A DNA stretch of 63,381 nt, the filler included, from Asterionella formosa (lineage: Eukaryota), in NCBI GenBank assembly GCA_002256025.1. It is 7 parts of 7 records of this genome, joined end to end, with 100 filler letters (N's around TTAATTAATTAA, not from the genome) between each part and the next. Parts side by side here need not be neighbours in the genome. Positions count along the whole stretch, not along the records: positions 1 to 27,253 come from NKIB01001558.1; 6 more parts are not named here. The stretch is one strand, 5' to 3'. Positions 1-63,381 of the stretch are shown one piece after another (positions within the stretch are counted from its first letter, which is position 1; each line of letters begins with the position of its first letter). A program made the translations under genes and the position numbers. Under the pieces are notes generated by a model that was not told the origin of the DNA, searched no databases, and saw nothing but the letters and a program-made list of their open reading frames with translations.

Positions 1-3000
1 GAGAAAATGAACGATCAACATTTATTTTCAAGAATCAGGATTAATTGATCTTAAAAATATGATCAAATGATCCTATACACATGAGCATATTCAGTTTTCC
101 GCTGCACTATTGTGGTATTTCCATGATGGAAGTAATTTCCAGCAATTATACAGTACTACCGGTAGACCATATGAGTTTTGGTCAATATGTCTATATACAT
201 AAATGTATGATTTCGACCATTTGAAAAATTGGTGATGACTCCCGTTTATTAAGGGGCTTAATTAAATCAGCCACTGACTTGTAGGTACAAGAATTGACAC
301 ACACAAAAATGAAAAAACTCAACAGGTCGTGGAAAACTATGAACTCATCATGCATTGTATATATTTGAAATATGTATAATCAAATTTGATATAAGTATAC
401 ACAGGATTGCCGTATAATGAGCGTTTTTAAAGCTATGCAAATGTTCAACTATGTATAGTACATTTAAACTTCTTACAAATCTTTATATATATGTATTCAT
501 GGCTGAAACATTTGAAATCATGTTTTCATGTTCCTTGTCATGCATACACTTTGCTCCTTAATTGAAGGATTAACACAGATGATGACGCGGAAAACGAAAG
601 TGATAATAAAGCACAATGATACTTGCGGCTTAGAAGAGAAGGGCGGAATCAATTGATGGTAAGTCAAGAGCAGATGCCATTCATGTTCCTTGTCATGCTG
701 CATCCACTTCCTGAAATGAAGGATCTCAAACAAGACATGATGCGAAAAACTGAAGTGACAATACACCATGTGGCTAAGAAGGAGTGAATATGATGGAGAA
801 TGGCGGAATCAACAAGCTGTGCATACTAGCATCACGGTTTGTCAAGAGCAAATGCCAAGATGATCAATTGCTGGGATTACAAATACGGAATGACTCGTCC
901 CGCCCCTCTCGGTGATTCAATAGCTCCTTTTCGATTTGGTGGCTGGTCAACCATCAATGTGGACAAAAGAAATCGGTAAGTGCTGTCTATCAGCCATCTT
1001 TGGATCAATCCACAACTGTTAGAAAAACTGACACATATATGTTGCTTCTTTCAGGATAATGGTAGACAAACAGTATTTGTAAGTTGCAAAGAGCAGTGTT
1101 GGAGCCCATTTATTGATCGATACTTTGCTTCTCGTTCAATCTTCGACTGACACATTCTTCTACAGAGATATGCATCAGTTACCTCCTCAATTTGTGGTAA
1201 GTGAAGGCAGATAGAAGCGAAATGCATGTTGTTGTGTAGCAAAACATGAACAGCTAACAATGAATTGCTTCTCTTTGTTAGTATGGCTGATTGGAACAAC
1301 GAAACGGATTCAATACTAGTGCGTGAATGCAAACTCAGATCCGTCAGGAGTAAATGGAACAAAGAAAGCAGGGGAACAATGGCAAGGCAACCAGAACTAC
1401 AACCTTCAGAATTGGATTGGGGGGAAGGTGGAAGTGAAAGCGGCACCAACAATCGTTGCGATGAGAGCATTGTAGAACATTCTGTAGCCACTAAAGATAT
1501 AGAATCATAGAACCATTCTTAGCTAAATATAGTTCTAAATATCGATCAATTTCATCCAATTTTAGACAGTGATATCGATGAGAATTACGATCATGCTAAG
1601 ATAGATGTATGACAAAAGTATACACATCATATGATCATGTTTAATTAATTATATGATGCAATGGTATTATAACTATGATAGTCTCATCATACTTCACGCT
1701 CGGTAAAAGTTTACTGCATGATCATAATTATATGATACATTGATTATATTTTTGATCGAAAAACTATCATATATGTGAAAATCCTGTGCCACTTAGCGTA
1801 CAATACCCTTGATCATATTTTCATGATATTTTTTATTTACAGACGAAGTTCTATTAAAAGCTTATCGAATCGCTCACAAAGTTCGACTAAAACACCCACT
1901 ACTTTGAACCAGGTGCAAGTTAACTGGATATCATCGTTGGACAAGGATTTCATGAATTGTAAGCGCCAAGGAATGGCTATTCTGGTTATGGAAGCCATGA
2001 CAAAATGTATGGAACGTCATTACCTGACAGTTCCAAAAGAACACCAAAAGATGTTAAAGGCAAACAGCAACTATACAGCATTCTACCAGATGACTATGGA
2101 GGATCTCCATGACAGTGACATTCCTGAGTATAGGCGACTCGATAAAAAAAGATTCAAGAAATAATTCATTGAGTGCTATGCTGATGAGACATCGGGCAAT
2201 TTCTCTGCTTTCAATATAAGGGAACGAGCTTGCCATACTTAGGAGCTGAACAGAAGATATGCTGCTGCAAGAGAAGAAAACGTTCATCTACCTTATGAAC
2301 ATTAGCTTACTACGGGTAGTAGTGTTCGGAGAAATATGATGCAGTGTGAAGGAGAAATGGAAGAGATCTAACCGTAACACATATACCTAGCTGTTAGTAA
2401 ATGATAACTTATTTTGTATCTATGAAACAATGCATTTGCAGAGGATGTTATTTCTATATATCTCCAACGTCTGCACGTCCTGCCAATATCTACTCATTAC
2501 CTCAATCGTTTCGACTGGTGGCATCGAGTAAAAAATTTGCGAGAATGTATGGATCGATGGGATATTGATCACAAACAGGAAGAAACATAATTTTTCGTGA
2601 GCGGTACTAGCTAGTACTTTACTAGTACATCTAGTAGTTGCTCGTTGCCTGTATTATTCTAGGCAAAAACTGATGAGCTTTCACCTTCTATCACTTGTTT
2701 GCATCATTGAATGAAAATCAAGGAGTGTCTACTGTACTGATGTGGTACACATGTATAAAATACGTATCATGAAAAGGCACAATGGCTGATAGTCAGCTAG
2801 TAGTAGGAGTAACAATATGCTATTCTAACAATTCACGCTTGTAGATACAGAATTTGGACCGGACGAAACATTAAGCAAGACCGCGCCGGTGTTTTTCTGG
2901 TAGAATGTACGTTGTTGTGGTACAACGAGAGAATCCAGGCCGCGCCAGGAGTTTTGCCACACAGCAGGAGGGTCCACAAACACAAAAATTAGCATGGTGA

Positions 3001-3029
3001 AAAAGAAAGGAATCAATGCGGCCAACAGC

Positions 3030-3581
3030 TGACCTATGGTACAGTATTTACCACGCTAGATCTACTATATCATTAGATGGTATAAGTCCTATATAACGTT
3101 AACCTTATAGGCTCTTCCATACAGACCATATACTTGTTTACTCTCACTGTAGAGATTTACACAATACACACTGTGTATGTATACCACGTCAACCATAAGT
3201 TAAAGGTGTACCCTTTTACATTACGCACACGACTACCATGAAACCCATACGTAGTTACATATACATGTACACGAGAGTGATCATGATTAGTACGTGATGC
3301 TATAGACACGGTTACTAGTATGTAGCTCGTAGTACATATTGCATTATGTACCCGCAGCTATATGTTACGTGATAACTATTGGTGCAGATGTATCTCTAGA
3401 ATAGATGTACCAATGCTAGGCTAAAACAAGACACCTAGCATGGACTCTTGACACCTAGTACATGCCCTTCTCATCAAGACCCTTGTGAGTCCCCTTGGAC
3501 TAGGAGCTAATATAGATACACTAATCATTAAGCTTATAATTACCCAGAACCTACTTGTTGAATCCTGACAACCGTAGGGCA
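3030..3581. mobile_element. Solo LTR (552 bp) with perfect 5-bp target-site duplication
   Basis: Starts TGACCTATGG and ends CCGTAGGGCA (TG...CA, imperfect terminal inverted repeat). Flanked on both sides by ACAGC (3025-3029 and 3582-3586). A second copy lies at 5040-5801. Confidence 0.85.
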
Positions 3582-3627
3582 ACAGCCAATCACCCCCTAC
3601 TGGCCCTTCAGCAGCTAGATTAACATT

Positions 3628-4285
3628 TTTTTGTTGTGTATCTACTTGCTAGTAATATGGCTTGTCAGCTCACGCATTGTTGTTGATAACAGGCAGAGAC
3701 AATGAGGTCCGGAATGAAAGTTGTTCTGGTAAGATTACTGCGCTATTTTGACGGCTATATGAGCAATGCTACTGATAACTCACACTGATCTTCCTCTACA
3801 TTCAATTGACATTGCAGCAAAACCTTTCAATTCAGGAGCATTCGGATGAAATCCAGGATTGATTATTGTTGCTTTCTGATTCTGTGTTAATGCCATATGA
3901 TAACAGGGCTCCGTAAATCATGAGTTTTAGTGTGCCTTGGTGTGCTGTTTGTCATGCTGCCAGCTGCTGCTGTATTTCTAGTGAATTATTGAACGACTAT
4001 GCGAATCTTTATGTGCCAGCAGCTACCTCGACTCAAATAAAAGAACTCTGCAATACAGATGAATGGTGAGTGTGTTTTTGTTGTGTACCTAAATGCTAGT
4101 ATGGCTTGTCAGCTCACGCATTGTTGTTGACAACAGGGACAATGAGGTCCGCAATGATAGTTGTTCTGGCAAGATTACTGCGCTATTTTGACGGCTATAT
4201 GAGCAACGCTACTGATAACTCACACTGATTTTCCTCTACATTCAATTGACATTGCAGCAAACCCTTTCAGTGCAGGAGCATTCGC
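3628..4285 (+). repeat. Direct duplication of a ~210-bp intron/exon-like segment (3628-3845 and 4076-4285)
   Basis: Both copies share gcttgtcagctcacgcattgttgttga..acag followed by gacaatgaggtccg...ggagcattcg. The second copy is preceded by a GTGAGT donor-like site. Confidence 0.75.
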
Positions 4286-4329
4286 ATGCCGTTCCGAATG
4301 AGCAGGCTTTATTTCAATAATGAAACTCT

Positions 4330-4786
4330 TTAATTTAGTTGAACTACCTACAGTAAAATAGTTGAACAACCTTCAGAAAAATAGTGGAATGGCCTTCAGA
4401 TAATTAGTTGAACAACATTGTGATAATTAGTTGAATGAACTCCAGAAAATTATGTAAACAAATTTTACATATTAAGTGAACTTTATTCTAGAATTAAGTG
4501 AACGAAATTATAAGGCAATGTGAACTAAATTACAGAATTAAGTGAAGTATTTCAAATAATTACATGATCTATTTCAAATAATTACGTGAAGGTGATGACG
4601 CAATATAGTGATGATCAGGAATGCATGCATGATACTTTGATCAAATATTAAACATGATGTATTCATATAATATATAAATATATACAACTACATATTTTGA
4701 TGTATTCAACTAATTCATGTGATGCATTCAAAATCAACTAGGCTCATTTATGTGATGTTCACTTCACGCAATACGCGGCTTAGATG
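4330..4786 (-). mobile_element. End of a repeat family with terminus CATCTAAGCCGCG and degenerate ~22-bp subterminal repeats
   Basis: Reverse complement of 56017-56326 and 59512-59854. Similarity between all three copies stops at the same CATCTAAG boundary. Confidence 0.7.
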
Positions 4787-4997
4787 ATTGAGGGGCCATA
4801 GATATCAGTAATCAAATTCCCTTAAATAAACGGCAGTCGATTTTGGCAAAAAAATCTAGGGGCTATTGAAAATATTGAAGGTAGTTTGGCAGTCAAAAAA
4901 CGGAGCATATGAAATAAACGAAATATGTTTTATATTATGGGCAATTGCAGGATTGAGTTATCAGAAAACTCTACATATGAAATATAAATATACATAT

Positions 4998-5036
4998 ACA
5001 CATTCACATTCACATTCACATTCACACAGACACACA
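4998..5036. repeat. (CACATT)n / (CA)n microsatellite
   Basis: acacattcacattcacattcacattcacacagacacaca directly before the second LTR; CA repeats resume after it. Confidence 0.8.
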
Positions 5037-5039
5037 GCC

Positions 5040-5801
5040 TGACCTATAGTACAGTATGTACCACGCTAAATATACTATATCATTAGGTGGTATAAGTCCT
5101 ATATAACGTTAACCTTACAGGCTCTTCTATACAGACCATGTACTTGTTTACTCTCACTGTCGAGATTTACACAATGCACTCTGTGTATGCATACCACGTC
5201 AACCATAAGTGAAAGGGGTACCAGGGTACCTGGTACCCTTTTACATTATGCACACGACTACCATGGAGCCCATACGTAGTACATATACATGTACACGAGA
5301 GTGATCATTACTAGTACGTGATGCTAGACACATGGTTACTAGCATGTAGCTCGTAGTACATATTGCATTATGTACCCGCAGGTATATGTTACATGATAAC
5401 TATTGGTGCAGATGTATCTCTAGAATAGACGTACCAATGCTAGGCTAAAACATGACACCTAGCATGGACTCTTGACACCTAGTAGTACACACCAATCTCA
5501 TCATGATTAGTACGTGATGCTAGACACATGGTTACTAGCATGTAGCTCGTAGAACATGTTGCATTATGTACCCGCAGGTATATGTTACGTGATAACTATT
5601 GGTGCAGATGTATCTCTAGAATAGACGTACCAATTCTAGGCTAAAACATGACACCTAGCATGGACTCTTGACACCTAGTACACACCAATCTCATCAAGAC
5701 CCTTGTGAGTCCCCTTGGACTAGGAGCTAATATAGATACATTAATCATTAAGCTCATAATTACCCAGAACCTACTTGTTAAATCCTGACAACCATAGGGC
5801 A
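5040..5801. mobile_element. Second LTR copy with an internal ~200-bp tandem duplication and a 15-bp micro-insertion
   Basis: TGACCTATAG...CCATAGGGCA, collinear with 3030-3581. Segment ~5303-5500 is repeated at ~5500-5695. Extra ccagggtacctggta at 5221-5235. Flanks cagcc/caaca are not a clean TSD. Confidence 0.8.
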
Positions 5802-6484
5802 CAACACACACATCTGACAGAGTTCTGGTGTGGTTAGGAACAGCTTTCTCTAGCACCTCCCAACATGGAATTTCTTTGCAGTAGGAAACGACTTTTTTGG
5901 CATTGGTTTATCACTGCCAGGTTCAAATTCCTCAAGAATTGAAAAATTTAGTAATTTTCCTGACTGGTACTAAGCAAGGACCTTAGCTCGTTCATTCCAT
6001 TTTTCGTCTACACCAACCTTTGGGCTTCATTACCGGTATGTCTGTAACACAAGATAGTTGGTGAGATCGAAGTACGGCAAGTATTGTTTAGTATATACTG
6101 GTATTTTGCTACAACATTGCTTTATAATTATGTTCGTATCTTGTATTTTTAGTCCAAAACGTGAATTTAACATTCGCTATCAGTTCAAAATCTTCAAAAC
6201 GTTTCCTCTCAGTTTTTAGGTCCCTCTGGTTGAAAATAACGGTAGTTGTGTCGATTTGCCGCGACTCAAGTGCCAATCAGCTTGATGGTTTATTCCTGTT
6301 TAATTTATACCGGTACAAAGATATCGAAATCAATCCTGATTCTGGCTATTTATGTGGAGCTCATCGCGCATCAAACTTGTTTGATATTAGTACTCTCAAA
6401 AACAGGAAAAGATGATGAATTTGAAGGCAGAGGATATCATTTTGGCTTCCATTGATCCTTGATTGTGCAATTGCAAAACTTATC

Positions 6485-9400
6485 ATGCCCTCGGAATTCT
6501 CCCTACCTAAGGAAATTAGGTCCTTTGGAACCGTGATTACCAACCGAACAGATCAGACATCGTCACCGACAGCTTCTACGATAAATTCCCGAAAAAGGCG
6601 GAAGCGAGCAACGCAATTCAAAACGAAGACGAAAAGGGAGATTTGTCTTGTTGATAAAGAACAAGATGCTTTCCTGATTCATTCTAGCTCCACTACGCCA
6701 AAGATAAGCAACGCTTCAAGGGCGAAGACAAAGACAACGCTATCAGATTCTGAGCAACAGAAGGAACAACTCGTTGAAGCCCTCAACAAGACAGTTTCGC
6801 ATACATCTATTGCAAACAATGGGGAGAAACATAATAATAATTTGCCTCCCCGAAAAGAATACGATAATAATGTCTCCAAGCGAAAGAAGGTTGGTGCGGA
6901 CTATTTGCAGTCACAGAAAATCAAGAAGATAAAGGAAGTCGCGTATCCGCGTCCTTCCACTCCAGTGTCCGAGATGCCCTCGATTCCAGAAGAAAACTGT
7001 GATATCATGGACTGCGCATCTGATGAAGGATCGCTCGGGAGCTTTTCCGAATCTCCAACAAAGCATACTAATTCGTTCGACAAGGACTTTGTTTCGATTC
7101 CTCCCATTCCAGCACAGCGCCAGATTTCAGTGCTCAGAACGACACCACATGACGACATCCTATCACTGCATAAATCACAATTTCCTCTACACAACATGGC
7201 TCCAAAGTTTCGAAAATTCAAGAAAGGAGCGTTTCATCAACTATTTCAATCTCCTCATAAGGAAGGCTTTTCTGTTGCGACGACCAAGAGGTCCTCACCC
7301 CATACTCCAATGTTTGGAACCAACCAGATTCGGGAGAACTCTCCCGAACCCACTTGGAGTTCGCGGCATCAAACGGCTATAAATCTTCCAAGCAGTGAGC
7401 AGCGACTCCTATTACCAGCGATATCAGGAGTCAAAAGCATCGCCAAGCTTTTTTTGGAAGAAGCTCGCAAAACACCGGCAGACAACGCTGAAGTTATGAA
7501 TGCCATGCTATCCACAAGTTGTAGAGTCGCGCATTATGATAATGTGGTCGGGACTATGATTGGAGGAACAGAACTTCAACGTTCACCGTCTTTGGATGAG
7601 AGCGAAATAACTCTGCTCACATTCGAGAGAATGAATGTTCACAAGACTGGGGCTTCAAAAACGAATCGAAATCAGTCTATGATTCCCAGTAATGGACTTT
7701 CTATTGTTGGAAGTGCTTGCAGTTCTGTGACGAACGGGCGCCCCCCTTTAGTTGCCCACATTTTGACTTCTAGGTGGAGGGAGAAAGGGACAGCAGCAAC
7801 TCGGGAAGTTCCTTCAGTAAAGATTAATCACGAGAGAGTGACCACGCTAAAAAGGCACGACAGCGAGGTTGCGTATGAAGGTACACCTGCACAGCTTCAA
7901 TATTCAGGTAAGAAAACTGGTAACTGTGCAGAGGAGATCCCTATTGTCAGAAAAACTCCCAATGTAAGCTATGGCAAGCGTCAAAGTTCGGCAAATCGTC
8001 GAAAATCTCTGCTCTGCCGCCCACTTACTTCTAAGGACGAAAGTCGCTCTCCTACTTCCATTACGGCTTACAAAGAGAATGAAGACACTGAGAATAATTC
8101 TCCTCCGTCTCCCTCAGGGAAGAAGCGATCCAATAATTTTTCTGCAATTGCTGGTTTTTCACCTCAGAGCTCAATACAATGCTCGATACGAAGGGAGGAT
8201 GGCTCTATCGTGGTAAAACTTGATGAACCATCAGTTACTTTTAGTGAAGCGCCTCAGATGATTTATTTTGACGTAGGAGATGAGTTGATACCGCACCCAC
8301 CGATGCCTCCTGGATGGAAAATTCGTGTATCTGAATCAAAGAACCGGCCATTTTACTGTCATCCTGACCACGGAACAACTTGGCACTGTCCAGTTGTCTT
8401 ACCAAGATCACACGCACCTAATTCTCTTCGATTCAGTGCGACAACTCCCATAGCAGCTGGAAGATCTATGCACTCAATTTATTCAAATGAATCTTCGGTA
8501 GAGATATCGTTCCAAGAGAGACTGGGGTCGAATGAAGTGAAGTTTGAACTGTTGAGCGAGCTCAAGTGGTCTTCTAACCACAGAGCAGATGGAGGAAAAC
8601 AATCTTCTGGGAAAGCATGTCTCCAGGAGGTGCGGGAAGGTGACGAGCACTCCGCTACTTTCAGTAGGTCCTCTTACAATTATAGCGCAGATGGCGAGAA
8701 CGAATCATCCTCAGTTGATGGGCATACATCGTCCACGGCTTCGAGTATTGTGTCGTCCAATCCAGAGGAGCCTTCAATTTCCAGCTCTCAGGACACTCTT
8801 TCAAATGAAAGTCTCTCGACTAAAACTGGCAATTCAAATGGTACCTTAGGACACATTGCTACGAACGAAGAACTTGCACAAACAGAAGTGGAGCAAGGCA
8901 CTTTCGGCGGAGACGAAACCTTGAGCGGCCCTTCACTCGGGACGAATCAAGATATTTATATGCTAAATCATCGAATAGAGGAAGTTGCGAGTTTTTCCAT
9001 GAAACAGCGATCTTCCCATGGAGTATCGAGTTTTATTGCCCATCAATCAGGGAAAAGAGGCAAAATCGAATACAAAGAATCCCACTTGGAAATAATGGAT
9101 GGTGAATCCCCTGAGAGTATTGAAAACGGCCTTCATGTCGTGGATGTTAATGACTGCAGTAAGACCGTCAAAGTAAGATCATGCAATCCAGTTTTGACTC
9201 TCAATGAGAGCGAAGGCCATCATCAGTTTCCAAGCTGCGGAAATGTGCTCAATCTCTGCAATGATCAGAAGAAGACTTATCCGAACATGTATGAAGGCTA
9301 TGTGAACATCCCGGAAATGAATACTTCGGTCGTCCATCGGTTCCAGTTTGACGGGGTTGTTCAAAAGATACACTTGAAAGAAAAGAAAATCGGTGGCGTC

Positions 9401-10045
9401 CACAACGCAGAAAAACTAACCGACGAAAGTACGGTCGATGGCGAACACATCGTGTCCTTGGAAATCGAACCAGAAAGTGACATTGTTCAAGATTTCAAGG
9501 AAGCGATTGACGACTTCCCTATGGGTAATGGAAGCTTGAGTCCGGAGGCCGAACAATCACCCACTCCTGAAATGTTGCAGCATGTAAAACATTCTCCGAG
9601 TGAAGAAACAGAAACCGACGACAGCGATGAAGACAAAGAGACTTTAGAAACTTCAATACAAGACAATGATCGTCGTCAATATCCTGGGTCGTCAAAACGC
9701 AACCCTTGTGGGAGGACAACTTTGGCGTCCATTATAAGCCCTTCGGCCACCTGCAACAATCATAGAAAACTAGACACCTACACAGCAAGCACATCGCCAA
9801 TGAATTTACTTGGTGGTTTTGATTCCTATATGGGTACTGAAAGGACCACAACGAGCTTGAGAATTAGGGAACCTCCTCACCCTATTTGTGCCCTTCAGAA
9901 TCTCGAAATTATCCGTGCCGCAGTGCTGAAAACAACGGTGCAATTCGAAGTGAAAATTAACAAAGAACAGGTTCCTGAGACAATGTTACGCTCAGAAGTG
10001 AGCTCTCAAATTGGTTCCACAATTAAGCGATTGGTTTTTGAATAG
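6485..10045 (+). CDS. Large Ser-rich, probably disordered protein with one WW domain
   Basis: 3.5-kb uninterrupted ORF; first ATG at 6485. PPMPPGWKIRVSESKNRPFYCHPDHGTTWHCP (~8297-8392) fits the WW consensus LPxGW...YY...TTWxxP. Basic NLS-like RKRRKR near the N-terminus. Confidence 0.85.
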   Translation: MPSEFSLPKEIRSFGTVITNRTDQTSSPTASTINSRKRRKRATQFKTKTKREICLVDKEQDAFLIHSSSTTPKISNASRAKTKTTLSDSEQQKEQLVEALNKTVSHTSIANNGEKHNNNLPPRKEYDNNVSKRKKVGADYLQSQKIKKIKEVAYPRPSTPVSEMPSIPEENCDIMDCASDEGSLGSFSESPTKHTNSFDKDFVSIPPIPAQRQISVLRTTPHDDILSLHKSQFPLHNMAPKFRKFKKGAFHQLFQSPHKEGFSVATTKRSSPHTPMFGTNQIRENSPEPTWSSRHQTAINLPSSEQRLLLPAISGVKSIAKLFLEEARKTPADNAEVMNAMLSTSCRVAHYDNVVGTMIGGTELQRSPSLDESEITLLTFERMNVHKTGASKTNRNQSMIPSNGLSIVGSACSSVTNGRPPLVAHILTSRWREKGTAATREVPSVKINHERVTTLKRHDSEVAYEGTPAQLQYSGKKTGNCAEEIPIVRKTPNVSYGKRQSSANRRKSLLCRPLTSKDESRSPTSITAYKENEDTENNSPPSPSGKKRSNNFSAIAGFSPQSSIQCSIRREDGSIVVKLDEPSVTFSEAPQMIYFDVGDELIPHPPMPPGWKIRVSESKNRPFYCHPDHGTTWHCPVVLPRSHAPNSLRFSATTPIAAGRSMHSIYSNESSVEISFQERLGSNEVKFELLSELKWSSNHRADGGKQSSGKACLQEVREGDEHSATFSRSSYNYSADGENESSSVDGHTSSTASSIVSSNPEEPSISSSQDTLSNESLSTKTGNSNGTLGHIATNEELAQTEVEQGTFGGDETLSGPSLGTNQDIYMLNHRIEEVASFSMKQRSSHGVSSFIAHQSGKRGKIEYKESHLEIMDGESPESIENGLHVVDVNDCSKTVKVRSCNPVLTLNESEGHHQFPSCGNVLNLCNDQKKTYPNMYEGYVNIPEMNTSVVHRFQFDGVVQKIHLKEKKIGGVHNAEKLTDESTVDGEHIVSLEIEPESDIVQDFKEAIDDFPMGNGSLSPEAEQSPTPEMLQHVKHSPSEETETDDSDEDKETLETSIQDNDRRQYPGSSKRNPCGRTTLASIISPSATCNNHRKLDTYTASTSPMNLLGGFDSYMGTERTTTSLRIREPPHPICALQNLEIIRAAVLKTTVQFEVKINKEQVPETMLRSEVSSQIGSTIKRLVFE

Positions 10046-10151
10046 TAACTCTGCTAGACTTTTTCAATTGTGTTTATAAGACTGTTGTTTGTTGCATCGA
10101 ACTTCACCTTTATCACTTCAGCAATAGGTACACGAGGGGAAGCAGATCTTA

Positions 10152-10772
10152 TTAGCCACGGAGAATTCTATTGACTTGTTCTGGAGTCAAATCTAGCCGA
10201 AGTGGAACAGCGACTAACGGCGAAGTTCCAGCTCTGGGCTTCTTGTTCGTTTCTTTTATCTGATAGAGCACATAGTCCAGTTGATTATATTTGACTAAAA
10301 TCTCGACAATCGCTTGTAAGTGCATCAAATAATCCAGCTCCGTGTTATGGCGCCATCGGCCACGCGTCCCAAGTTTAAATGGCATTACATTGAGATAGAT
10401 TTCACGAAATCCAAACGAGTTCACAGGCTGAAATTCCAAATCATAGCAGCCGTCCCACTTTTCTAAGATAATATCGCGCAAATCATAACCATCAAATTCC
10501 ACTGGTTCCTGTAAGATACCTTCCCTTCTACTTATTTCAGCTTGGAAAGCATCGACAGATATGTCGTCCTCAGAAACTGACTTGAAATCCTTTCCTACAA
10601 GGTCACAAAGGATTTCATTGGAAGCCTTGCTAGAATTAAATTGGTCAAGCGCGTTATCGAGGAAGGACGCTTTCAGTTGCTCTTCCACTCGCTGCCAAAC
10701 CAGTGGTGAAGGTCCTGGGGCAAAAGCAGTCGTTGCTGCAATCAGGGACAAAATAGATGCCTTTCGGTTCAT
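10152..10772 (-). CDS. Plastid-targeted DUF3067-family protein
   Basis: Signal peptide ending in TTAFAP (diatom ASAFAP motif). C-terminal LRDIILEKW..YDLEF..IYLNVM..DYLMHLQAI..ETNKKPR..AVPLRLDL matches cyanobacterial/plant DUF3067. Confidence 0.8.
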   Translation of the reverse strand: MNRKASILSLIAATTAFAPGPSPLVWQRVEEQLKASFLDNALDQFNSSKASNEILCDLVGKDFKSVSEDDISVDAFQAEISRREGILQEPVEFDGYDLRDIILEKWDGCYDLEFQPVNSFGFREIYLNVMPFKLGTRGRWRHNTELDYLMHLQAIVEILVKYNQLDYVLYQIKETNKKPRAGTSPLVAVPLRLDLTPEQVNRILRG

Positions 10773-11235
10773 GGTTGAGAACAATATATTTTATAAAGAT
10801 TGGATGCTTTTTCTTTTCTTTTCCGAAAGTGTCCCCTTCATCCGTAGCTTGTGAGTAATACCAGCAGCACGTTGCGGTAAATGAGAAATGTAGCCATGTT
10901 TCCTTCATGGCCGTGCTCTGATAAATAAAAAATTATTACATTATGTGCGTACCAACACAAATTATTTTGGTGATTTGCTACATAATAAGATATTTAAGAT
11001 TACTTACCGGTATCTGACTTTAAGGTTCCTGCATTTGAACCCCTAGCTCGAGGTAGGGTTTAAAAAATAATATTAAGTCAGAGTAGTCAAACATAGACTT
11101 CTTACGAGTAAAATGTAAATGTATATCGCTAAACGGAGCTTTCACCAATACACACCCTTTCCACATGCTAAAATACAGTCATTTATCAAAGTAGGGGTAT
11201 AGGTCAACGCTATATATCGTCAGGATATAGGATCT

Positions 11236-11358
11236 GGCGAGAAACTGCAGAAAGGAACTTCGGTTTTTTAACTATGCTGAAAATAGTGGATTTTACCGGG
11301 CTAACTCGTTTAATTGGCCTAGTAAAAAAACCGAAGTTCCTTTCTGCAGTTTCTCGCC
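11236..11358. repeat. Perfect 34-bp inverted repeat with 55-nt loop
   Basis: ggcgagaaactgcagaaaggaacttcggtttttt (11236-11269) and its exact reverse complement at 11325-11358. Confidence 0.95.
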
Positions 11359-11534
11359 GAAAAATAACTTCTGGGGCTATATGAAGATTACCTATGTACT
11401 TAACTCTTCTTCAAACCCTGCCAACGTTGAGCTATCGTCGTCCAAAAATTCGACGATATCGGCCTTTTCAACGGTCACCAAAACGTCGGAATCAGAATCA
11501 CTATGACATAAGGATCAAATTGCTACTGTTAGCA

Positions 11535-12633
11535 ATGTGCTATCCACCAGTAAATAAGAGGCCATTGTTCAGGGAAAGTTTGACTGTTGATGAGGCCAGA
11601 AGAAGAAGTGGCAAAATCCGTCGCCATGCACTACTACAGCATCCATTGTCGAGTGCTCCATTCTGGACTTTGTTCAACAGCAAGCATGATGATGCTCTGA
11701 TAACCTTGTGTGGATTTTATCATGCTTCTTTCGAGCTCCTACACCAGCTGTTCAAACCTTGTTTTCTTGTCTTGATTCCTTTACTCTCTGTAGGAAAAAT
11801 ATGGATTTCATTGTTAGAAATTCAACAACCAAGAAAGGTCGGCAAAGAACTCATGGTTCCTATGTGATTCTTCAGATTGTTTCGGATTCACTCACGGTTC
11901 TTTGAGTGTTTGTTTGAGGTTTTCAAGGCAAATGAGTGTAAAAGTACTGCTGACACATGAAGATGCCATTGTGAGACTGCCTACTGCAGACGAAGCCACC
12001 TTGTTTGCAACCATGATCAATCAGAAAACCTACTTATAAGAAATTGCTGGGGAGCGATGGATGGTCTGAAACTGACCCTGCAACAAGCTGGAAATGAAAC
12101 ACAGCAGAACAATTTCTACAATAGATGGACTCGCTCATGAAGACTATGTGACAAACTTGTATCATATTTCGCCTTATGGCAAAATTCACTGCTCATATTT
12201 CAATGCACCTGGTGTTCTCCATGACTTCACCATGGCAATTTGGACATCGATATATGATCAGATTGAATTATTTTACAGGGATACAGGTTAAAGAGTAGTT
12301 GTGGATTCAGCATTTGCATCTAAGAAATCAAATGCAAAATTGAAATTGCATCAAAATAATGTTGATACAAATGGTAATCCTTGACAAAGAATTGGTGTGA
12401 ATCGCCAAGCCACCTCAATCCAACAGCTGTCGGAATGGGGAATGCGATGCCTTCAGGGATCATTTCCGAGAATCAAAGACAAATTTCGTTACGAAGAAAA
12501 AGGTGAGAGAATATTAATTCTCCAAATGATTGTATTGCTCTAAACCTTTTGTGCTAGCAAAGTTGGTCAGAACCAAATTACTTCAGTGTATATGCCCTAT
12601 TTGCATAGGAATGCAAATAGATATGCCATGTAA
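11535..12633 (+). pseudogene. PIF/Harbinger DDE transposase pseudogene
   Basis: Motifs across frameshifts and stops: DDALITLCGF, CWGAMDGLKL, NAPGVLHD, VVVDSAF, IQQLSEWGMRCLQGSFPRIK, VGQNQI..VYMP. Confidence 0.85.
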
Positions 12634-12696
12634 TTCAAAGAAATAATTCATTCATGATTATTTACCACCACTTCTTTCATTTTATATTAGAATGAA

Positions 12697-13629
12697 TTAA
12701 TTCATCATCACTACTACTACCACTGTTGTTTTTTGGTGTTTGACATTGAGTTGAGGCAAGGTTTGTTGTGTATTGTAACCTGCTGTTGTATTTAAATTTT
12801 GGTTTTGCATTGTTTGCTGCATTAAAATCATGTTCGAAACAATAATTGAATTCATCATTGCCTGAATGGGATCAGCATTGTCAGATTTGGAGGTGGCTGT
12901 TTGAGGTACCCCACAATTCAACAATGATGCCATGATTGACATCATCATCATGTTCATCATATTATGCTGCTATTTTTGCTGCTGTTGATGCTGCAGGTTA
13001 TCAGTATCAGTTCAAGTAGCCTTGTGAAGCAACTGCGTCGACAGAAGAGAAATCACTTTCTCAACAGTCCCAGTATTGCTCAACACTGCCTTACCTCTAA
13101 ATCGAGGGGACACCATAAATCTTGAACCAGAGAAATTAGCATAAGCGGCAGAAGTTGCTTCACCATTGTCTTCACTCTCCCCAGAAATTGCTATAAAATC
13201 ATCATCAACATTTGGCTTGTCAATATTGGGCTCATCGTGTTCCCTCTCTATCCTAAGATCAGACAAGTCAATCTCAGCACTTGCATATGCTCGTTGCTCG
13301 ATTTTTCGAAAAATGTGTTTGGCTTCTCTCACCTCAGCAGGGCATGTTGGTTCCCCAGTTGGTTTCTTAACTTTGTGCAGCTGTGTAAACTTTCGGCGAA
13401 GTGAAGATCCTGTCTGTTCTTTGTCTGGGAAATTCTCGTTGTGCTGTGAAGCAACAAATTCCCATTCATGGGACCCAATTGCTTGGCAGGTGAGTAGAAA
13501 TGGCGTCCAGCAATGAGAGGATCTCATTGATCCTGAACTGTTGATCCCAACTCTGCATGCTTCGGTGAGCTCTTGGAAACGTTGGTGGTTGCCTGTCAGT
13601 TGCCATTCTTGCAACTGAACTAGGAGCAC
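12697..13629 (-). pseudogene. Harbinger ORF2 Myb/SANT-like (DUF6818-like) DNA-binding protein remnant
   Basis: IGSHEWEFVASQHNENFP...SLRRKFTQLHKVKKPTGEPTCPAEVREAK followed by a Gln/Met-rich tail. Convergent with the transposase inside the TIRs. Confidence 0.75.
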
Positions 13630-15107
13630 GTAAAAACCGTTGTTGTTCCTTGATGGGGACTGAGTAACCCCAGAAACACCAATCTGAGAAACACTGGGAT
13701 TTGGTCAACACAAACTCAAATTTTGGGGTTATGGGTACAACGATTTGTATTGATAAAATAATTTTTTATTATCAGAGCACGCCCAGTAAGACCTTTCGTC
13801 TACTGCTCATAGCAAGGCAACTGTAATTAGTATGTTGAGATATGAGATATGAGATATGAGAAACTTAGCTTATTTATGCTGAAAGTAATGGCCTTGCTTT
13901 CCTGGACCTCCCAGTGGTTTCCAACCAATCCCATGTGCTACAAGTTATTTGTTATCATCAGCCATATGTTGCAATAGATATGCTTGTCTGTTCATGGATT
14001 ATTTTTGGTTCATTATATGGGCTCTTGACTAATAGGAGAAATCAGGAGTTTGGAAACTTATCATGTTGACTTCAGTTTTGGGGAATTTTCCTCAAAATTG
14101 CTGCCTGTGATGGAGGAAATCTCCTGATATCTCTGCAATGGTGCCAAGAAGCTAAACGAGCCTCAGCATGTCATACTAGTGAAAAGAATGGAGCAATTGT
14201 TATGGGAGTAAAGATCAGCAATCTTGCGATTGCAACTCTTATTTGTTGCATGATAAATACAATAATATAGTGAAAATTTATTCTGATATTTTTCTTTCAC
14301 AAAGCTGAGTTTTCAGTGCATTGTCCCAGATTTGGGTTGGAGAAGCTAAATCAACCTGGAGGCAGGAATGAATTCTTTCGGTGTTTAGTCTGCAACATTT
14401 ACTTATAAAAAAATGTTAAAAGGTCTGCTTTAACTCGTTCTCCTTCCAACATAAGTGATGACATGTGGTTTTAAAAAAATTCTTCTGTTGTTAACACCCA
14501 TGCAATCATTTGTGTCATGAGTCCAAATTCTCTCTTTTGACTGATCAGCTTTTGTTGATGTAGATCCAAAATGGTATGGCTGGCTGCAGATAAGAGCAAC
14601 TCAAACACATGTAACCTTCATGTACATTGCTGTCGACTATTAAAAAGTTCATGAGCTCTTGTTCCCTTACCATCACCGTTATTCTTGTCTGCCTTGAATC
14701 AAGGATTAAAAAGCAAGTCAATGGGAAATTGTGTGCTGCCCTAGGCCGAACACAGGCTCATAAATTTTGTGGCGTGGACATCTATTGTCATTCTGAAGCG
14801 TGAAGTTATGAGATTTTGCGCTTTGTGACATTTCTTGGGCATGGTGCTACCCTATGTCTGTCTGGTTCAGTGTACACAAGTAAGCCAATCAATGCATTAG
14901 TACTATGGGTTGGAGCAGATGAACGAATACTATGATCCGGCAAAACCAGAGATGGTACAGCGTTTGTTTTCGGTGACTTGGTGCCCCTTGATTTAGATGA
15001 AAAAATGGGAATTGTTTCTCTAGAAGGTCCCTTTTGTGCTACAGACACGAAAGTAGTGCATTAACTCGCATTAATACGACATCAGCACCTTGGTGTTTCT
15101 TCATTGC

Positions 15108-17474
15108 TCATACTTTATTTTGAGGAACATTTGCCACCTCCTTCTCAAAGTCAAGTCGTTTCGCCTCGATCGCATTCTTGACATCCTCTCGAAATACAAG
15201 TAGTCGGGATAGAGAAGGCCCTTCTGCCATTTTCAAAATTTTTCCCTTGCTCATAGTTGCAATGGACATCGATTTCGCACTTGCCTTGTCCTCCGAGAAA
15301 CCTGCCTCCACAGTTGAAGAAAAAATGGAATTAAGGGGGGTAGTTTCATTGCCGGGAAGCTCTTCCTCTGATGATTTGGACTCTCTCGAAGCAGCATTTA
15401 ATTTTTCAATGCATTTATCAGCGTTAGCGAGTATTACGGCCTCTTTGGAAAACACTCTCCACCTCGGCGCATCATCAAATGAGGTTGGTATTAATCCCTC
15501 ATCAGACTCTGTAGGTGGTAAAGTCAGGAATGACAAACCGGAAACTGAGCTTCCAACCGATTTGACAGATCCAGTAGGTGATGAGGGTCGGGGCAAGGAA
15601 AGAATGACAAGATCACTTGCGTACTGTCGGCGCCTTCGCGAAACATGATAATCATTCCCTTCAACTGGAACTGCAGCTTGACTGTTGGTGCGGCTAGTGA
15701 CAACTGAATAGTCTGAATGACCTGGTTGACTACTCCGAGCTGTCGGCGCGTAGCCACCTTCCTTCTTGTATTCAACCGTATTCGATCCTGGATTATGATT
15801 ATTGTTACCGCTGTCAGCATTTGTTGGCCAAGGAAGGCTGCTCGATATCATCTCGTCAGTGACATGCAACAACGAAAGAGATTTCTCTTCTGGGGACATT
15901 TGCATTATAGTAGTCTTGGAAAGCTTGGCGTTGGAGGAGCTCAGGTTCCTATGGTGCGGTTTTTCTCGCTTAAGACGCTTCAGTATTGCACTCGATTTCG
16001 ACTTGACAAGCAACAGCGAAAGAGATTTCTTCTCTGGAGACATTTGCATTACAGCAGTCTTGGAGAGCTTGGTGTTAGAGGAGCTCACTTTCCTATGGTG
16101 TGGCTTTTCTCGCTTAAGGCGCTTCAATATTGCATTCGATTTCGACTTGACTTCTAGTGGTGACTTTTTCTTGCTCAATCTGTCGACAAACAATTTTTCC
16201 TTGGCAGAAACCTCCCTCTCTTCATCCGCGGAAGTCTCTTCTCTGGCACTTTCACCAACCTCGACAGGGCTGTCCTTCAACATGTCTTCAATAGCTAATA
16301 TTGCCTTCGAGTGAGAGTATATGAATGGTCCGGTTGTAACAGTTGGCTCCGAATTCCGGCGGCGTGCCCGAGACTTGGCTTCAAAGAAACGACGTTGTGA
16401 CTCCATACTGGCAGCACTCAAGAGAGACATACTTCCGACACTGACGCTATCATTGTCGTCATCGTCTTCATCCAAATTTTCAAAATCGAAGAACCAACTG
16501 TTGGTATCCTTTAAATCAAAGGACTTACTGCGCTTTAATCGTGGTTGCTTTAATTCTTTGACCATACCCTGGATATTTTCAAATTCTTTGTGTAGAACAC
16601 GATAATTCTGAACGTCTTCGTATCGGTCTTCGAACTTGCTGGCGCGACGCTTAATCTTTGCTTGATGATTCATTAACTTAACTTGGACCTTGAGCTTGTT
16701 GAACTGAGACAAGGTATGTGGATCTACAGATGTAGGTGTCGGCCGATGTGTCTTCGCTTCTCTTGACTTTGAAGGAGGACTGTGATGGACGATACTATTT
16801 GGCTTTGTGCTTTTGGCATTTCTCAATTTGATGTGAGATTGCGGCCTTGGTGGCGACTTCTGCCGAGTGGAAATTTTCTTCTTCGGAATCATGAGCGGTC
16901 CAGGCTCCATTTCCCAATTGTCGATTTCATTGTCTTCCTCAGTGACTCGATGAAAGGACTCTTCCTCGTCACTTGGTGCATCAGGATCCACCTCCTCGGG
17001 AATTACGTCTTCATCAAACTCTTCGTCAAAGTCAGCGACAACTTGTATGGTGTGTCGTATTGACGGAGATTTCACAAGCATTGGTTCGGTTAGATCTGGA
17101 ACTCGATCAATTTCGTCATATTCCTCTTCTTCCTCCGTGAGATACTGCTGAGACAAGCTCTTGGTCAGTGAAGCGATCTGCGCCAGCATACTTGAAGAAC
17201 TTTCTGAACGTTCGTCGTCGTCGAGCGATTTGATAGCCGACGAGGGAGTCTCAGGTGTTGTTCCGGTGGTATATTCCGACGGAGACGCAAGCCCTCGAGC
17301 GGGGAAGTCATTGAATCCTCTTAAATTTAAGCGTTTAGGTCGCTTATTGTTTGTAGTGTTTGTATTCGCTGACTCGTGGACTAATTGCAGAGGTCGTAGG
17401 TTCCGTTCTTTCGCATTGAGAGGCGGAGAGTGTGAGTTCAAATCCGACTGGAAGATACTCTGGCATTGACCCAT
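15108..17474 (-). CDS. Hypothetical protein with N-terminal MGxCxS acylation motif and a 48-aa tandem duplication
   Basis: Long ORF with ATG at 17474 giving MGQCQS (myristoylation/palmitoylation-like). Acidic and Ser-rich tracts. 144-bp duplication at 15866-16151. Confidence 0.8.
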   Translation of the reverse strand: MGQCQSIFQSDLNSHSPPLNAKERNLRPLQLVHESANTNTTNNKRPKRLNLRGFNDFPARGLASPSEYTTGTTPETPSSAIKSLDDDERSESSSSMLAQIASLTKSLSQQYLTEEEEEYDEIDRVPDLTEPMLVKSPSIRHTIQVVADFDEEFDEDVIPEEVDPDAPSDEEESFHRVTEEDNEIDNWEMEPGPLMIPKKKISTRQKSPPRPQSHIKLRNAKSTKPNSIVHHSPPSKSREAKTHRPTPTSVDPHTLSQFNKLKVQVKLMNHQAKIKRRASKFEDRYEDVQNYRVLHKEFENIQGMVKELKQPRLKRSKSFDLKDTNSWFFDFENLDEDDDDNDSVSVGSMSLLSAASMESQRRFFEAKSRARRRNSEPTVTTGPFIYSHSKAILAIEDMLKDSPVEVGESAREETSADEEREVSAKEKLFVDRLSKKKSPLEVKSKSNAILKRLKREKPHHRKVSSSNTKLSKTAVMQMSPEKKSLSLLLVKSKSSAILKRLKREKPHHRNLSSSNAKLSKTTIMQMSPEEKSLSLLHVTDEMISSSLPWPTNADSGNNNHNPGSNTVEYKKEGGYAPTARSSQPGHSDYSVVTSRTNSQAAVPVEGNDYHVSRRRRQYASDLVILSLPRPSSPTGSVKSVGSSVSGLSFLTLPPTESDEGLIPTSFDDAPRWRVFSKEAVILANADKCIEKLNAASRESKSSEEELPGNETTPLNSIFSSTVEAGFSEDKASAKSMSIATMSKGKILKMAEGPSLSRLLVFREDVKNAIEAKRLDFEKEVANVPQNKV

Positions 17475-18134
17475 GGTGGTGATACGTTGTCTGGAATTCA
17501 ATCCACTTCAAATCCCAACGGTGACTAGAAAAGAAACTGACGTAGAAGCGAGAGGAATTTGGTGTAGAAAATGCGATCGGTTTACAATGCAATCAATTTT
17601 CCTCAACGGTATCTCAAAACTTAGATTACGATTATGATTGATTGATTTGCTTCAGCTGCGATTGCGTGCTATACAGTTCCATATAGTAATCTTCTGGATC
17701 AACAACAAACATAAAGATTCGATGGACCTTGCCTTCTGCAACTTTGAGGTTGAGGATTAACGTAGTATTTGTAAGTATGTTATGTCTAAAATCCAAAGAA
17801 CGGTGATTTAGTCGTTTGTGTATGCTCAATTTTAAGCACTTGGCGCGAAACAGTTGCCGAGACTGTACATCCATACCCGTATACAAACAACCAGGGGGTA
17901 CCTGGTTACCAGCTACTCCGTCAATGAATATTCAGTACTGTACTCCGGTTATTTGCAGACCGACGCAACATAGCACCGGTAGGCACCGGTACAATTTTTT
18001 TGTTTTGAATTATTTTTGACGGACTGAAATCGACAACGGTCGTTAAGCAAGCGTGGTCATTTATATAATGAGTAACGCCGCTTTACCGGTACAAATCAAA
18101 AATTCGATTTTGAAATCGTCGGACGAGGAAGACC

Positions 18135-18426
18135 GCTTTGGTACGCAGGTACCACGTATACCCGGTATTTCAGCAGTATACCGTTTACCTGGTACGAGGT
18201 GGACTACCAGGTACCAGGAACCAGGGTACAAGTCTCACCGTTAAATTTGATCCATCATATTTTCCCAGTTCTATATGTCAGTACTCCACGGTACTACGTA
18301 GCTAGACGTGTACCGTACCTGGTACCAGAACCAGGTAAAGTGCCAGCATCTGGTACCTGGTACCCTGGTACCTTGAGAGTACCTACCACTGTGGTACCTG
18401 GTACCATGGTACCAGGTACCGGTATG
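18135..18426. repeat. Dense array of TA-CC(n)GG-TA / GGTACC micro-palindromes
   Basis: e.g. ggtacctggtaccctggtacc (18352-18372) and ggtacctggtaccatggtaccaggtaccggta (18393-18424). Confidence 0.9.
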
Positions 18427-19429
18427 TGAGAGAGCGGAACGTACTTGCGATCAAGTCGTCAACGACTGATTTAAAAGTAGATACCAAACTGGGTACTTGG
18501 TAGAGAACCGGGTAGGTGTTTAAAAACGGTGAAATATTATGAATATTGTAAAGTACGATATAGCTCAGATGCATCATCATCAGAAGCAGAGAGAAACTAC
18601 AAAAAGAACCCTCGTTGGCCCTTGAGCATAATTATTTAGAAATTCTTTCGATGTATTAATCACCATACCGGTACCCTGGTAGTGTAATCGTTGTTTCTGG
18701 CGGGGGAGCATCTTGCATCATGTTGTTGCCGCCTTGACCAGCATGACGAAAATAGCGGATATCTCTGCGAAAATCGAGAACAACGCCTTCCTATTTGATA
18801 TGTATATCTAGCACAACGTAAATATACAACTGCACAAGAACTATTGGTATAGCACTAGTATTACCAACGAAAATTAAAGTCGCCAATTTAGAAGTTTTTC
18901 ATTTACTTTTAGAAATGATGTTTGACAAAGATTCAACACTTCAAACTAGCTGCACAACAACTACTGCTACACAATATAATTACTAATTGAAACTACTGTG
19001 TTGTCTGAACAACTGTGCGCATCTCAAGATTTGCTGATGTTTCATGACAAGAGTAAATGATGCAATTTTGCTGATTACAATAAAATTGCTTGTTTTGCTA
19101 TCTCGCTCATCATCGTATGCACATACCAGTACAGACCAGTATCTATGCATGATTACTACCAGTTGGCAACAGCAGCATGACCTCCATGGCCAAACTACAA
19201 ACGATTTTTCCTCGTACATATGTTGTGTACAACAGTACAGCCTGCCCCACCCAGGAGCTTGTGTCAGATGACAGTTTGTCAGACACATACTGTAGTAATA
19301 GTTTTCAGACATCATTAACTTCTTGTCTGACACACACAAATAGCATAGTACATATTCTTGGATCAAGATGATGGAAGACAGCATGAAGCTAGAAGACAGC
19401 ATGAAACTAGTACCAGTGTACCATTACTG

Positions 19430-20050
19430 ATTTTACCTACTACTGTTAAACAGTACATCTAATACCTGTGCTTCAAGTGTGGCTGGTGTGATTTTACAAG
19501 ACCGGATTACTTCAGCCAATCTGGAGCAGGTGAGTAAATTCAATTCAACCAATCAGAATATGTGTAGGGCAGTGATGCGGCAACTCACCCTGGAGTCTTT
19601 TCGGACTGAGAACTATGCAGCAAAACATACCTATGCAAGACTCTAACTCTACGAGAACGTTTTGCACACACAAATTCCGATTCCAATATTTTGGCAACTG
19701 TTGAAAAAGCCGATCGGGTCGACTTTTTGGAGGACGATTGCTCTAGCTACATCTGCGGGGTTTCATGAAGATTGAAGTACCCGGTAGACAGCCGTGTACC
19801 CTATAACGTCAGGAGTTAACTTCTGGAGAGAAACTGCAGTTATGTATTGTAGATTTTTAGAAAAGCTTCGTAGCCTCCTTTTTGACTATTTTTGCTATGA
19901 TTACGAATCTGCGATACATAACTGCAGTTTCTATCCAGAACTGATGTCCTTGCTATATCCGAAGATAGAACATGCCCCTAAGTCGACCTATGACTGTAGC
20001 TAAGCATATGCAAAGTGGTCGTATTGCTGGTGAAAGCTAATTTTACCTTT
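19430..20050 (-). repeat. Dispersed repeat, diverged reverse-complement copy of ~36775-37330
   Basis: Shared blocks ctggagcaggtgagtaaa..caaccaatcagaat, ggagtcttt..cggac.gagaa and ggtgaaagctaa, present in inverse order at 36775-37330. Confidence 0.75.
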
Positions 20051-20844
20051 AACTATTTTTTGTACTTGTACTAAAGGTCTGGATTAACGTGCATCATAAA
20101 TTATTTTGGGGAAAAATGGACCTCGTAATATGTAACTCCTGTGGTCGTAATGTGTAACTCCTGTGGGGCCGCAACCTTAATCCATTGGATATTTGGAGAT
20201 ATTGGGAGCCGCTTGATGATTGCTGCTACCGCTATTCAATGTCCGCATTGGCAGGATGTCATCCTGCATGCCTTACCATGAAAGAAAGTGACGTAGCCAG
20301 TGAAGCGGCACTGTCACTGCAGAGGTATAGTTTTAATGACATGTCGATCTTGTATAACGAGATAAAAGAGTTTATGAAAAGATGACTTGAGGCTATCCCA
20401 AACAGTTCCGCACGAGTTGAACTATTCCAAACAACAGATGGCTATTATTTCCTTTATATTTCTGCTGGTCCATGCTAGTTGCAAGCACCAACCAAATGAA
20501 CTTCAGCTGTCCGCTAGCCAACAGAGAGGCATCTATCGCTAGTATGTTGACGCGAAAGGCCCAGACAAAGGAATCTTATGAGGCGGATGGATCCCATTGG
20601 TGCGAAGTGGAGATGTTCTAAGATTCTGCTGTGAGTTCGTGTTAGTGCGGAAGATCCTGAATTGTCTCTTGGTAGGTGAAGGGTACTGATGGGGACATAC
20701 TATCTTCTATGTGTCTGTACTGGACCCTACCTGTGTCGAGAATTTCGCACCATGGTCTTTCTGTTGGTGGACACCTGTCTCTCTCTCCATTCAGTTTTGT
20801 GTCGAACTTAATTCTTGTGGGTTGCCTTGAAATATTGCAGTAGG

Positions 20845-21200
20845 TATACGAATTGACACGGGAAAATTCAAAGACAGTACATCAGGTTGTGGATAACAAT
20901 GATATCCTCATGCATTGTATATATTTGAATTATGTGTAAGCTTAATTGATGATAGCATAAACATTATGTCCATATATTTATATGTTTTCAAATTTTTATA
21001 AATGTATACATAGCCTTTACATTTGAAATCATATTTAGAGGTTCCTTGTTATGCCTACCAGTACCACATGATCCTGAAATGAAAGATAATCTCTGCCCTG
21101 TGACAAGGAAAACTGAAAGAACGACACTTCAACACACATAATGATGATAAACCTTGCAGCTTAGATGGATTGAAAATGGAAGAGTGAATGGAATCTAGCT
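20845..21200 (+). repeat. Dispersed repeat related to ~285-780
   Basis: Shared gaattgacac...tcatgcattgtatatatttgaa.tatgt.taa, acatttgaaatcat and cctgaaatgaa.gat blocks. Confidence 0.6.
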
Positions 21201-22457
21201 ATCATGGTATGTCAATAGTACACTTAAGAAAATGTTCCATGTTTATCCAATTTGAATGGCATGGGTTTGCAGGACCTCACAAACCAGGCCAATCAAACAG
21301 AGGAATGTAATTAACATTCACCAATCATATTATATATGTGGAAGCAGGCACTTACAATGGAATTTGTTGTGGACAGGAGATTTTAGGACTAAAATTTTCA
21401 GCACAAGACTACCATTCTGAAGATGACACTTTGGCACTTAATAATTCTGATTCCATTATTTTGGCAACCATAGAAAAGGATGATTTTGTCAAAATTTTGG
21501 ACAACAATAGCTGAATGTTGGCTGGGTCTGAAGGCAATTTAGATACATAGTTAACTTTCAAATAGCATCAGTATACAATTCATCAGAACCTGTTTTTTCC
21601 AAATTATCTGAGAATATCAAATCTTTCTGGTCATGTTTATTTTGGCAAGTGGGTGCAAACTATTAGAAATTTCAAACTTTGATTTTTCAATGGCTCATGA
21701 GTCAGGAAATAGCGGTTGGTTCTGGTAATGCACAACACAAAGAAGCAAAATTACTGCAACTTGCAGGAGAGAAATTTCGGCACCACACAACCATGTGCTT
21801 GGGTTTGCTCAGGCAAGCAGGACAGGAACCAACAACACAACGCAATATTAACCTGCCAGTAGTGCCTAACCTATCCATTTGGTAATCACGGAGAAGATTC
21901 TCATGATGAGACAGGGGCCTTTCAATTGCAGAGCTCATGGATTCACGCCCTGACGCTTTTCAACAACTCACTTATTCTGATTTGGAAAATGAACAATCCA
22001 TAATGCATTTGCAGCATCGGGGGGACATCACAACACTTGAAAAGATTGATGGCCACTCTAGAGCTCTTAGAAAAATCCAATTCTGATGACCCCACTGAAC
22101 ATTTATCAGCGCAAATTCCATTGCGCAATGCAACCAGTACACCCAGTGTTGACGAGCATGCCCATATTCCACACCATGTCAACGTTTTCAATGCCGTTAA
22201 TGCTAACATAAAATTGGAGACAATCGAAAAATATTATTTGGAATGTTGGAACTGAATGCAGAGTGGGACCTTTTATACCTTCGAAAATGCATTGTCATTG
22301 TAGCAGAGACCATGGAATCTGCACCATTTCAATTGTCTCTCACAGAGAGAGTTTGAATTCGAGCAATTTTTCAATTAAACATATGTAGCTCTATAAATGC
22401 GGAATCGATGATAGGAAGCAGTAATGGTTCTTAAAAGTTTTTACACATTCAAGAGCA

Positions 22458-23585
22458 TTAATCTGTCCCAACCGTAGCTTTAATGCTGGTGGGAGCAAAT
22501 GTCCACGAAACGTGCGCATCTTCATCGTCATGATGATGCCTAATGGTAGCCCACAAGCTGGCTCCAATCCATGAAATGATATCAGGTTGATGTGGTAATG
22601 TCGAAATGGCTTGTGCGGCAATGGCGAGCGGTGCAAGGGATGTAAACGATCCTGGGACGATAGTAAGATCGGAAGTTGGTTCCTCCTCCAATATTTCCGT
22701 TTGATGTTGAAGTATACTTCGAAGCCTTTCGATAACTCGCCTTCCAATATCTGGAACCAATACTATGGCGTCCCCACAAAATACAATGTTAGAAATAAGA
22801 TCTCGCCTCACTTCGATCGACGACGCTTCGAGGCACTTTACAACTGCCATCAGTATACTTTCTGGATTTCTTTCGTTTAACCAATGCTTATCCATATCTG
22901 TTGTCCATGAAGTATGAACAGTTCCGTCAACCTTGGCAGCACTGTTGTAGCCGCTTTGGACGACTGGACGAAAGTAACATAGAAGTGTAAGAACAATGAA
23001 TGTTTTGATTCCTTCGGCACAGCTCAATGCATGCGACGCTACTCCAACGTAATACCTACCTTGCAGAGTATTTTTCAGAGCATGACCATCGGCATGGGCC
23101 ATGCACCAGGTTTCCGTCATTCCAACTTGCACCACCATTCCTCGTGACCACCCCATGGCAATGGGCACAGTCTCCAATGAGTTGACCAGGACGACTGCAG
23201 GTACTCCCAGATTCCATAATCCTCGCAACACCACCACTTCCCATGTTCGCTCCATGTAGGGAGGACCTATTAATACAACACGCCGGGTGGAGGGGGGTGT
23301 CATGAGTAAATTCCAAATCTGCTCAAACATCGGACCCACGATCTGATGCCATTCCATCTCTGTCTTTGGCGCAGTCTGGTTGTTGTCGTGTCGCCAAGGT
23401 ATAATATGCAGTGGCTTGCATTTTTCGGCATACCCAACCCGAATGAGGTAACTGGTCCATTCGATCACAACTGGAGGTCGTTCTGTGGAAACTGAAAATG
23501 CCGAGCGAGCAGAGGACAATCGCGGCCCTTTTCTCTGCGAAGCTGTCGGAATCACGCGGCTTTTGTGGCTCCTGGGAACAACCAT
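22458..23585 (-). CDS. Divergent actin-related protein (most like dynactin ARP10/ARP11), one in-frame 96-nt intron (22964-23059)
   Basis: Actin-fold motifs PVVIEW..LIRVGYA..PLHIIP, RRVVLI, LGVPAV, GMVVQVG..ET, RRDLISNIVFCG and SWIGASL. GTAGGT...CCAG intron. Start codon is uncertain. Confidence 0.7.
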   Translation of the reverse strand: MVVPRSHKSRVIPTASQRKGPRLSSARSAFSVSTERPPVVIEWTSYLIRVGYAEKCKPLHIIPWRHDNNQTAPKTEMEWHQIVGPMFEQIWNLLMTPPSTRRVVLIGPPYMERTWEVVVLRGLWNLGVPAVVLVNSLETVPIAMGWSRGMVVQVGMTETWCMAHADGHALKNTLQGRYYVGVASHALSCAEGIKTFIVLTLLCYFRPVVQSGYNSAAKVDGTVHTSWTTDMDKHWLNERNPESILMAVVKCLEASSIEVRRDLISNIVFCGDAIVLVPDIGRRVIERLRSILQHQTEILEEEPTSDLTIVPGSFTSLAPLAIAAQAISTLPHQPDIISWIGASLWATIRHHHDDEDAHVSWTFAPTSIKATVGTD

Positions 23586-24366
23586 GCTTTCGATGTTTCT
23601 TCGTGGAATCTTACGGCTCCCTTGAGCGTTCGCTGAATCGTGAAAGGTTCGATGTGGGCTCACGACAACAAAGCAAAGGATCACGAGGGCAAACCAGATT
23701 CGACCACCATGAAAATGTTAAATGAAGTACCGGCTGTTAGAGAAATTATTTTAGGAGACATACCGGTATGAAAATTACCTGGTAGAAAAAAATATATTGA
23801 ATCAAATGAATCAAAAAGAATACGGTATCAAGATGAAAATTCGACAACAAAGCACCACAAGGGACTCATAATTCGATGAAATCTTTTTTCAGGAATGATT
23901 ACAAGTGATCTCAATCACACCGTTTTTTGCATCTACAGCCTATTTGGTCCCTGACATATCCTTAGAGCATCTCCACCATATTGACCAAATACCAAGTCAA
24001 TTGCAGTTGGTATACAAAACACATCATGATGTGTTGCATTGGTCGAAAATACGAAAATATGTTTGCCACTGCATTGGCCAAGTCCAATTTTGCTTTGGTC
24101 TTGGTAAACTACGACCCTCATTTAAACCAAATATTAGAGATTGGTCTAGATTAAGGCTTGCACTGTCAACATAACATCCTTGGTTTAATTAGTGTGCACG
24201 TAGTTACAATACATTTTCAGTACTATCTTCATATAGACAAATACAACCATCAGCATGTCAGCTCAGTGTCAACACATACATGTACGCATAATTTATTCAA
24301 CATCATCAACATTGTCAGGATAGGTTCAGGTGTTACATGGAAGAAGGAAGAGGATAAGGCTCACTT

Positions 24367-26563
24367 ATGGCTATCCCAAGCAAAATGCAGATGCATGAGG
24401 ATCCATTTTTCTTCAAACCATCTATTCTCAGCATATGTACAAAGGACGATATAACAGTAGAACAACAGCAACTTGCATTCAATTATGTAATACGCAACCC
24501 CGAAAGTGGTGATGATGGGAAGGAAGAAAACAACAGCATGCTCATTTTGAGGATTGTAGCTGTTAAATATCCGAGGAAGGATGGCAATGTAGTAATTGAT
24601 GAAATTTTCACAAAGGTGATGACACCTTCTGCCAATAAAAGAAAATGCGACTTTGGTGAAGAAGCAAGGAATATTGACAATAAAGCAGACGATTCTCGTC
24701 GTTCTGACTCACTTTATGATAGCAATCAACCTCGTGTTCCTGGATTTGTCGATTGGTGGATGTCTACGATTGTACGCTGGATGCATGTTGTTGGATTCAG
24801 GTACCAAAAACAGAGCCAAACAATATTTTGTAGATGGTCATGAGAATGCCACAACTTTGGAGTACAGACCAGCATATACAAAGAGGTATCTTGATTTGGA
24901 GGTACAGGCACACAGATGGATTCAGTTCAGTATTGATCAGTCTAAGATACTAGAGGTACAAGTTTATGTTGCAAAAGATACAGGCTATCACTAGAGCAGT
25001 TCTGGTGTAGACATGGTAGAATATCATGTTGATAATGTTGGGAAAATGCCAGATGTTCAGTATGGCGGCAACCTAAGTTTCAGAGAGTGTCTCGATGACC
25101 CTGTGGTTGTTTTTTCGGACAAGATGAGGCCATCTTCAAGCAATTCCTCCTGCCATCTAAGATGTGGGCTGGACCTAGTGGTGAGAGACCACTTCCACCT
25201 AAAGATGAGGTTTCCGGTTTAATGATAAGTTCCCTGCTCTGTCGAGAACATGGACTGATTAGGGAACTAGACATTTATCTTCTAACTCAAGTCAATCATT
25301 CTACACTACATTCTAAGTATGCTGACGAAGAAGCTGCTATAGGAGTCTATGGAAGTGCAATAAAAAAAGATCTAAAAAAATCTCCTTTTCTGGTTTACTT
25401 TGAGTATGGAGAGAGTAAGGAGGGATACTGGAATTTTGCACACATGGTGTGTCAGTTCGAAGATTGTGTAAATGTCCTCAAGATACTACACCCAACTTAC
25501 CATTTTGTATTCCTCTTCGACCAATCATCTGGTCGCTTAAAGCAACGCCCTGATGGTCTTAATGCAACCCGAATGAACAAGTCATTTGGAGGAAGGAACA
25601 TGTTGATGAGAGAAACGAAAATAGAAACAGTACAAGGATACTACCTGGGAACTTACAATTCAATTCTACATCCAGGCGATACTCATGCCTTACTTTTCTA
25701 CAATCAGATCAGGGTCCATTTTGGCTCACCCCTACTCAAGCTGAATTATGTCGCCATGATGTTGTGATTGGAACAAAAAATGCTGACCGAAATCGGCTGT
25801 CATTGACAATGGACCTGCTAAGCAAAGGAGTTAACGCGAAAGGTAAAAGCAAAAGAGAGTTAGTCAAACTATGTACAAAGAATGCCATTGAAACCAAAGA
25901 ACTAATTGAAAGAAAGAAAGAAGGTTGGGTGGGTGGGTGGGTAGGTCGAAGGTTTTGATACAGGTGTTATGGTAGAGAGGATTCATTGATGAGACGAGCA
26001 TTAAAAAAAAGACTTGCTGGAATTTCGGAATCGTTGACAATTCTACAAGCTTAAGACACATGATGACCATGTGCTCCGACTTCCTTCATGAGCTAGGAAT
26101 GATGGAATTCATTGGACAAAAGGTTGGAGTGGAAGTTATTCTAACTCCAAAATGCCATGCAGAACTTCCAGGCGAAGGAGTTGAGTACATGTGGGCATGC
26201 TCCAAGAACCACTATCGAAATTTATCCCTGAAGGAAAAGAAATGAAAGACAAATCTTTCTGCTGAAGCAGTTAGAAAATGTTTGTTGGTCGATGTGATTA
26301 CATTGATGCAAATAAGAAAATTTGCAAAACGAGCGAGACAATATTTGATTGCTTACCATGCAATTGATAGTGGTCAAGTCAACATAATACACTCACAAAG
26401 CGACAGACATGGACCTGTTGCAGTTGAGAAGAAGATTGGCAAGTTCAGAACTCATCGTTGCGCAATGGACTTTGATTTTAAGTTTGTAATCAGAATTGAC
26501 GATGATGATTTATTATCAATATTTAATGATGAACCAGTAACTATTTCTTATGAAGGGAAATAA
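24367..26563 (+). pseudogene. IS630-Tc1-mariner-type DD(E) transposase pseudogene with long D-to-E spacing
   Basis: Motifs across frameshifts: FGQDEAIFKQF (~25114-25146), PKDE..LMIS, EYGESKEGYW, FVFLFDQSSG, LTPKCHAELPGEGVEYMWA.SK..YR, FAKRARQYL.AY, THRCAMDFD. Confidence 0.8.
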
Positions 26564-26648
26564 ACATCTAATATGATGACTCTTCTTTGATGTATGCAAA
26601 ACAAATATTTGGTGAAACTAAATTCTAACATACTACCAGGTACAAGGT

Positions 26649-27253
26649 ACGGGCGGCTACCCAATTGATATTACGGACAAGGACGGACGCGATGGAGTTA
26701 GTATATCAGGCGAGCACCGGATGATACAAACCACGCGACACGAATCGAAGGAGTCGAATCTGAGAATTCAATATAGCGACAACGCGACTATTAAGTTCTA
26801 GCTTTTAGAGTTGAATCGAACAACCAAGAGTCGGCAGCTAAGACAAGGGAAGACAAGAGCAACCACGCGAGGTTAAACAAGTGAATTAGTGCAAGGGTGA
26901 AGCACACAATTCTTTGAATAACGATTCAGAGAAGCAGTCTAAAGCATCGCCAAGCCTTTCGCAATTTATAGTCTAAAATCACCCACCCTACGTCCCTCCC
27001 ACGGCAAAAGCGCAACTCGACTGCCGCTGAACCCGGAGATTGGATCCGCATTTTGAACCCGGATTCTGGGAAAGGGACACGTTTACTTAGCACCGAATTC
27101 AAAAACCATTTATGCTACTTCTACTTAGTATTTCTGGCTCGCTATTCTAGTATTTGATGGGTCGATTTATATATTGCAGCTAAGTACCCACAAAGTTAGT
27201 ACTACACAGACTACATATGGAGAAAGACGAAACGGACGAGACGGTAATTGTGT
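26649..27253. mobile_element. Possible LTR or retroelement terminus truncated by the contig end
   Basis: Abrupt switch to CpG-rich non-coding sequence starting tattacggac, with a minus-strand TATAAAT (26964-26970). No second copy or TSD is visible. Confidence 0.3.
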
Positions 27254-27353
27254 NNNNNNNNNNNNNNNNNNNNNNNNNNNNNNNNNNNNNNNNNNNNTTA
27301 ATTAATTAANNNNNNNNNNNNNNNNNNNNNNNNNNNNNNNNNNNNNNNNNNNN
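27254..27353. other. Artificial contig linker (N44-TTAATTAATTAA-N44); also at 54567-54666, 56327-56426, 58091-58190, 59855-59954, 61619-61718
   Basis: Identical 100-bp spacer with a six-frame stop sequence, occurring six times. Confidence 0.98.
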
Positions 27354-27758
27354 TGTATTTGTTGTAGTCACGTGATCATTTTCCTATTCTATTGCCTAGT
27401 ACGTGCTGGACGAGTGATAGTAGAATGTACGGGTAGTGACAGCCAAAGCCAAAGTATTTGCACAGCTAGTATATGTCGTAGTCACGTGATCATTTTCGTA
27501 TTCTATTGCCTAGTACCTTGTCATGAATTCCCGGACCAGGTACCAGGGTACCAGGTACCTGGTACTGGTACCTGTAACTAGATAGCGGGCATGTCTCTAT
27601 GCACATGACTCAATCTGTTCAATTCTCGACTCAGTGGTTTTCGTTCTTTGGTGTTGTGGCTGAACATTACCACACACGGCCGCTATATTGATTGTATTGT
27701 GCTTCTTTGATGCACACCATAATAATCTTTGTGTATATTATATAGATGTCAATAAAAG

Positions 27759-28060
27759 CACTGCCCTGCAGGCGTATTTTCGGTTATTTTATCAGTGACA
27801 ACGGAAATGATACCCGCGTGAAAACGTCAGTATCACTGATACCGTTTTTGGAGGGGGCAAAAAAAGGTATCAATTTTGTATCAATGATACAAAATTGATA
27901 CCATCAAGTTACCGTTGCTGATACCGTGTTTTGATACCAACCGTCATTTTTTGCCCACAACCCGGAAATGATACAGCAAATTCGGAATGATAAGAACGAC
28001 CCTTAGCGTACAATACCCTTGATCCTATGTTAATGATAGTTTTTATTTACAGACGATGAC
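27759..28060 (+). mobile_element. Putative DNA-transposon end (CACTG terminus) with clustered TGATAC/GTATCA motifs and an 18-bp-arm palindrome
   Basis: CACTG at 27759. Multiple TGATAC/GTATCA motifs at 27808-27974. Palindrome at 27866-27902. 28000-28057 matches 1793-1846. Confidence 0.45.
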
Positions 28061-29119
28061 AATTTGAATTGTTTGGTGCATCTAGGGATGATGCAGTACT
28101 TACGGGCAAGGTGAAATACTTGATCATAATGTTCATCCACATTTGCATCTTTTCTTGGGTCACAGACTTGACATAATCCATCATTTATAGCAAAAGATAA
28201 TGCACAAATTGGTTGTTTTCCTCCTCATCTGATCTTTTGCAATAAACAATTAGCACATAGTTACTGTCATGATGAAGTGGATGACAATCACCTTGGTATA
28301 TATACAGTTTGTAATAAAAGTTTCTTTATTTTCTTTTCCGAAAACATAAGGTCATGTAGTGTAAATGACGGAAGTAAGTCACATTTCTTGTTTGACTGAT
28401 ACTTTCCATGAAATCCATGAAATGACATTTGGGATGTTGTCAAAGGGCCAGAAGACTACTATGATGTAAAACAATGATAGGGAAATGCGGAGCTTTTCCA
28501 GCGCTTGTGGTGGTGCAACTGGTGTGATTGTAACTGAGTGTAGTAATTCTTGAACAGGAGCACAGTTTAATATTTTGCGCCAGCAACACGAGCTGTAGTG
28601 TTTACACAATATACATACCAAGGAAAAACGACACAACGATGCATATGATGGCTGACTGTGGATATGTGATATGCATCAATCCATATCAAAAATCATATTT
28701 TGGTGATGTATATATATCAATGCACCAGTATACTCAGATCCTATTCGCGATAAAATAATATCATACCAACTATTTGCTTTTACTGTATACATTTAAAGTC
28801 GAATATATAAATATTAACATATATACTTATGATCGATCAATCTTCTCTCTATGAACATCATATTTTATTATCATTGTATTATTTTAACATAATCATTTTT
28901 TAATTAGAAATGTATTGTTAACATTTTAATAAATCATCATAGTTTTATGATCAATGTATCATAGCTATGTAATAAACATTATTCAATATTACACATCATA
29001 TTTTGGTGATGCAGCTATGTATCGAAGTAACCCTGTCGTAATATCACATTATCATCTTTTCAAACATTCAATGTTGATTGGGAACTGTATACTGCATTGT
29101 ACTACGGAGTATGGTAAGT

Positions 29120-29420
29120 CACTGCTGTGGTTTGAGGCAACAACGGACAGTTCCAATGAGCAAATGACGATTTGGGTACCAGTTTTTCCAGCGGCAAACC
29201 ACAATGATAAAGGACACTTGTTTTTTCAACACCAGAGAATACTACAAGAACAGCATCCCAAATGCGGAAATGAGTGATATGAAAAAGAAATTCTATTGGC
29301 AAGATTGTAATGCTGGTGGTCGACGAAACGGATTTACTATGTGCGCTGTGTGCTGAACCATTCTGAGTTTGTATGATTTCTTCTCTGTAAACTCTTAATT
29401 TAATGATTATGAACATAGGT
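29120..29420 (+). repeat. Dispersed repeat related to 60745-60840 and 61310-61492
   Basis: Shared ggtttgaggcaac..gacag..ttccaa.gagc.aatgac, tttccagcggcaaacc.caatgataaa and ctgtaaactcttaatt.aatgattatgaac. Confidence 0.7.
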
Positions 29421-30215
29421 TCACTGCACGTGATGATTACTCAAAGATAAAATAATCACTTGACCAACAATTGAAGACGTTATCGCAAACAATCATTCCA
29501 CTTGTCATTGCCAGTATTTCGTCATTGTTGCAAAAATCGGCATGAGGACCGATGAAGATGATGGGCCATAGTATATTACTTTAGCTGGCACATTATCCTA
29601 CCAAGAAATTTAAATAAAGGAACCTAATAGAAACAATACATATAATAATTAAATATACATAGTCAAAACGGTTACTTCTTAAATTACGAGGGCATTTATC
29701 AAAATTATTATATGATACAACAAAAAATTATGATCAGATGATCATAATCCTATGATGCATCATAGGAATATGATGGTTTTTATTTGCAAACGAAAGGAAC
29801 AGAACAGTCTACCTGTATGCAACAGCAAGCAAAGGATGCTGCAAACAGGATTATTTCTTGTCTTTAAATTAGATCACAATAATTTATCAAGGAAGCATTC
29901 GTTTTTCAGTTCTTCTCTGTTGCTGTGCCCAAACTGAGTTGTGCTTTTCCCTCCTCCAAATTTCTATCTAGCATGCACCTCAGAAAGACACGTAACCTAG
30001 CCCTCTTTTGAATAGCAAGATGAAATATATAAATAGAAAATTTTCAAAATTTACCTTGCTTCAGCTTTGTAGGCTTTACAAATCTAGAATTCGACCATGT
30101 CACTGGCCTGCTTTCATTCATGTCGACTCAATTTATTGAGCTCGATACCTAACCGCCTTAGCTTGAACACATCACACTCAACGTTTTGCGTCACTTTGAC
30201 TGAGAGATAGATATT

Positions 30216-32157
30216 TTAGACATCTGCATTCTTCTCTTTGCGAGAGCCCGGCGCCTTCAGAGGTGCAATGTTCATCTTTGTCAACATTCGCGTGAACTCA
30301 TGAATGTCGATCATGCCATTGCCATCCTTATCATACTTCCCAAAGAGATTCTGGACAGCTTCGTCATCGACAATGTAGGTAGTTTGGAAGGCACGACTCG
30401 GCTCACCTAGCACAGGAACATCCTCATCAATCTGGGCTGCAAGATATCGCTGAACACGCCAAGCAACTTTCTCAATGAAGTCTTCTGTCGTAAATCCAGT
30501 AGGCCCAGACATGTCCCTGGTACCTTGTCCATAACGGAAGGTGTTGTGAATAGCTTTTCTGAGTGTTACTGTGAAGTTGAAGACCTTTGCCTTGACGTCT
30601 TGCTTTTCCTGGTCATCAGGATAGGCATCAGCCTGCAAAGTGGCAGCATGCTGCATGGCGCCAATCATGGCCTCTACAAGACCCAACGGGTTCAAGGATG
30701 TCTCCTTTCCCGCAAGGTGATCATGCCAGAGATCTGACACTGTTCCATGAGACGCCTCAAACTCCTTAATAAGAGTTCCCTTGTCGGAGACCCCTACAAG
30801 ATTAGATGTGATGAATCCAGGGGAACGGTGTACCTGGGCAATCTGATCAGTCAACATATCGCCATCGTAGTTGTGAGCGGCCATGCCGAAGCCACCATCG
30901 GTCCAACGAATCAACTGCATGGTAGCAGCATCAGAAATCAGATGCGACAGTTCTCCACCTGTCTTATTCATAAGTCCAGCCTTGTTGAAATCCTCCTTAT
31001 AATCTGCATCGAAGACATCTTTCATTGTTGACCAGAAGCCCTCTTGCCACTTGAAGACTGTTTTCTTAGTGACGATGTAAGGTGTGACCTTGGCTTCCAA
31101 ACAACGCTTGAAAAAAATGTGAGCTAACTCCTTGACGTTGTCATAAGGGTTGTGGTAAACGACAGCAACGTTATGGTCGTCTGTCAAATCCCTTTTGTCA
31201 ACAACAAACGGAGCAGTTCCATCCTTTGGGATGTACGTTGTTAGCAGAGTTCCAGCTCCGACTTTGGCAAAGCCTGCTCCATATTCACCTCCAACAGCGT
31301 GGCGCTCAAAAAAGACCGGGTTCTTGTATCCCAGTTCAATTCCCTCGATGTGAATAGTATCACGACTGATAGTGATTCCATTCCATCCTTTTCGCATGGC
31401 TCCATTTGGTGACCCAAATGCCTTGCTCAATCCAAACGCCTTGACTTGCTCGGTGTTGGGAGTAATAGTTGGTTCCTTGAAGATGGCACCCATTCTGGCA
31501 CCAGCCTCTACGGCGTCGCGAAGGACTTGGTCGTTAGTGGCATCCCGAGACTTGCACGATAAGTCAAAAACCTCCCACGAAGATGTATCAAAGTACGGCT
31601 CAATCCAATCTTTGACGATTAAGTTGCAAGCATAATGGGTCATTTCCTCTCCGGCGATGTACACCATAGGAGGAGCCATGACCTTTTGACCCAAAATAAG
31701 ACTAGAATTGGTTTGAAGGAATCGGTAGCCAAAGCGAGCAAGGTTGGTTGGAGCTGTGAAGAGGTGAGATGGAAATGTGAGGGCAAATTACTTAGTGCAA
31801 AGCAGTACTTCACGAAGAAATATTGCGAAAAATCTAGACAGGGCGAAAATTTGGATTCACACACTCGCTTCCACCACCGTTGGTTGTCACCTTGGCACGG
31901 TCTTCATCACAGCATAAACCTACTTTCGATACTAATATCCTGATTGTCCACTTCACGGCACTACAGCATGCGCATTGATCACTGGTCAAACAAAAGCACC
32001 GCATTATACTGCATGTCAAATGAGGGACCACACCAAGTTCCAAACCTTCCAGGTCACAAGCAGGTTTTGAATAATTCATCTTACCGACAGAAACAGTCAG
32101 CATGGAACGCTGAGAGACGCCATGTATAGCACGGAAGGCAGTGATACGAAGAGCCAT
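30216..32157 (-). CDS. IDH: Mitochondrial type II isocitrate dehydrogenase, probably NAD+-preferring, with a C-terminal EF-hand. Exons 32157-32085 and 31753-30216 (536 aa)
   Basis: Motifs GEEMT, PTITP, SPNGAMR, TKKTVFK, HNYDGD and EFEASHGTV. Arg-rich, acid-free presequence MALRITAFRAIHG. GTAAG...CAG intron 31754-32084 keeps the frame. EF loop DKDGNGMIDIHE. Confidence 0.93.
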
Positions 32158-32480
32158 TGCTTGATTAAATAGCCAATGTTTCGTTCCTTGTTTTCCAATG
32201 GGTCAGTTATTTGAGCAACACGCAATAGTAAATGCCGGTAATGCAGAGCACAAACAATTTCTTTTGCCTCCTTGCGAATTTGCAAAAATTGAAGTACCAG
32301 GTTCCGATATGCGATGGCGGATAGGAAGACTTTCTGTTGGGGTTCGCATCCTTGTGGGGATGGCAAGAAGCAAACCGCAGATGTCCCTGTCTGTGAGTCC
32401 GACCAATAACTACCTGGTGGTTTACGGTGCATACCATCAGGTAGGTAGGTACCAGGTACCAGGTACGTAGTATCAGCCTA

Positions 32481-33392
32481 CTCTCTCTGTCCAATAATAC
32501 CGGTAGTTGTATCACTTCTTCGACTTTCTCCAGGGCCATTTTGAGTTGACAATTTTCTCCGGCTCAATAACCCTATTGTGCGTAATCTAATAAGCTAACA
32601 GATCTATGAAAAAAATATATGCATGTAGTAAAATTCAAAATTGGCAGCTACATTTCAAGAAAATGTTTTTGGGCTTTTCAATTTTCACTTATGGCCATCT
32701 TGAGCAAAATGCAGATTCATGAGGACCAATTTTTCGTCCAAAAATCTATTCTATACATACATACGCACATAAATACATACATACATGCATACGTACTTAA
32801 ATATATAAATTAGATAAATAAATACATACATACATACATACATACAGACAGACAGACATACATACAAAGTAGGCAGGATATAACAGTAGAATGACAGCAA
32901 CTTGCTTTCAATTATGGAATGTACAACCCAAAAATTGCAATGATGAGAAGAAAGAAAATGATGGTATCCTCATTTTGATAATTGGAAAAATTAAATATCC
33001 AGTGGTATGGTCAATGCAGATATAACAATAATAGTAATTATTCAGAATGACTGTGATTCAAGTTATGTACTTATATTGATAGTGACATGCTCTATTCAGT
33101 TTTCCGCAAATATTTGAATGGCCAGCTGATTAAATATGGCATTTGGCAATATGTACATGTACCAAATGAATATATTTATGTTGATTTAGCTTAACTTTTT
33201 TAAAAGCTAATTACTTAATTACAGAAACATAGTTTATGTTTACTACATCTATGAAACTCAGAAAAAACATTTTTCGAGTAAGCTGACACTCACGTAGAAA
33301 TTTGGCATGTAGCCTATGTAATCTTTCCTAAAATAAGCTGCTCGGCACTGAGTGTTCCGATAATCGATGCAACTTTTATTGGACAGAGGGAG
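32481..33392 (+). mobile_element. Stowaway-like (Tc1/mariner-type) non-autonomous element with TA TSD
   Basis: TIRs ctctctctgtccaataa / ttattggacagagggag, flanked by TA on both sides. Interior 32684-33000 is homologous to the 5' part of the transposase locus at 24361-24572. Contains a (TACA)n microsatellite. Confidence 0.85.
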
Positions 33393-33397
33393 TACCT

Positions 33398-34108
33398 GGA
33401 GGGTCCGATTGCGCATGTTTTGTGCACACCTTTTCCTTTACGACTCACTCCCAATGACTCTTCTTCCCAAACTTTCCAGAAGAGATAGGCCAGCTTTCGA
33501 TGGAAATAATATATCTTAAGTAATTTAGGAAAACGTTACTCTTTTGAAAAATGATCAACGATTTGCAGAAGACTCAGAAAATGACTCGGATTTCTTGCTG
33601 CCTGATTTTGTAGTGCGTTCAGCAAACCGTGCGTCTTCTGGCTTCAGAATACAAATAGGAATCATTTTCCATTTAAAACTTGCTGAAAATGAGTAGAAAT
33701 TGCTGATAGTCATAAGAATTTTGCTGAGCGAAAGCGACCAGAACTTGCTCATGACGACGAGAGTTTGCTGTCAATGACTAGATTTTCAGAATGACCCTTA
33801 TTCAAATGAAGTATACTATAATACATGAATACAAACGACTAGTCCCACCTGATAGCCGTACTAATGATATGAACAGACGTAACATTTCTTCTATATACAT
33901 TGTCACAGTCACTATAGGTGAACACAATATCAATGATCAGAACGAGACTTCTTTGATTTGATGAATGATAATTTAACGGCATAGAAAGTTACTCAAGAGT
34001 GTTTGGAATTAAAATCCAGCCTATCCCGCCTGATAGGCATGGGACGAATTATTGGGAATGAGTCGAAACTGAAAAAATGCGCATAAAACGTGCCCTAACG
34101 GGCCTTCC
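33398..34108. mobile_element. MITE with ~95-bp diverged terminal inverted repeats
   Basis: ggagggtccgattgcgcatgttttgtgc...cgactcactcccaat...gataggccag versus the reverse complement of 34017-34108 (ggaaggcccgttagggcacgttttatgc...cgactcattcccaat...gataggctgg). Confidence 0.65.
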
Positions 34109-34812
34109 TGCAAGTTGCGTTCAATTTGCTGAAATTGATAACGTGACACAGGACAGGCGTTTAAATAAAATTTGACTACAAATTGCTACTGTCATCATCA
34201 ATGAACTCACTTCGCTTCAGACTAGGCATGAAGATGATTGGCATGGCTGGTGAAAGTTGGATTGCCGCAGTCAATTTTCAGGAGACCAACAAAAACGAGG
34301 TGAACACTAGATAGACCCCCTGACAATTTAGGCAATCCTAGGCATGAAATTCCGAGGTTAAATTGGCCTAAATTGCCTATGAAAAACAAAACATATTTTA
34401 ATTCTCAGGGGAAATTTCGGACCCATTGCAAATTCGATGTGAAGATAGGAAATATACAAAATAGTTTTTCTAAGATGGACAATAGCCAGCTAGAAATGAC
34501 ATTAATGCTCAATGAGTATAGGCTTTTAGGTAAACAAATGGCACACTGATAAAGCCAGTAGCTTGTGAATCGCCTTCAGGAGTACCAGGGCGGTACTCCC
34601 CCCGCCCCCAACTTTTACGTGGAGTGCTAGGCTCCGCCAGGGTCAGAACAAGCGTCCACAGAGCTATCATAGTGAACAGATGCCTAGGTATTGTGACTAA
34701 AAATGCATGGTAATATATATGCCAATGCCGATAAACAGTATATATGTAGAATATATATATAAATATAGTCTCTACATTTCTGAACATTCCTGATTACATG
34801 TTACTAGAACCA

Positions 34813-35576
34813 CCACTTAAAAACTGTAAGCCACCGCTATGACGACTTTTGAACCATAAGGCACCGCTAAACGGAGTAAACGCACGGTTTGAACTTAGTT
34901 TGGAAGATACGTTAATTATTTTCAAGAAGGAATTGTTCAAATTTATATAGCGAGTAAATACGTACGTACTTGTATTTTTGCATTGTGTAAGTTGTTAACA
35001 ACTTATTGCCGCCCAAAGGTTGTTACTGTCGACACGAAATTGCGAAAAATGGAAAATTTCATGTTAACTCTATTGAGCTGCCTGGCATCGTCTTTTCTAC
35101 ACGTGCACATGTACATGGACAATAATATTAATATTCTTCCCATAGAATTAATTTAGCATTATTAAATGCGTGTACGATGTCATTGTGCTTTCGAATACAT
35201 TATTCATCTGAAGAATTTGGTGATGATGCAAGCGCAAAAAGCATACTGCATCGCGCATTAAAGGTAAAGTAACACGAACATAATTTCTGTAGTATAAACG
35301 GAGTAAAAATAATCACGGTTTGGGGCGAAAATATACTCATCTATGGATGAAAAATATGCACTGTAAGCCACCGCTATGCAGAAATCTTAATGACTTAAAA
35401 AAATTAAATCTTCATTGCTTTTTTCTCTGAATTGAAACTGATTACTTATTCGAAGAATAGAGGGCATCGTGAAACATACACTTCGTACTTGCATCAGGTT
35501 TCGATTGTAATTTTACTTGAAAATTTTTTAGTCGGAAGATGGAGTAAAATAACGGTGGCTTACAATTTTTAAGTGG
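34813..35576. mobile_element. MITE with 28-bp TIRs and CCA...TGG termini
   Basis: ccacttaaaaactgtaagccaccgctat versus reverse complement ccacttaaaaattgtaagccaccgttat (26/28). Right flank TA, left flank CA. Internal copy of ctgtaagccaccgctatg at 35362. Confidence 0.85.
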
Positions 35577-35739
35577 TACCGTATGTCTACTGAATTGGTC
35601 CATTATCCTATCTATTATTATTAATTGTTATACCCTACATGCATGTGTGTTGTTGGAATATGAGGATGATTGCTGGTACCGGTATTAGTGGCGACATCAT
35701 GACAATGATAATATCCCTATTGTAAGCAGATGAATCATG

Positions 35740-36660
35740 AATTAGAAGTGCAAAAAGTAACGTCGATTTTTTAATCAACACTAAAAGGACAAGAAAGTTT
35801 GGGGTAAAACATTTTAGTTGGCATAGTAAAAATGACGTTCCTTCCTTCATTTTCTACCCAGAAGTAAGCTACTGATGTTATCTGAAGGTTACCTTTGTAA
35901 TTAATTCGCCTTCAAACTCCGCCGATGTTGAGCAATTGTCTTCCAAAAAGTCGCCAACGTCGGCATTTCAACCATCGCCAAAATTTTGCGTTTCAAATCT
36001 CTGGAAAAAATTAAAATATTGTCGAGGGTTGCGGAATTTCCTGGGAAATGGGAATTTTTAGGAGGATATCTTAAATAACAGTAAATCCCCTTGAATTATT
36101 TAAATTATTTGAAATTGGAGCACGTGCAATATACCATATTTTTACAAATGAAAATTCCTTCACAAAACTCCTTTTACGATGAGAAAGTATTGGTAAATAC
36201 TGATTCTGATTCCAATATTTTGGAGATAATTGGAAATGCCATTTTTCGACGTTTAGGACGATCATTGTTCAGCATTGAATGGATTTAAAGGGGAATTAAA
36301 TTCAGAGGTAACCTTCAAATAGCATCCTCACTTTATAACTTCTACCGAGAAATTGAAGAAAGAAGCTTACGTTCGGCCCCAAATTTTCTAGTCTTTTAGC
36401 ATAGTAAAAACTCAGAAGTTCCTTTCTGCAATTCCTCGCCAGATCTTTTATCCTGATATAATGTAGATTTTTTCACTTACTTAAAAACCCATCCTTTGAC
36501 TAATGACGGTATATTAGCGTATGGAAAGCAAATTGTGACAGCTCGTCCATGTAGAGTCAAATATCTATTTTCCTTTCGAAAAGTGTATGTTTGATAACTC
36601 TGAATCAATATTTTTTAACCCTGGCTACTAGATCTAGGCAGATTTTCAAATACAGGAAGG
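35740..36660. mobile_element. Old foldback-like element with long diverged inverted arms; right arm related to 11030-11295
   Basis: 35840-35920 pairs with 36280-36367 (gaaggttacctttg versus cagaggtaaccttc). 36400-36660 is a diverged reverse complement of 11030-11285. Confidence 0.6.
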
Positions 36661-37767
36661 AATCTTATGGTTGCAGCGCCGCAGTTACACAGTACATGGT
36701 CGATATACTTCCAAAATATTTATATGATGTACCTCAATTCACATATTATGACAACTAAATAACATAATAAAGTTTAAGTTAGCTTTCACCAATACCACCA
36801 CTTTCCATATCATGGTTAGATACAGTCATTGGTCGACTAAGTGTATGTTCTATCCTCACACATGGTAAGGAACTCATTTCTGGCAAGAAGTTGCAGTTAT
36901 CCCTCTAGGAATTTTAATTATCCCAAAAAATGGGCCACCAACCATAGTTAAGACAAAAATTTACGAGGGATAACTGTACCTACTCGTCAGAAGATAACTC
37001 CTGACACTTTAGGTTACATGGCTATGTATTTTAATCTTCATCAAACCCGCTAATGTAATAGAGCAATCTTCCTCCAACATTCGATCCAATCGGCTTCTTC
37101 AAAAAATTTACGTGAAGGAGCGCAATCATAGACATAGGAGTCTTGTGTAGGTATAATGCTTGCCGGCATAATTCTCTGTCCGCAAAGACTCCATGGTAAA
37201 TTCTGCATCACCACAAATATTCTGATTGGTTGAATTGAGTTTATTCACCTGCTCCAGATTTGCTGGAGTCTCCTTGCTCCCAGTCTTGTAAAATCACGCT
37301 AGACACACTTGAACCACATGAATTCTATGTATCAGTAATGAATCAGTACCAGGTACCGGTACTAGTGAAAATCATGTCTCCCACCATCATGAACCAAGAT
37401 TAAGTGCTCGTGATTTACATATGCCTCTGGGCGTATAGTAATATTCAATCTACATTCAGCAACTTAGATTCAAAATAAACGCATAAATATCATTGTGTTT
37501 TTGGACAAGAACAATGGGGAATGGCTTAGTGGTTAGCACACCTTGAAGAGCGATACATACAGAACATTGATCTTCCTCATTTGGAGTCCATGTTGTTTGA
37601 GTATCTGTATTATTTTTGTTTGCACCTTTGATGAAATCTAAAATGTAGACTTGGGTGGTTCTCAAAGTAGACTTACAAAGAAAATATTTTTCCACCACTT
37701 ATGCAGAATTCGAAAAAACATTTATTTTTACATCCAAATTAACGCTACATGCGATCTTTTGAGACGA

Positions 37768-38928
37768 CTAAGTCGATTTGGTTTTATCCTCGTGTTTCGC
37801 CACAAAATTATATGCATTTGAAATCACTTTATCCAACCGCTTGGCATCATATTGATCATTCATTCCCTTTGACGGAAGATACACTTGATCAGTCTCTGTA
37901 GTATAAAGCGAATCCTCTAACGAAACCATGCCTTCATCCGAGTAGCTGTTGTCAGCTTGTGGTGATGGGGGAGTACCATCCAAGCGAGACGAGCTTCGTG
38001 GCGAAGCTCCAGTCATTGGGGTGCTGCCGACAGCAACGTGCGAAATACCGTTGCTACTTCTTGCGTTCCGAAGTCGTCGCTGCCACACTAGTATGGCAAA
38101 AGCAGCCACGAAAACTGCACATCCAATCGTCAATCCAGCTATCAACCAAGCACTGGTTCCTGACCCATTACTCGCATTCGAAGGGACTGCAACATTTGTA
38201 ACTCCAGAATTCTTGCCACCAGCGTTCGAAATAAATTCTCCATTAGTGCTTACTTCGAGATTCGACACAGTAAAATTATCCCGAGCTAAACTCTGTATCA
38301 AATCATCGTCCCCCCAAAAGCTGAAGTAAGTAATAAGCTTTTCTGCGAGTCGCTCGCCCGTAGGTGCAGGGTTCGTGTCTACATGAAAAAACGCTGATCC
38401 CTCAATCGTTGCATTAACCTTGCTATTCGAAACGCTTGTCCGCTGAACGTTGCCACTGCCGACTTTCGTTGAAACCTGCAAGTCCACTTCCGCCAAATCT
38501 CCCAAGGTTCGAGCTTGCGACGTGATGACTTCAATCATAAAGTTGCGTAAGTTAGATTCCAGAACAGCTTGCTCAAAGTACCCGTTAATATCAAAATCAA
38601 TCTGCAGGACTGGAATCATGACTTCAGACAAACCCAGAGATGGCTTCATGGACGGGGTAAGGGATGGCGTCACCGGGTTCCCACTGGGAGACGTAGACGG
38701 CGATCCCGTTGGAGCATGGGTCGATGGATACGCACTGGTAGTTGGGTAGAAAGAAGGAATAGACGTCGGTATCACACTGGGAATAGCTGTTACGGATGGA
38801 AAAAACGAAATTGTTGGAGTTGAACTGCGAGAGGGTGCAGGCGTGATCCTTTGCCCTCCTGCTTGGATTCCGTCAATCCAAAACAGGATAGCTGCAGCGA
38901 TCAGCAGTCCACTCCTCACTCTCCTCAT
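37768..38928 (-). CDS. Type I membrane protein with signal peptide and Pro/Ser/Thr-rich mucin-like stalk
   Basis: MRRVRSGLLIAAAILFWIDGIQA signal peptide; PS/PT repeats; transmembrane segment LIAGLTIGCAVFVAAFAILVW followed by basic QRRLR. Confidence 0.85.
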   Translation of the reverse strand: MRRVRSGLLIAAAILFWIDGIQAGGQRITPAPSRSSTPTISFFPSVTAIPSVIPTSIPSFYPTTSAYPSTHAPTGSPSTSPSGNPVTPSLTPSMKPSLGLSEVMIPVLQIDFDINGYFEQAVLESNLRNFMIEVITSQARTLGDLAEVDLQVSTKVGSGNVQRTSVSNSKVNATIEGSAFFHVDTNPAPTGERLAEKLITYFSFWGDDDLIQSLARDNFTVSNLEVSTNGEFISNAGGKNSGVTNVAVPSNASNGSGTSAWLIAGLTIGCAVFVAAFAILVWQRRLRNARSSNGISHVAVGSTPMTGASPRSSSRLDGTPPSPQADNSYSDEGMVSLEDSLYTTETDQVYLPSKGMNDQYDAKRLDKVISNAYNFVAKHEDKTKST

Positions 38929-39230
38929 TTTGGTGGTTGTTGCTTCTCTGATTGCTTGGATATTGCAACTTTCTTCCTCTGACTCCAACTTGAGATCTCA
39001 TTATGTCAAATATGTCATCGTAGTGCTATGTACCGGTAGATGTATAGATGTGGTTGGGCGTCCTACCGTGGTCGAGCACTTGTGAGGAGCACCATGTATT
39101 CATCACTCACTCGTGCAAAATATGCCTAATCGTCCGTTGAGGGTGTGTCAAGTTCGAACAAACGGCATACGTATACGAATAGAAATCAAATGCATATACC
39201 GGGTGGAGGTAACCAGGTGCCGATACTCCA

Positions 39231-39350
39231 CTCCCTCTGTCCAATATTTGTTGCATTGATTCGCCGGCACCACTAGTGTTCTTTCCGATCTGCATTTAGA
39301 ATAGATAACCAGTTTCTACGTGAAGGTAGGCTTACTCGAAAAAATGCGTT
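39231..39350 (-). mobile_element. Truncated end of the Stowaway-like family
   Basis: ctccctctgtccaata..gttgcat...tttctacgtga...gcttactcgaaaaa matches the reverse complement of 33270-33392. Confidence 0.65.
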
Positions 39351-39374
39351 TTAATGACTTAGATTGATATGAAC

Positions 39375-42300
39375 ATACGGGTACACCTGTTTCTATAATT
39401 AAATAATTAGCATCGAAATTAATCATGGAAAAAGATATTTCATCCCCTCTTTTTGATAAACCTACATAAATCCTTCAAATAAACCACCATTATTTTTTGC
39501 CACCCGAATCTTAGTTGGCTCAATGACACTGCCACAACGGCTGCTACACAAATGCATGCACACAACATTGTGTTCGAATTGACTCTGATGCATCAACCAA
39601 AGCTGTCAGAACCTATTGGGGACAATACAGAGAAGGGAGAGGGAGATGAAATTTTATCCCACAAAAGTCTAATGGATTAAGTCACATTTGATTCTCGAGA
39701 AAATGCTTAGAAAATGTTACCAATTATTCTTAAAAGGATATGGACGTGTTTCTGAAGTTATACAGATGCAGCAACAGTAGATGAATTATCTTCAGATGCT
39801 ATCATGGAGAAGTCTATTATGATAACCGCCTTGATCTGGCTGATGCAACTTGGCAAACTCCTGACAGATTGCCCTCTCAAGGCCAGAGCCACAAACAGCA
39901 CAACGACAAAGTTGTGAAATTTTAAAGGCAAAACTGTTCCAGACCACAACCATGAAATCACTGAACATGTTGCTGGGTAGCCGTTGGCAGCAAGAAGATT
40001 GACAGAGGAGGGGGGGCAGGGGGAGAAGGCGATTGTCCAAGATATGGCCAAAGCTGGGGTAACCAGCTCGCAAATCCAGACTCACTTGAAGTTCACGCAC
40101 AACAAGCAATCAACTAACTACAGCAAGAGAAATTTCGAATGAGAAAGCAGCTACCAGGAAAGAATTTCTCAATGGGAGAACCCCAGTACAAGCACTCTTT
40201 GATTTGATTTCCTCAGCTGGTGGATATACTTTTAAAGTGAAACTGGGCAATAATGGCAATTTTAAAGCATTGTTTTTCTCGAAGGAAAGCATTTTGGTTT
40301 TCTCATGCAGGTTCAAATATGTGTTTATGATGGATTGTACCTGCAAAACAAATCGATTTGGGATGCCGTTACTGAACATTGTTGGGATCACTTCCACCTT
40401 CAAAACATTCAATGCTGGTTTTGCTTTTATGTCTACCGAAAAAGAAGAAGAATTTCAATGGGCTCTTGAAGTAATTGGGTCTATTGTAGAGCCTAAACTT
40501 TTAATCACAGACCAAGAGTTTGCACTGATGAATGCAATTAATAGAGTTTTCCCCAATTGCATACATTTGCTATGCATTTGGCATATCAGCACCAATATTT
40601 TCACAACACAAGGACAGATAAATGGGACTCTGAGGAAAGATTCAAAAACTTTTTATGTCCGACTGGAATTCTCTTCTTTATTCTGGGAAACAATTTGACT
40701 TCAAGCGTGAATGGCAGGACTTCCAGGATAAGTACTACTCCTTTGTAATACATTCATTGGATTATATTGCCAGAACTTGGATTTCCATAAAGGCAAAATT
40801 TGTGTCATGTAGGGCAGATAAACACCTTCATCTTGGGTCGGTTACCACTTCTAGAATTGAATGCAACCATGATATTTTGAAGAATTATCTCAAACATATC
40901 AATTATGACTTGCTTCTGTCTATTCAAAAGATAAACACAATGCTTGACAACCAGCCAAGTCACTGAGATTAATGCTTGATAGGGAAAGATACAATGCAGA
41001 TAGCCCACTGGCATGCATGCTAACCCAATGATTGCTGCGTTGACTCGAGAAATGTCGCAATATGCCATAGATTTGTTGATGGTGGAATTTGAAGCTACCA
41101 AGAATGTTGAAAACCCAATTTGCGACTGCAAAGTCAGCGCAAAATATGGTATCCCATGTAGGCATGATACTATCTACAACAAAAGGCAGATTTCCGGCCG
41201 GAACATTCCAAAGCACCGATTTTCATGAGCATTGGATGCTTCAGCACGATACTCCACCCTCATTAGCCAATGTCTCCTCCTCTCCACAACAAAAAAGTCT
41301 GAATTCAATCTAAGAGACCCTATATTTGGTAGATACTGATCAAGTTCCCGTTTTATTGCAAAGACTTGAGGAAGCCACTTCTCCTCAACCGCTGCATATG
41401 CTTTCCAATCCAGTGGCCAGTGTAGTTAGAAAGCGTGGACGTCCTCCAGGCTCTAAAAACCGTTCTAATCAACGAGATAAGTCAAGATGTGAATATGTCA
41501 GTGGAAATCAGTGTGGTAATCGTTGGGTGAATGGGCACAATTCACTTACCTGTCCCAAATGAACAAATAAACTTACTTTTAGTAAATCAATTATGAATTC
41601 AATGCACTCTGAACTACTCTTTGCATGCTATTCATTGTTATAGAAAGACTCAACAGGAATATACCTGGTGCTTTATTGAATATTATGATCAATATATTGT
41701 AAGTTAGGAGCAAAGAAACTATCTTTGCACAATACCTGTTGATGCCACTAACGCCCATCAGCCAATAGTATTAATTAAAAATTATCAATCAAATCTTTCA
41801 GTACGTTAAAGCTATCCAAAAAATGAATAAATGGACACAATTAGTACCGGTTTTTATTCGTCCATACAGTACAACGGGACCTATCTTTTCGTCAGCTACA
41901 CACCCCGGAACCCTAGGGACTACATGAAAACGACAGGTGGAGAATGCAGAAATCGAACATACCACCTCATCAGGTGTGCTAAGCACTAAGCCATTCCCGA
42001 AAACGCCTATCAGTAGTATTGAGCAATGATCTGTTTTCTTCAGCAGCAGTTCGTGCTAAAAGTCAAATTCATTTAAGTGTTCAAGAGAGTAATTGAGGTC
42101 TAGACTAGCTATAAGAAGTTGCTGATACACTGTGTGATTTGGGTTGGTTATATTTGAAAAAAATGGTCTCCAAACAGGATTTCCTAAGCATGGAAAAGTT
42201 GCCGAAGCAATTGAGATTCGATCCACTGCCTTGGGACCGACTCATCCATTTGTGCTACAAATTCAGCGACTTTTGATAATTTTCCAATTTGCTACACCTG

Positions 42301-42870
42301 CACCTCGATCGTCTTTTTCCAAGTCGAGCCAATCCATGAAGAACTTCCCGCCAGCCCCAGAGATACCACAATTCGACATGAAAACACAGAGTGACTTGTC
42401 GACTATTCCTACTAGTCAATCTCTGAGGTCGATTCAAAGTGCTCGAAGCAGATCATTAGTAGTGACAATACCTGAATTGGACAATTGTACGATGCCGCCA
42501 TTCAATCGGCCTTCATGACACAAATTGCTTAGAAATTTCGCGCTTGACTGCAGCTGCGATGTCTCCTGACGTTGTAATTCCAGATTTACTACATTCACCA
42601 CCACTTGCCAGTTGTGCATTGATATGCAGCCCTCGTGATCGACCAGCACCATGATGTTGTGTACATGCGTTTGTGTTGTAGCCATCATGGCAACATTGTC
42701 GAGCTAACTGAGATTTGGGTGGCAAAAAAAATCGGTGGTTCTTTCTATGAAGGCTATTATGAAATCTAGGGTTAAAGGGTTTATCAAAAAGAGGCGGAAG
42801 AAATATCTTTTTCCTAAATTAATCGAAACCAATCTAACATATATTTTTACATTGGGAACATAGTACATGT
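39375..42870 (+). mobile_element. Degenerate Mutator-like element (MULE) with ~200-bp TIRs
   Basis: 39400-39575 (ggaaaaagatatttc..cctctttttgataaacc...ttttttgccaccc.aatct.agtt) is the inverse of 42650-42840. MULE transposase remnant inside. Outer boundaries are approximate. Confidence 0.75.
39690..41562 (+). pseudogene. MULE transposase pseudogene
   Basis: HNHE, MDCTCKTNRFGMPLLNIVG, LITDQEFALMNAI..VFP..HLLCIWHI, HLGSVTTSRIE, SWIM-like CDC...YGIPCRH, AT-hook KRGRP and zinc-knuckle GHNSLTCP. Several frameshifts and stops. Confidence 0.9.
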
Positions 42871-44732
42871 ATACCAGTTTATCATGCAATGCTAATGCGT
42901 TGATTTTGCAAGGATCATTTATTCATCATCATCACGAGCGATATGTAGAATGGTTGCGATATGGAATATTTTCAATCGCTTCAATATCTCTTCACAATCG
43001 TCGTTATGAGAAAATTGCCAGCCAAGAATTTGCAGGAAATCGATGCAAGCATGTCAGTTTCAATCATTAATAACATGACATAAATTATATTTATAAAATT
43101 AGTGTTGCTTAACGCTGTATCTGCAGCGATACACACAGATACACATTTCGGAGCAACAAAAAAGTGTTGCTGGAAGCAACAGATCTCCCGGATGTGTGAG
43201 ATGCAAAAAATTGGCAACATTTTTTTGATTTTTGTATCTCTGTTAAGATTGGCCCTTATTGCTGTGGTTTGCTCTCCTCCGTTTGTAGCATTTGAGGCAA
43301 GCAATCATGGTATTCTTTCAGGCACCATAATATAAGACATGGCCTTAATTAAAAATTCATTAGTAATCTGTATGATATAAAATACTTGCAGTATTTTGTT
43401 GGTAGTATATGATGAATGGACCATTTTATGTATTTACTGGATAGGCTGCTAGTACGGTCATTGGCTACTACAAAATACAGCATATCTTATATAAATCTGA
43501 TCGTGATTCTATGTAGCAAATAGTATCCTTACTGCGGTAGTGCAGGCAGTCGCACGGATTTAATATATTGATAGTCTGATGGTGCAATTTTGGTTTCTCG
43601 AAATTATAGTGGTGCAATTGGTGGCGCAATTGTGGTACAAATGCCAAGTGGCAGTTGAATTTACAAATACTTTTCTCTTTTTCAACCCTGTTTGGGAAAA
43701 GTCCAGTAGTCTGATAAAAATATTATGCATTTGTCATTATACTCGTCCTACATCACAGGCAATGTGCTGACAAGAACATATAGGTTTTCCAGGAGAATTT
43801 TAATTTTGAACATGTTGTTGAGTTAACTCCCCTCCATCCTGGTGCTACTACAGGTACCGGTATCATCACACCGGTAGTCTGAAAAATAAAGACTTCCCCT
43901 AACCCTTATGTAATTAGAAGTTCGTTTGCTGCTTAAGTTTAAGCAAAACATCAGTTTCCTGCTCAAGTTAAAAGTTTCCTTGGTGGGAAGGCTGGTGTGC
44001 ATGCATTTTACCCTGCCGGCCCATCATGCATACATACGATTTTAAAGAGTGAATTGATGACCTTCTCTACCGGGTATGTAATCAAATGCTTGTCCCACGT
44101 CACATTATCAATTTCAGCAAAATGACCCCAACTTGCATGTGCTGTACTCTACATGCATTTACATAACAGGTAGGAGTACCTGGTTTACATACACATAAAA
44201 ATAAGAAGCTGAGACGAACACGACCACGAGGAGGAGGTGACTGAATAATGTGCAAATCTTGAATTCTTTTGTTTTGAATGTGTATACCTGTGCCGGTAAT
44301 TTACTGGTAGATATAGATATCGATGTTGTATGTATGCAAATTAATTTGCCTATCACGTGGGAGGGCATGGTCGCCTCGTTGCGGCTCAGTATGATACGTG
44401 CCGGTATACCGATTACGTGGAGTAGAGGGTACCTTGTCCTCCTCGTTGGGAGGTAACACGTGTGATCTGTCCCGAATTGGAAATTTCATCCTGTTACCTG
44501 GGGGTACCGGAGTACCTGGTACCACTACTGCGTTGCAGAACTATAAGGTAATCTTACACTGAACCCATCGTAGCCGTATTACTGGGCGCTAGCAGCGCAG
44601 CTATATATTTTTACGGATGTCCTGTGTATGTGTTGTTATGTGCGTTCTCGTACTGCTGTTCGTTTTGAAATTGAACTGCATGCTTATAGTTTCTTTCATA
44701 GAGTTTCACTCTCCTCTCTTCGTTTGCTCATC

Positions 44733-45879
44733 ATGACCAGCAATAAAACGATAGGAAATGACGACTCTAATTCTAAATTACCGCGAAGAACAAGAAGCCT
44801 AGTGTGGTATGCAATGGCTGGGCTATCGGTCATTGCAATTCTCTTGATGAACAATGACGAGACGATTGTCGACACTAATTCCCCTGTGGAAGGTGAAATT
44901 GTCATGGAACACGGCATGGTTGGAGTCATGACTCCAAATACGCCGAAACCTATCCAACAGATTTCGATTCTTGGAGAGCGAAATTCAGGAACGAGATGGC
45001 TCTACAGGTATGCGTTGTTTTGATTTGAAATTTTGTTTTGTTGATGTTAGTACTTGCTGACATTGCTGTCGTCATTCAAAGCCACATTGGAGATTGTTTC
45101 AATCAAACTCTTGGAGTAAGTATGAAGGTGTCAACAGAAGATAAACGCAACACATTATAACCCAAAACGAATTTCCATAACTCACGCCTTTCTTATAATT
45201 CTCTCGTCAGGTGAAGCGGTATTTGACTCGCTATAAGCACTGGTTTCAGCACAAGAATGCCACAAAATACCCGCACGATACCCTCGTCATTGCTCAATTT
45301 CGTAACCCCTATGATTGGTTTGAAGCAATGCGAAATGTACCACACCATTCTCCTGAACACATTGAATTGAAATGGAAAGAGTTTCTGACGAAACCGTGGA
45401 CAATGGACAGAATCGGACTCGATCTCAACTTGACTGACGATGCTGTGTGCCAAGAAGATTTCAAGTTCCGCGACATTCGCTCATGTGTGCTTGAACCCTT
45501 GCCAAAAGAGAAATACAAGAAGCTTAGATATTCTGAGAATCAGCCCTTTTATGAAATGAAACAAGATGGATCTGGGAAGCCGTTTGCCAATATAATGGAA
45601 ATGCGATCTGCTAAAATTCGCAACTTCTTGGACATTCGACAGCATGTTGGAATAGCCGATGTTTGGACAGTTCAATATGAATTTCTCTTATCGAAGGGAA
45701 CGAATCACTTGTTAGAAAAGATTGAGGAATGGACTGGCGTGAAGCGAGCCTGCAAAGCGTATCCTGCTCAACTTCGACGAAAACGTCCACTTTCGCGAAC
45801 TTTTGCACGGTTCCTCAACAAGGAACTTGACTGGAGTGCAGAGGGCTTAATAGGTTATACGCAAGAAATAGTAGAATGA
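44733..45879 (+). CDS. Type II membrane sulfotransferase-like protein. Exons 44733-45007, 45082-45115, 45211-45879 (325 aa)
   Basis: N-terminal transmembrane anchor; PAPS-loop-like ILGERNSGTRWL, YKHWF and FRNPYDW. Two GT-AG introns with CTGAC/CTCAC branch sites join in frame. Confidence 0.8.
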
Positions 45880-47017
45880 AGGTGCTGTAGATGGATACTG
45901 CAAACTGTCAGAATGAAACATGCCGACCTGAATCAGCAGTGTGTGGACCTTGTAGATATTACAGTCTCTGTGATAAGGGAAATCTATGTTTGTAGCGTTG
46001 TTGCAATTTATAAAAACAAAGCCTTCATCATTCTAATTATCTGTACACTAGGATATCAAACCTACCAGTGGATAGCTTGAAGTTGCACCAGGATCTTGTG
46101 CTTTGAGTTAATGATTGGCAAACTTATAGACTGTACCCATTTGCCCTGATGTAGTTATTGCTCATACCATAACCATTGGGCCAATATTGACTTAAGCATC
46201 ATGCCACATGTGGCAGCATGAGAGAAAACTTATCAACCATAGGTGCAAACCAATATCCTGGTAACGGAATTGCATCCTTCCAACCCTTGTCAACTCAATG
46301 GCCAGCATTGTCACTGACACGGGACGACCGTGTGTGCTCAGTAAAGCAGTGTACAGATCCTTCAAGACTCCATAATGTATTCGTTTCTTGTTAAAAAAGC
46401 AAAATTAATTTGAACACCTGAAAAAGAATATATTATAATAGATATTATTATTAGTTCGCTATTAACCTTAAAAGGATTATCCTTCAACTGTAATGAGTTT
46501 CGTTAATGACTTATTGGGTCCGTATCAAGGTCCACCTTGTATGATGAACGAGTCCAACATACCACTGACAAAAACCAAACAATGGCATCAGAAAAAATCA
46601 ATGACTGCTTGTGAAAGCCAAGGGACATAAGAGACAAATCAAGAATGACTTGTGGAGAAATCCAAGCAAAGGACACTTTGATAGGCGAAATTCAAGCAAT
46701 GGCATAAGAGAGAGCAATCAAGGACTAGTAATAGTGAAAGCCAAATGACATGAGTGACAAATCAAGAGCTATAACCTGCAAAAGCCAAGAAATAGTTTAA
46801 GATAATCAAGTAACATCAACAAATGCTACAAAGTGACAATCATAAGCTAAGGACTCAGCAGAAACACAACCAATCCAGAAAACTCAACCAGAGTGAGGCC
46901 AAAAAGTAAATCTTTCAGCCAATCAACACTCACAGCAGTACAATTCTCCGACTTTCATGAATATTGCATTCATAGAAAACAATTCAAGATCAGCGCTAGT
47001 ACTACAACTGTTTTGAA

Positions 47018-47383
47018 GGGAATGGCTTAGTGGTTTAGCACATTGCCTTTGATCTGAGGTTATGAGGCTTGATTCCCGCTATTTTTTTGATAACCAATTG
47101 CTGGGTTCGACTCCCAGCACAATCCTTACCGTCCTGCATGGTGGTCTTGCCTGGTGTGCCAAAAAAAGTGTGCCCCCCTCCCTACAAGCAGCTTGTGTCG
47201 CCTTCCTAGGCGGTCGGAGTTTCCCCTCTGTGGCTAAGACATTCACCTTCGAGAAAGGTGGTTGGGGGACTCACCTGCGCTAACAAAACTAGGGAAGCGC
47301 AGGTCTTGTTGGCAGGTAAATGCTTGCCTTGAAAGAGGGGAGAACAAATGGGCTATAAAACATACTAACTTTACAACTTTTTT
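47018..47383 (+). mobile_element. tRNA-derived SINE-like unit or Pol III structured RNA
   Basis: A-box TGGCTTAGTGG (47023-47033), degenerate B-box (47066-47076), canonical GGTTCGACTCC in a hairpin (47100-47118) and several further hairpins. A truncated head copy lies at 37516-37540. Confidence 0.55.
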
Positions 47384-50300
47384 CACCACCACCCCATCTA
47401 ATATGGGCCATGGAGCGCAACAATGGCAAGCTAGTAAGAAGGCGCTATAAAGATGATTTGTGTATATTGATTGTAATTATAATGAAAAGCATTAACATTT
47501 GTTTGCTTAACATTGCCATCATAGTAATCATTGGCCTTCACGAAATCTGCCTGGCTCCTTTCTCCTTTCCTACCACCACCACCATGTCATACAATCCCTA
47601 TGGCGGTTCAAGGGGCCGGCCATATGAATACACAACTGAGAAGGAGCATTACTTTTGCGACAGACTAGGACATTGGATTTTTGGTTCCATTCAAGTTCAT
47701 ATGATGATCCATAGTGTGCAGAGTGCAATTATAGTTGCTGCTGGGTTTGAAATTCAACACAGGTTCGCATGGAGCTAGCAGTATGGAGGAAAAGAAATAT
47801 CGAGATACAGCTGAAGTGATTTTTCGAATTCTAGCTAGATGAGACCTTGAGGAGGATATGTGAGATCATAGCAACTGTAAATCACAATTGCGATGTGCCA
47901 AGGGGCACTAGAAAAAAGACGAGCATGGCAAGTGATAACTTATGAAGAGAGTGGCAGGAGATCAGGAACAAGCTTTTTTGCAACACTATCATATCGAATT
48001 GACCAAGATTTACACAAACTTTCGAATGGAGAATTTTTGAAGGATGCATACTTCCAATTTTTGTGCAACATTTAACAGAAAAAATTCCAGAAGGAATATC
48101 CAAGCTGTCAAATCATAATTGATGGAGCAGATTTACCGGGTAAATATACCAGTCGACTCACTAGCTAGTATCATGGTTGGTCCAAGTCCTTCCATACAAT
48201 GGGAATACAGCAAGGACCTGACTTTGTGCTATTTGTCGGCTTAGCATAAAGATTTGTCGGAAGAATTTACAATTAGTACCAGCAGATGCATGTCAAATAA
48301 GACATTGCTGTAGCTCATATTAGTCGATTTGAGATGCAGCTCGTAGATCAAGGAGGGAAGAAGAGACAGAAGAAGGATGGAATAGGTAGGAAAAATATTA
48401 AAACACTGTAATGAAAATGATTATTCATTTCCAAACAAGAAGCCTAGTACCATGACGGATAAGTCAATGCTCAATTTCCAAGCAGCATAAAGTCGAAAGG
48501 GGAAAACTGATGAGATTGTTGCTCATCTTGACTTGTATGAGAGGTTCAAACAGAGACTCTCTGAAGACATATATTATGCGGCCATATTGAATTACTTTGA
48601 TAATTTGCTTACCTTCCCTAAAAACTTATGATGCTGAGAGTATACAAGTGTTATCACTGACAAAAGTGTCATCAGGGAAACAATTGTTTTGGGAAATGAT
48701 GCTTCTCCTGTTGAGGCTACCTTCATCACTCCAAAAAATAAAACACCAATTTTCTCTTTTATTTGTGATGATGACTGACATGACTTTCAAGGAATTGGTG
48801 GTATCTGCAGCCAGTGAGTGCCAAGTCCTCAATAGTGAACTCCTTTGCATTGATTGCAGTCAATTTAACTGTTCCATTTGCCGTGATGGGATGCGAAATC
48901 TTCAAAACATTTGGTGTTGTGGTGCATGTTTTTCTCTGCACAGCTCCAATGTGCAGGAACCAATTAGGCATAAATACCCCTGAATATAGTTCACTATATA
49001 GTTACTTAATTCATTATTTAGTTATCTTGCTAAATTATCTATTTAACGGACTTGGCTACTAGTAGGTCTTTCTCAAATCAACGATTTGCTGGTGGTAAGC
49101 ACTTTCTGGGTGCCTTCATCCGAAATCAAAATTCGCACACACGAAAGTCTTTCCAGCAAATCTTTGGATTGAGGAAGTTTGTAATTCGTCTGCTCTGACC
49201 AATGGAATTGAAAACTAGAACAAAAGTAAAAAGATTTAAATGACGAATCTGTGATGAACTATTTATTTATCTTAAATAGAAATGATGAACATGGTGTCAC
49301 CAGCAAACTATGAACCATGGAGTAAGTTGCTTTATAGTATGTGCGCTTTAAGGGCTTACTGATACCTGACCCACTCATGAACGATTGTTTGTTACCTCAT
49401 CATGATTCTCATGACCATTACCATGCTGCTGCTGTACTAGTTCAACAATCGTCCTTTCACATAAACCCAACATTGTTGGTCAATACCAAAAGGTAAGCGT
49501 TACATTTGGATATTAGAAATCTTCTGGATGATGAGACCTTGACAGCAGGCAGGGTTAAGGCGAACTATTGACGATAGTCGGAACAATCCTTGTTGGTGTA
49601 GGTTAATTGGTGTTTTTGCTGTGTTACCATTGTTCAAAGCTTCAACTAACTCTCCCTCTTCAGCATGCATCTCTGTTAGTAGGCTGTGATTCCGTAGCGA
49701 GCGACTGCATGGACGGGGTTGATGATGAATGGAAAAGGAAGAGGATAATGCGAACATGATTTGATTGCACCCAAGAAACGATGAGCATGTGCTGGGGAAT
49801 TTCCTGCTGGCCCGATTTGGGAGGTGCTGCTGGAGAGTAGTGTTGCAGCCGAAGTGAGATTTTTTGGTCTTTTCTGTGGGATCAAAAAAGGATTATACAT
49901 CCAACAATCTACAAATCGACCTATTCACCCTCAGCCTTACAAACTCATGAGAATGTAGGATGATACATAGATGCTCTAGACAATTTGTGGCATTACTGTT
50001 AGCATAAGCAACATCAACCTATAATTGACTAGCAACTTAGCTAGTAAGCTAGAATGTTGGCCTCAGTATCCATGTTTCATTAGTGTTATATTTACTCATC
50101 CGATACAACCATTGTTGTTAATGGTGATTGGCAAGCATGATGCATGATTGTCGCCTTATCCATCATGTGCAAGTAAGAGGGGCATCCAATTAGTACCAGT
50201 CACTACAAAAGAATCTATAAAATTATTTGTCATTTTACTATAGGAAAAGATAGACAACAATATCCTTTTTAAAACATTCACTCCTACTACATATTTCCGA

Positions 50301-51139
50301 ACCAAACATACTGGAAAAAAGTATATTTGTACATGTCAAGTGCTCCAACAAGTGTTGCTTGGTTAAGTGAATCACATGGAGCACTTCACATGTACAAACT
50401 CACTCGAACAATCAGAGTGATTCCGACCAAGCCATCGCAGCCATGGGCAATATACTAACCGAACCCCACCCCACCCAGACCAAGAAAGATCCTCCCTTCC
50501 GCTGCTTCTCCCGTCAAAGCATACCGTACTTCCTGTTGAACAAGGATTTCAATGGTGAAGGTGGGATACAAGCTTTCTTTGATAAAAATTAGGCAATTGC
50601 TGCCAAGCGCCGTCCATTGGAATATGGTCACAAGCCCATGGCGTCGCAGTTCGATCAAGAAAAAGACAGGAAGCTACTACGAGCACTCCAGATGCATTCT
50701 TACCTGAGTTATGATGATTGCCACAAGTCTAGCACCGTAAGCAAAATTGGCAAAGCGTTCAGTGTCAGGGTGTCGATAGAAATGTGCGACTTGACATTCA
50801 AGAAGGCGACAGTAGGTTTCATGTACAGACTATGAACTTTCGTGCTAGCTACATCCACGTGAAGTCTAAAAAATGCCCTGACGTTGCAAAATACTGAGCG
50901 GAAGTACCAAGGTCTACAGGAACAAACCATGATCAAGGACACTGCTGGCAACCCTACCTGCATAGTGAAACTAATACATCACTATGGCTGGAATCATGCT
51001 CAGAGTACATATAGTAGCCACCGCAGCCCTAGTATGATAGATAATTAGCATAGGGAATATTTGATGGATAAATATATCCGTGCATCAGTTTATGTAATGT
51101 TGACAGCAGACAAAGCATATAACAACATCAGAGATCGCT

Positions 51140-51700
51140 TTATTCATCTACAGACATTACAAACTTGTAATCGAAGTCCAAGGCACATCGATGTGCCTTC
51201 ATCTTCTTTATAGTAAGGTCGTCGATTTCAACAGGGCCATGCTTGGAGCGCTGCTGTTGCAGTTCTGGTTCAAATAAGCCAGAATCAAGAGCATGGTAAG
51301 CAAAACATGTCACTGTCCTCAACAACAACTCCTGGTCTTGCTGATAAGTCTTCATAGACATCGCAATCATCAGGAACATCTACACCCAAACTCGCAACCA
51401 ATGTTGGTAACAGATGTTCATGAACATATTCATACATTTTTTCCACAGACAAGTCATTTAAATTGGCGATCCCAAATTTCTTGACTGCATTCATGGCATC
51501 AGGATTTGATTGGAAGAATGGAGGGAGCGACCTTATCCTTTTTGATTGGTCCTCTGTCTCAGCATGAAGATTTCAAATTCGGAGCAATGATTCTCAGCAT
51601 CTCCCTCTTCCACCAAAAATTCCAATGGTTGGGGTTTCTATTAATTGATTCGAACAGCTCAATTCGGGAAATAACAACTCTGTTGACATTGGCTTAATCT
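51140..51700 (-). pseudogene. Fragments of a transposase of the same family as 24367-26563
   Basis: AYHALDSG...KHGPV...KMKAHRCALDFDYKFV matches AYHAIDSG...RHGPV...KFRTHRCAMDFDFKFV. Confidence 0.7.
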
Positions 51701-51798
51701 CCATACTTTGCTTTGGGAGCAAATAGTGTCCTGGGCTCATCTGACTTCCAATAATCTATGCTCAGACAAGCCTCATCTAAGCCGCAAAATACGCCACT

Positions 51799-52154
51799 TT
51801 TCGAATTTTCGTCTACGCACGAGTGTCAATTATGTGGTACTTCATATGCATTAATGCCACTCTTCACGTAAAAAAGATTACTTTTAACGGTTTCATGTGA
51901 AGTTTTCACAATGAATTTTGAACGCGAGACTCAATTAGTTGATGTTTCAAATAAGTCATTTAAATTTTCGAAATTTCGTCTATGTATGAGTGTTAATTAC
52001 TATGTGGTACTTCACATACATTAATGCCACTCTTCACGTAGTAAAAAGATTACTTTTAACGGTTCCATGTGAAGTTTTAACTGTTTCATGTGAAGTTTTC
52101 ACAATGAATTTTGAACGCGAGACTGAATTAGTTGATGTTTCAAATAATTCATTT
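51799..52154. repeat. Tandem duplication of a ~165-190-bp unit
   Basis: ttttcgaa.tttcgtcta...cattaatgccactcttcacgta...gaattttgaacgcgagact.aattagttgatgtttcaaataa occurs twice. Confidence 0.85.
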
Positions 52155-52269
52155 GAAAGTTCAACTAAGATCCTGCTCTTGAGGCTGATTCATTCATGAC
52201 ATGCGTTTTACTTAATGAAATAGTAAGGATATTTGTGGTGTCTAATGTCATCCATCTGAGATCAAAGTT

Positions 52270-53175
52270 TTACGGTTGTACACCTCACATAAAGAACTCA
52301 CACTTTCCGGTAAAAAATCTCCCTCTTCCCTGTTTTCATGCAATGTACTAGGTTACTACCGGTACTAGGTAACTGTACTACTAGCCAGTAGTAGGCAACC
52401 CAATATTTTTACGTGATTATTATTACTCAAAATCAACACTGGTGGAATTATTTCTACTGAAGAGGATGGTAGTATTGTTTGCTAAATATGTGCCAAACAA
52501 GGTCCATTTCAGTTACCAATCCAGAAGCCTAAAGCACATTAGAGACTGATACTGATACTTGCTTGTTAAGCAAACTTTAGCTACCGGTTATTCTTATTTT
52601 TCTCTCGCCAACACAGCACTGCAACGACAGCAAATATCAAGGATCTGTGTGACAATAACGACAAGGACAAATGTCAATTCTGTGGTAGAGGTCCTTTTAA
52701 ATCAATTCGTGGTCATCACAGACACAGCCCAACAATATATGATTCAATCTCAGACTCAAGCATCGCAGACATCATCAATGGTAGCGACTTCGCCAAGAGA
52801 TGGACAACACCACTCTCAAGACCCCCTGTTTTTGACAAGTCTCTTCGTTCCAACCACTCCTCATATTCGAAACCGTTTGATTCGTCGTTGTGGCAAGTTT
52901 TGTTGCGCAGGAAGTCACAAATAGGCGGGAGACATCCATCGACCAAGTCGGACAGAAGTGTCATGTCAGTTCTTGTTACGTCTCTTCGTTCCAACTCCTC
53001 TTATTCGAAACCGTTTGATACGGCGGGATACAACCTTCCTCGCTATTTCCTAAGTCCAATGGTACCACCGGAATGCAGCAAAGTTTTCTTCCCATTCATG
53101 ATCCTTGGTACTTCGTCATGTTGTGGCGTTCTGGCTACCCCCTGCTCCATAGTAACCACTGCCACCCTGTCGCGA
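52270..53175. repeat. Segments of a young repeat family shared with contig 59955-61618
   Basis: 52830-53175 is a high-identity reverse complement of 59957-60296. 52272-52401 is a reverse complement of 61492-61618. Confidence 0.85.
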
Positions 53176-53252
53176 GCCGTTGCAACGCACGATAATGGTT
53201 GATGCACTAAATTTTTCCGGTATAATACTAGATTCCAGTGCTTTGACTTTCA

Positions 53253-53447
53253 CAGCCTCTCTACAGAGCTGCGACAGAAAATAATAGGGAAAAACATAGT
53301 ACCACCATAACCGTACATCGCAGCCTCTACAGAGCTGCAACAGAAAATAATATGGAAAAACATAGTACCACCATATCCGTACATTGCAGCATCTACAGAG
53401 CTGCAACAGAAAATAATAGGGAAAAACATGGTACCACCATAACCGTA
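53253..53447. repeat. 66-bp minisatellite, 3 copies
   Basis: ctacagagctgc.acagaaaataata.ggaaaaacat.gtaccaccata.ccgta recurs at 53261, 53327 and 53393. Confidence 0.9.
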
Positions 53448-53814
53448 GGTGCTACTTAAAGGTGCTGATAAAAGACGTAGACGTACTACCTGGTACCGGT
53501 AGTAACTCGTCAGCCTGGCTAATTATCGCGCCAGTTAAATTCATAAAAGCAATATTATGATAACAACCGGGTAGGTATGCCGTGCATCAACACATCACGA
53601 GCATTGATTGTCTCCAATAGTACTTAGAAGTGCTGTCACTAGTAGCAGATCACAATGATTTTATTGTTTTAAAAAACTACGTGTTATCTTAACTTTTGCC
53701 AAACCACCACCATGTGGGCTAATCGACACAATTCTGCATCGTTGTCTGATACAGACTCCATACCAGACAATCCTGCATCGGATGGATACGACGATTATCA
53801 ACTTGAGGAGTAAA

Positions 53815-54566
53815 ATGAATCGGAAGAGAGTGTCAAAGGAGATGGGAGGTTGAGGGCTGAACAAGCAAGAAAGAGATAAACTCCAAATTCTATTGTCTGA
53901 GAGTACACAGGAAATCAAGCGCCTACGTGAATTAGCAGCTGAAAACAACCGTTTAACAATTGGAGTAGTAGGTGGAATTGGCAGGTGCAAACATTGGACA
54001 AACTTTCTGGCTAGCTGGGTCAGAGAGGAATTGTTTCCAAAAGTTAAATTTGTCACAGGTGATTATGATTTGGAAATTAATAGGGAAACCGACAGCATTG
54101 CTGGTGCTGTTCGTTATCATTTCCCATCACTCAGAAATGGTACTGACGAAGAGTTCGAATCATTTTGGTTCACATATAAGTGTGACATCAACAAAATTAT
54201 GTCTGAAAAAAAGGAATGCTGTTTCAACATCAATCAGAAAGGGTTTCAAAGTAAGTTCAAAATAGGTGTCGTGCTTGCTGTTGGCTTCCTTTTCCAGACA
54301 AGCAATACTTTTTTATAAAAACAGGAATGGTTGAGGATAGAAAGTTACAGTTCATTTCCCGGAATACGATTTTTCAGTGCAGGACAGAACCACCAGATGT
54401 TGGTAAAGTTGAAGAGCATCCCTTCATTATTCTAGTGAATTACATTTTTTCTCGGGTAGTGAAGTATGGTGATTATGCTAGCCAAAAACACACAAAAAAT
54501 ATGGCCTCCATCATGACTGTATCGGATGAAGCATATGCCTTGCTCGTCTTAGAAAATAGTTGGGAT
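53815..54566 (+). pseudogene. Partial or degenerate hypothetical gene in repeat context, truncated by the contig end
   Basis: Coiled-coil-like start, WVREELFPKVKF, GTAAGT...ACAG intron (~54251-54324), then TVSDEAYALLVLENSWD. Frameshifts are apparent and the function is not recognised. Confidence 0.45.
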
Positions 54567-54666
54567 NNNNNNNNNNNNNNNNNNNNNNNNNNNNNNNNNN
54601 NNNNNNNNNNTTAATTAATTAANNNNNNNNNNNNNNNNNNNNNNNNNNNNNNNNNNNNNNNNNNNN

Positions 54667-56016
54667 ATACTGCAAGCACTCCTGACGAAATTGGTGGTAG
54701 GCTGCATCAGCCTGATAGAGCAAGCTTGAAATATTTGCTGTGTTAGTGACACCCTTGAAACTGCCTTGAGAGCTGAGCCTTTGAGTGGTGATTGCTCGGC
54801 GTGAAGCAAGAGTTCCTGCTAGGTCAAATTGTTTCGACCTTATCCCATGGTGGGACAGGATGAGTTCCAGCTTGATCACATTCTGGTTACTTTTGTCGAA
54901 ATTGACAACAGAAGGTCGTTCAGGATTGACACAATGGAGGAGGTCATTCTTTGAGGCAGTTGCCTTTGACTCACTACTATCATCATCTTTTAGACTAATC
55001 ACATCATTGTCCTTGGAAGAAATTCGTGATTTCTTGGAAATAGAACTAGAAGGGGGCCAGGTAGCCTTCGATCGTTTCTTGATTATTGGCACAGCAACTT
55101 GTTGGGACTCCGGTTTGGAGACCAATTTGCTGGAGGTGGCAGCTGATTTGGAATCCGGTTTGGATACTTTTTCCCTGTTTATGGCAGCTGGTTTAGAGTC
55201 TGGTTTCGATACTTTTTTGCTGGGAATCGCGGCTGGTTTGCAGTCCGATTCAGATTCTCCGTAAAGATTAGTTACATACATTGATGCAACATCTCGGCTC
55301 CTGGCTGTTGACTTCGCAGCGTTGTAAGCACCTGCCTTGGATGTGATGGCTTTGGTAGCATCTTGGGAGTAGCCTTGGCAGAAGGCTTGAGTGCAACAGC
55401 TTTTGCAGCAACAGCTCTTGGAGGAGCCTTCATCCTCGTCTTTGCAGCTTTCTTTGGAACACTCTTCTGCAACACTCGGGATTGGGCCTGTGTTGATCCT
55501 GCTGTAACTATAGAAGCAGCCTTCTGCAAAGTGGCTCTCTTCGCACGCTTTCCGAGAGCATAAGAAGGCGCTTCCAAGCGGGCATACTCTGATCTGATAG
55601 CTACCTTTGCATTCATCACCTCTGTTAGGCGATGAATGCAAAAAAAGAAATGTGTGAATGAATAAATGAATATGAATACAGCATATATAGTAAACAAACA
55701 TACCTTTTGGTTGCTTGTAGATGAAACCCCCAATGGGAAGAAACATCGAGTACACATAGGCTTGCTCTTCCAATTGATGATCAAGAAGATCATAATGAGT
55801 GGCTGAAAGAAGACTCCCAGCTATATTTGTTCGCAAACGCACGATAGGAAAGGTCTCGAAATTTGCTGGTTCTGGCATATCAGGTCCATAATTGTATGAA
55901 TCAACATCGCCATTGTTCTTGTTCCTCTCATCATGAAGAAGGTTTTCAAGAGGATGATTGATCCTGTCCATCCAAGGAATAGGATTGCAGTGTACAAATC
56001 CCAAGGATTTATACCA
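54667..56016 (-). pseudogene. Fragment of a Lys/Ala/Ser-rich hypothetical gene with an intron (55622-55703), cut at its 5' side by a repeat end
   Basis: GTATGT...CTAACAG intron joins YKQPKE-VMNAKV. A later frame switch is needed. The coding-like sequence stops exactly at the CATCTAAG terminus (56017). Confidence 0.5.
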
Positions 56017-56326
56017 CATCTAAGCCGCGTATTACGTGAAGTGACCATCACGTAAATAAGCCTAGTTGATTTTGAATGGATCACATGAATTAGTTGAATA
56101 CATCAAAATGCTTACTTGAATATATCTATATATTATCTGAATACATCACGTTAATTATTTGATGAGAGTTTCATGCATGCATTCCTGATCATCACTATAT
56201 TACGTGATCACCTTCACATAATTATTTGAAATACTTCACATAATTATTTGAAATACTTCACATAATTATTTGAAATACTTCACATAATTATTTGAAATAC
56301 TTCACATAATTATTTGAAATACTTCA
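56017..56326 (+). mobile_element. CATCTAAG-terminus element end with five 22-bp quasi-palindromic tandem repeats
   Basis: (ttcacataattatttgaaatac)x5 at 56213-56326; near-identical to 59512-59799. Confidence 0.85.
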
Positions 56327-56426
56327 NNNNNNNNNNNNNNNNNNNNNNNNNNNNNNNNNNNNNNNNNNNNTTAATTAATTAANNNNNNNNNNNNNNNNNN
56401 NNNNNNNNNNNNNNNNNNNNNNNNNN

Positions 56427-58090
56427 CAGCATCTTGGAGCTTGTACAATTCCATACATAGCCTTAATTAATTTGCAGATATGTATATTCTGATCGATCCC
56501 TGTCAATCCTTCTGGGGGCTCAATATAAATGTCTTCGTCGACGTCAGCATTTAAAAACGCTGCTTCAACATCGATTGCTTCCGCTATCCAACCATAGTAC
56601 AAAGTAACAGCCAGAACAGTTTTTATTGTAGCATCACTTGCAACAGGAGCAAATGTTTCAGTAAAATCAACTCCCGGGATCTGTTCATATCCCTTTACAA
56701 CCAACCGTGCCTTGTATACTGTCTTTCCGGTTATCACGTCCTCCTTAATACGGAAGACCCATCTTGTCTTAAGAGCTCTCTTGTTCACGTCATTTCTCTT
56801 AACTATTTTCCATACTCCTCTTGCTTTGAAGTTTTCAAATTCTTTCTTTATAGCTTTCATCCACTCTTTGCGATCAGGTCTTACCATTGCCTCATCATAA
56901 CTATTTGGTAAACCTGGGTCCGATGCAAGACTTGCATTGAATACGAAATTTACTTCAGTTTCCTTATTCAAAGATGCTTCCTCCTCAATCACATTTGGTA
57001 GTGAAGTGTCTGGAGGGAATTTAACATTTTTAGTTGGATTATACGATGAGTCCAACTTCTTCATTTCTCGTTCCAACTTTGCCTGTTGCTTCAAAACATT
57101 TCTCTTTTCTAGGTCAGAAATTTCATCACTCCTTGAGGTAGATTTTCCTTTTTCAGTGTCTGCGGTTGCTTTATCCTTGTCGTCATCATCTTCCTTGTTG
57201 TCTGAATCTTCTGGTAGTAAATCTTCATTGTAGAAATCATCATCTAATCCATCATTATTGACTTCAGCTTCTGGTTGAACTGTTACTTTCTCTTTAGCAC
57301 TGTCCTTGTAGATTTTTCCTAGTCCGTCCGTAGGTGCGTTTGTTCCATGCCACTCACTCCACTTAACATCGCGTGTATTGATTACAGTGTTAGTCTCATG
57401 ATTATACATACGATACGTATCTTGGGAGTGGTCCTCCGAATAACCCAAAAAGACACACTTGAAAGAACGTGCGTCTAATTTCTTAATGCCGTGTCTTGCA
57501 GTAACCCATCCTACGCACCCAAATTGCTTGTATAACTTGTAGGGCCTTCTTGGATTCATTTCGCCGTAGAACATGTCATCGGGACTTCTTTTAGTTACTG
57601 AGTTAACTGTACTATTTGTTAAACGTGTAGCTGTATGTACCGCCTCTGCCCATAATAGCCCTTGGTACTCATCTGTTAGTTTTGCACTTAGCATCATTGC
57701 TAGTGCCCTCTGTCGCACAATGACAAAACCGCGTTCCACTACACCATTGTGTTGTGGAGTGTGCGGGGCAGTAAATTCCATTTTTATGCCGCGATTTTCA
57801 CATACCTTTCTCAATTGTTTAGTATTCTCGCCTGCGTCATCGCAACGGACATACTTTGTCTTGTGACCGGCTCCGGCTAAACTTGATAGTAAAATTTCAA
57901 TGACTGTTCCGATATCGCTCTTCTTTTTAATGAAATAGCTCCAGCGCTTTCTTGTGTAGTCGTCTACTGCCATGACCCAGTACTGATTGCCAACAGCGGA
58001 TTTCGCGTAGGGTCCGCTGATGTCCACAAACAGTCTCTCTCCAGGTACCGTCGATTTTTCTTGCGTTGTTTTTGGGACGGCTCGTGCTTT
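56427..58090 (-). mobile_element. Ty1/Copia (CoDi-like) pol fragment: integrase followed by reverse transcriptase, open throughout
   Basis: GERLFVDISGP, VDDYTR, VRCDDAGEN, TAPHTPQHNGVVER, KCVFLGY; RT motifs RWVF..K..YKARLVVKGYEQIPGVDF.ETFAPV, DVEAAFLN and KAMYG..QAPR. INT-before-RT order is Copia-type. Confidence 0.95.
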
Positions 58091-58249
58091 NNNNNNNNNN
58101 NNNNNNNNNNNNNNNNNNNNNNNNNNNNNNNNNNTTAATTAATTAANNNNNNNNNNNNNNNNNNNNNNNNNNNNNNNNNNNNNNNNNNNNTCGGTTTCAA
58201 CCCAATGGCAAGGTCATCTTTGCCCTCAAACAGCAGTTCCAGGCCTATT

Positions 58250-58811
58250 CCAAAGCCGATCCACCAGCCACTCAGGTCGACCCCCTCCCCCCTGGCCTCA
58301 TTGAACTTGGGGTCCAACTTTGCCGGGCTAGCGCCACAGCCCGTGACCGCTGTATTGCCGACATGATTACTATTGATTTCTTCTTCCTCTATCGGCCTGG
58401 TGAACACACCATTACATATGACAATGAACCCTTCAAACTCTCCAATGTCAATTTCTACCTACTTGACCAGCCATTCCCATTGGACTCCCCCCTTCTCCAA
58501 CAGTCTGACTTCATGACCCTCACCTTTGATACCCAAAAAAACCGTACCAAAGGTCCGTGGAAAAATCGGGCATGATGGCTGCTCCACTTCCACAACCTTC
58601 TGCCCCATCCACGCAGTTGCCCTCTGGGTACAGCACTTGCTTGCCCATGGTGCATGCTCCCACCAACCCCTCTGTTCCTACTTTGATGACGCCGGCAACA
58701 GGTTCCACTACATTGAATCCCCAGACATTACCACCATCCTACGCCTAGCTACCAACCACCCTACCAAAGTTGAGTGCCGCTCCCTCCGCACTAGTGGCGC
58801 TATGGCTCTGT
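58250..58811 (+). pseudogene. Tyrosine recombinase of a DIRS/Ngaro-type retroelement, N-terminal part
   Basis: ADMITIDFFFLYRPGEHT (catalytic R), TLTFDTQKN (K), CPIHAV and RSLRTSGAMAL (HxxR box). Frameshift near 58540. Confidence 0.8.
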
Positions 58812-58998
58812 AACCCTAACCCTAACCCAAAATTACCCATAGCTCTGTACCCACGTACAATCTCCTTACCTACTCCTAGCTCGTGACCACGTACAATCTC
58901 CTTACCTACTCCTAGCACGTGACAAGACAAGGCCATGGAAAGGGCGACTTTAGTCGTCATAAATTCGAGCGTGGGTACACAGCTATGGGTAATTTTGG
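58811..58998. repeat. (TAACCC)3 telomere-like repeat, 29-bp inverted repeat and 36-bp tandem duplication
   Basis: taaccctaaccctaaccc at 58811-58828. IR arms 58827-58855 and 58970-58998 (28/29 match). cacgtacaatctccttacctactcctagc at 58852 and 58888. Confidence 0.9.
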
Positions 58999-59104
58999 CT
59001 CTACTAGGCCGAATCCGAGACCGGTATGCTGGTCTCGGCACCCATTTTTAGGCCATAGCAGTTGTGTTGGTTGGGTTGGGTAGGTGCATGGTGGCGATTT
59101 CCTG

Positions 59105-59255
59105 AAGGAGCTAGTAATCGCCGCCCGCCAGCATGAGTTGAGAGAGGCCCGCCATAACAGGCAGGACGGGTCTCGACATGGAGGTAACGGATTATAGCAT
59201 CAAAGTGATAGCGCCCAATTAGCTTGATGAGTAGGCCGTTCACTCCCCTGGAGAA
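59105..59255 (-). pseudogene. Tyrosine recombinase C-terminal part, inverted relative to its N-terminal part
   Basis: FSRGVNGLLIKLIGRYHFDAIIRYLHVE resembles the GVxxxxIxLxGRWxSDxMLRYLH box carrying the catalytic Tyr. Confidence 0.8.
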
Positions 59256-59511
59256 CAGATGCCAGTTTGTCGCCCCATTTGATCATCCATATAATGATTC
59301 CACCAAAACATTTATTTGATTACACTTCTACAATGAAGGAGATCCAGGAGACCCCAACGGATTCCTTGCTTTCTTATGCCAACCTTCCTGAACATTGCCA
59401 GTTTCCCACCAATGTTGTCTGCGAATTTTTCGCCCTTCCACATCTCGGAATCGGAGATTGTATGATAACAATGCTCTCTGTTCATCATTGCATCTTTAAC
59501 AGAGCGGCCTA

Positions 59512-59854
59512 CATCTAAGCCGCGTATTACGTGAAGTGACCATCACGTAAATAAGCCTAGTTGATTTTGAATGGATCACATGAATTAGTTGAATACATCA
59601 AAATGCTTACTTGAATATATCTATATATTATCTGAATACATCACGTTAATTATTTGATGAGAGTATCATGCATGCATTCCTGATCATCACTATATTACGT
59701 GATCACCTTCACATAATTATTTGAAATACTTCACATAATTATTTGAAATACTTCACATAATTATTTGAAATACTTCACATAATTATTTGAAATACTTCAA
59801 TTAATTCTGTAATTCAGTTCACATTGCCTTAAATTTTTGTTCACGTAATTCTAT
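59512..59854 (+). mobile_element. CATCTAAG-terminus element end with four 22-bp repeats
   Basis: Near-identical to 56017-56326 but with a different upstream flank. Confidence 0.85.
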
Positions 59855-60456
59855 NNNNNNNNNNNNNNNNNNNNNNNNNNNNNNNNNNNNNNNNNNNNTT
59901 AATTAATTAANNNNNNNNNNNNNNNNNNNNNNNNNNNNNNNNNNNNNNNNNNNNCCGCGACAGGGTGGCTGTGGTTATGGAGCAGGGGGTAGAACGCCAC
60001 AACATGACGAAGTCCCAAGGATCATGAATGGGAAGAAAACTTTGCTGCATTCTGGTGGTACCATTGGACTTGGGAAACAGCGAGGAAGGTTGTATCCCGC
60101 CGTATCAAACGGTTTCGAATAAGAGGAGTTGGAACGAAGAGATGTGACAAGAACTGACCTGACACTTCTGTCCGACTTGGTCGATGGATGTCTCCCGCCT
60201 ATTTGTGACTTCCTGCGCAACACAACAAAACTTGCCACAACGACGAATCAAACGGGTTTCGAATATGAGGAGTGGTTGGAACGAAGAGACTTGTCATAAA
60301 CATGACACTTCTGTCCAACTCGGTCGATGGAGCAAAAGAAACGACACCAGCGTCCGGTTATTTGCAAATGGCTGTACTTAATTAAAAACAAATAACCATT
60401 TTGTTAGTAACTATTAATGAGTAAATAAAAATTCTTACTTCCATCTTTCCCCATAG

Positions 60457-60663
60457 GAATCAAGCAAAAACGAAAGTAGTCCTGACAAGGAATACTGTGT
60501 CGTCGATCCGGAAAGTGGGGAACTCATTCGTCTCACAGTAGCCGAAAAGGAGCGTATCTTTCTGGACGCGCTTCAGTCCTACGATGCCGCTGGAAGGCAA
60601 ATGCTCAAGGATGACGAGTTTGACCTATTGAAGGAAGATTTGCAATGGAAGAACGGATCTGAG
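60457..60663 (+). pseudogene. PGRL1: Isolated PGRL1 (PGR5-like 1) exon fragment
   Basis: After a pyrimidine tract and TAG acceptor: ESSKNESSPDKEYCVVDPESGELIRLTVAEKERIFLDALQSYDAAGRQMLKDDEFDLLKEDLQWKNGSE. This matches the PGRL1 YC...E.E..FL.ALQS....G...M...EFD.LKE.L.W.GS block. No TM helices or C-terminal Cys motifs follow. Confidence 0.8.
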
Positions 60664-61718
60664 CATATATATAGCAATTTAGTAGCGAAGTCACTCCGCC
60701 TGTAATGTACAAAAGTCGACAGTGCACATACTCACACGCTAATCAGGTTTGAGGCAACGGACAGTGGTTCCAACGAGCGAATGACAATACCACGAGTACC
60801 AATTTTCCAGCGGCAAACCGCAATGATAAAAAGAACTTGTCTCTCTATTGATGAGGATGACACGGACATGGACACGGACTTTTCCAGGAGCAAACAACAA
60901 TGAAGAGACCCACTTCGTCTGCGTCGCTCTATTGATGGTAACAAAGATGCGGACAAGTTCAACAGTGAATACAAGAACAACATACCATTGAAAACCAGTC
61001 GACAGTGTGTGCACGCACACGGCAAGCAAGTTTGAGGCAACGGATAATTCCAACAAGCAAATGACGATACAGATATCAAATTCTTCCTACGAGCAAACAA
61101 CAGTGAAAAGAGCCACTTGCTTTCGCTCTCTTGATGGTATCAAAGATGCGGACAAGCTCAACAGTATGCCAAATGCAGAAACAAGCGAGCGATATGAAAA
61201 TGAAATGCGTTCTAATCAGAATCATTCTATAACTATAGCTATGTGGACAGTAGTCTGTTACGCACATTTTCGTATCTCCTTCTATGCTGAATCGAAATAG
61301 TAGATGTAGTATCATGTGAGAATTGAAAATTTCAACGAGAACAAGTAGAATGTGTTTGTTTACGGGTTGATTGGCGAGATTGTCATGCTGAAGTGGACGA
61401 AATGGATGTACTTTGTGCGCTGTGTGCGGAAACATTACGAGTTCGAATGGTTTCTTCTCTCCTGTAAACTCTTAATTGAATGATTATGAACGGGTTGCCT
61501 ACCACTGGCTAGTAGTACATTTACCTAGTACCGGTAATAACCTACATAACATGAAAACTGGGAAGAGGGAGCTTTTTTACCGGTAAGTGTGAGTTCTTCA
61601 TGTGATGTGTACAACCGTNNNNNNNNNNNNNNNNNNNNNNNNNNNNNNNNNNNNNNNNNNNNTTAATTAATTAANNNNNNNNNNNNNNNNNNNNNNNNNN
61701 NNNNNNNNNNNNNNNNNN

Positions 61719-63244
61719 GACCAGTTGAGCGCGTCGTTTAGGCCGAGAGCCGCCGCAGCACGGCGTGCACGACGTTCCAGCTTCTGGAGCGGCGTCGCGG
61801 TGGGCTTGGCAACGCCATCGGCGCGCGGCAACGGGGTGGAAGGCACATTGTCGAGCCCGACCATGCGGACGACTTCCTCGACCAGATCGGCCGGGCCGTC
61901 GATATCGCGCCGCCAGCTGGGCACCGTGACCGATGGGCCATCGACCTTGAATCCGAGTGAGGTCAGAATCTCCGCCTGCTTGTCCGCAGCAACGTCAATA
62001 CCGCCCAGACGCGCACATAGGGCGGTGTCATAAGTGACGGTCTTCGCCGCCCGTGGCGGTTCTCCCGCGCGGACGATGTCGGACGCTTCACCGCCACAGA
62101 TGTCTAGGATCACCTGCGTGATGATCGCAACGGCATCGTCGAGGAAGGCCGGGTCGACGCCGCGTTCAAAGCGGGTGCGCGCGTCGGAGGTGAGGGCCAG
62201 TGCCTGACCGTTCTTGGCGATCCGCTCGGGCGTGAAATAGGCGACTTCGAGCAGGACGTCAGTCGTGTCATCCGCGCAGCCTGAATGCTCGCCACCCATG
62301 ATGCCGGCAATGTCGTGCACGCCTGCATCGTCGGCAATGACGGTCATATTGGCTGTCAGTGTGAAGTCCTTGCCGTTGAGCGCAGTGACGGTTTCCCCAT
62401 CCTTGGCACGACGGGCAACGACGGCACCGGTCAACTTTGCAAGATCATAAGCGTGGCTCGGGCGGCCATGGTCCAGCATGACATAGTTGGTGATGTCGAC
62501 CAGCGCAGAGATCGGGCGTTGCCCTGCGGCCTTCAGGCGCGCCTGCATCCAGTCCGGCGAGGCGCCGTTCGTCACGCCCTTGATGACGCGACCGTAAAAG
62601 GCGGGGCAGCCTTCGGGATCATCGGTGCGGATTTCGGTCGGGCAAGGGAAGCTGCCTGCGACGCTGGGCACGGAAAGCGGCTTAAGCGTGCCAAGGCCAG
62701 CCGCCGCCAGATCGCGCGCAATGCCGCGCACGCCCATGCAGTCCTGCCGGTTGGGCGTGATGGCGACGTCAATCACGGCATCGTCGAGTTTTGCGTAATC
62801 CGCAAAGGCGGTGCCGACGGGCGCATCGGCGGGCAATTCGATGATGCCGTCATGGTCATCACCGAGTTCCAGCTCCCGCGTCGAACACATCATGCCGTTC
62901 GATTCAACGCCACGGATGGCGGCCTTGCGCAGCACCATGCCGTTGGCGGGCACAACCGCGCCTTCGATGCCGAATACGCCGACCAGACCTGCCCGCGCAT
63001 TGGGGGCGCCGCAGACGACCTGCAGTGGGCCATTGCCGGCATCGACCGTCAGCACCTGAAGCTTGTCTGCCTGCGGGTGGCGGTCCGCCGTAAGAACCTT
63101 GGCGACGGTGAAGCCCTTGAGGCGTTCTGCCGGGTTTTCGATGCCTTCGACCTCAAGGCCGATGCGGTTAAGCACATCGGCGACGTCTTGAATGGTAGCT
63201 TCCGTATCGAGATGGGCCTTCAGCCAGCTGAGGGAGAACTTCAT
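61719..63244 (-). CDS. pheT: Phenylalanyl-tRNA synthetase beta subunit (3'-truncated), alphaproteobacterial
   Basis: [62 protein letters not shown] and VPSWRRDI...DLVEEV. High GC, no introns. Confidence 0.97.
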
Positions 63245-63381
63245 GCGCCGACTCCTCCGCTGAGCGTGGGCACCTCGAGGGCCGCAAATCCATAGTGCTT
63301 GAGCCAGCGCAGATCACCGTCGAAGAAGGCGCGCAAATCATCCATCCCGTATTTGAGCATGGTGAGCCGGTCGACGCCGGT
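63241..63381 (-). CDS. pheS: Phenylalanyl-tRNA synthetase alpha subunit, 3' end
   Basis: [32 protein letters not shown]. Its stop overlaps the pheT start (ATGA at 63244-63241). Confidence 0.95.

Follow-up and report, generated by a model that had tools for sequence, protein, structure and literature searches.

Excision of the transposons Tc1, Tc3, and Mos1 leaves terminal letters of the element between duplicated TAs. Tc1/mariner transposases cut the nontransferred strand a few nucleotides within the element, the terminal letters stay between the duplicated TAs after end joining, the Sleeping Beauty footprint is CAG, and excision junctions can differ from one another by a letter or two (PMC8151067). 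piggyBac inserts at TTAA and leaves no footprint on excision (PMC8151067). Stowaway-type MITEs in grasses are TA-duplicating, nonautonomous relatives of Tc1/mariner, with presence/absence and footprints read by sequence comparison (PMC1925063). In a full-text literature search, no account of a TA-CC(N0-2)GG-TA signature was found.

The termini of piggyBac start with CCC and finish with GGG, like the CC..GG units described here, but the flanks of the 31 blocks that these units form are TA and not TTAA. Yeast mitochondrial GC clusters are mobile, short, G+C-rich palindromes inserted at A+T-rich sites, many per genome. Unlike the CC..GG units, they are organellar, 30 to 50 bases long, and without a fixed TA duplication, and nothing here shows that a CC..GG unit is itself mobile.

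The stretch of DNA analyzed (the window; 63,381 bases) consists of seven contigs, two of ~27 kb and five of ~1.66 kb, joined by synthetic linkers of the form N44-TTAATTAATTAA-N44. Its G+C content is ~40% (A+T, ~60%), and its ORFs are long, uninterrupted, and of eukaryotic type. In addition to an actin-related ORF (listed below), a Pfam profile search matched an isocitrate/isopropylmalate dehydrogenase with EF hands, a bacterial-type PheRS beta chain, DUF3067, a Copia-type pol, and a MULE transposase. Public runs containing the window sequence came from 15 studies and carried algae, freshwater, lake, or river metagenome labels; the source is most likely a freshwater alga of wide distribution, and its genome is covered ~900-fold in run X1.

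The units of the window resemble Tc1/mariner footprints in that TA stands on both sides, few letters lie between, and the junction varies (PMC8151067). They differ in that they always retain letters of both ends and are palindromic, in that the classical CA..TG class does not rise above background in the window, in their density (~one block per 2 kb of noncoding DNA, with units stacked in TA-sharing arrays), and in that a search of ~73 kb yielded no resident element whose ends match. Judged from sequence, the process appears to resemble the way Tc1/mariner footprints form. The units are not established as members of that class, since a donor and a transposase were sought in a small sample and not found. 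It is unusual to see one sharp palindromic scar class at such a density, and to see scars stacked as arrays of unlike units with no visible donor in ~73 kb. On balance, we think it probable that the units are footprints left by excision of a cut-and-paste transposon that targets TA, has CCA(G)...GG ends, and re-inserts into its own scars.

Enrichment and core spectrum of the TA-bounded motif

The motif TACC(N0-2)GGTA was found 42 times in the window, compared with a mean of 0.93 (maximum, 5) in 100 dinucleotide shuffles and 2.68 expected under an order-3 Markov model. It was present in three of the seven contigs (both 27-kb contigs and the contig at 59955-61618). A preliminary description of this DNA had proposed a recurrent signature of TA-bounded insertions whose cores recur across contigs, to be checked against a Markov background, and these counts, together with the narrow range of cores and one polarized insertion described below, bear it out. 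In two bacterial MAG genomes that served as a negative control (3.5 and 3.8 Mb), the motif was counted 78 and 148 times and the reversed pattern 114 and 68 times.

The top over-represented 8-mer of the window is TACCGGTA. The second, TTAATTAA, was rejected as a genomic signal, since the synthetic linkers supply 12 of its 18 copies. Among 16 classes of the form TA-XY-N0-2-rc(XY)-TA, strong enrichment over the order-3 Markov model was limited to XY=CC. The runner-up, XY=TA (22 versus 5.2 expected), is TA-rich simple sequence, and both the classical Tc1-type CA..TG class (7 versus 4.7) and the CT..AG class (6 versus 3.5) were at background level. Variants of TACCGGTA altered at position 1 or 8 likewise occurred at background counts, which shows that the motif includes the TA on either side. 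One-mismatch neighbors of TACCGGTA were weakly enriched (52 versus 34.6, both strands), an excess of ~9 per strand compared with the ~19 predicted from 17 exact copies under steady birth and neutral decay. This shortage of derivatives fits a recent burst and also fits selection for the exact palindrome.

The 42 units were distributed over the following cores:

CCGG, 17 units
CCTGG, 9 units
CCAGG, 7 units
CCCGG, 2 units
CCGGG, 2 units
CCAGGG, 2 units
CCCTGG, 2 units
CCATGG, 1 unit (the rarest, 1 of 42)

Unit centers were thus restricted to none, A/T, C/G, AG/CT, and AT, and units with a three-base center had no match in the window. Two-base centers were AG/CT in four units and AT in one, with no AA, TT, or TA in a genome of 60% A+T; this absence makes the core letters look templated, as fixed terminal letters would be, and not randomly added. 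Asymmetric units were balanced in orientation (CCAGG, 7, and CCTGG, 9; CCCGG, 2, and CCGGG, 2; CCAGGG, 2, and CCCTGG, 2). Ends of the form CCA...GGG with two or three letters kept per end yield CCGG, CCAGG/CCTGG, CCGGG/CCCGG, and CCAGGG/CCCTGG and account for 41 of the 42 units, in agreement with the earlier proposal that the cores are terminal-base combinations of such ends. Symmetric ends (CCAG...CTGG) account for 38.

Blocks, arrays, and genomic placement

The units form 31 blocks, of which about 22 are single and about 9 are arrays of two to four units with shared TAs. The blocks, two empty paralogous sites, and one neighboring ORF are as follows:

157..164, single unit TACCGGTA
3202..3215, empty paralogous site with a single TA, in repeat copy 3025-3479
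5219..5235, 2-unit block TA-CCAGGG-TA-CCTGG-TA, a 15-base insertion relative to 3202-3215
6031..6038, single unit TACCGGTA; X4 contig without an indel
6308..6315, single unit TACCGGTA; X4 and X2 contigs without an indel
11005..11012, single unit TACCGGTA in the window Harbinger copy; TC in three other copies
18084..18091, single unit TACCGGTA, first block of the hot spot 17860-18700
18159..18167, single unit TACCCGGTA
18186..18194, single unit TACCTGGTA
18205..18213, single unit TACCAGGTA, with decayed units after it
18316..18324, single unit TACCTGGTA
18354..18370, 2-unit block CCTGG, CCCTGG
18395..18424, 4-unit block CCTGG, CCATGG, CCAGG, CCGG, overlapping the palindrome 18393-18420
18666..18681, 2-unit block CCGG, CCCTGG
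19778..19786, single unit TACCCGGTA, a 7-base insertion relative to 37021-37045
22461-23717, minus strand, actin-related ORF (actin-family Pfam match)
23761..23768, single unit TACCGGTA, 44 bases upstream of the actin-related ORF 22461-23717
23776..23784, single unit TACCTGGTA
26634..26642, single unit TACCAGGTA
27541..27564, 3-unit block CCAGGG, CCAGG, CCTGG
32450..32465, 2-unit block CCAGG, CCAGG, the sole identical neighboring pair
32498..32505, single unit TACCGGTA in the left arm of element 32479-33394; right arm, AA
35677..35684, single unit TACCGGTA
37021..37045, minus strand, empty paralogous site with a single TA
37347..37361, 2-unit block CCAGG, CCGG
39031..39038, single unit TACCGGTA, 34 bases upstream of ORF 37771-38997 (minus strand)
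43855..43862, single unit TACCGGTA
44068..44076, single unit TACCGGGTA
44513..44521, single unit TACCTGGTA, adjoining decayed units
48134..48142, single unit TACCGGGTA
52357..52364, single unit TACCGGTA, at a site common with 61529
53487..53501, 2-unit block CCTGG, CCGG
61529..61536, single unit TACCGGTA, in a 90% identical repeat copy of the 52357 site
61578..61585, single unit TACCGGTA

Ordinary micro- or minisatellite dynamics, with replication slippage of a GGTACC(W) unit, would give arrays of short period, and the arrays do share this tandem structure with satellites: Tandem Repeats Finder reported 7- to 8-base periods in four regions (18205-18225, 18350-18424, 27535-27565, and 32447-32466). 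Contigs from two other runs also differed from the window in array-rich DNA, by 7 gap letters (X3, 15628-18388, which in addition had 3 substitutions) and 22 gap letters (X4, 13757-18950) somewhere within these spans. Slippage is nevertheless a very improbable source of the units. Slippage cannot create a lone unit in unique flanks, yet such units make up about 22 of the 31 blocks, and neighboring units were identical in only 1 of 11 pairs, where units drawn independently would give 0.25 and slippage a value close to 1. Unlike neighbors, which set these arrays apart from satellites, argue against slippage and are expected from independent events. Slippage may still resize existing arrays, and the gaps in the two contigs suggest polymorphism of whole units in the array-rich region.

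The blocks were not spread evenly. A neighbor within 100 bases was found for 13 of 31 blocks, compared with a mean of 3.2 when blocks were placed on random TAs, and 3 of 5,000 simulations reached 13. The hot spot at 17860-18700, which is intergenic and lies upstream of the ORF at 15111-17507, holds eight blocks and many decayed units, and a perfect 28-base palindrome is found at 18393-18420. Of 62 half-flanks, 26 had G as the base next to the TA on its outer side (background, 0.21); the flank preference is G-TA-C, the same context that each unit creates. The three-unit array pattern had no match in viral contigs.

None of the 31 blocks fell within an ORF of at least 200 aa, although such ORFs make up 23.8% of the bases (P=0.0002) and 14% of the TAs (P=0.009). 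This avoidance fits selection against insertions, open-chromatin targeting, or both. It could also be read, together with the positions of 23761 and 39031 at 34 to 44 bases upstream of ORF starts and the dense cluster upstream of ORF 15111-17507, as the mark of a palindrome, with GTAC or ACCGGT at its core, that is selected in promoters as a cis-regulatory or protein-binding motif, the insertions representing site gain. The surplus of exact copies over one-mismatch derivatives, beyond the neutral-decay prediction, and the single sites without an indel in contigs of other runs would suit such a motif; at 0.6 to 0.9% divergence, however, nearly all sequence matches, and identity between runs tells little. 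We consider selection on a binding site a decidedly improbable account: there are private insertions within transposon copies and a repeat arm, the half-site spacing varies from 0 to 2 bases, the arrays share TAs, unlike binding-site architecture, and the origin of the units would be left unexplained.

Filled and empty sites within the window and in other runs

The three comparisons on which the preliminary description rested were reproduced by self-BLAST and an inverted-repeat search, and the sites at 5219-5235, 19778-19786, and 32498-32505 read as given there. The repeat copy at 5034-5506 has 15 more bases (5219-5235) than the copy at 3025-3479, which has a single TA at that place. The unit at 19778-19786 is a 7-base insertion relative to a paralog near 37021-37045, again with a single TA. 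In the element at 32479-33394, AA of the right arm is replaced by TACCGGTA in the left arm, as had been reported, a difference of 6 additional bases and one substitution. Each of these comparisons within the window involves only two copies and does not by itself give polarity.

Polarity came from a transposon family with more copies. A PIF/Harbinger element occupies 10908-13789 of the window, and a 20-mer derived from it matched four metagenome contigs (L001 to L004) and no viral contig; matches in two bacterial MAG contigs showed no similarity to the element and were rejected as chance. L003 carries an intact copy that codes for DDE_Tnp_4 and for a DUF6818 protein, and depth over the Harbinger region was several hundred times single-copy depth in four runs. 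In a five-copy alignment, L002 alone reads CCC-TACCGG-TATTTGC, and the window, L001, L003, and L004 read CCC-TATTTGC. The change from TA to TA-CCGG-TA is clean and private to L002, and this supports insertion. The window copy has a private TACCGGTA of its own at 11005, where three other copies have TC. Over the five comparisons, the unfilled state was TA in three (5219, 19778, and L002), AA in one (32498), and TC in one (11005); the two states other than TA count against a TA footprint.

Two further observations concern repeats. In run X1, at a repeat joint, one of the four variants listed has CGGTA after the window TAC (21574-21576), which yields TACCGGTA, and the remaining listed variants continue without CGGTA. 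The TACCGGTA units at 52357 and 61529 occupy a common site in repeat copies that are 90% identical, and the unit there is inherited within the repeat family.

Contigs from runs of other studies (X2, X3, and X4) were aligned to the window. The X4 contig covering 5900-11046 had 0 gaps and 33 substitutions and that covering 21735-23822 had 1 gap letter; the X2 contig covering 6213-7106 had 0 gaps, and the X2 and X3 contigs covering 23146-23960 had 1 gap letter. No unit-sized gap (6 to 8 letters) was found in X2-X4 contigs at 6031, 6308, 11005, 23761, or 23776, which indicates that the units are not products of assembly or adapters. An adapter, linker, or assembly artifact is hardly credible for other reasons as well. 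Synthetic N44-TTAATTAATTAA-N44 linkers are indeed present in the window, but the units lie inside contigs, away from the linkers, and L002, a separate metagenome contig, bears its own private unit. An adapter or assembly origin, which the preliminary description had named as a possible objection, is contradicted by these contigs.

The same alignments bear on timing. In X4, the best-covered run, divergence from the window was ~0.6 to 0.9%, and no ongoing activity was seen at the five single sites in contigs of other runs; the earlier characterization of the transposon as very active finds no support for the present at these sites, none of which showed a unit-sized indel. At 18406, within the four-unit array, depth was ~130 to 500 times single-copy depth in four runs, which suggests hundreds of similar arrays per genome, although other organisms in the metagenomes could add to the depth.

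Donor search and proposed origin

A donor of the units was sought in the window and in the Harbinger contigs L001 to L004 (~73 kb of genome including the window). TA-flanked CC../..GG ends with 12 of 16 inverted matches were not found in the window except in motif arrays and unrelated repeats, no TA-flanked CC..GG element was found in L001 to L004, and at no unit site was an element seen still in place. An intact TA-flanked element with such ends, as anticipated in the preliminary description, was thus not recovered from the window. No Tc1/mariner, pogo, or other TA-type transposase was found among 106 ORFs (14 long ORFs and 92 of the 141 ORFs of at least 80 aa, the rest being nested in or identical to the long ones); the families found were MULE, DDE_Tnp_4, and rve plus RVT_2. 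Three candidates were examined and rejected. At 58834-58991, the inverted repeat extends past the TA, so that the TA is not a target duplication; the pair 52827-53174 and 59956-60302 lies on different contigs and represents copies of one repeat; and a possible donor end at 18221-18240 has no second copy.

One TA-flanked element was present:

32479..33394, inverted-repeat element of ~916 bases with 19-base arms that are 95% complementary and ends CT..AG

The element shows that a TA-duplicating type of transposon is present in the genome, and its arm may resemble the Stowaway type. It differs from the CC..GG units in its CT..AG ends, and since the corresponding scar class is not enriched (6 versus 3.5), it is not the source of the units. 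Cut-and-paste scars can far outnumber element copies, and a low-copy donor could therefore escape a search of ~73 kb.

For an origin by excision, we infer the transposon, the sequence of its ends, how its cuts are staggered, and its preference in re-insertion. The donor would be Tc1/mariner-like or of another type with a 2-base duplication, with termini that start with CCA(G) and finish with (C/G)GG. TA would be doubled on insertion, excision would cut a few bases inside both ends, and end joining would leave TA, two to four left-end bases, two to four right-end bases, and TA. Each scar would supply new TAs in the G-TA-C context preferred by the element, and re-insertion and re-excision at or near scars, together with local hopping, would produce arrays in which units differ, as well as hot spots where intergenic DNA is open. 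Scars would be purged from coding sequence by selection.

The enrichment, the narrow cores, the TA bounds, the one polarized insertion, the heterogeneity of arrays, the clustering, and the avoidance of ORFs support the origin of the units as footprints. Points that count against it are the rarity of CCATGG, which as the full 3+3 product is seen in 1 of 42 units; the CCSGG cores (4 of 42), which require asymmetric ends or an added base; and the density of ~one block per 2 kb, which to our knowledge far exceeds that usually ascribed to footprints. As for the earlier attribution to a TA-targeting transposon, the footprint pattern supports it in part, and the donor and transposase that were not found, with the two of five empty sites that are not TA, weigh against it.

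These same two points, missing donor and non-TA empty sites, would be expected if the units arose without a transposon, as micro-insertions made by a nuclease or by repair at (G)TA(C) or as a self-propagating micro-palindrome spread by template switching or gene conversion. The strong bias to the G-TA-C context and to existing units, the perfect 28-base palindrome, and the hundreds of arrays per genome suggested by the depth at 18406, which are possible templates, also speak for transposon-independent insertion. We regard it as unlikely. Single units stand in unrelated flanks with no template nearby, the core spectrum matches fixed end letters, we know of no mechanism that would make a constant 4- to 6-base core de novo, and with ~73 kb searched, failure to find a low-copy donor carries little weight. 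Should there be no donor, an undescribed mechanism would be required for the constant CC(N)GG core.

A more specific version of the excision account, which we offer only as a rather unlikely possibility, is that a TA-specific transposon of low copy number and great mobility, or a domesticated nuclease derived from one, makes its own G-TA-C landing sites and causes GGTACC arrays to grow in promoters. If true, this would be a self-reinforcing system whose micro-insertions number in the tens of thousands and could be read as a record of transposition in the lineage, and its arrays may supply hairpin-forming or regulatory DNA.

The units may be the trace of extensive transposition in the past. If they are footprints, few genomes hold a record of cut-and-paste transposition as dense as that of this widespread freshwater alga, and its population genomics would gain a mutation class that can be read from sequence and that provides polarized, nearly homoplasy-free markers. 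Footprints would also suggest that a transposase highly active in excision exists, a potential genetic tool for algae, and would show a transposon reshaping promoters without remaining there.

Contig linkers and a palindrome in the unit array

The window consists of seven contigs placed end to end, and the synthetic linkers at the joins (N44-TTAATTAATTAA-N44) lie at the following positions:

27254-27353
54567-54666
56327-56426
58091-58190
59855-59954
61619-61718

The linkers contribute 12 of the 18 copies of TTAATTAA in the window, and the count for this sequence is therefore inflated. Within one array of TA-CC(N0-2)GG-TA micro-palindromes (units), three units build a perfect 28-base palindrome, GGTACCTGGTACCATGGTACCAGGTACC (18393-18420), that could adopt a cruciform by extrusion.

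MULE, Copia, and inverted-repeat elements

39418-42823, MULE-type transposon
56375-58138, Copia-type pol (rve, SH3_retrovirus, and RVT_2)
32479-33394, TA-flanked element of ∼916 bases with 19-base inverted arms
58811-58828, telomere-like repeat (three copies of TAACCC)
58826-59000, element of ∼176 bases whose inverted ends are 26 bases long and whose interior holds a 36-base tandem duplication

The MULE-type transposon carries an ORF with a MULE transposase domain (40090-40695) between inverted ends of ∼150 bases (39418-39568 and 42654-42823) that are 73.5% identical. Copia-type pol fills one 1.66-kb contig and is truncated by the contig ends. The arms of the TA-flanked element (TACTCYCTCTGTCCAATAA) are 95% complementary and may resemble Stowaway-type MITE ends. 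The telomere-like repeat directly adjoins the ∼176-base element, and this region (58811-59000) may be subtelomeric.

PIF/Harbinger element and a second repeat family

10908-13789, high-copy PIF/Harbinger element (also in metagenome contigs L001-L004)
19240-21907 and 36190-37331, second repeat family

A 20-mer from the Harbinger element was used to retrieve the metagenome contigs. Two further matches to this query among genome contigs (L005 and L006) do not point to algal contamination; they are contigs from two bacterial MAGs that matched the 20-mer by chance and are otherwise without similarity to the window. L003 holds an intact copy with a DDE_Tnp_4 ORF (410 amino acids) and a DUF6818 ORF (412 amino acids), while the copy in the window is decayed, with a 48-base deletion and stops. 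The inverted ends start with GGGCGCGCTCTGATAA, and in four public sequencing runs (X1-X4) depth over the element was several hundred times the single-copy level.

The second repeat family likewise reached a depth of several hundred times single copy, and it has a segment in common with the Harbinger 11026-11504 region (66 to 76% identity). This common segment suggests that the second family may be a non-autonomous Harbinger derivative.

Follow-up and report, generated by a model that had tools for sequence, protein, structure and literature searches.

The locus and its arrays

The window, by which we mean the whole 63,381-nt stretch of Asterionella formosa DNA that was analysed, is made up of seven contigs joined by N-linkers, with positions 1-27253 being contig C1558 of an assembly of 68.4 Mb in 15,436 contigs. 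The isocitrate dehydrogenase encoded in it has mostly diatom proteins among its named close relatives (71-78% identity), and read runs containing the stretch are, where labelled, freshwater, lake or algae metagenomes, in keeping with a freshwater diatom. Contig C1558 carries a host gene with a 788-aa ORF, a series of short TA-flanked near-palindromes (hereafter units) upstream of it and, further on, a tract of decayed repeats (Table 1). The core units are TACCGGTA, with CCGG between its two TAs, and TACCWGGTA, which comprises TACCAGGTA and TACCTGGTA; CCCGG, CCCTGG, CCATGG and CCG variants are also found in the main array, which lies 661-952 bp upstream of the first ATG (17474). Repeat cover is absent at 17400-18499 when compared with the sampled genome DNA. 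Alignments of read-run contigs at 80% likeness were swamped by repeats, the usable parts being RNA contig extents and the 7-nt length differences of run X2 given below. An RNA contig (run X11, record 5) spans 14172-17771, and its end, which is not equal to a start site, is a weak hint that the array probably lies outside the transcript, starting ~360 bp past the contig end.

Table 1. Features of the window bearing on the origin of the units
Feature	Position	Strand	Remarks
TA.CCAGGG.TA.CCTGG.TA	5219..5235		15 nt gained at a G-TA-CC site
Host gene, 788-aa ORF	15108..17474	-	No Pfam match
Probable 5' leader of the 788-aa-ORF gene	17475..17771	-	RNA-run contig extent, weak hint
Decayed unit pair: GGTACC then damaged TGG-TA-CC	17897..17910		From sequence
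Solitary TA.CCGG.TA	18084..18091		From sequence; class matching the CCG-ended family
Main array in single-copy DNA	18135..18426		7 core units, 10 GGTACC
Four-unit chain TA.CCTGG.TA.CCATGG.TA.CCAGG.TA.CCGG.TA	18395..18424		Shared TAs, mixed orientation
Decayed dispersed repeats	18559..20137		Copies 68-83% alike; basis for filled/empty comparisons
TA.CCGG.TA.CCCTGG.TA	18666..18681		14 nt gained at one TA; absent in 4/4 aligned paralogues
TA.CCCGG.TA gained in repeat	19778..19786		Carried by 0/8 aligned paralogues
Non-autonomous CCA-ended copy, 764 bp	34813..35576		Right flank TA, left flank CA

A sequence-only reading of the window had placed arrays of such units just upstream of host genes, and the units it reported for 17890-18682 are confirmed, with nine core units in this interval against a mean of 0.09 and a maximum of 1 in 300 dinucleotide shuffles, and 12 GGTACC against a mean of 0.51 and a maximum of 5. 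Adjacent units were also said to have a TA in common and so to form GGTACC chains, and this is seen at 18395-18424, where every TA is shared. At the other places that had been listed as arrays units are present, but those at 6032, 6308, 11005 and 39030 are single units and 23760-23790 holds two separate ones. Two further listed sites lie 181 bp from a contig start (27535) and ~1 kb from a contig end (53488), where gene proximity is not judgeable. The array phenomenon is real and is not peculiar to the 17890-18682 locus.

Upstream bias of the units

An independent sample of 614 kb was drawn from six other long contigs, picked for carrying a repeat match, in which 142 gene models were made from ORF and Markov score alone. 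The sample contains 277 copies of TACCGGTA where 13.4 are expected and 250 of TACCWGGTA where 9.1 are expected, the overall unit density in the sampled contigs being 0.86 per kb. Within 1 kb of genes there are 306 unit sites in 104 kb of upstream DNA and 47 in 65 kb of downstream DNA, a ratio of 4.06x (3.58x when counted as clusters) that was reached by none of 300 strand-label shuffles; the 5' bias that had been claimed from the window thus holds in other contigs. When motif density was plotted against gene distance for these models, as the same reading had proposed, the alternative of a uniform distribution was not borne out and an upstream peak was found instead. Density is highest, at 5.3 per kb, 200-300 bp before the ATG; it is 0.05 per kb in genes, 0.3-1.4 per kb on their 3' side and 0.5-1.0 per kb beyond 2.5 kb, and the control words TACGTA and TATATA have no such upstream peak in the 614 kb. 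Divergent spacers of 0.5-1.5 kb carry 4.9 units per kb (8 spacers) and convergent ones 0.5 (6 spacers). Seen gene by gene, a unit lies within 500 bp upstream of 80 of 125 genes and within 500 bp downstream of 22 of 85, whilst 82 of 112 sampled genes have one within 750 bp upstream.

Units gained at single TAs

When 850 kb were aligned all against all, repeat copies were found to differ by 1,662 indel events after collapsing. Seven of the 72 six-nt indels are the change of TA to TA.CCGG.TA, a pattern that random deletions match in 0.125% of trials. TA-flanked CCSGG or CCWGG accounts for 6 of the 45 seven-nt indels, three of them being TA to TA.CCSGG.TA at a bare TA and the other three same-orientation CCWGG gains inside arrays; a lone gain of TA.CCWGG.TA at a bare TA was not found among the 45. 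The gains in the window at 18666, 19778 and 5219 are likewise insertions at one TA that leave a TA on both sides, as is characteristic of an excision footprint. That at 5219-5235, which was scored against one paralogue (window 3025-3479, 89% alike), consists of two units in opposite orientation, and the empty copy is without any unit. The origin of units by insertion, proposed from the window alone, is therefore supported by gains at one TA with TA duplication among repeat copies.

The dominant class of small indel in the repeat copies is a different one, in which 2 bp are duplicated on either side of C, G or GC. It accounts for 250 of the 414 indels of three nt, where chance would give 12%, and for 80 of the 216 of four nt, where chance would give 1.9%; examples are at window positions 1128, 1208, 1364, 1523 and 19749. 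Indels of 3 and 4 nt are commoner among repeat copies than those of 2 nt (149). This class looks like a second, commoner scar type, left by elements that have G...C ends and duplicate 2 bp of target.

Two transposon families with matching ends

The inner bases of the units are the terminal bases of resident elements that duplicate TA, with 70 ends in a CCG-ended and 193 in a CCA-ended family. The CCG-ended family is young, starts TA|CCGTAAAACC with 70 exact ends, and has the short TA-flanked TIR and Pfam DDE_1 transposase (E 1.1e-22) of a pogo element; its CCGTA end presumably recalls Tc2. Judged by its end sequence it is the apparent match of the TA-CCGG-TA units, which are mostly solitary (60 of 277 joined to a GG or CC neighbour). 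Fifty flanks were examined (40 of the 70 exact ends and 10 from further loci, partly overlapping), of which 49 were long enough: none of the 49 ends lies on a core unit and 3 follow GG, whilst 17, two of them near-duplicates, have a unit within 100 bp, which compares with 12.5% for TAs in non-coding DNA and 28.5% for those upstream of genes. Among 41 flanks of young CCG copies 5 are turned towards the start of a gene and 5 towards the end of one, against 59 and 52 of 455 random TAs, a comparison of low power. A third pogo copy, at locus L117, has ends TA|CAGTGAAACC; TA.CAG.TA (114 vs 89) and TA.CA.TA (686 vs 345), both over-represented, may be its scars.

The second family, a candidate source of the chained TA-CC(A/T)GG-TA units, starts TA|CCACTTAAAAACTG; 193 of its 206 exact ends follow TA, giving it the TIRs and TA duplication of Tc1/mariner (ITm) elements. 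A scan of the first DNA sample for TA-flanked TIRs returned 17 pairs, the one with CC ends being locus L008 (2620-3365), at which TA is the sole direct repeat. Copies of 3.76 kb with an ORF of 944 aa occur in public metagenome contigs. In the encoded protein D462, D611 and D649 are invariant across 50 aligned sequences, with DD37D spacing, and the predicted fold (model pLDDT 90) has Mos1 transposase structures as its top matches (E 8e-5), all eight Foldseek matches at E<=0.001 being Mos1 or SETMAR. The aspartates and the model together indicate a DDD/E transposase of mariner fold. The protein has no Pfam family, with 1 of 50 members matching DDE_1 at E 0.085, and the features of pogo (Fot/Passer) elements are not found, there being no Pfam DDE_1 and a spacing of 37 and not DD35D; its FVDEVG and LDGHGS motifs may resemble those of pogo. 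BLASTP of both transposases gave no significant match. In the A. formosa assembly the catalytic core of the CCA-family protein recurs in copies of 94-100% identity, of which two (C5148, C1997) are enclosed by paired TIRs. Of 259 relatives, one among the 120 listed is named, from Fragilaria crotonensis. The candidate DD37D transposase looks intact, and its scar and target preference are therefore open to direct assay.

At C2608:1102-1143 two ends of the CCA family stand back to back with one TA in common, the element's own end (GG-TA) having been used as a target by another copy.

Other sources of the units were considered and rejected. A decayed transposase-like element at 24358-26665 has 151 matches in the assembly and no Pfam match, and its motifs presumably recall IS630/Tc1-mariner; as a unit source its transposase-like region (24358-26560) fails, the TGGCTGGGTGC ends of its copies being unlike the units. 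A search of the A. formosa assembly with Pfam DDE_3 gave no match. The idea that CCTGG derives from CCCGG by CpG decay was likewise discarded, given that the sister product TACCCAGTA has 9 sites against 250 (7 vs 48 when isolated).

Target preference and proposed chain growth

The two families differ in where they insert. GG precedes 134 of 193 CCA-family ends, the background being 7.5% of non-coding TAs and 11.7% of upstream TAs, and 42 of 193 lie on a TACCWGG-TA unit, against 0.9% and 1.8% respectively; in 24 of 193 position -1 is not G. These 193 ends do not represent 193 independent events, as some elements contribute both of their ends and some small contigs may be redundant. At six independent metagenome loci 7 of 8 CCA ends follow GG-TA, with two of those contigs looking collapsed. 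The possibility that GG is part of the CCA TIR was rejected: 59 of the 193 ends are without GG and some elements have it at one end only, so GG belongs to the flank. A preference for GGTA itself is indicated, as 92 of the 134 GG-flanked ends lie off CCWGG units.

The scars carry corresponding signatures. GG stands beside 297 of 500 CCWGG sides and 30 of 46 CCAGGG sides, and beside 65 of 554 CCGG and 12 of 66 CCSGG sides; G is at -1 of 402 of the 500 CCWGG sides, and 202 of the 250 CCWGG units adjoin a neighbouring GG or CC. These flank signatures pair each scar class with its transposon family. The claim that each footprint creates a preferred new target therefore stands for the CCA family, by both its GG flanks and its ends on units, and is not supported for the CCG pogo family on the counts from its 49 ends; since a CCA scar would turn one GGTACC into two, a ratchet is supported for the CCA-ended family only.

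The effect of such a preference was explored in a toy simulation, run on random DNA with 5 seeds and without decay. For GG weights of 15-28, near the odds of about 17-28 that the end counts give, 71-93% of CCWGG units and 12-19% of CCGG units became joined, against 202 of 250 and 60 of 277 observed; without a GG preference 10-17% of CCWGG units were joined. At weight 15 the simulated chains reached up to 13 units and the observed ones up to 6.

Origin of the units

We consider it probable that the units are excision footprints of two DNA transposon families of the Tc1/mariner superfamily, with a target ratchet in the CCA family. Each insertion would duplicate TA, and by the chemistry known for Tc1/mariner elements excision would leave each flank with a 3' overhang consisting of the terminal three bases of the element, and end joining would then give TA-x-TA. 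CCG overhangs could pair over CG to give TA.CCGG.TA, or overlap by one base to give CCSGG. CCA overhangs cannot pair, so they would overlap by one mismatched A, giving CCAGG or CCTGG at random, or butt-join to CCATGG. On the insertion counts the CCA family would prefer (G)G-TA-C(C), and a visit to GG-TA-CC would leave GG-TA-CCWGG-TA-CC, two targets for one, so that the scar doubles its target and chains may grow as a ratchet, as the toy model allows. Any CCGG scar could supply half-sites for the CCA family, and units are probably gained or lost now and then by slippage of 7 nt. The peak before start codons would most likely reflect accessible, old, single-copy DNA together with feedback from the ratchet, and promoter function, though it may exist, is not needed to explain the pattern. 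Some observations sit less easily with footprints. About 200 intact ends have to account for 0.86 scars per kb, the CCWGG gains inside arrays are equally explained by slippage, and the 23 sites of the CCAGGG class are not simply derived. The three-base scar typical of Sleeping Beauty is weak (TA.CCG.TA 73 vs 43; TA.CCA.TA outside the top words), and no site with the element in one copy and a scar in another was seen for the 3 CCA copies checked among the sampled DNA.

Other accounts of the arrays have to be weighed against these points. They might grow mainly by slippage, fold-back or template-switch errors on the near-palindromic 7-mer, transposons having seeded at most the first unit and the CCA family merely using arrays as targets. 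A near-palindromic unit can be copied from either strand, there are three 7-nt gains and one 14-nt gain of the same orientation inside arrays, and a run X2 contig over 15628-18388 is 7 nt shorter than the window, X2 being also 7 nt short over an ordinary TGAGATA repeat region. Slippage minisatellites run head to tail in one orientation; here 32 neighbouring pairs are of the same orientation (p 0.17 against random) and 6 of 10 triples are uniform (p 0.02), but 21 of the 53 pairs are opposed. Moreover units appear at bare TAs without a nearby template, the inner letters CC..GG are constant whatever the flank, and the gain at 5219 put two different units in opposite orientation into a unit-free site, all of which makes slippage an unlikely main route.

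Two further accounts address the upstream position of the units. In one a general promoter factor binds the words, which selection has kept upstream as homotypic clusters, as has been proposed in oomycetes. This would fit the sharp upstream peak, the greater share of genes with a unit close upstream than downstream, and the interpretation of TACATGTA and motif-9 as TF sites (PMC3520976), PsMyb37 being reported to bind TACATGTA (PMC11134190). The positional bias of a TF motif is thus present, but its fixed width and spacing are not: spacers between units vary (0, 1 or 2 nt), whole units have been inserted de novo into decayed, dead repeats far from gene starts, and the flanks of the two unit classes show precisely the difference found between the two transposon families. 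Selection would explain none of these, and as an origin of the words it appears improbable, whilst a factor may have co-opted them later. The other account has scars forming evenly, with the upstream excess left by loss elsewhere through CpG decay in methylated DNA, dilution by young repeats and purging in genes and 3' UTRs. CpG decay does contribute, for the ratio of decayed (TACCAGTA/TACTGGTA) to intact (TACCGGTA) forms is 0.30 upstream and 0.91 in other non-coding DNA, with CpG observed/expected at 0.78 and 0.63 respectively. When decayed forms are counted along with intact ones, however, an upstream excess of 3.8x remains (219 in 92 kb upstream, 187 in 299 kb elsewhere). Over the same 92 kb and 299 kb the CCWGG class, which has no CpG, shows an excess of 3.6x with 129 and 118 sites, and young CCG insertions cluster near units; loss elsewhere is thus very hard to credit as the whole cause.

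Relation to known systems

Footprints of this general kind are known. Tc1/mariner transposases cut the non-transferred strand a few bases inside the element, and joining leaves the terminal bases between TAs (PMC8151067, PMC2874221); described examples are the CAG scar of Sleeping Beauty and the taCATGta of Tc1 (PMC8151067, PMC2874221, PMC3520976). The units of A. formosa share with these the duplicated TA, the terminal bases between TAs and the two alternative orientations. They differ in having 4-5 inner bases and not 3, in their stacked chains and upstream peak, and in their density, the footprints of the available accounts being rare laboratory or locus-level events.

Promoter-targeting TEs are established (PMC7337890), and the pogo-family element Passer inserts with a bias to TSS regions (PMC9976928). 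In the part of that report available, the TA target of Passer also lies within a palindromic consensus, AAGTACTT as compared with GGTACC here, but Passer is DD35D and the CCA-ended element DD37D, and the Passer consensus is apparently unlike its own scar, whereas here the scar junction rebuilds the preferred target. Carrot Stowaway MITEs, mobilised by mariner, are similarly enriched upstream and show TA reuse (292 sites, 1.6%), but this is one site reused across genomes and not a chain of scars, and the available text does not describe a self-made target (PMC6881990). A literature search, mostly at listing level, found no paper on genome-wide footprint arrays in diatoms and none on a scar that rebuilds its own target.

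A likeness in sequence comes from another stramenopile lineage, the oomycetes, in which the promoter motifs TACATGTA (motif-1) and GTACCGGTA / ATACCGGTAT (motif-9, streme-5) include the same TA-flanked palindrome, abundant upstream (PMC3520976, PMC10031896). In the available portions of these papers the motifs are taken as TF sites, a footprint origin having been raised and rejected for TACATGTA (PMC3520976), whereas in the diatom the insertion origin is seen directly. We tentatively suggest, and would sooner expect to see this corrected than upheld in full, that a DD37D transposon whose scar doubles its GGTACC target, with seeding by a second family, writes arrays into most promoters, where they serve as landing pads and as promoter sequence, and that the oomycete TACATGTA and GTACCGGTA arose likewise, TF binding being co-option. 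If this were true, cut-and-paste traffic would be a leading source of new promoter sequence in the lineage (on the 82 of 112 genes given above), and a transposon would build tandem arrays by a target-doubling ratchet, a route distinct from slippage. What promoter motif discovery ranks highest in stramenopiles may then be scars, and the footprint question for Phytophthora TACATGTA, once raised and set aside, is now testable through TA-to-motif gains between repeat copies and matching element ends.

Other mobile elements and features of the window

A number of other repeats were met with. A family with ends near GCAAGTTGCGGTCATTTTGC lies in or beside arrays in many of the 18 ends listed (loci C2172, C4673, C10963, C11728, L014, L023 and L048); its target duplication is ambiguous, with CA, CWG and CCAG readings conflicting between copies. 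A young Harbinger-type family (Pfam DDE_Tnp_4; L137, L146-L155) has dozens of identical copies with ends GGGTCGTTCTTATC and TNA flanks, a CCTGG unit being within 20 bp in 2 of 11 flanks, and related ends occur at window 27990-28004. Tandem repeats of 22-23 bp at window 4335-4731, 56071-56326 and 59566-59806, the latter two near-identical and at contig ends, are probably subterminal repeats of a mobile element. A MULE transposase fragment is found at window 40090-40695 (Pfam PF10551, E 6e-24).

Among the genes, the actin-related one has a 96-nt intron at 22964-23059, as given by an RNA-run contig spanning 21735-23704, and a single RNA contig (9605-10814) covers the DUF3067 gene together with the 3' end of the WW-domain gene convergent with it, reflecting either overlapping 3' ends or an assembly merge. 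The linkers, N44-TTAATTAATTAA-N44, lie at 27254-27353 and in five more places, and the excess of TTAATTAA in the window is an artefact of them. Finally the last contig, 62001-63381, is 64% GC against about 41% elsewhere and is possibly bacterial DNA in the assembly.
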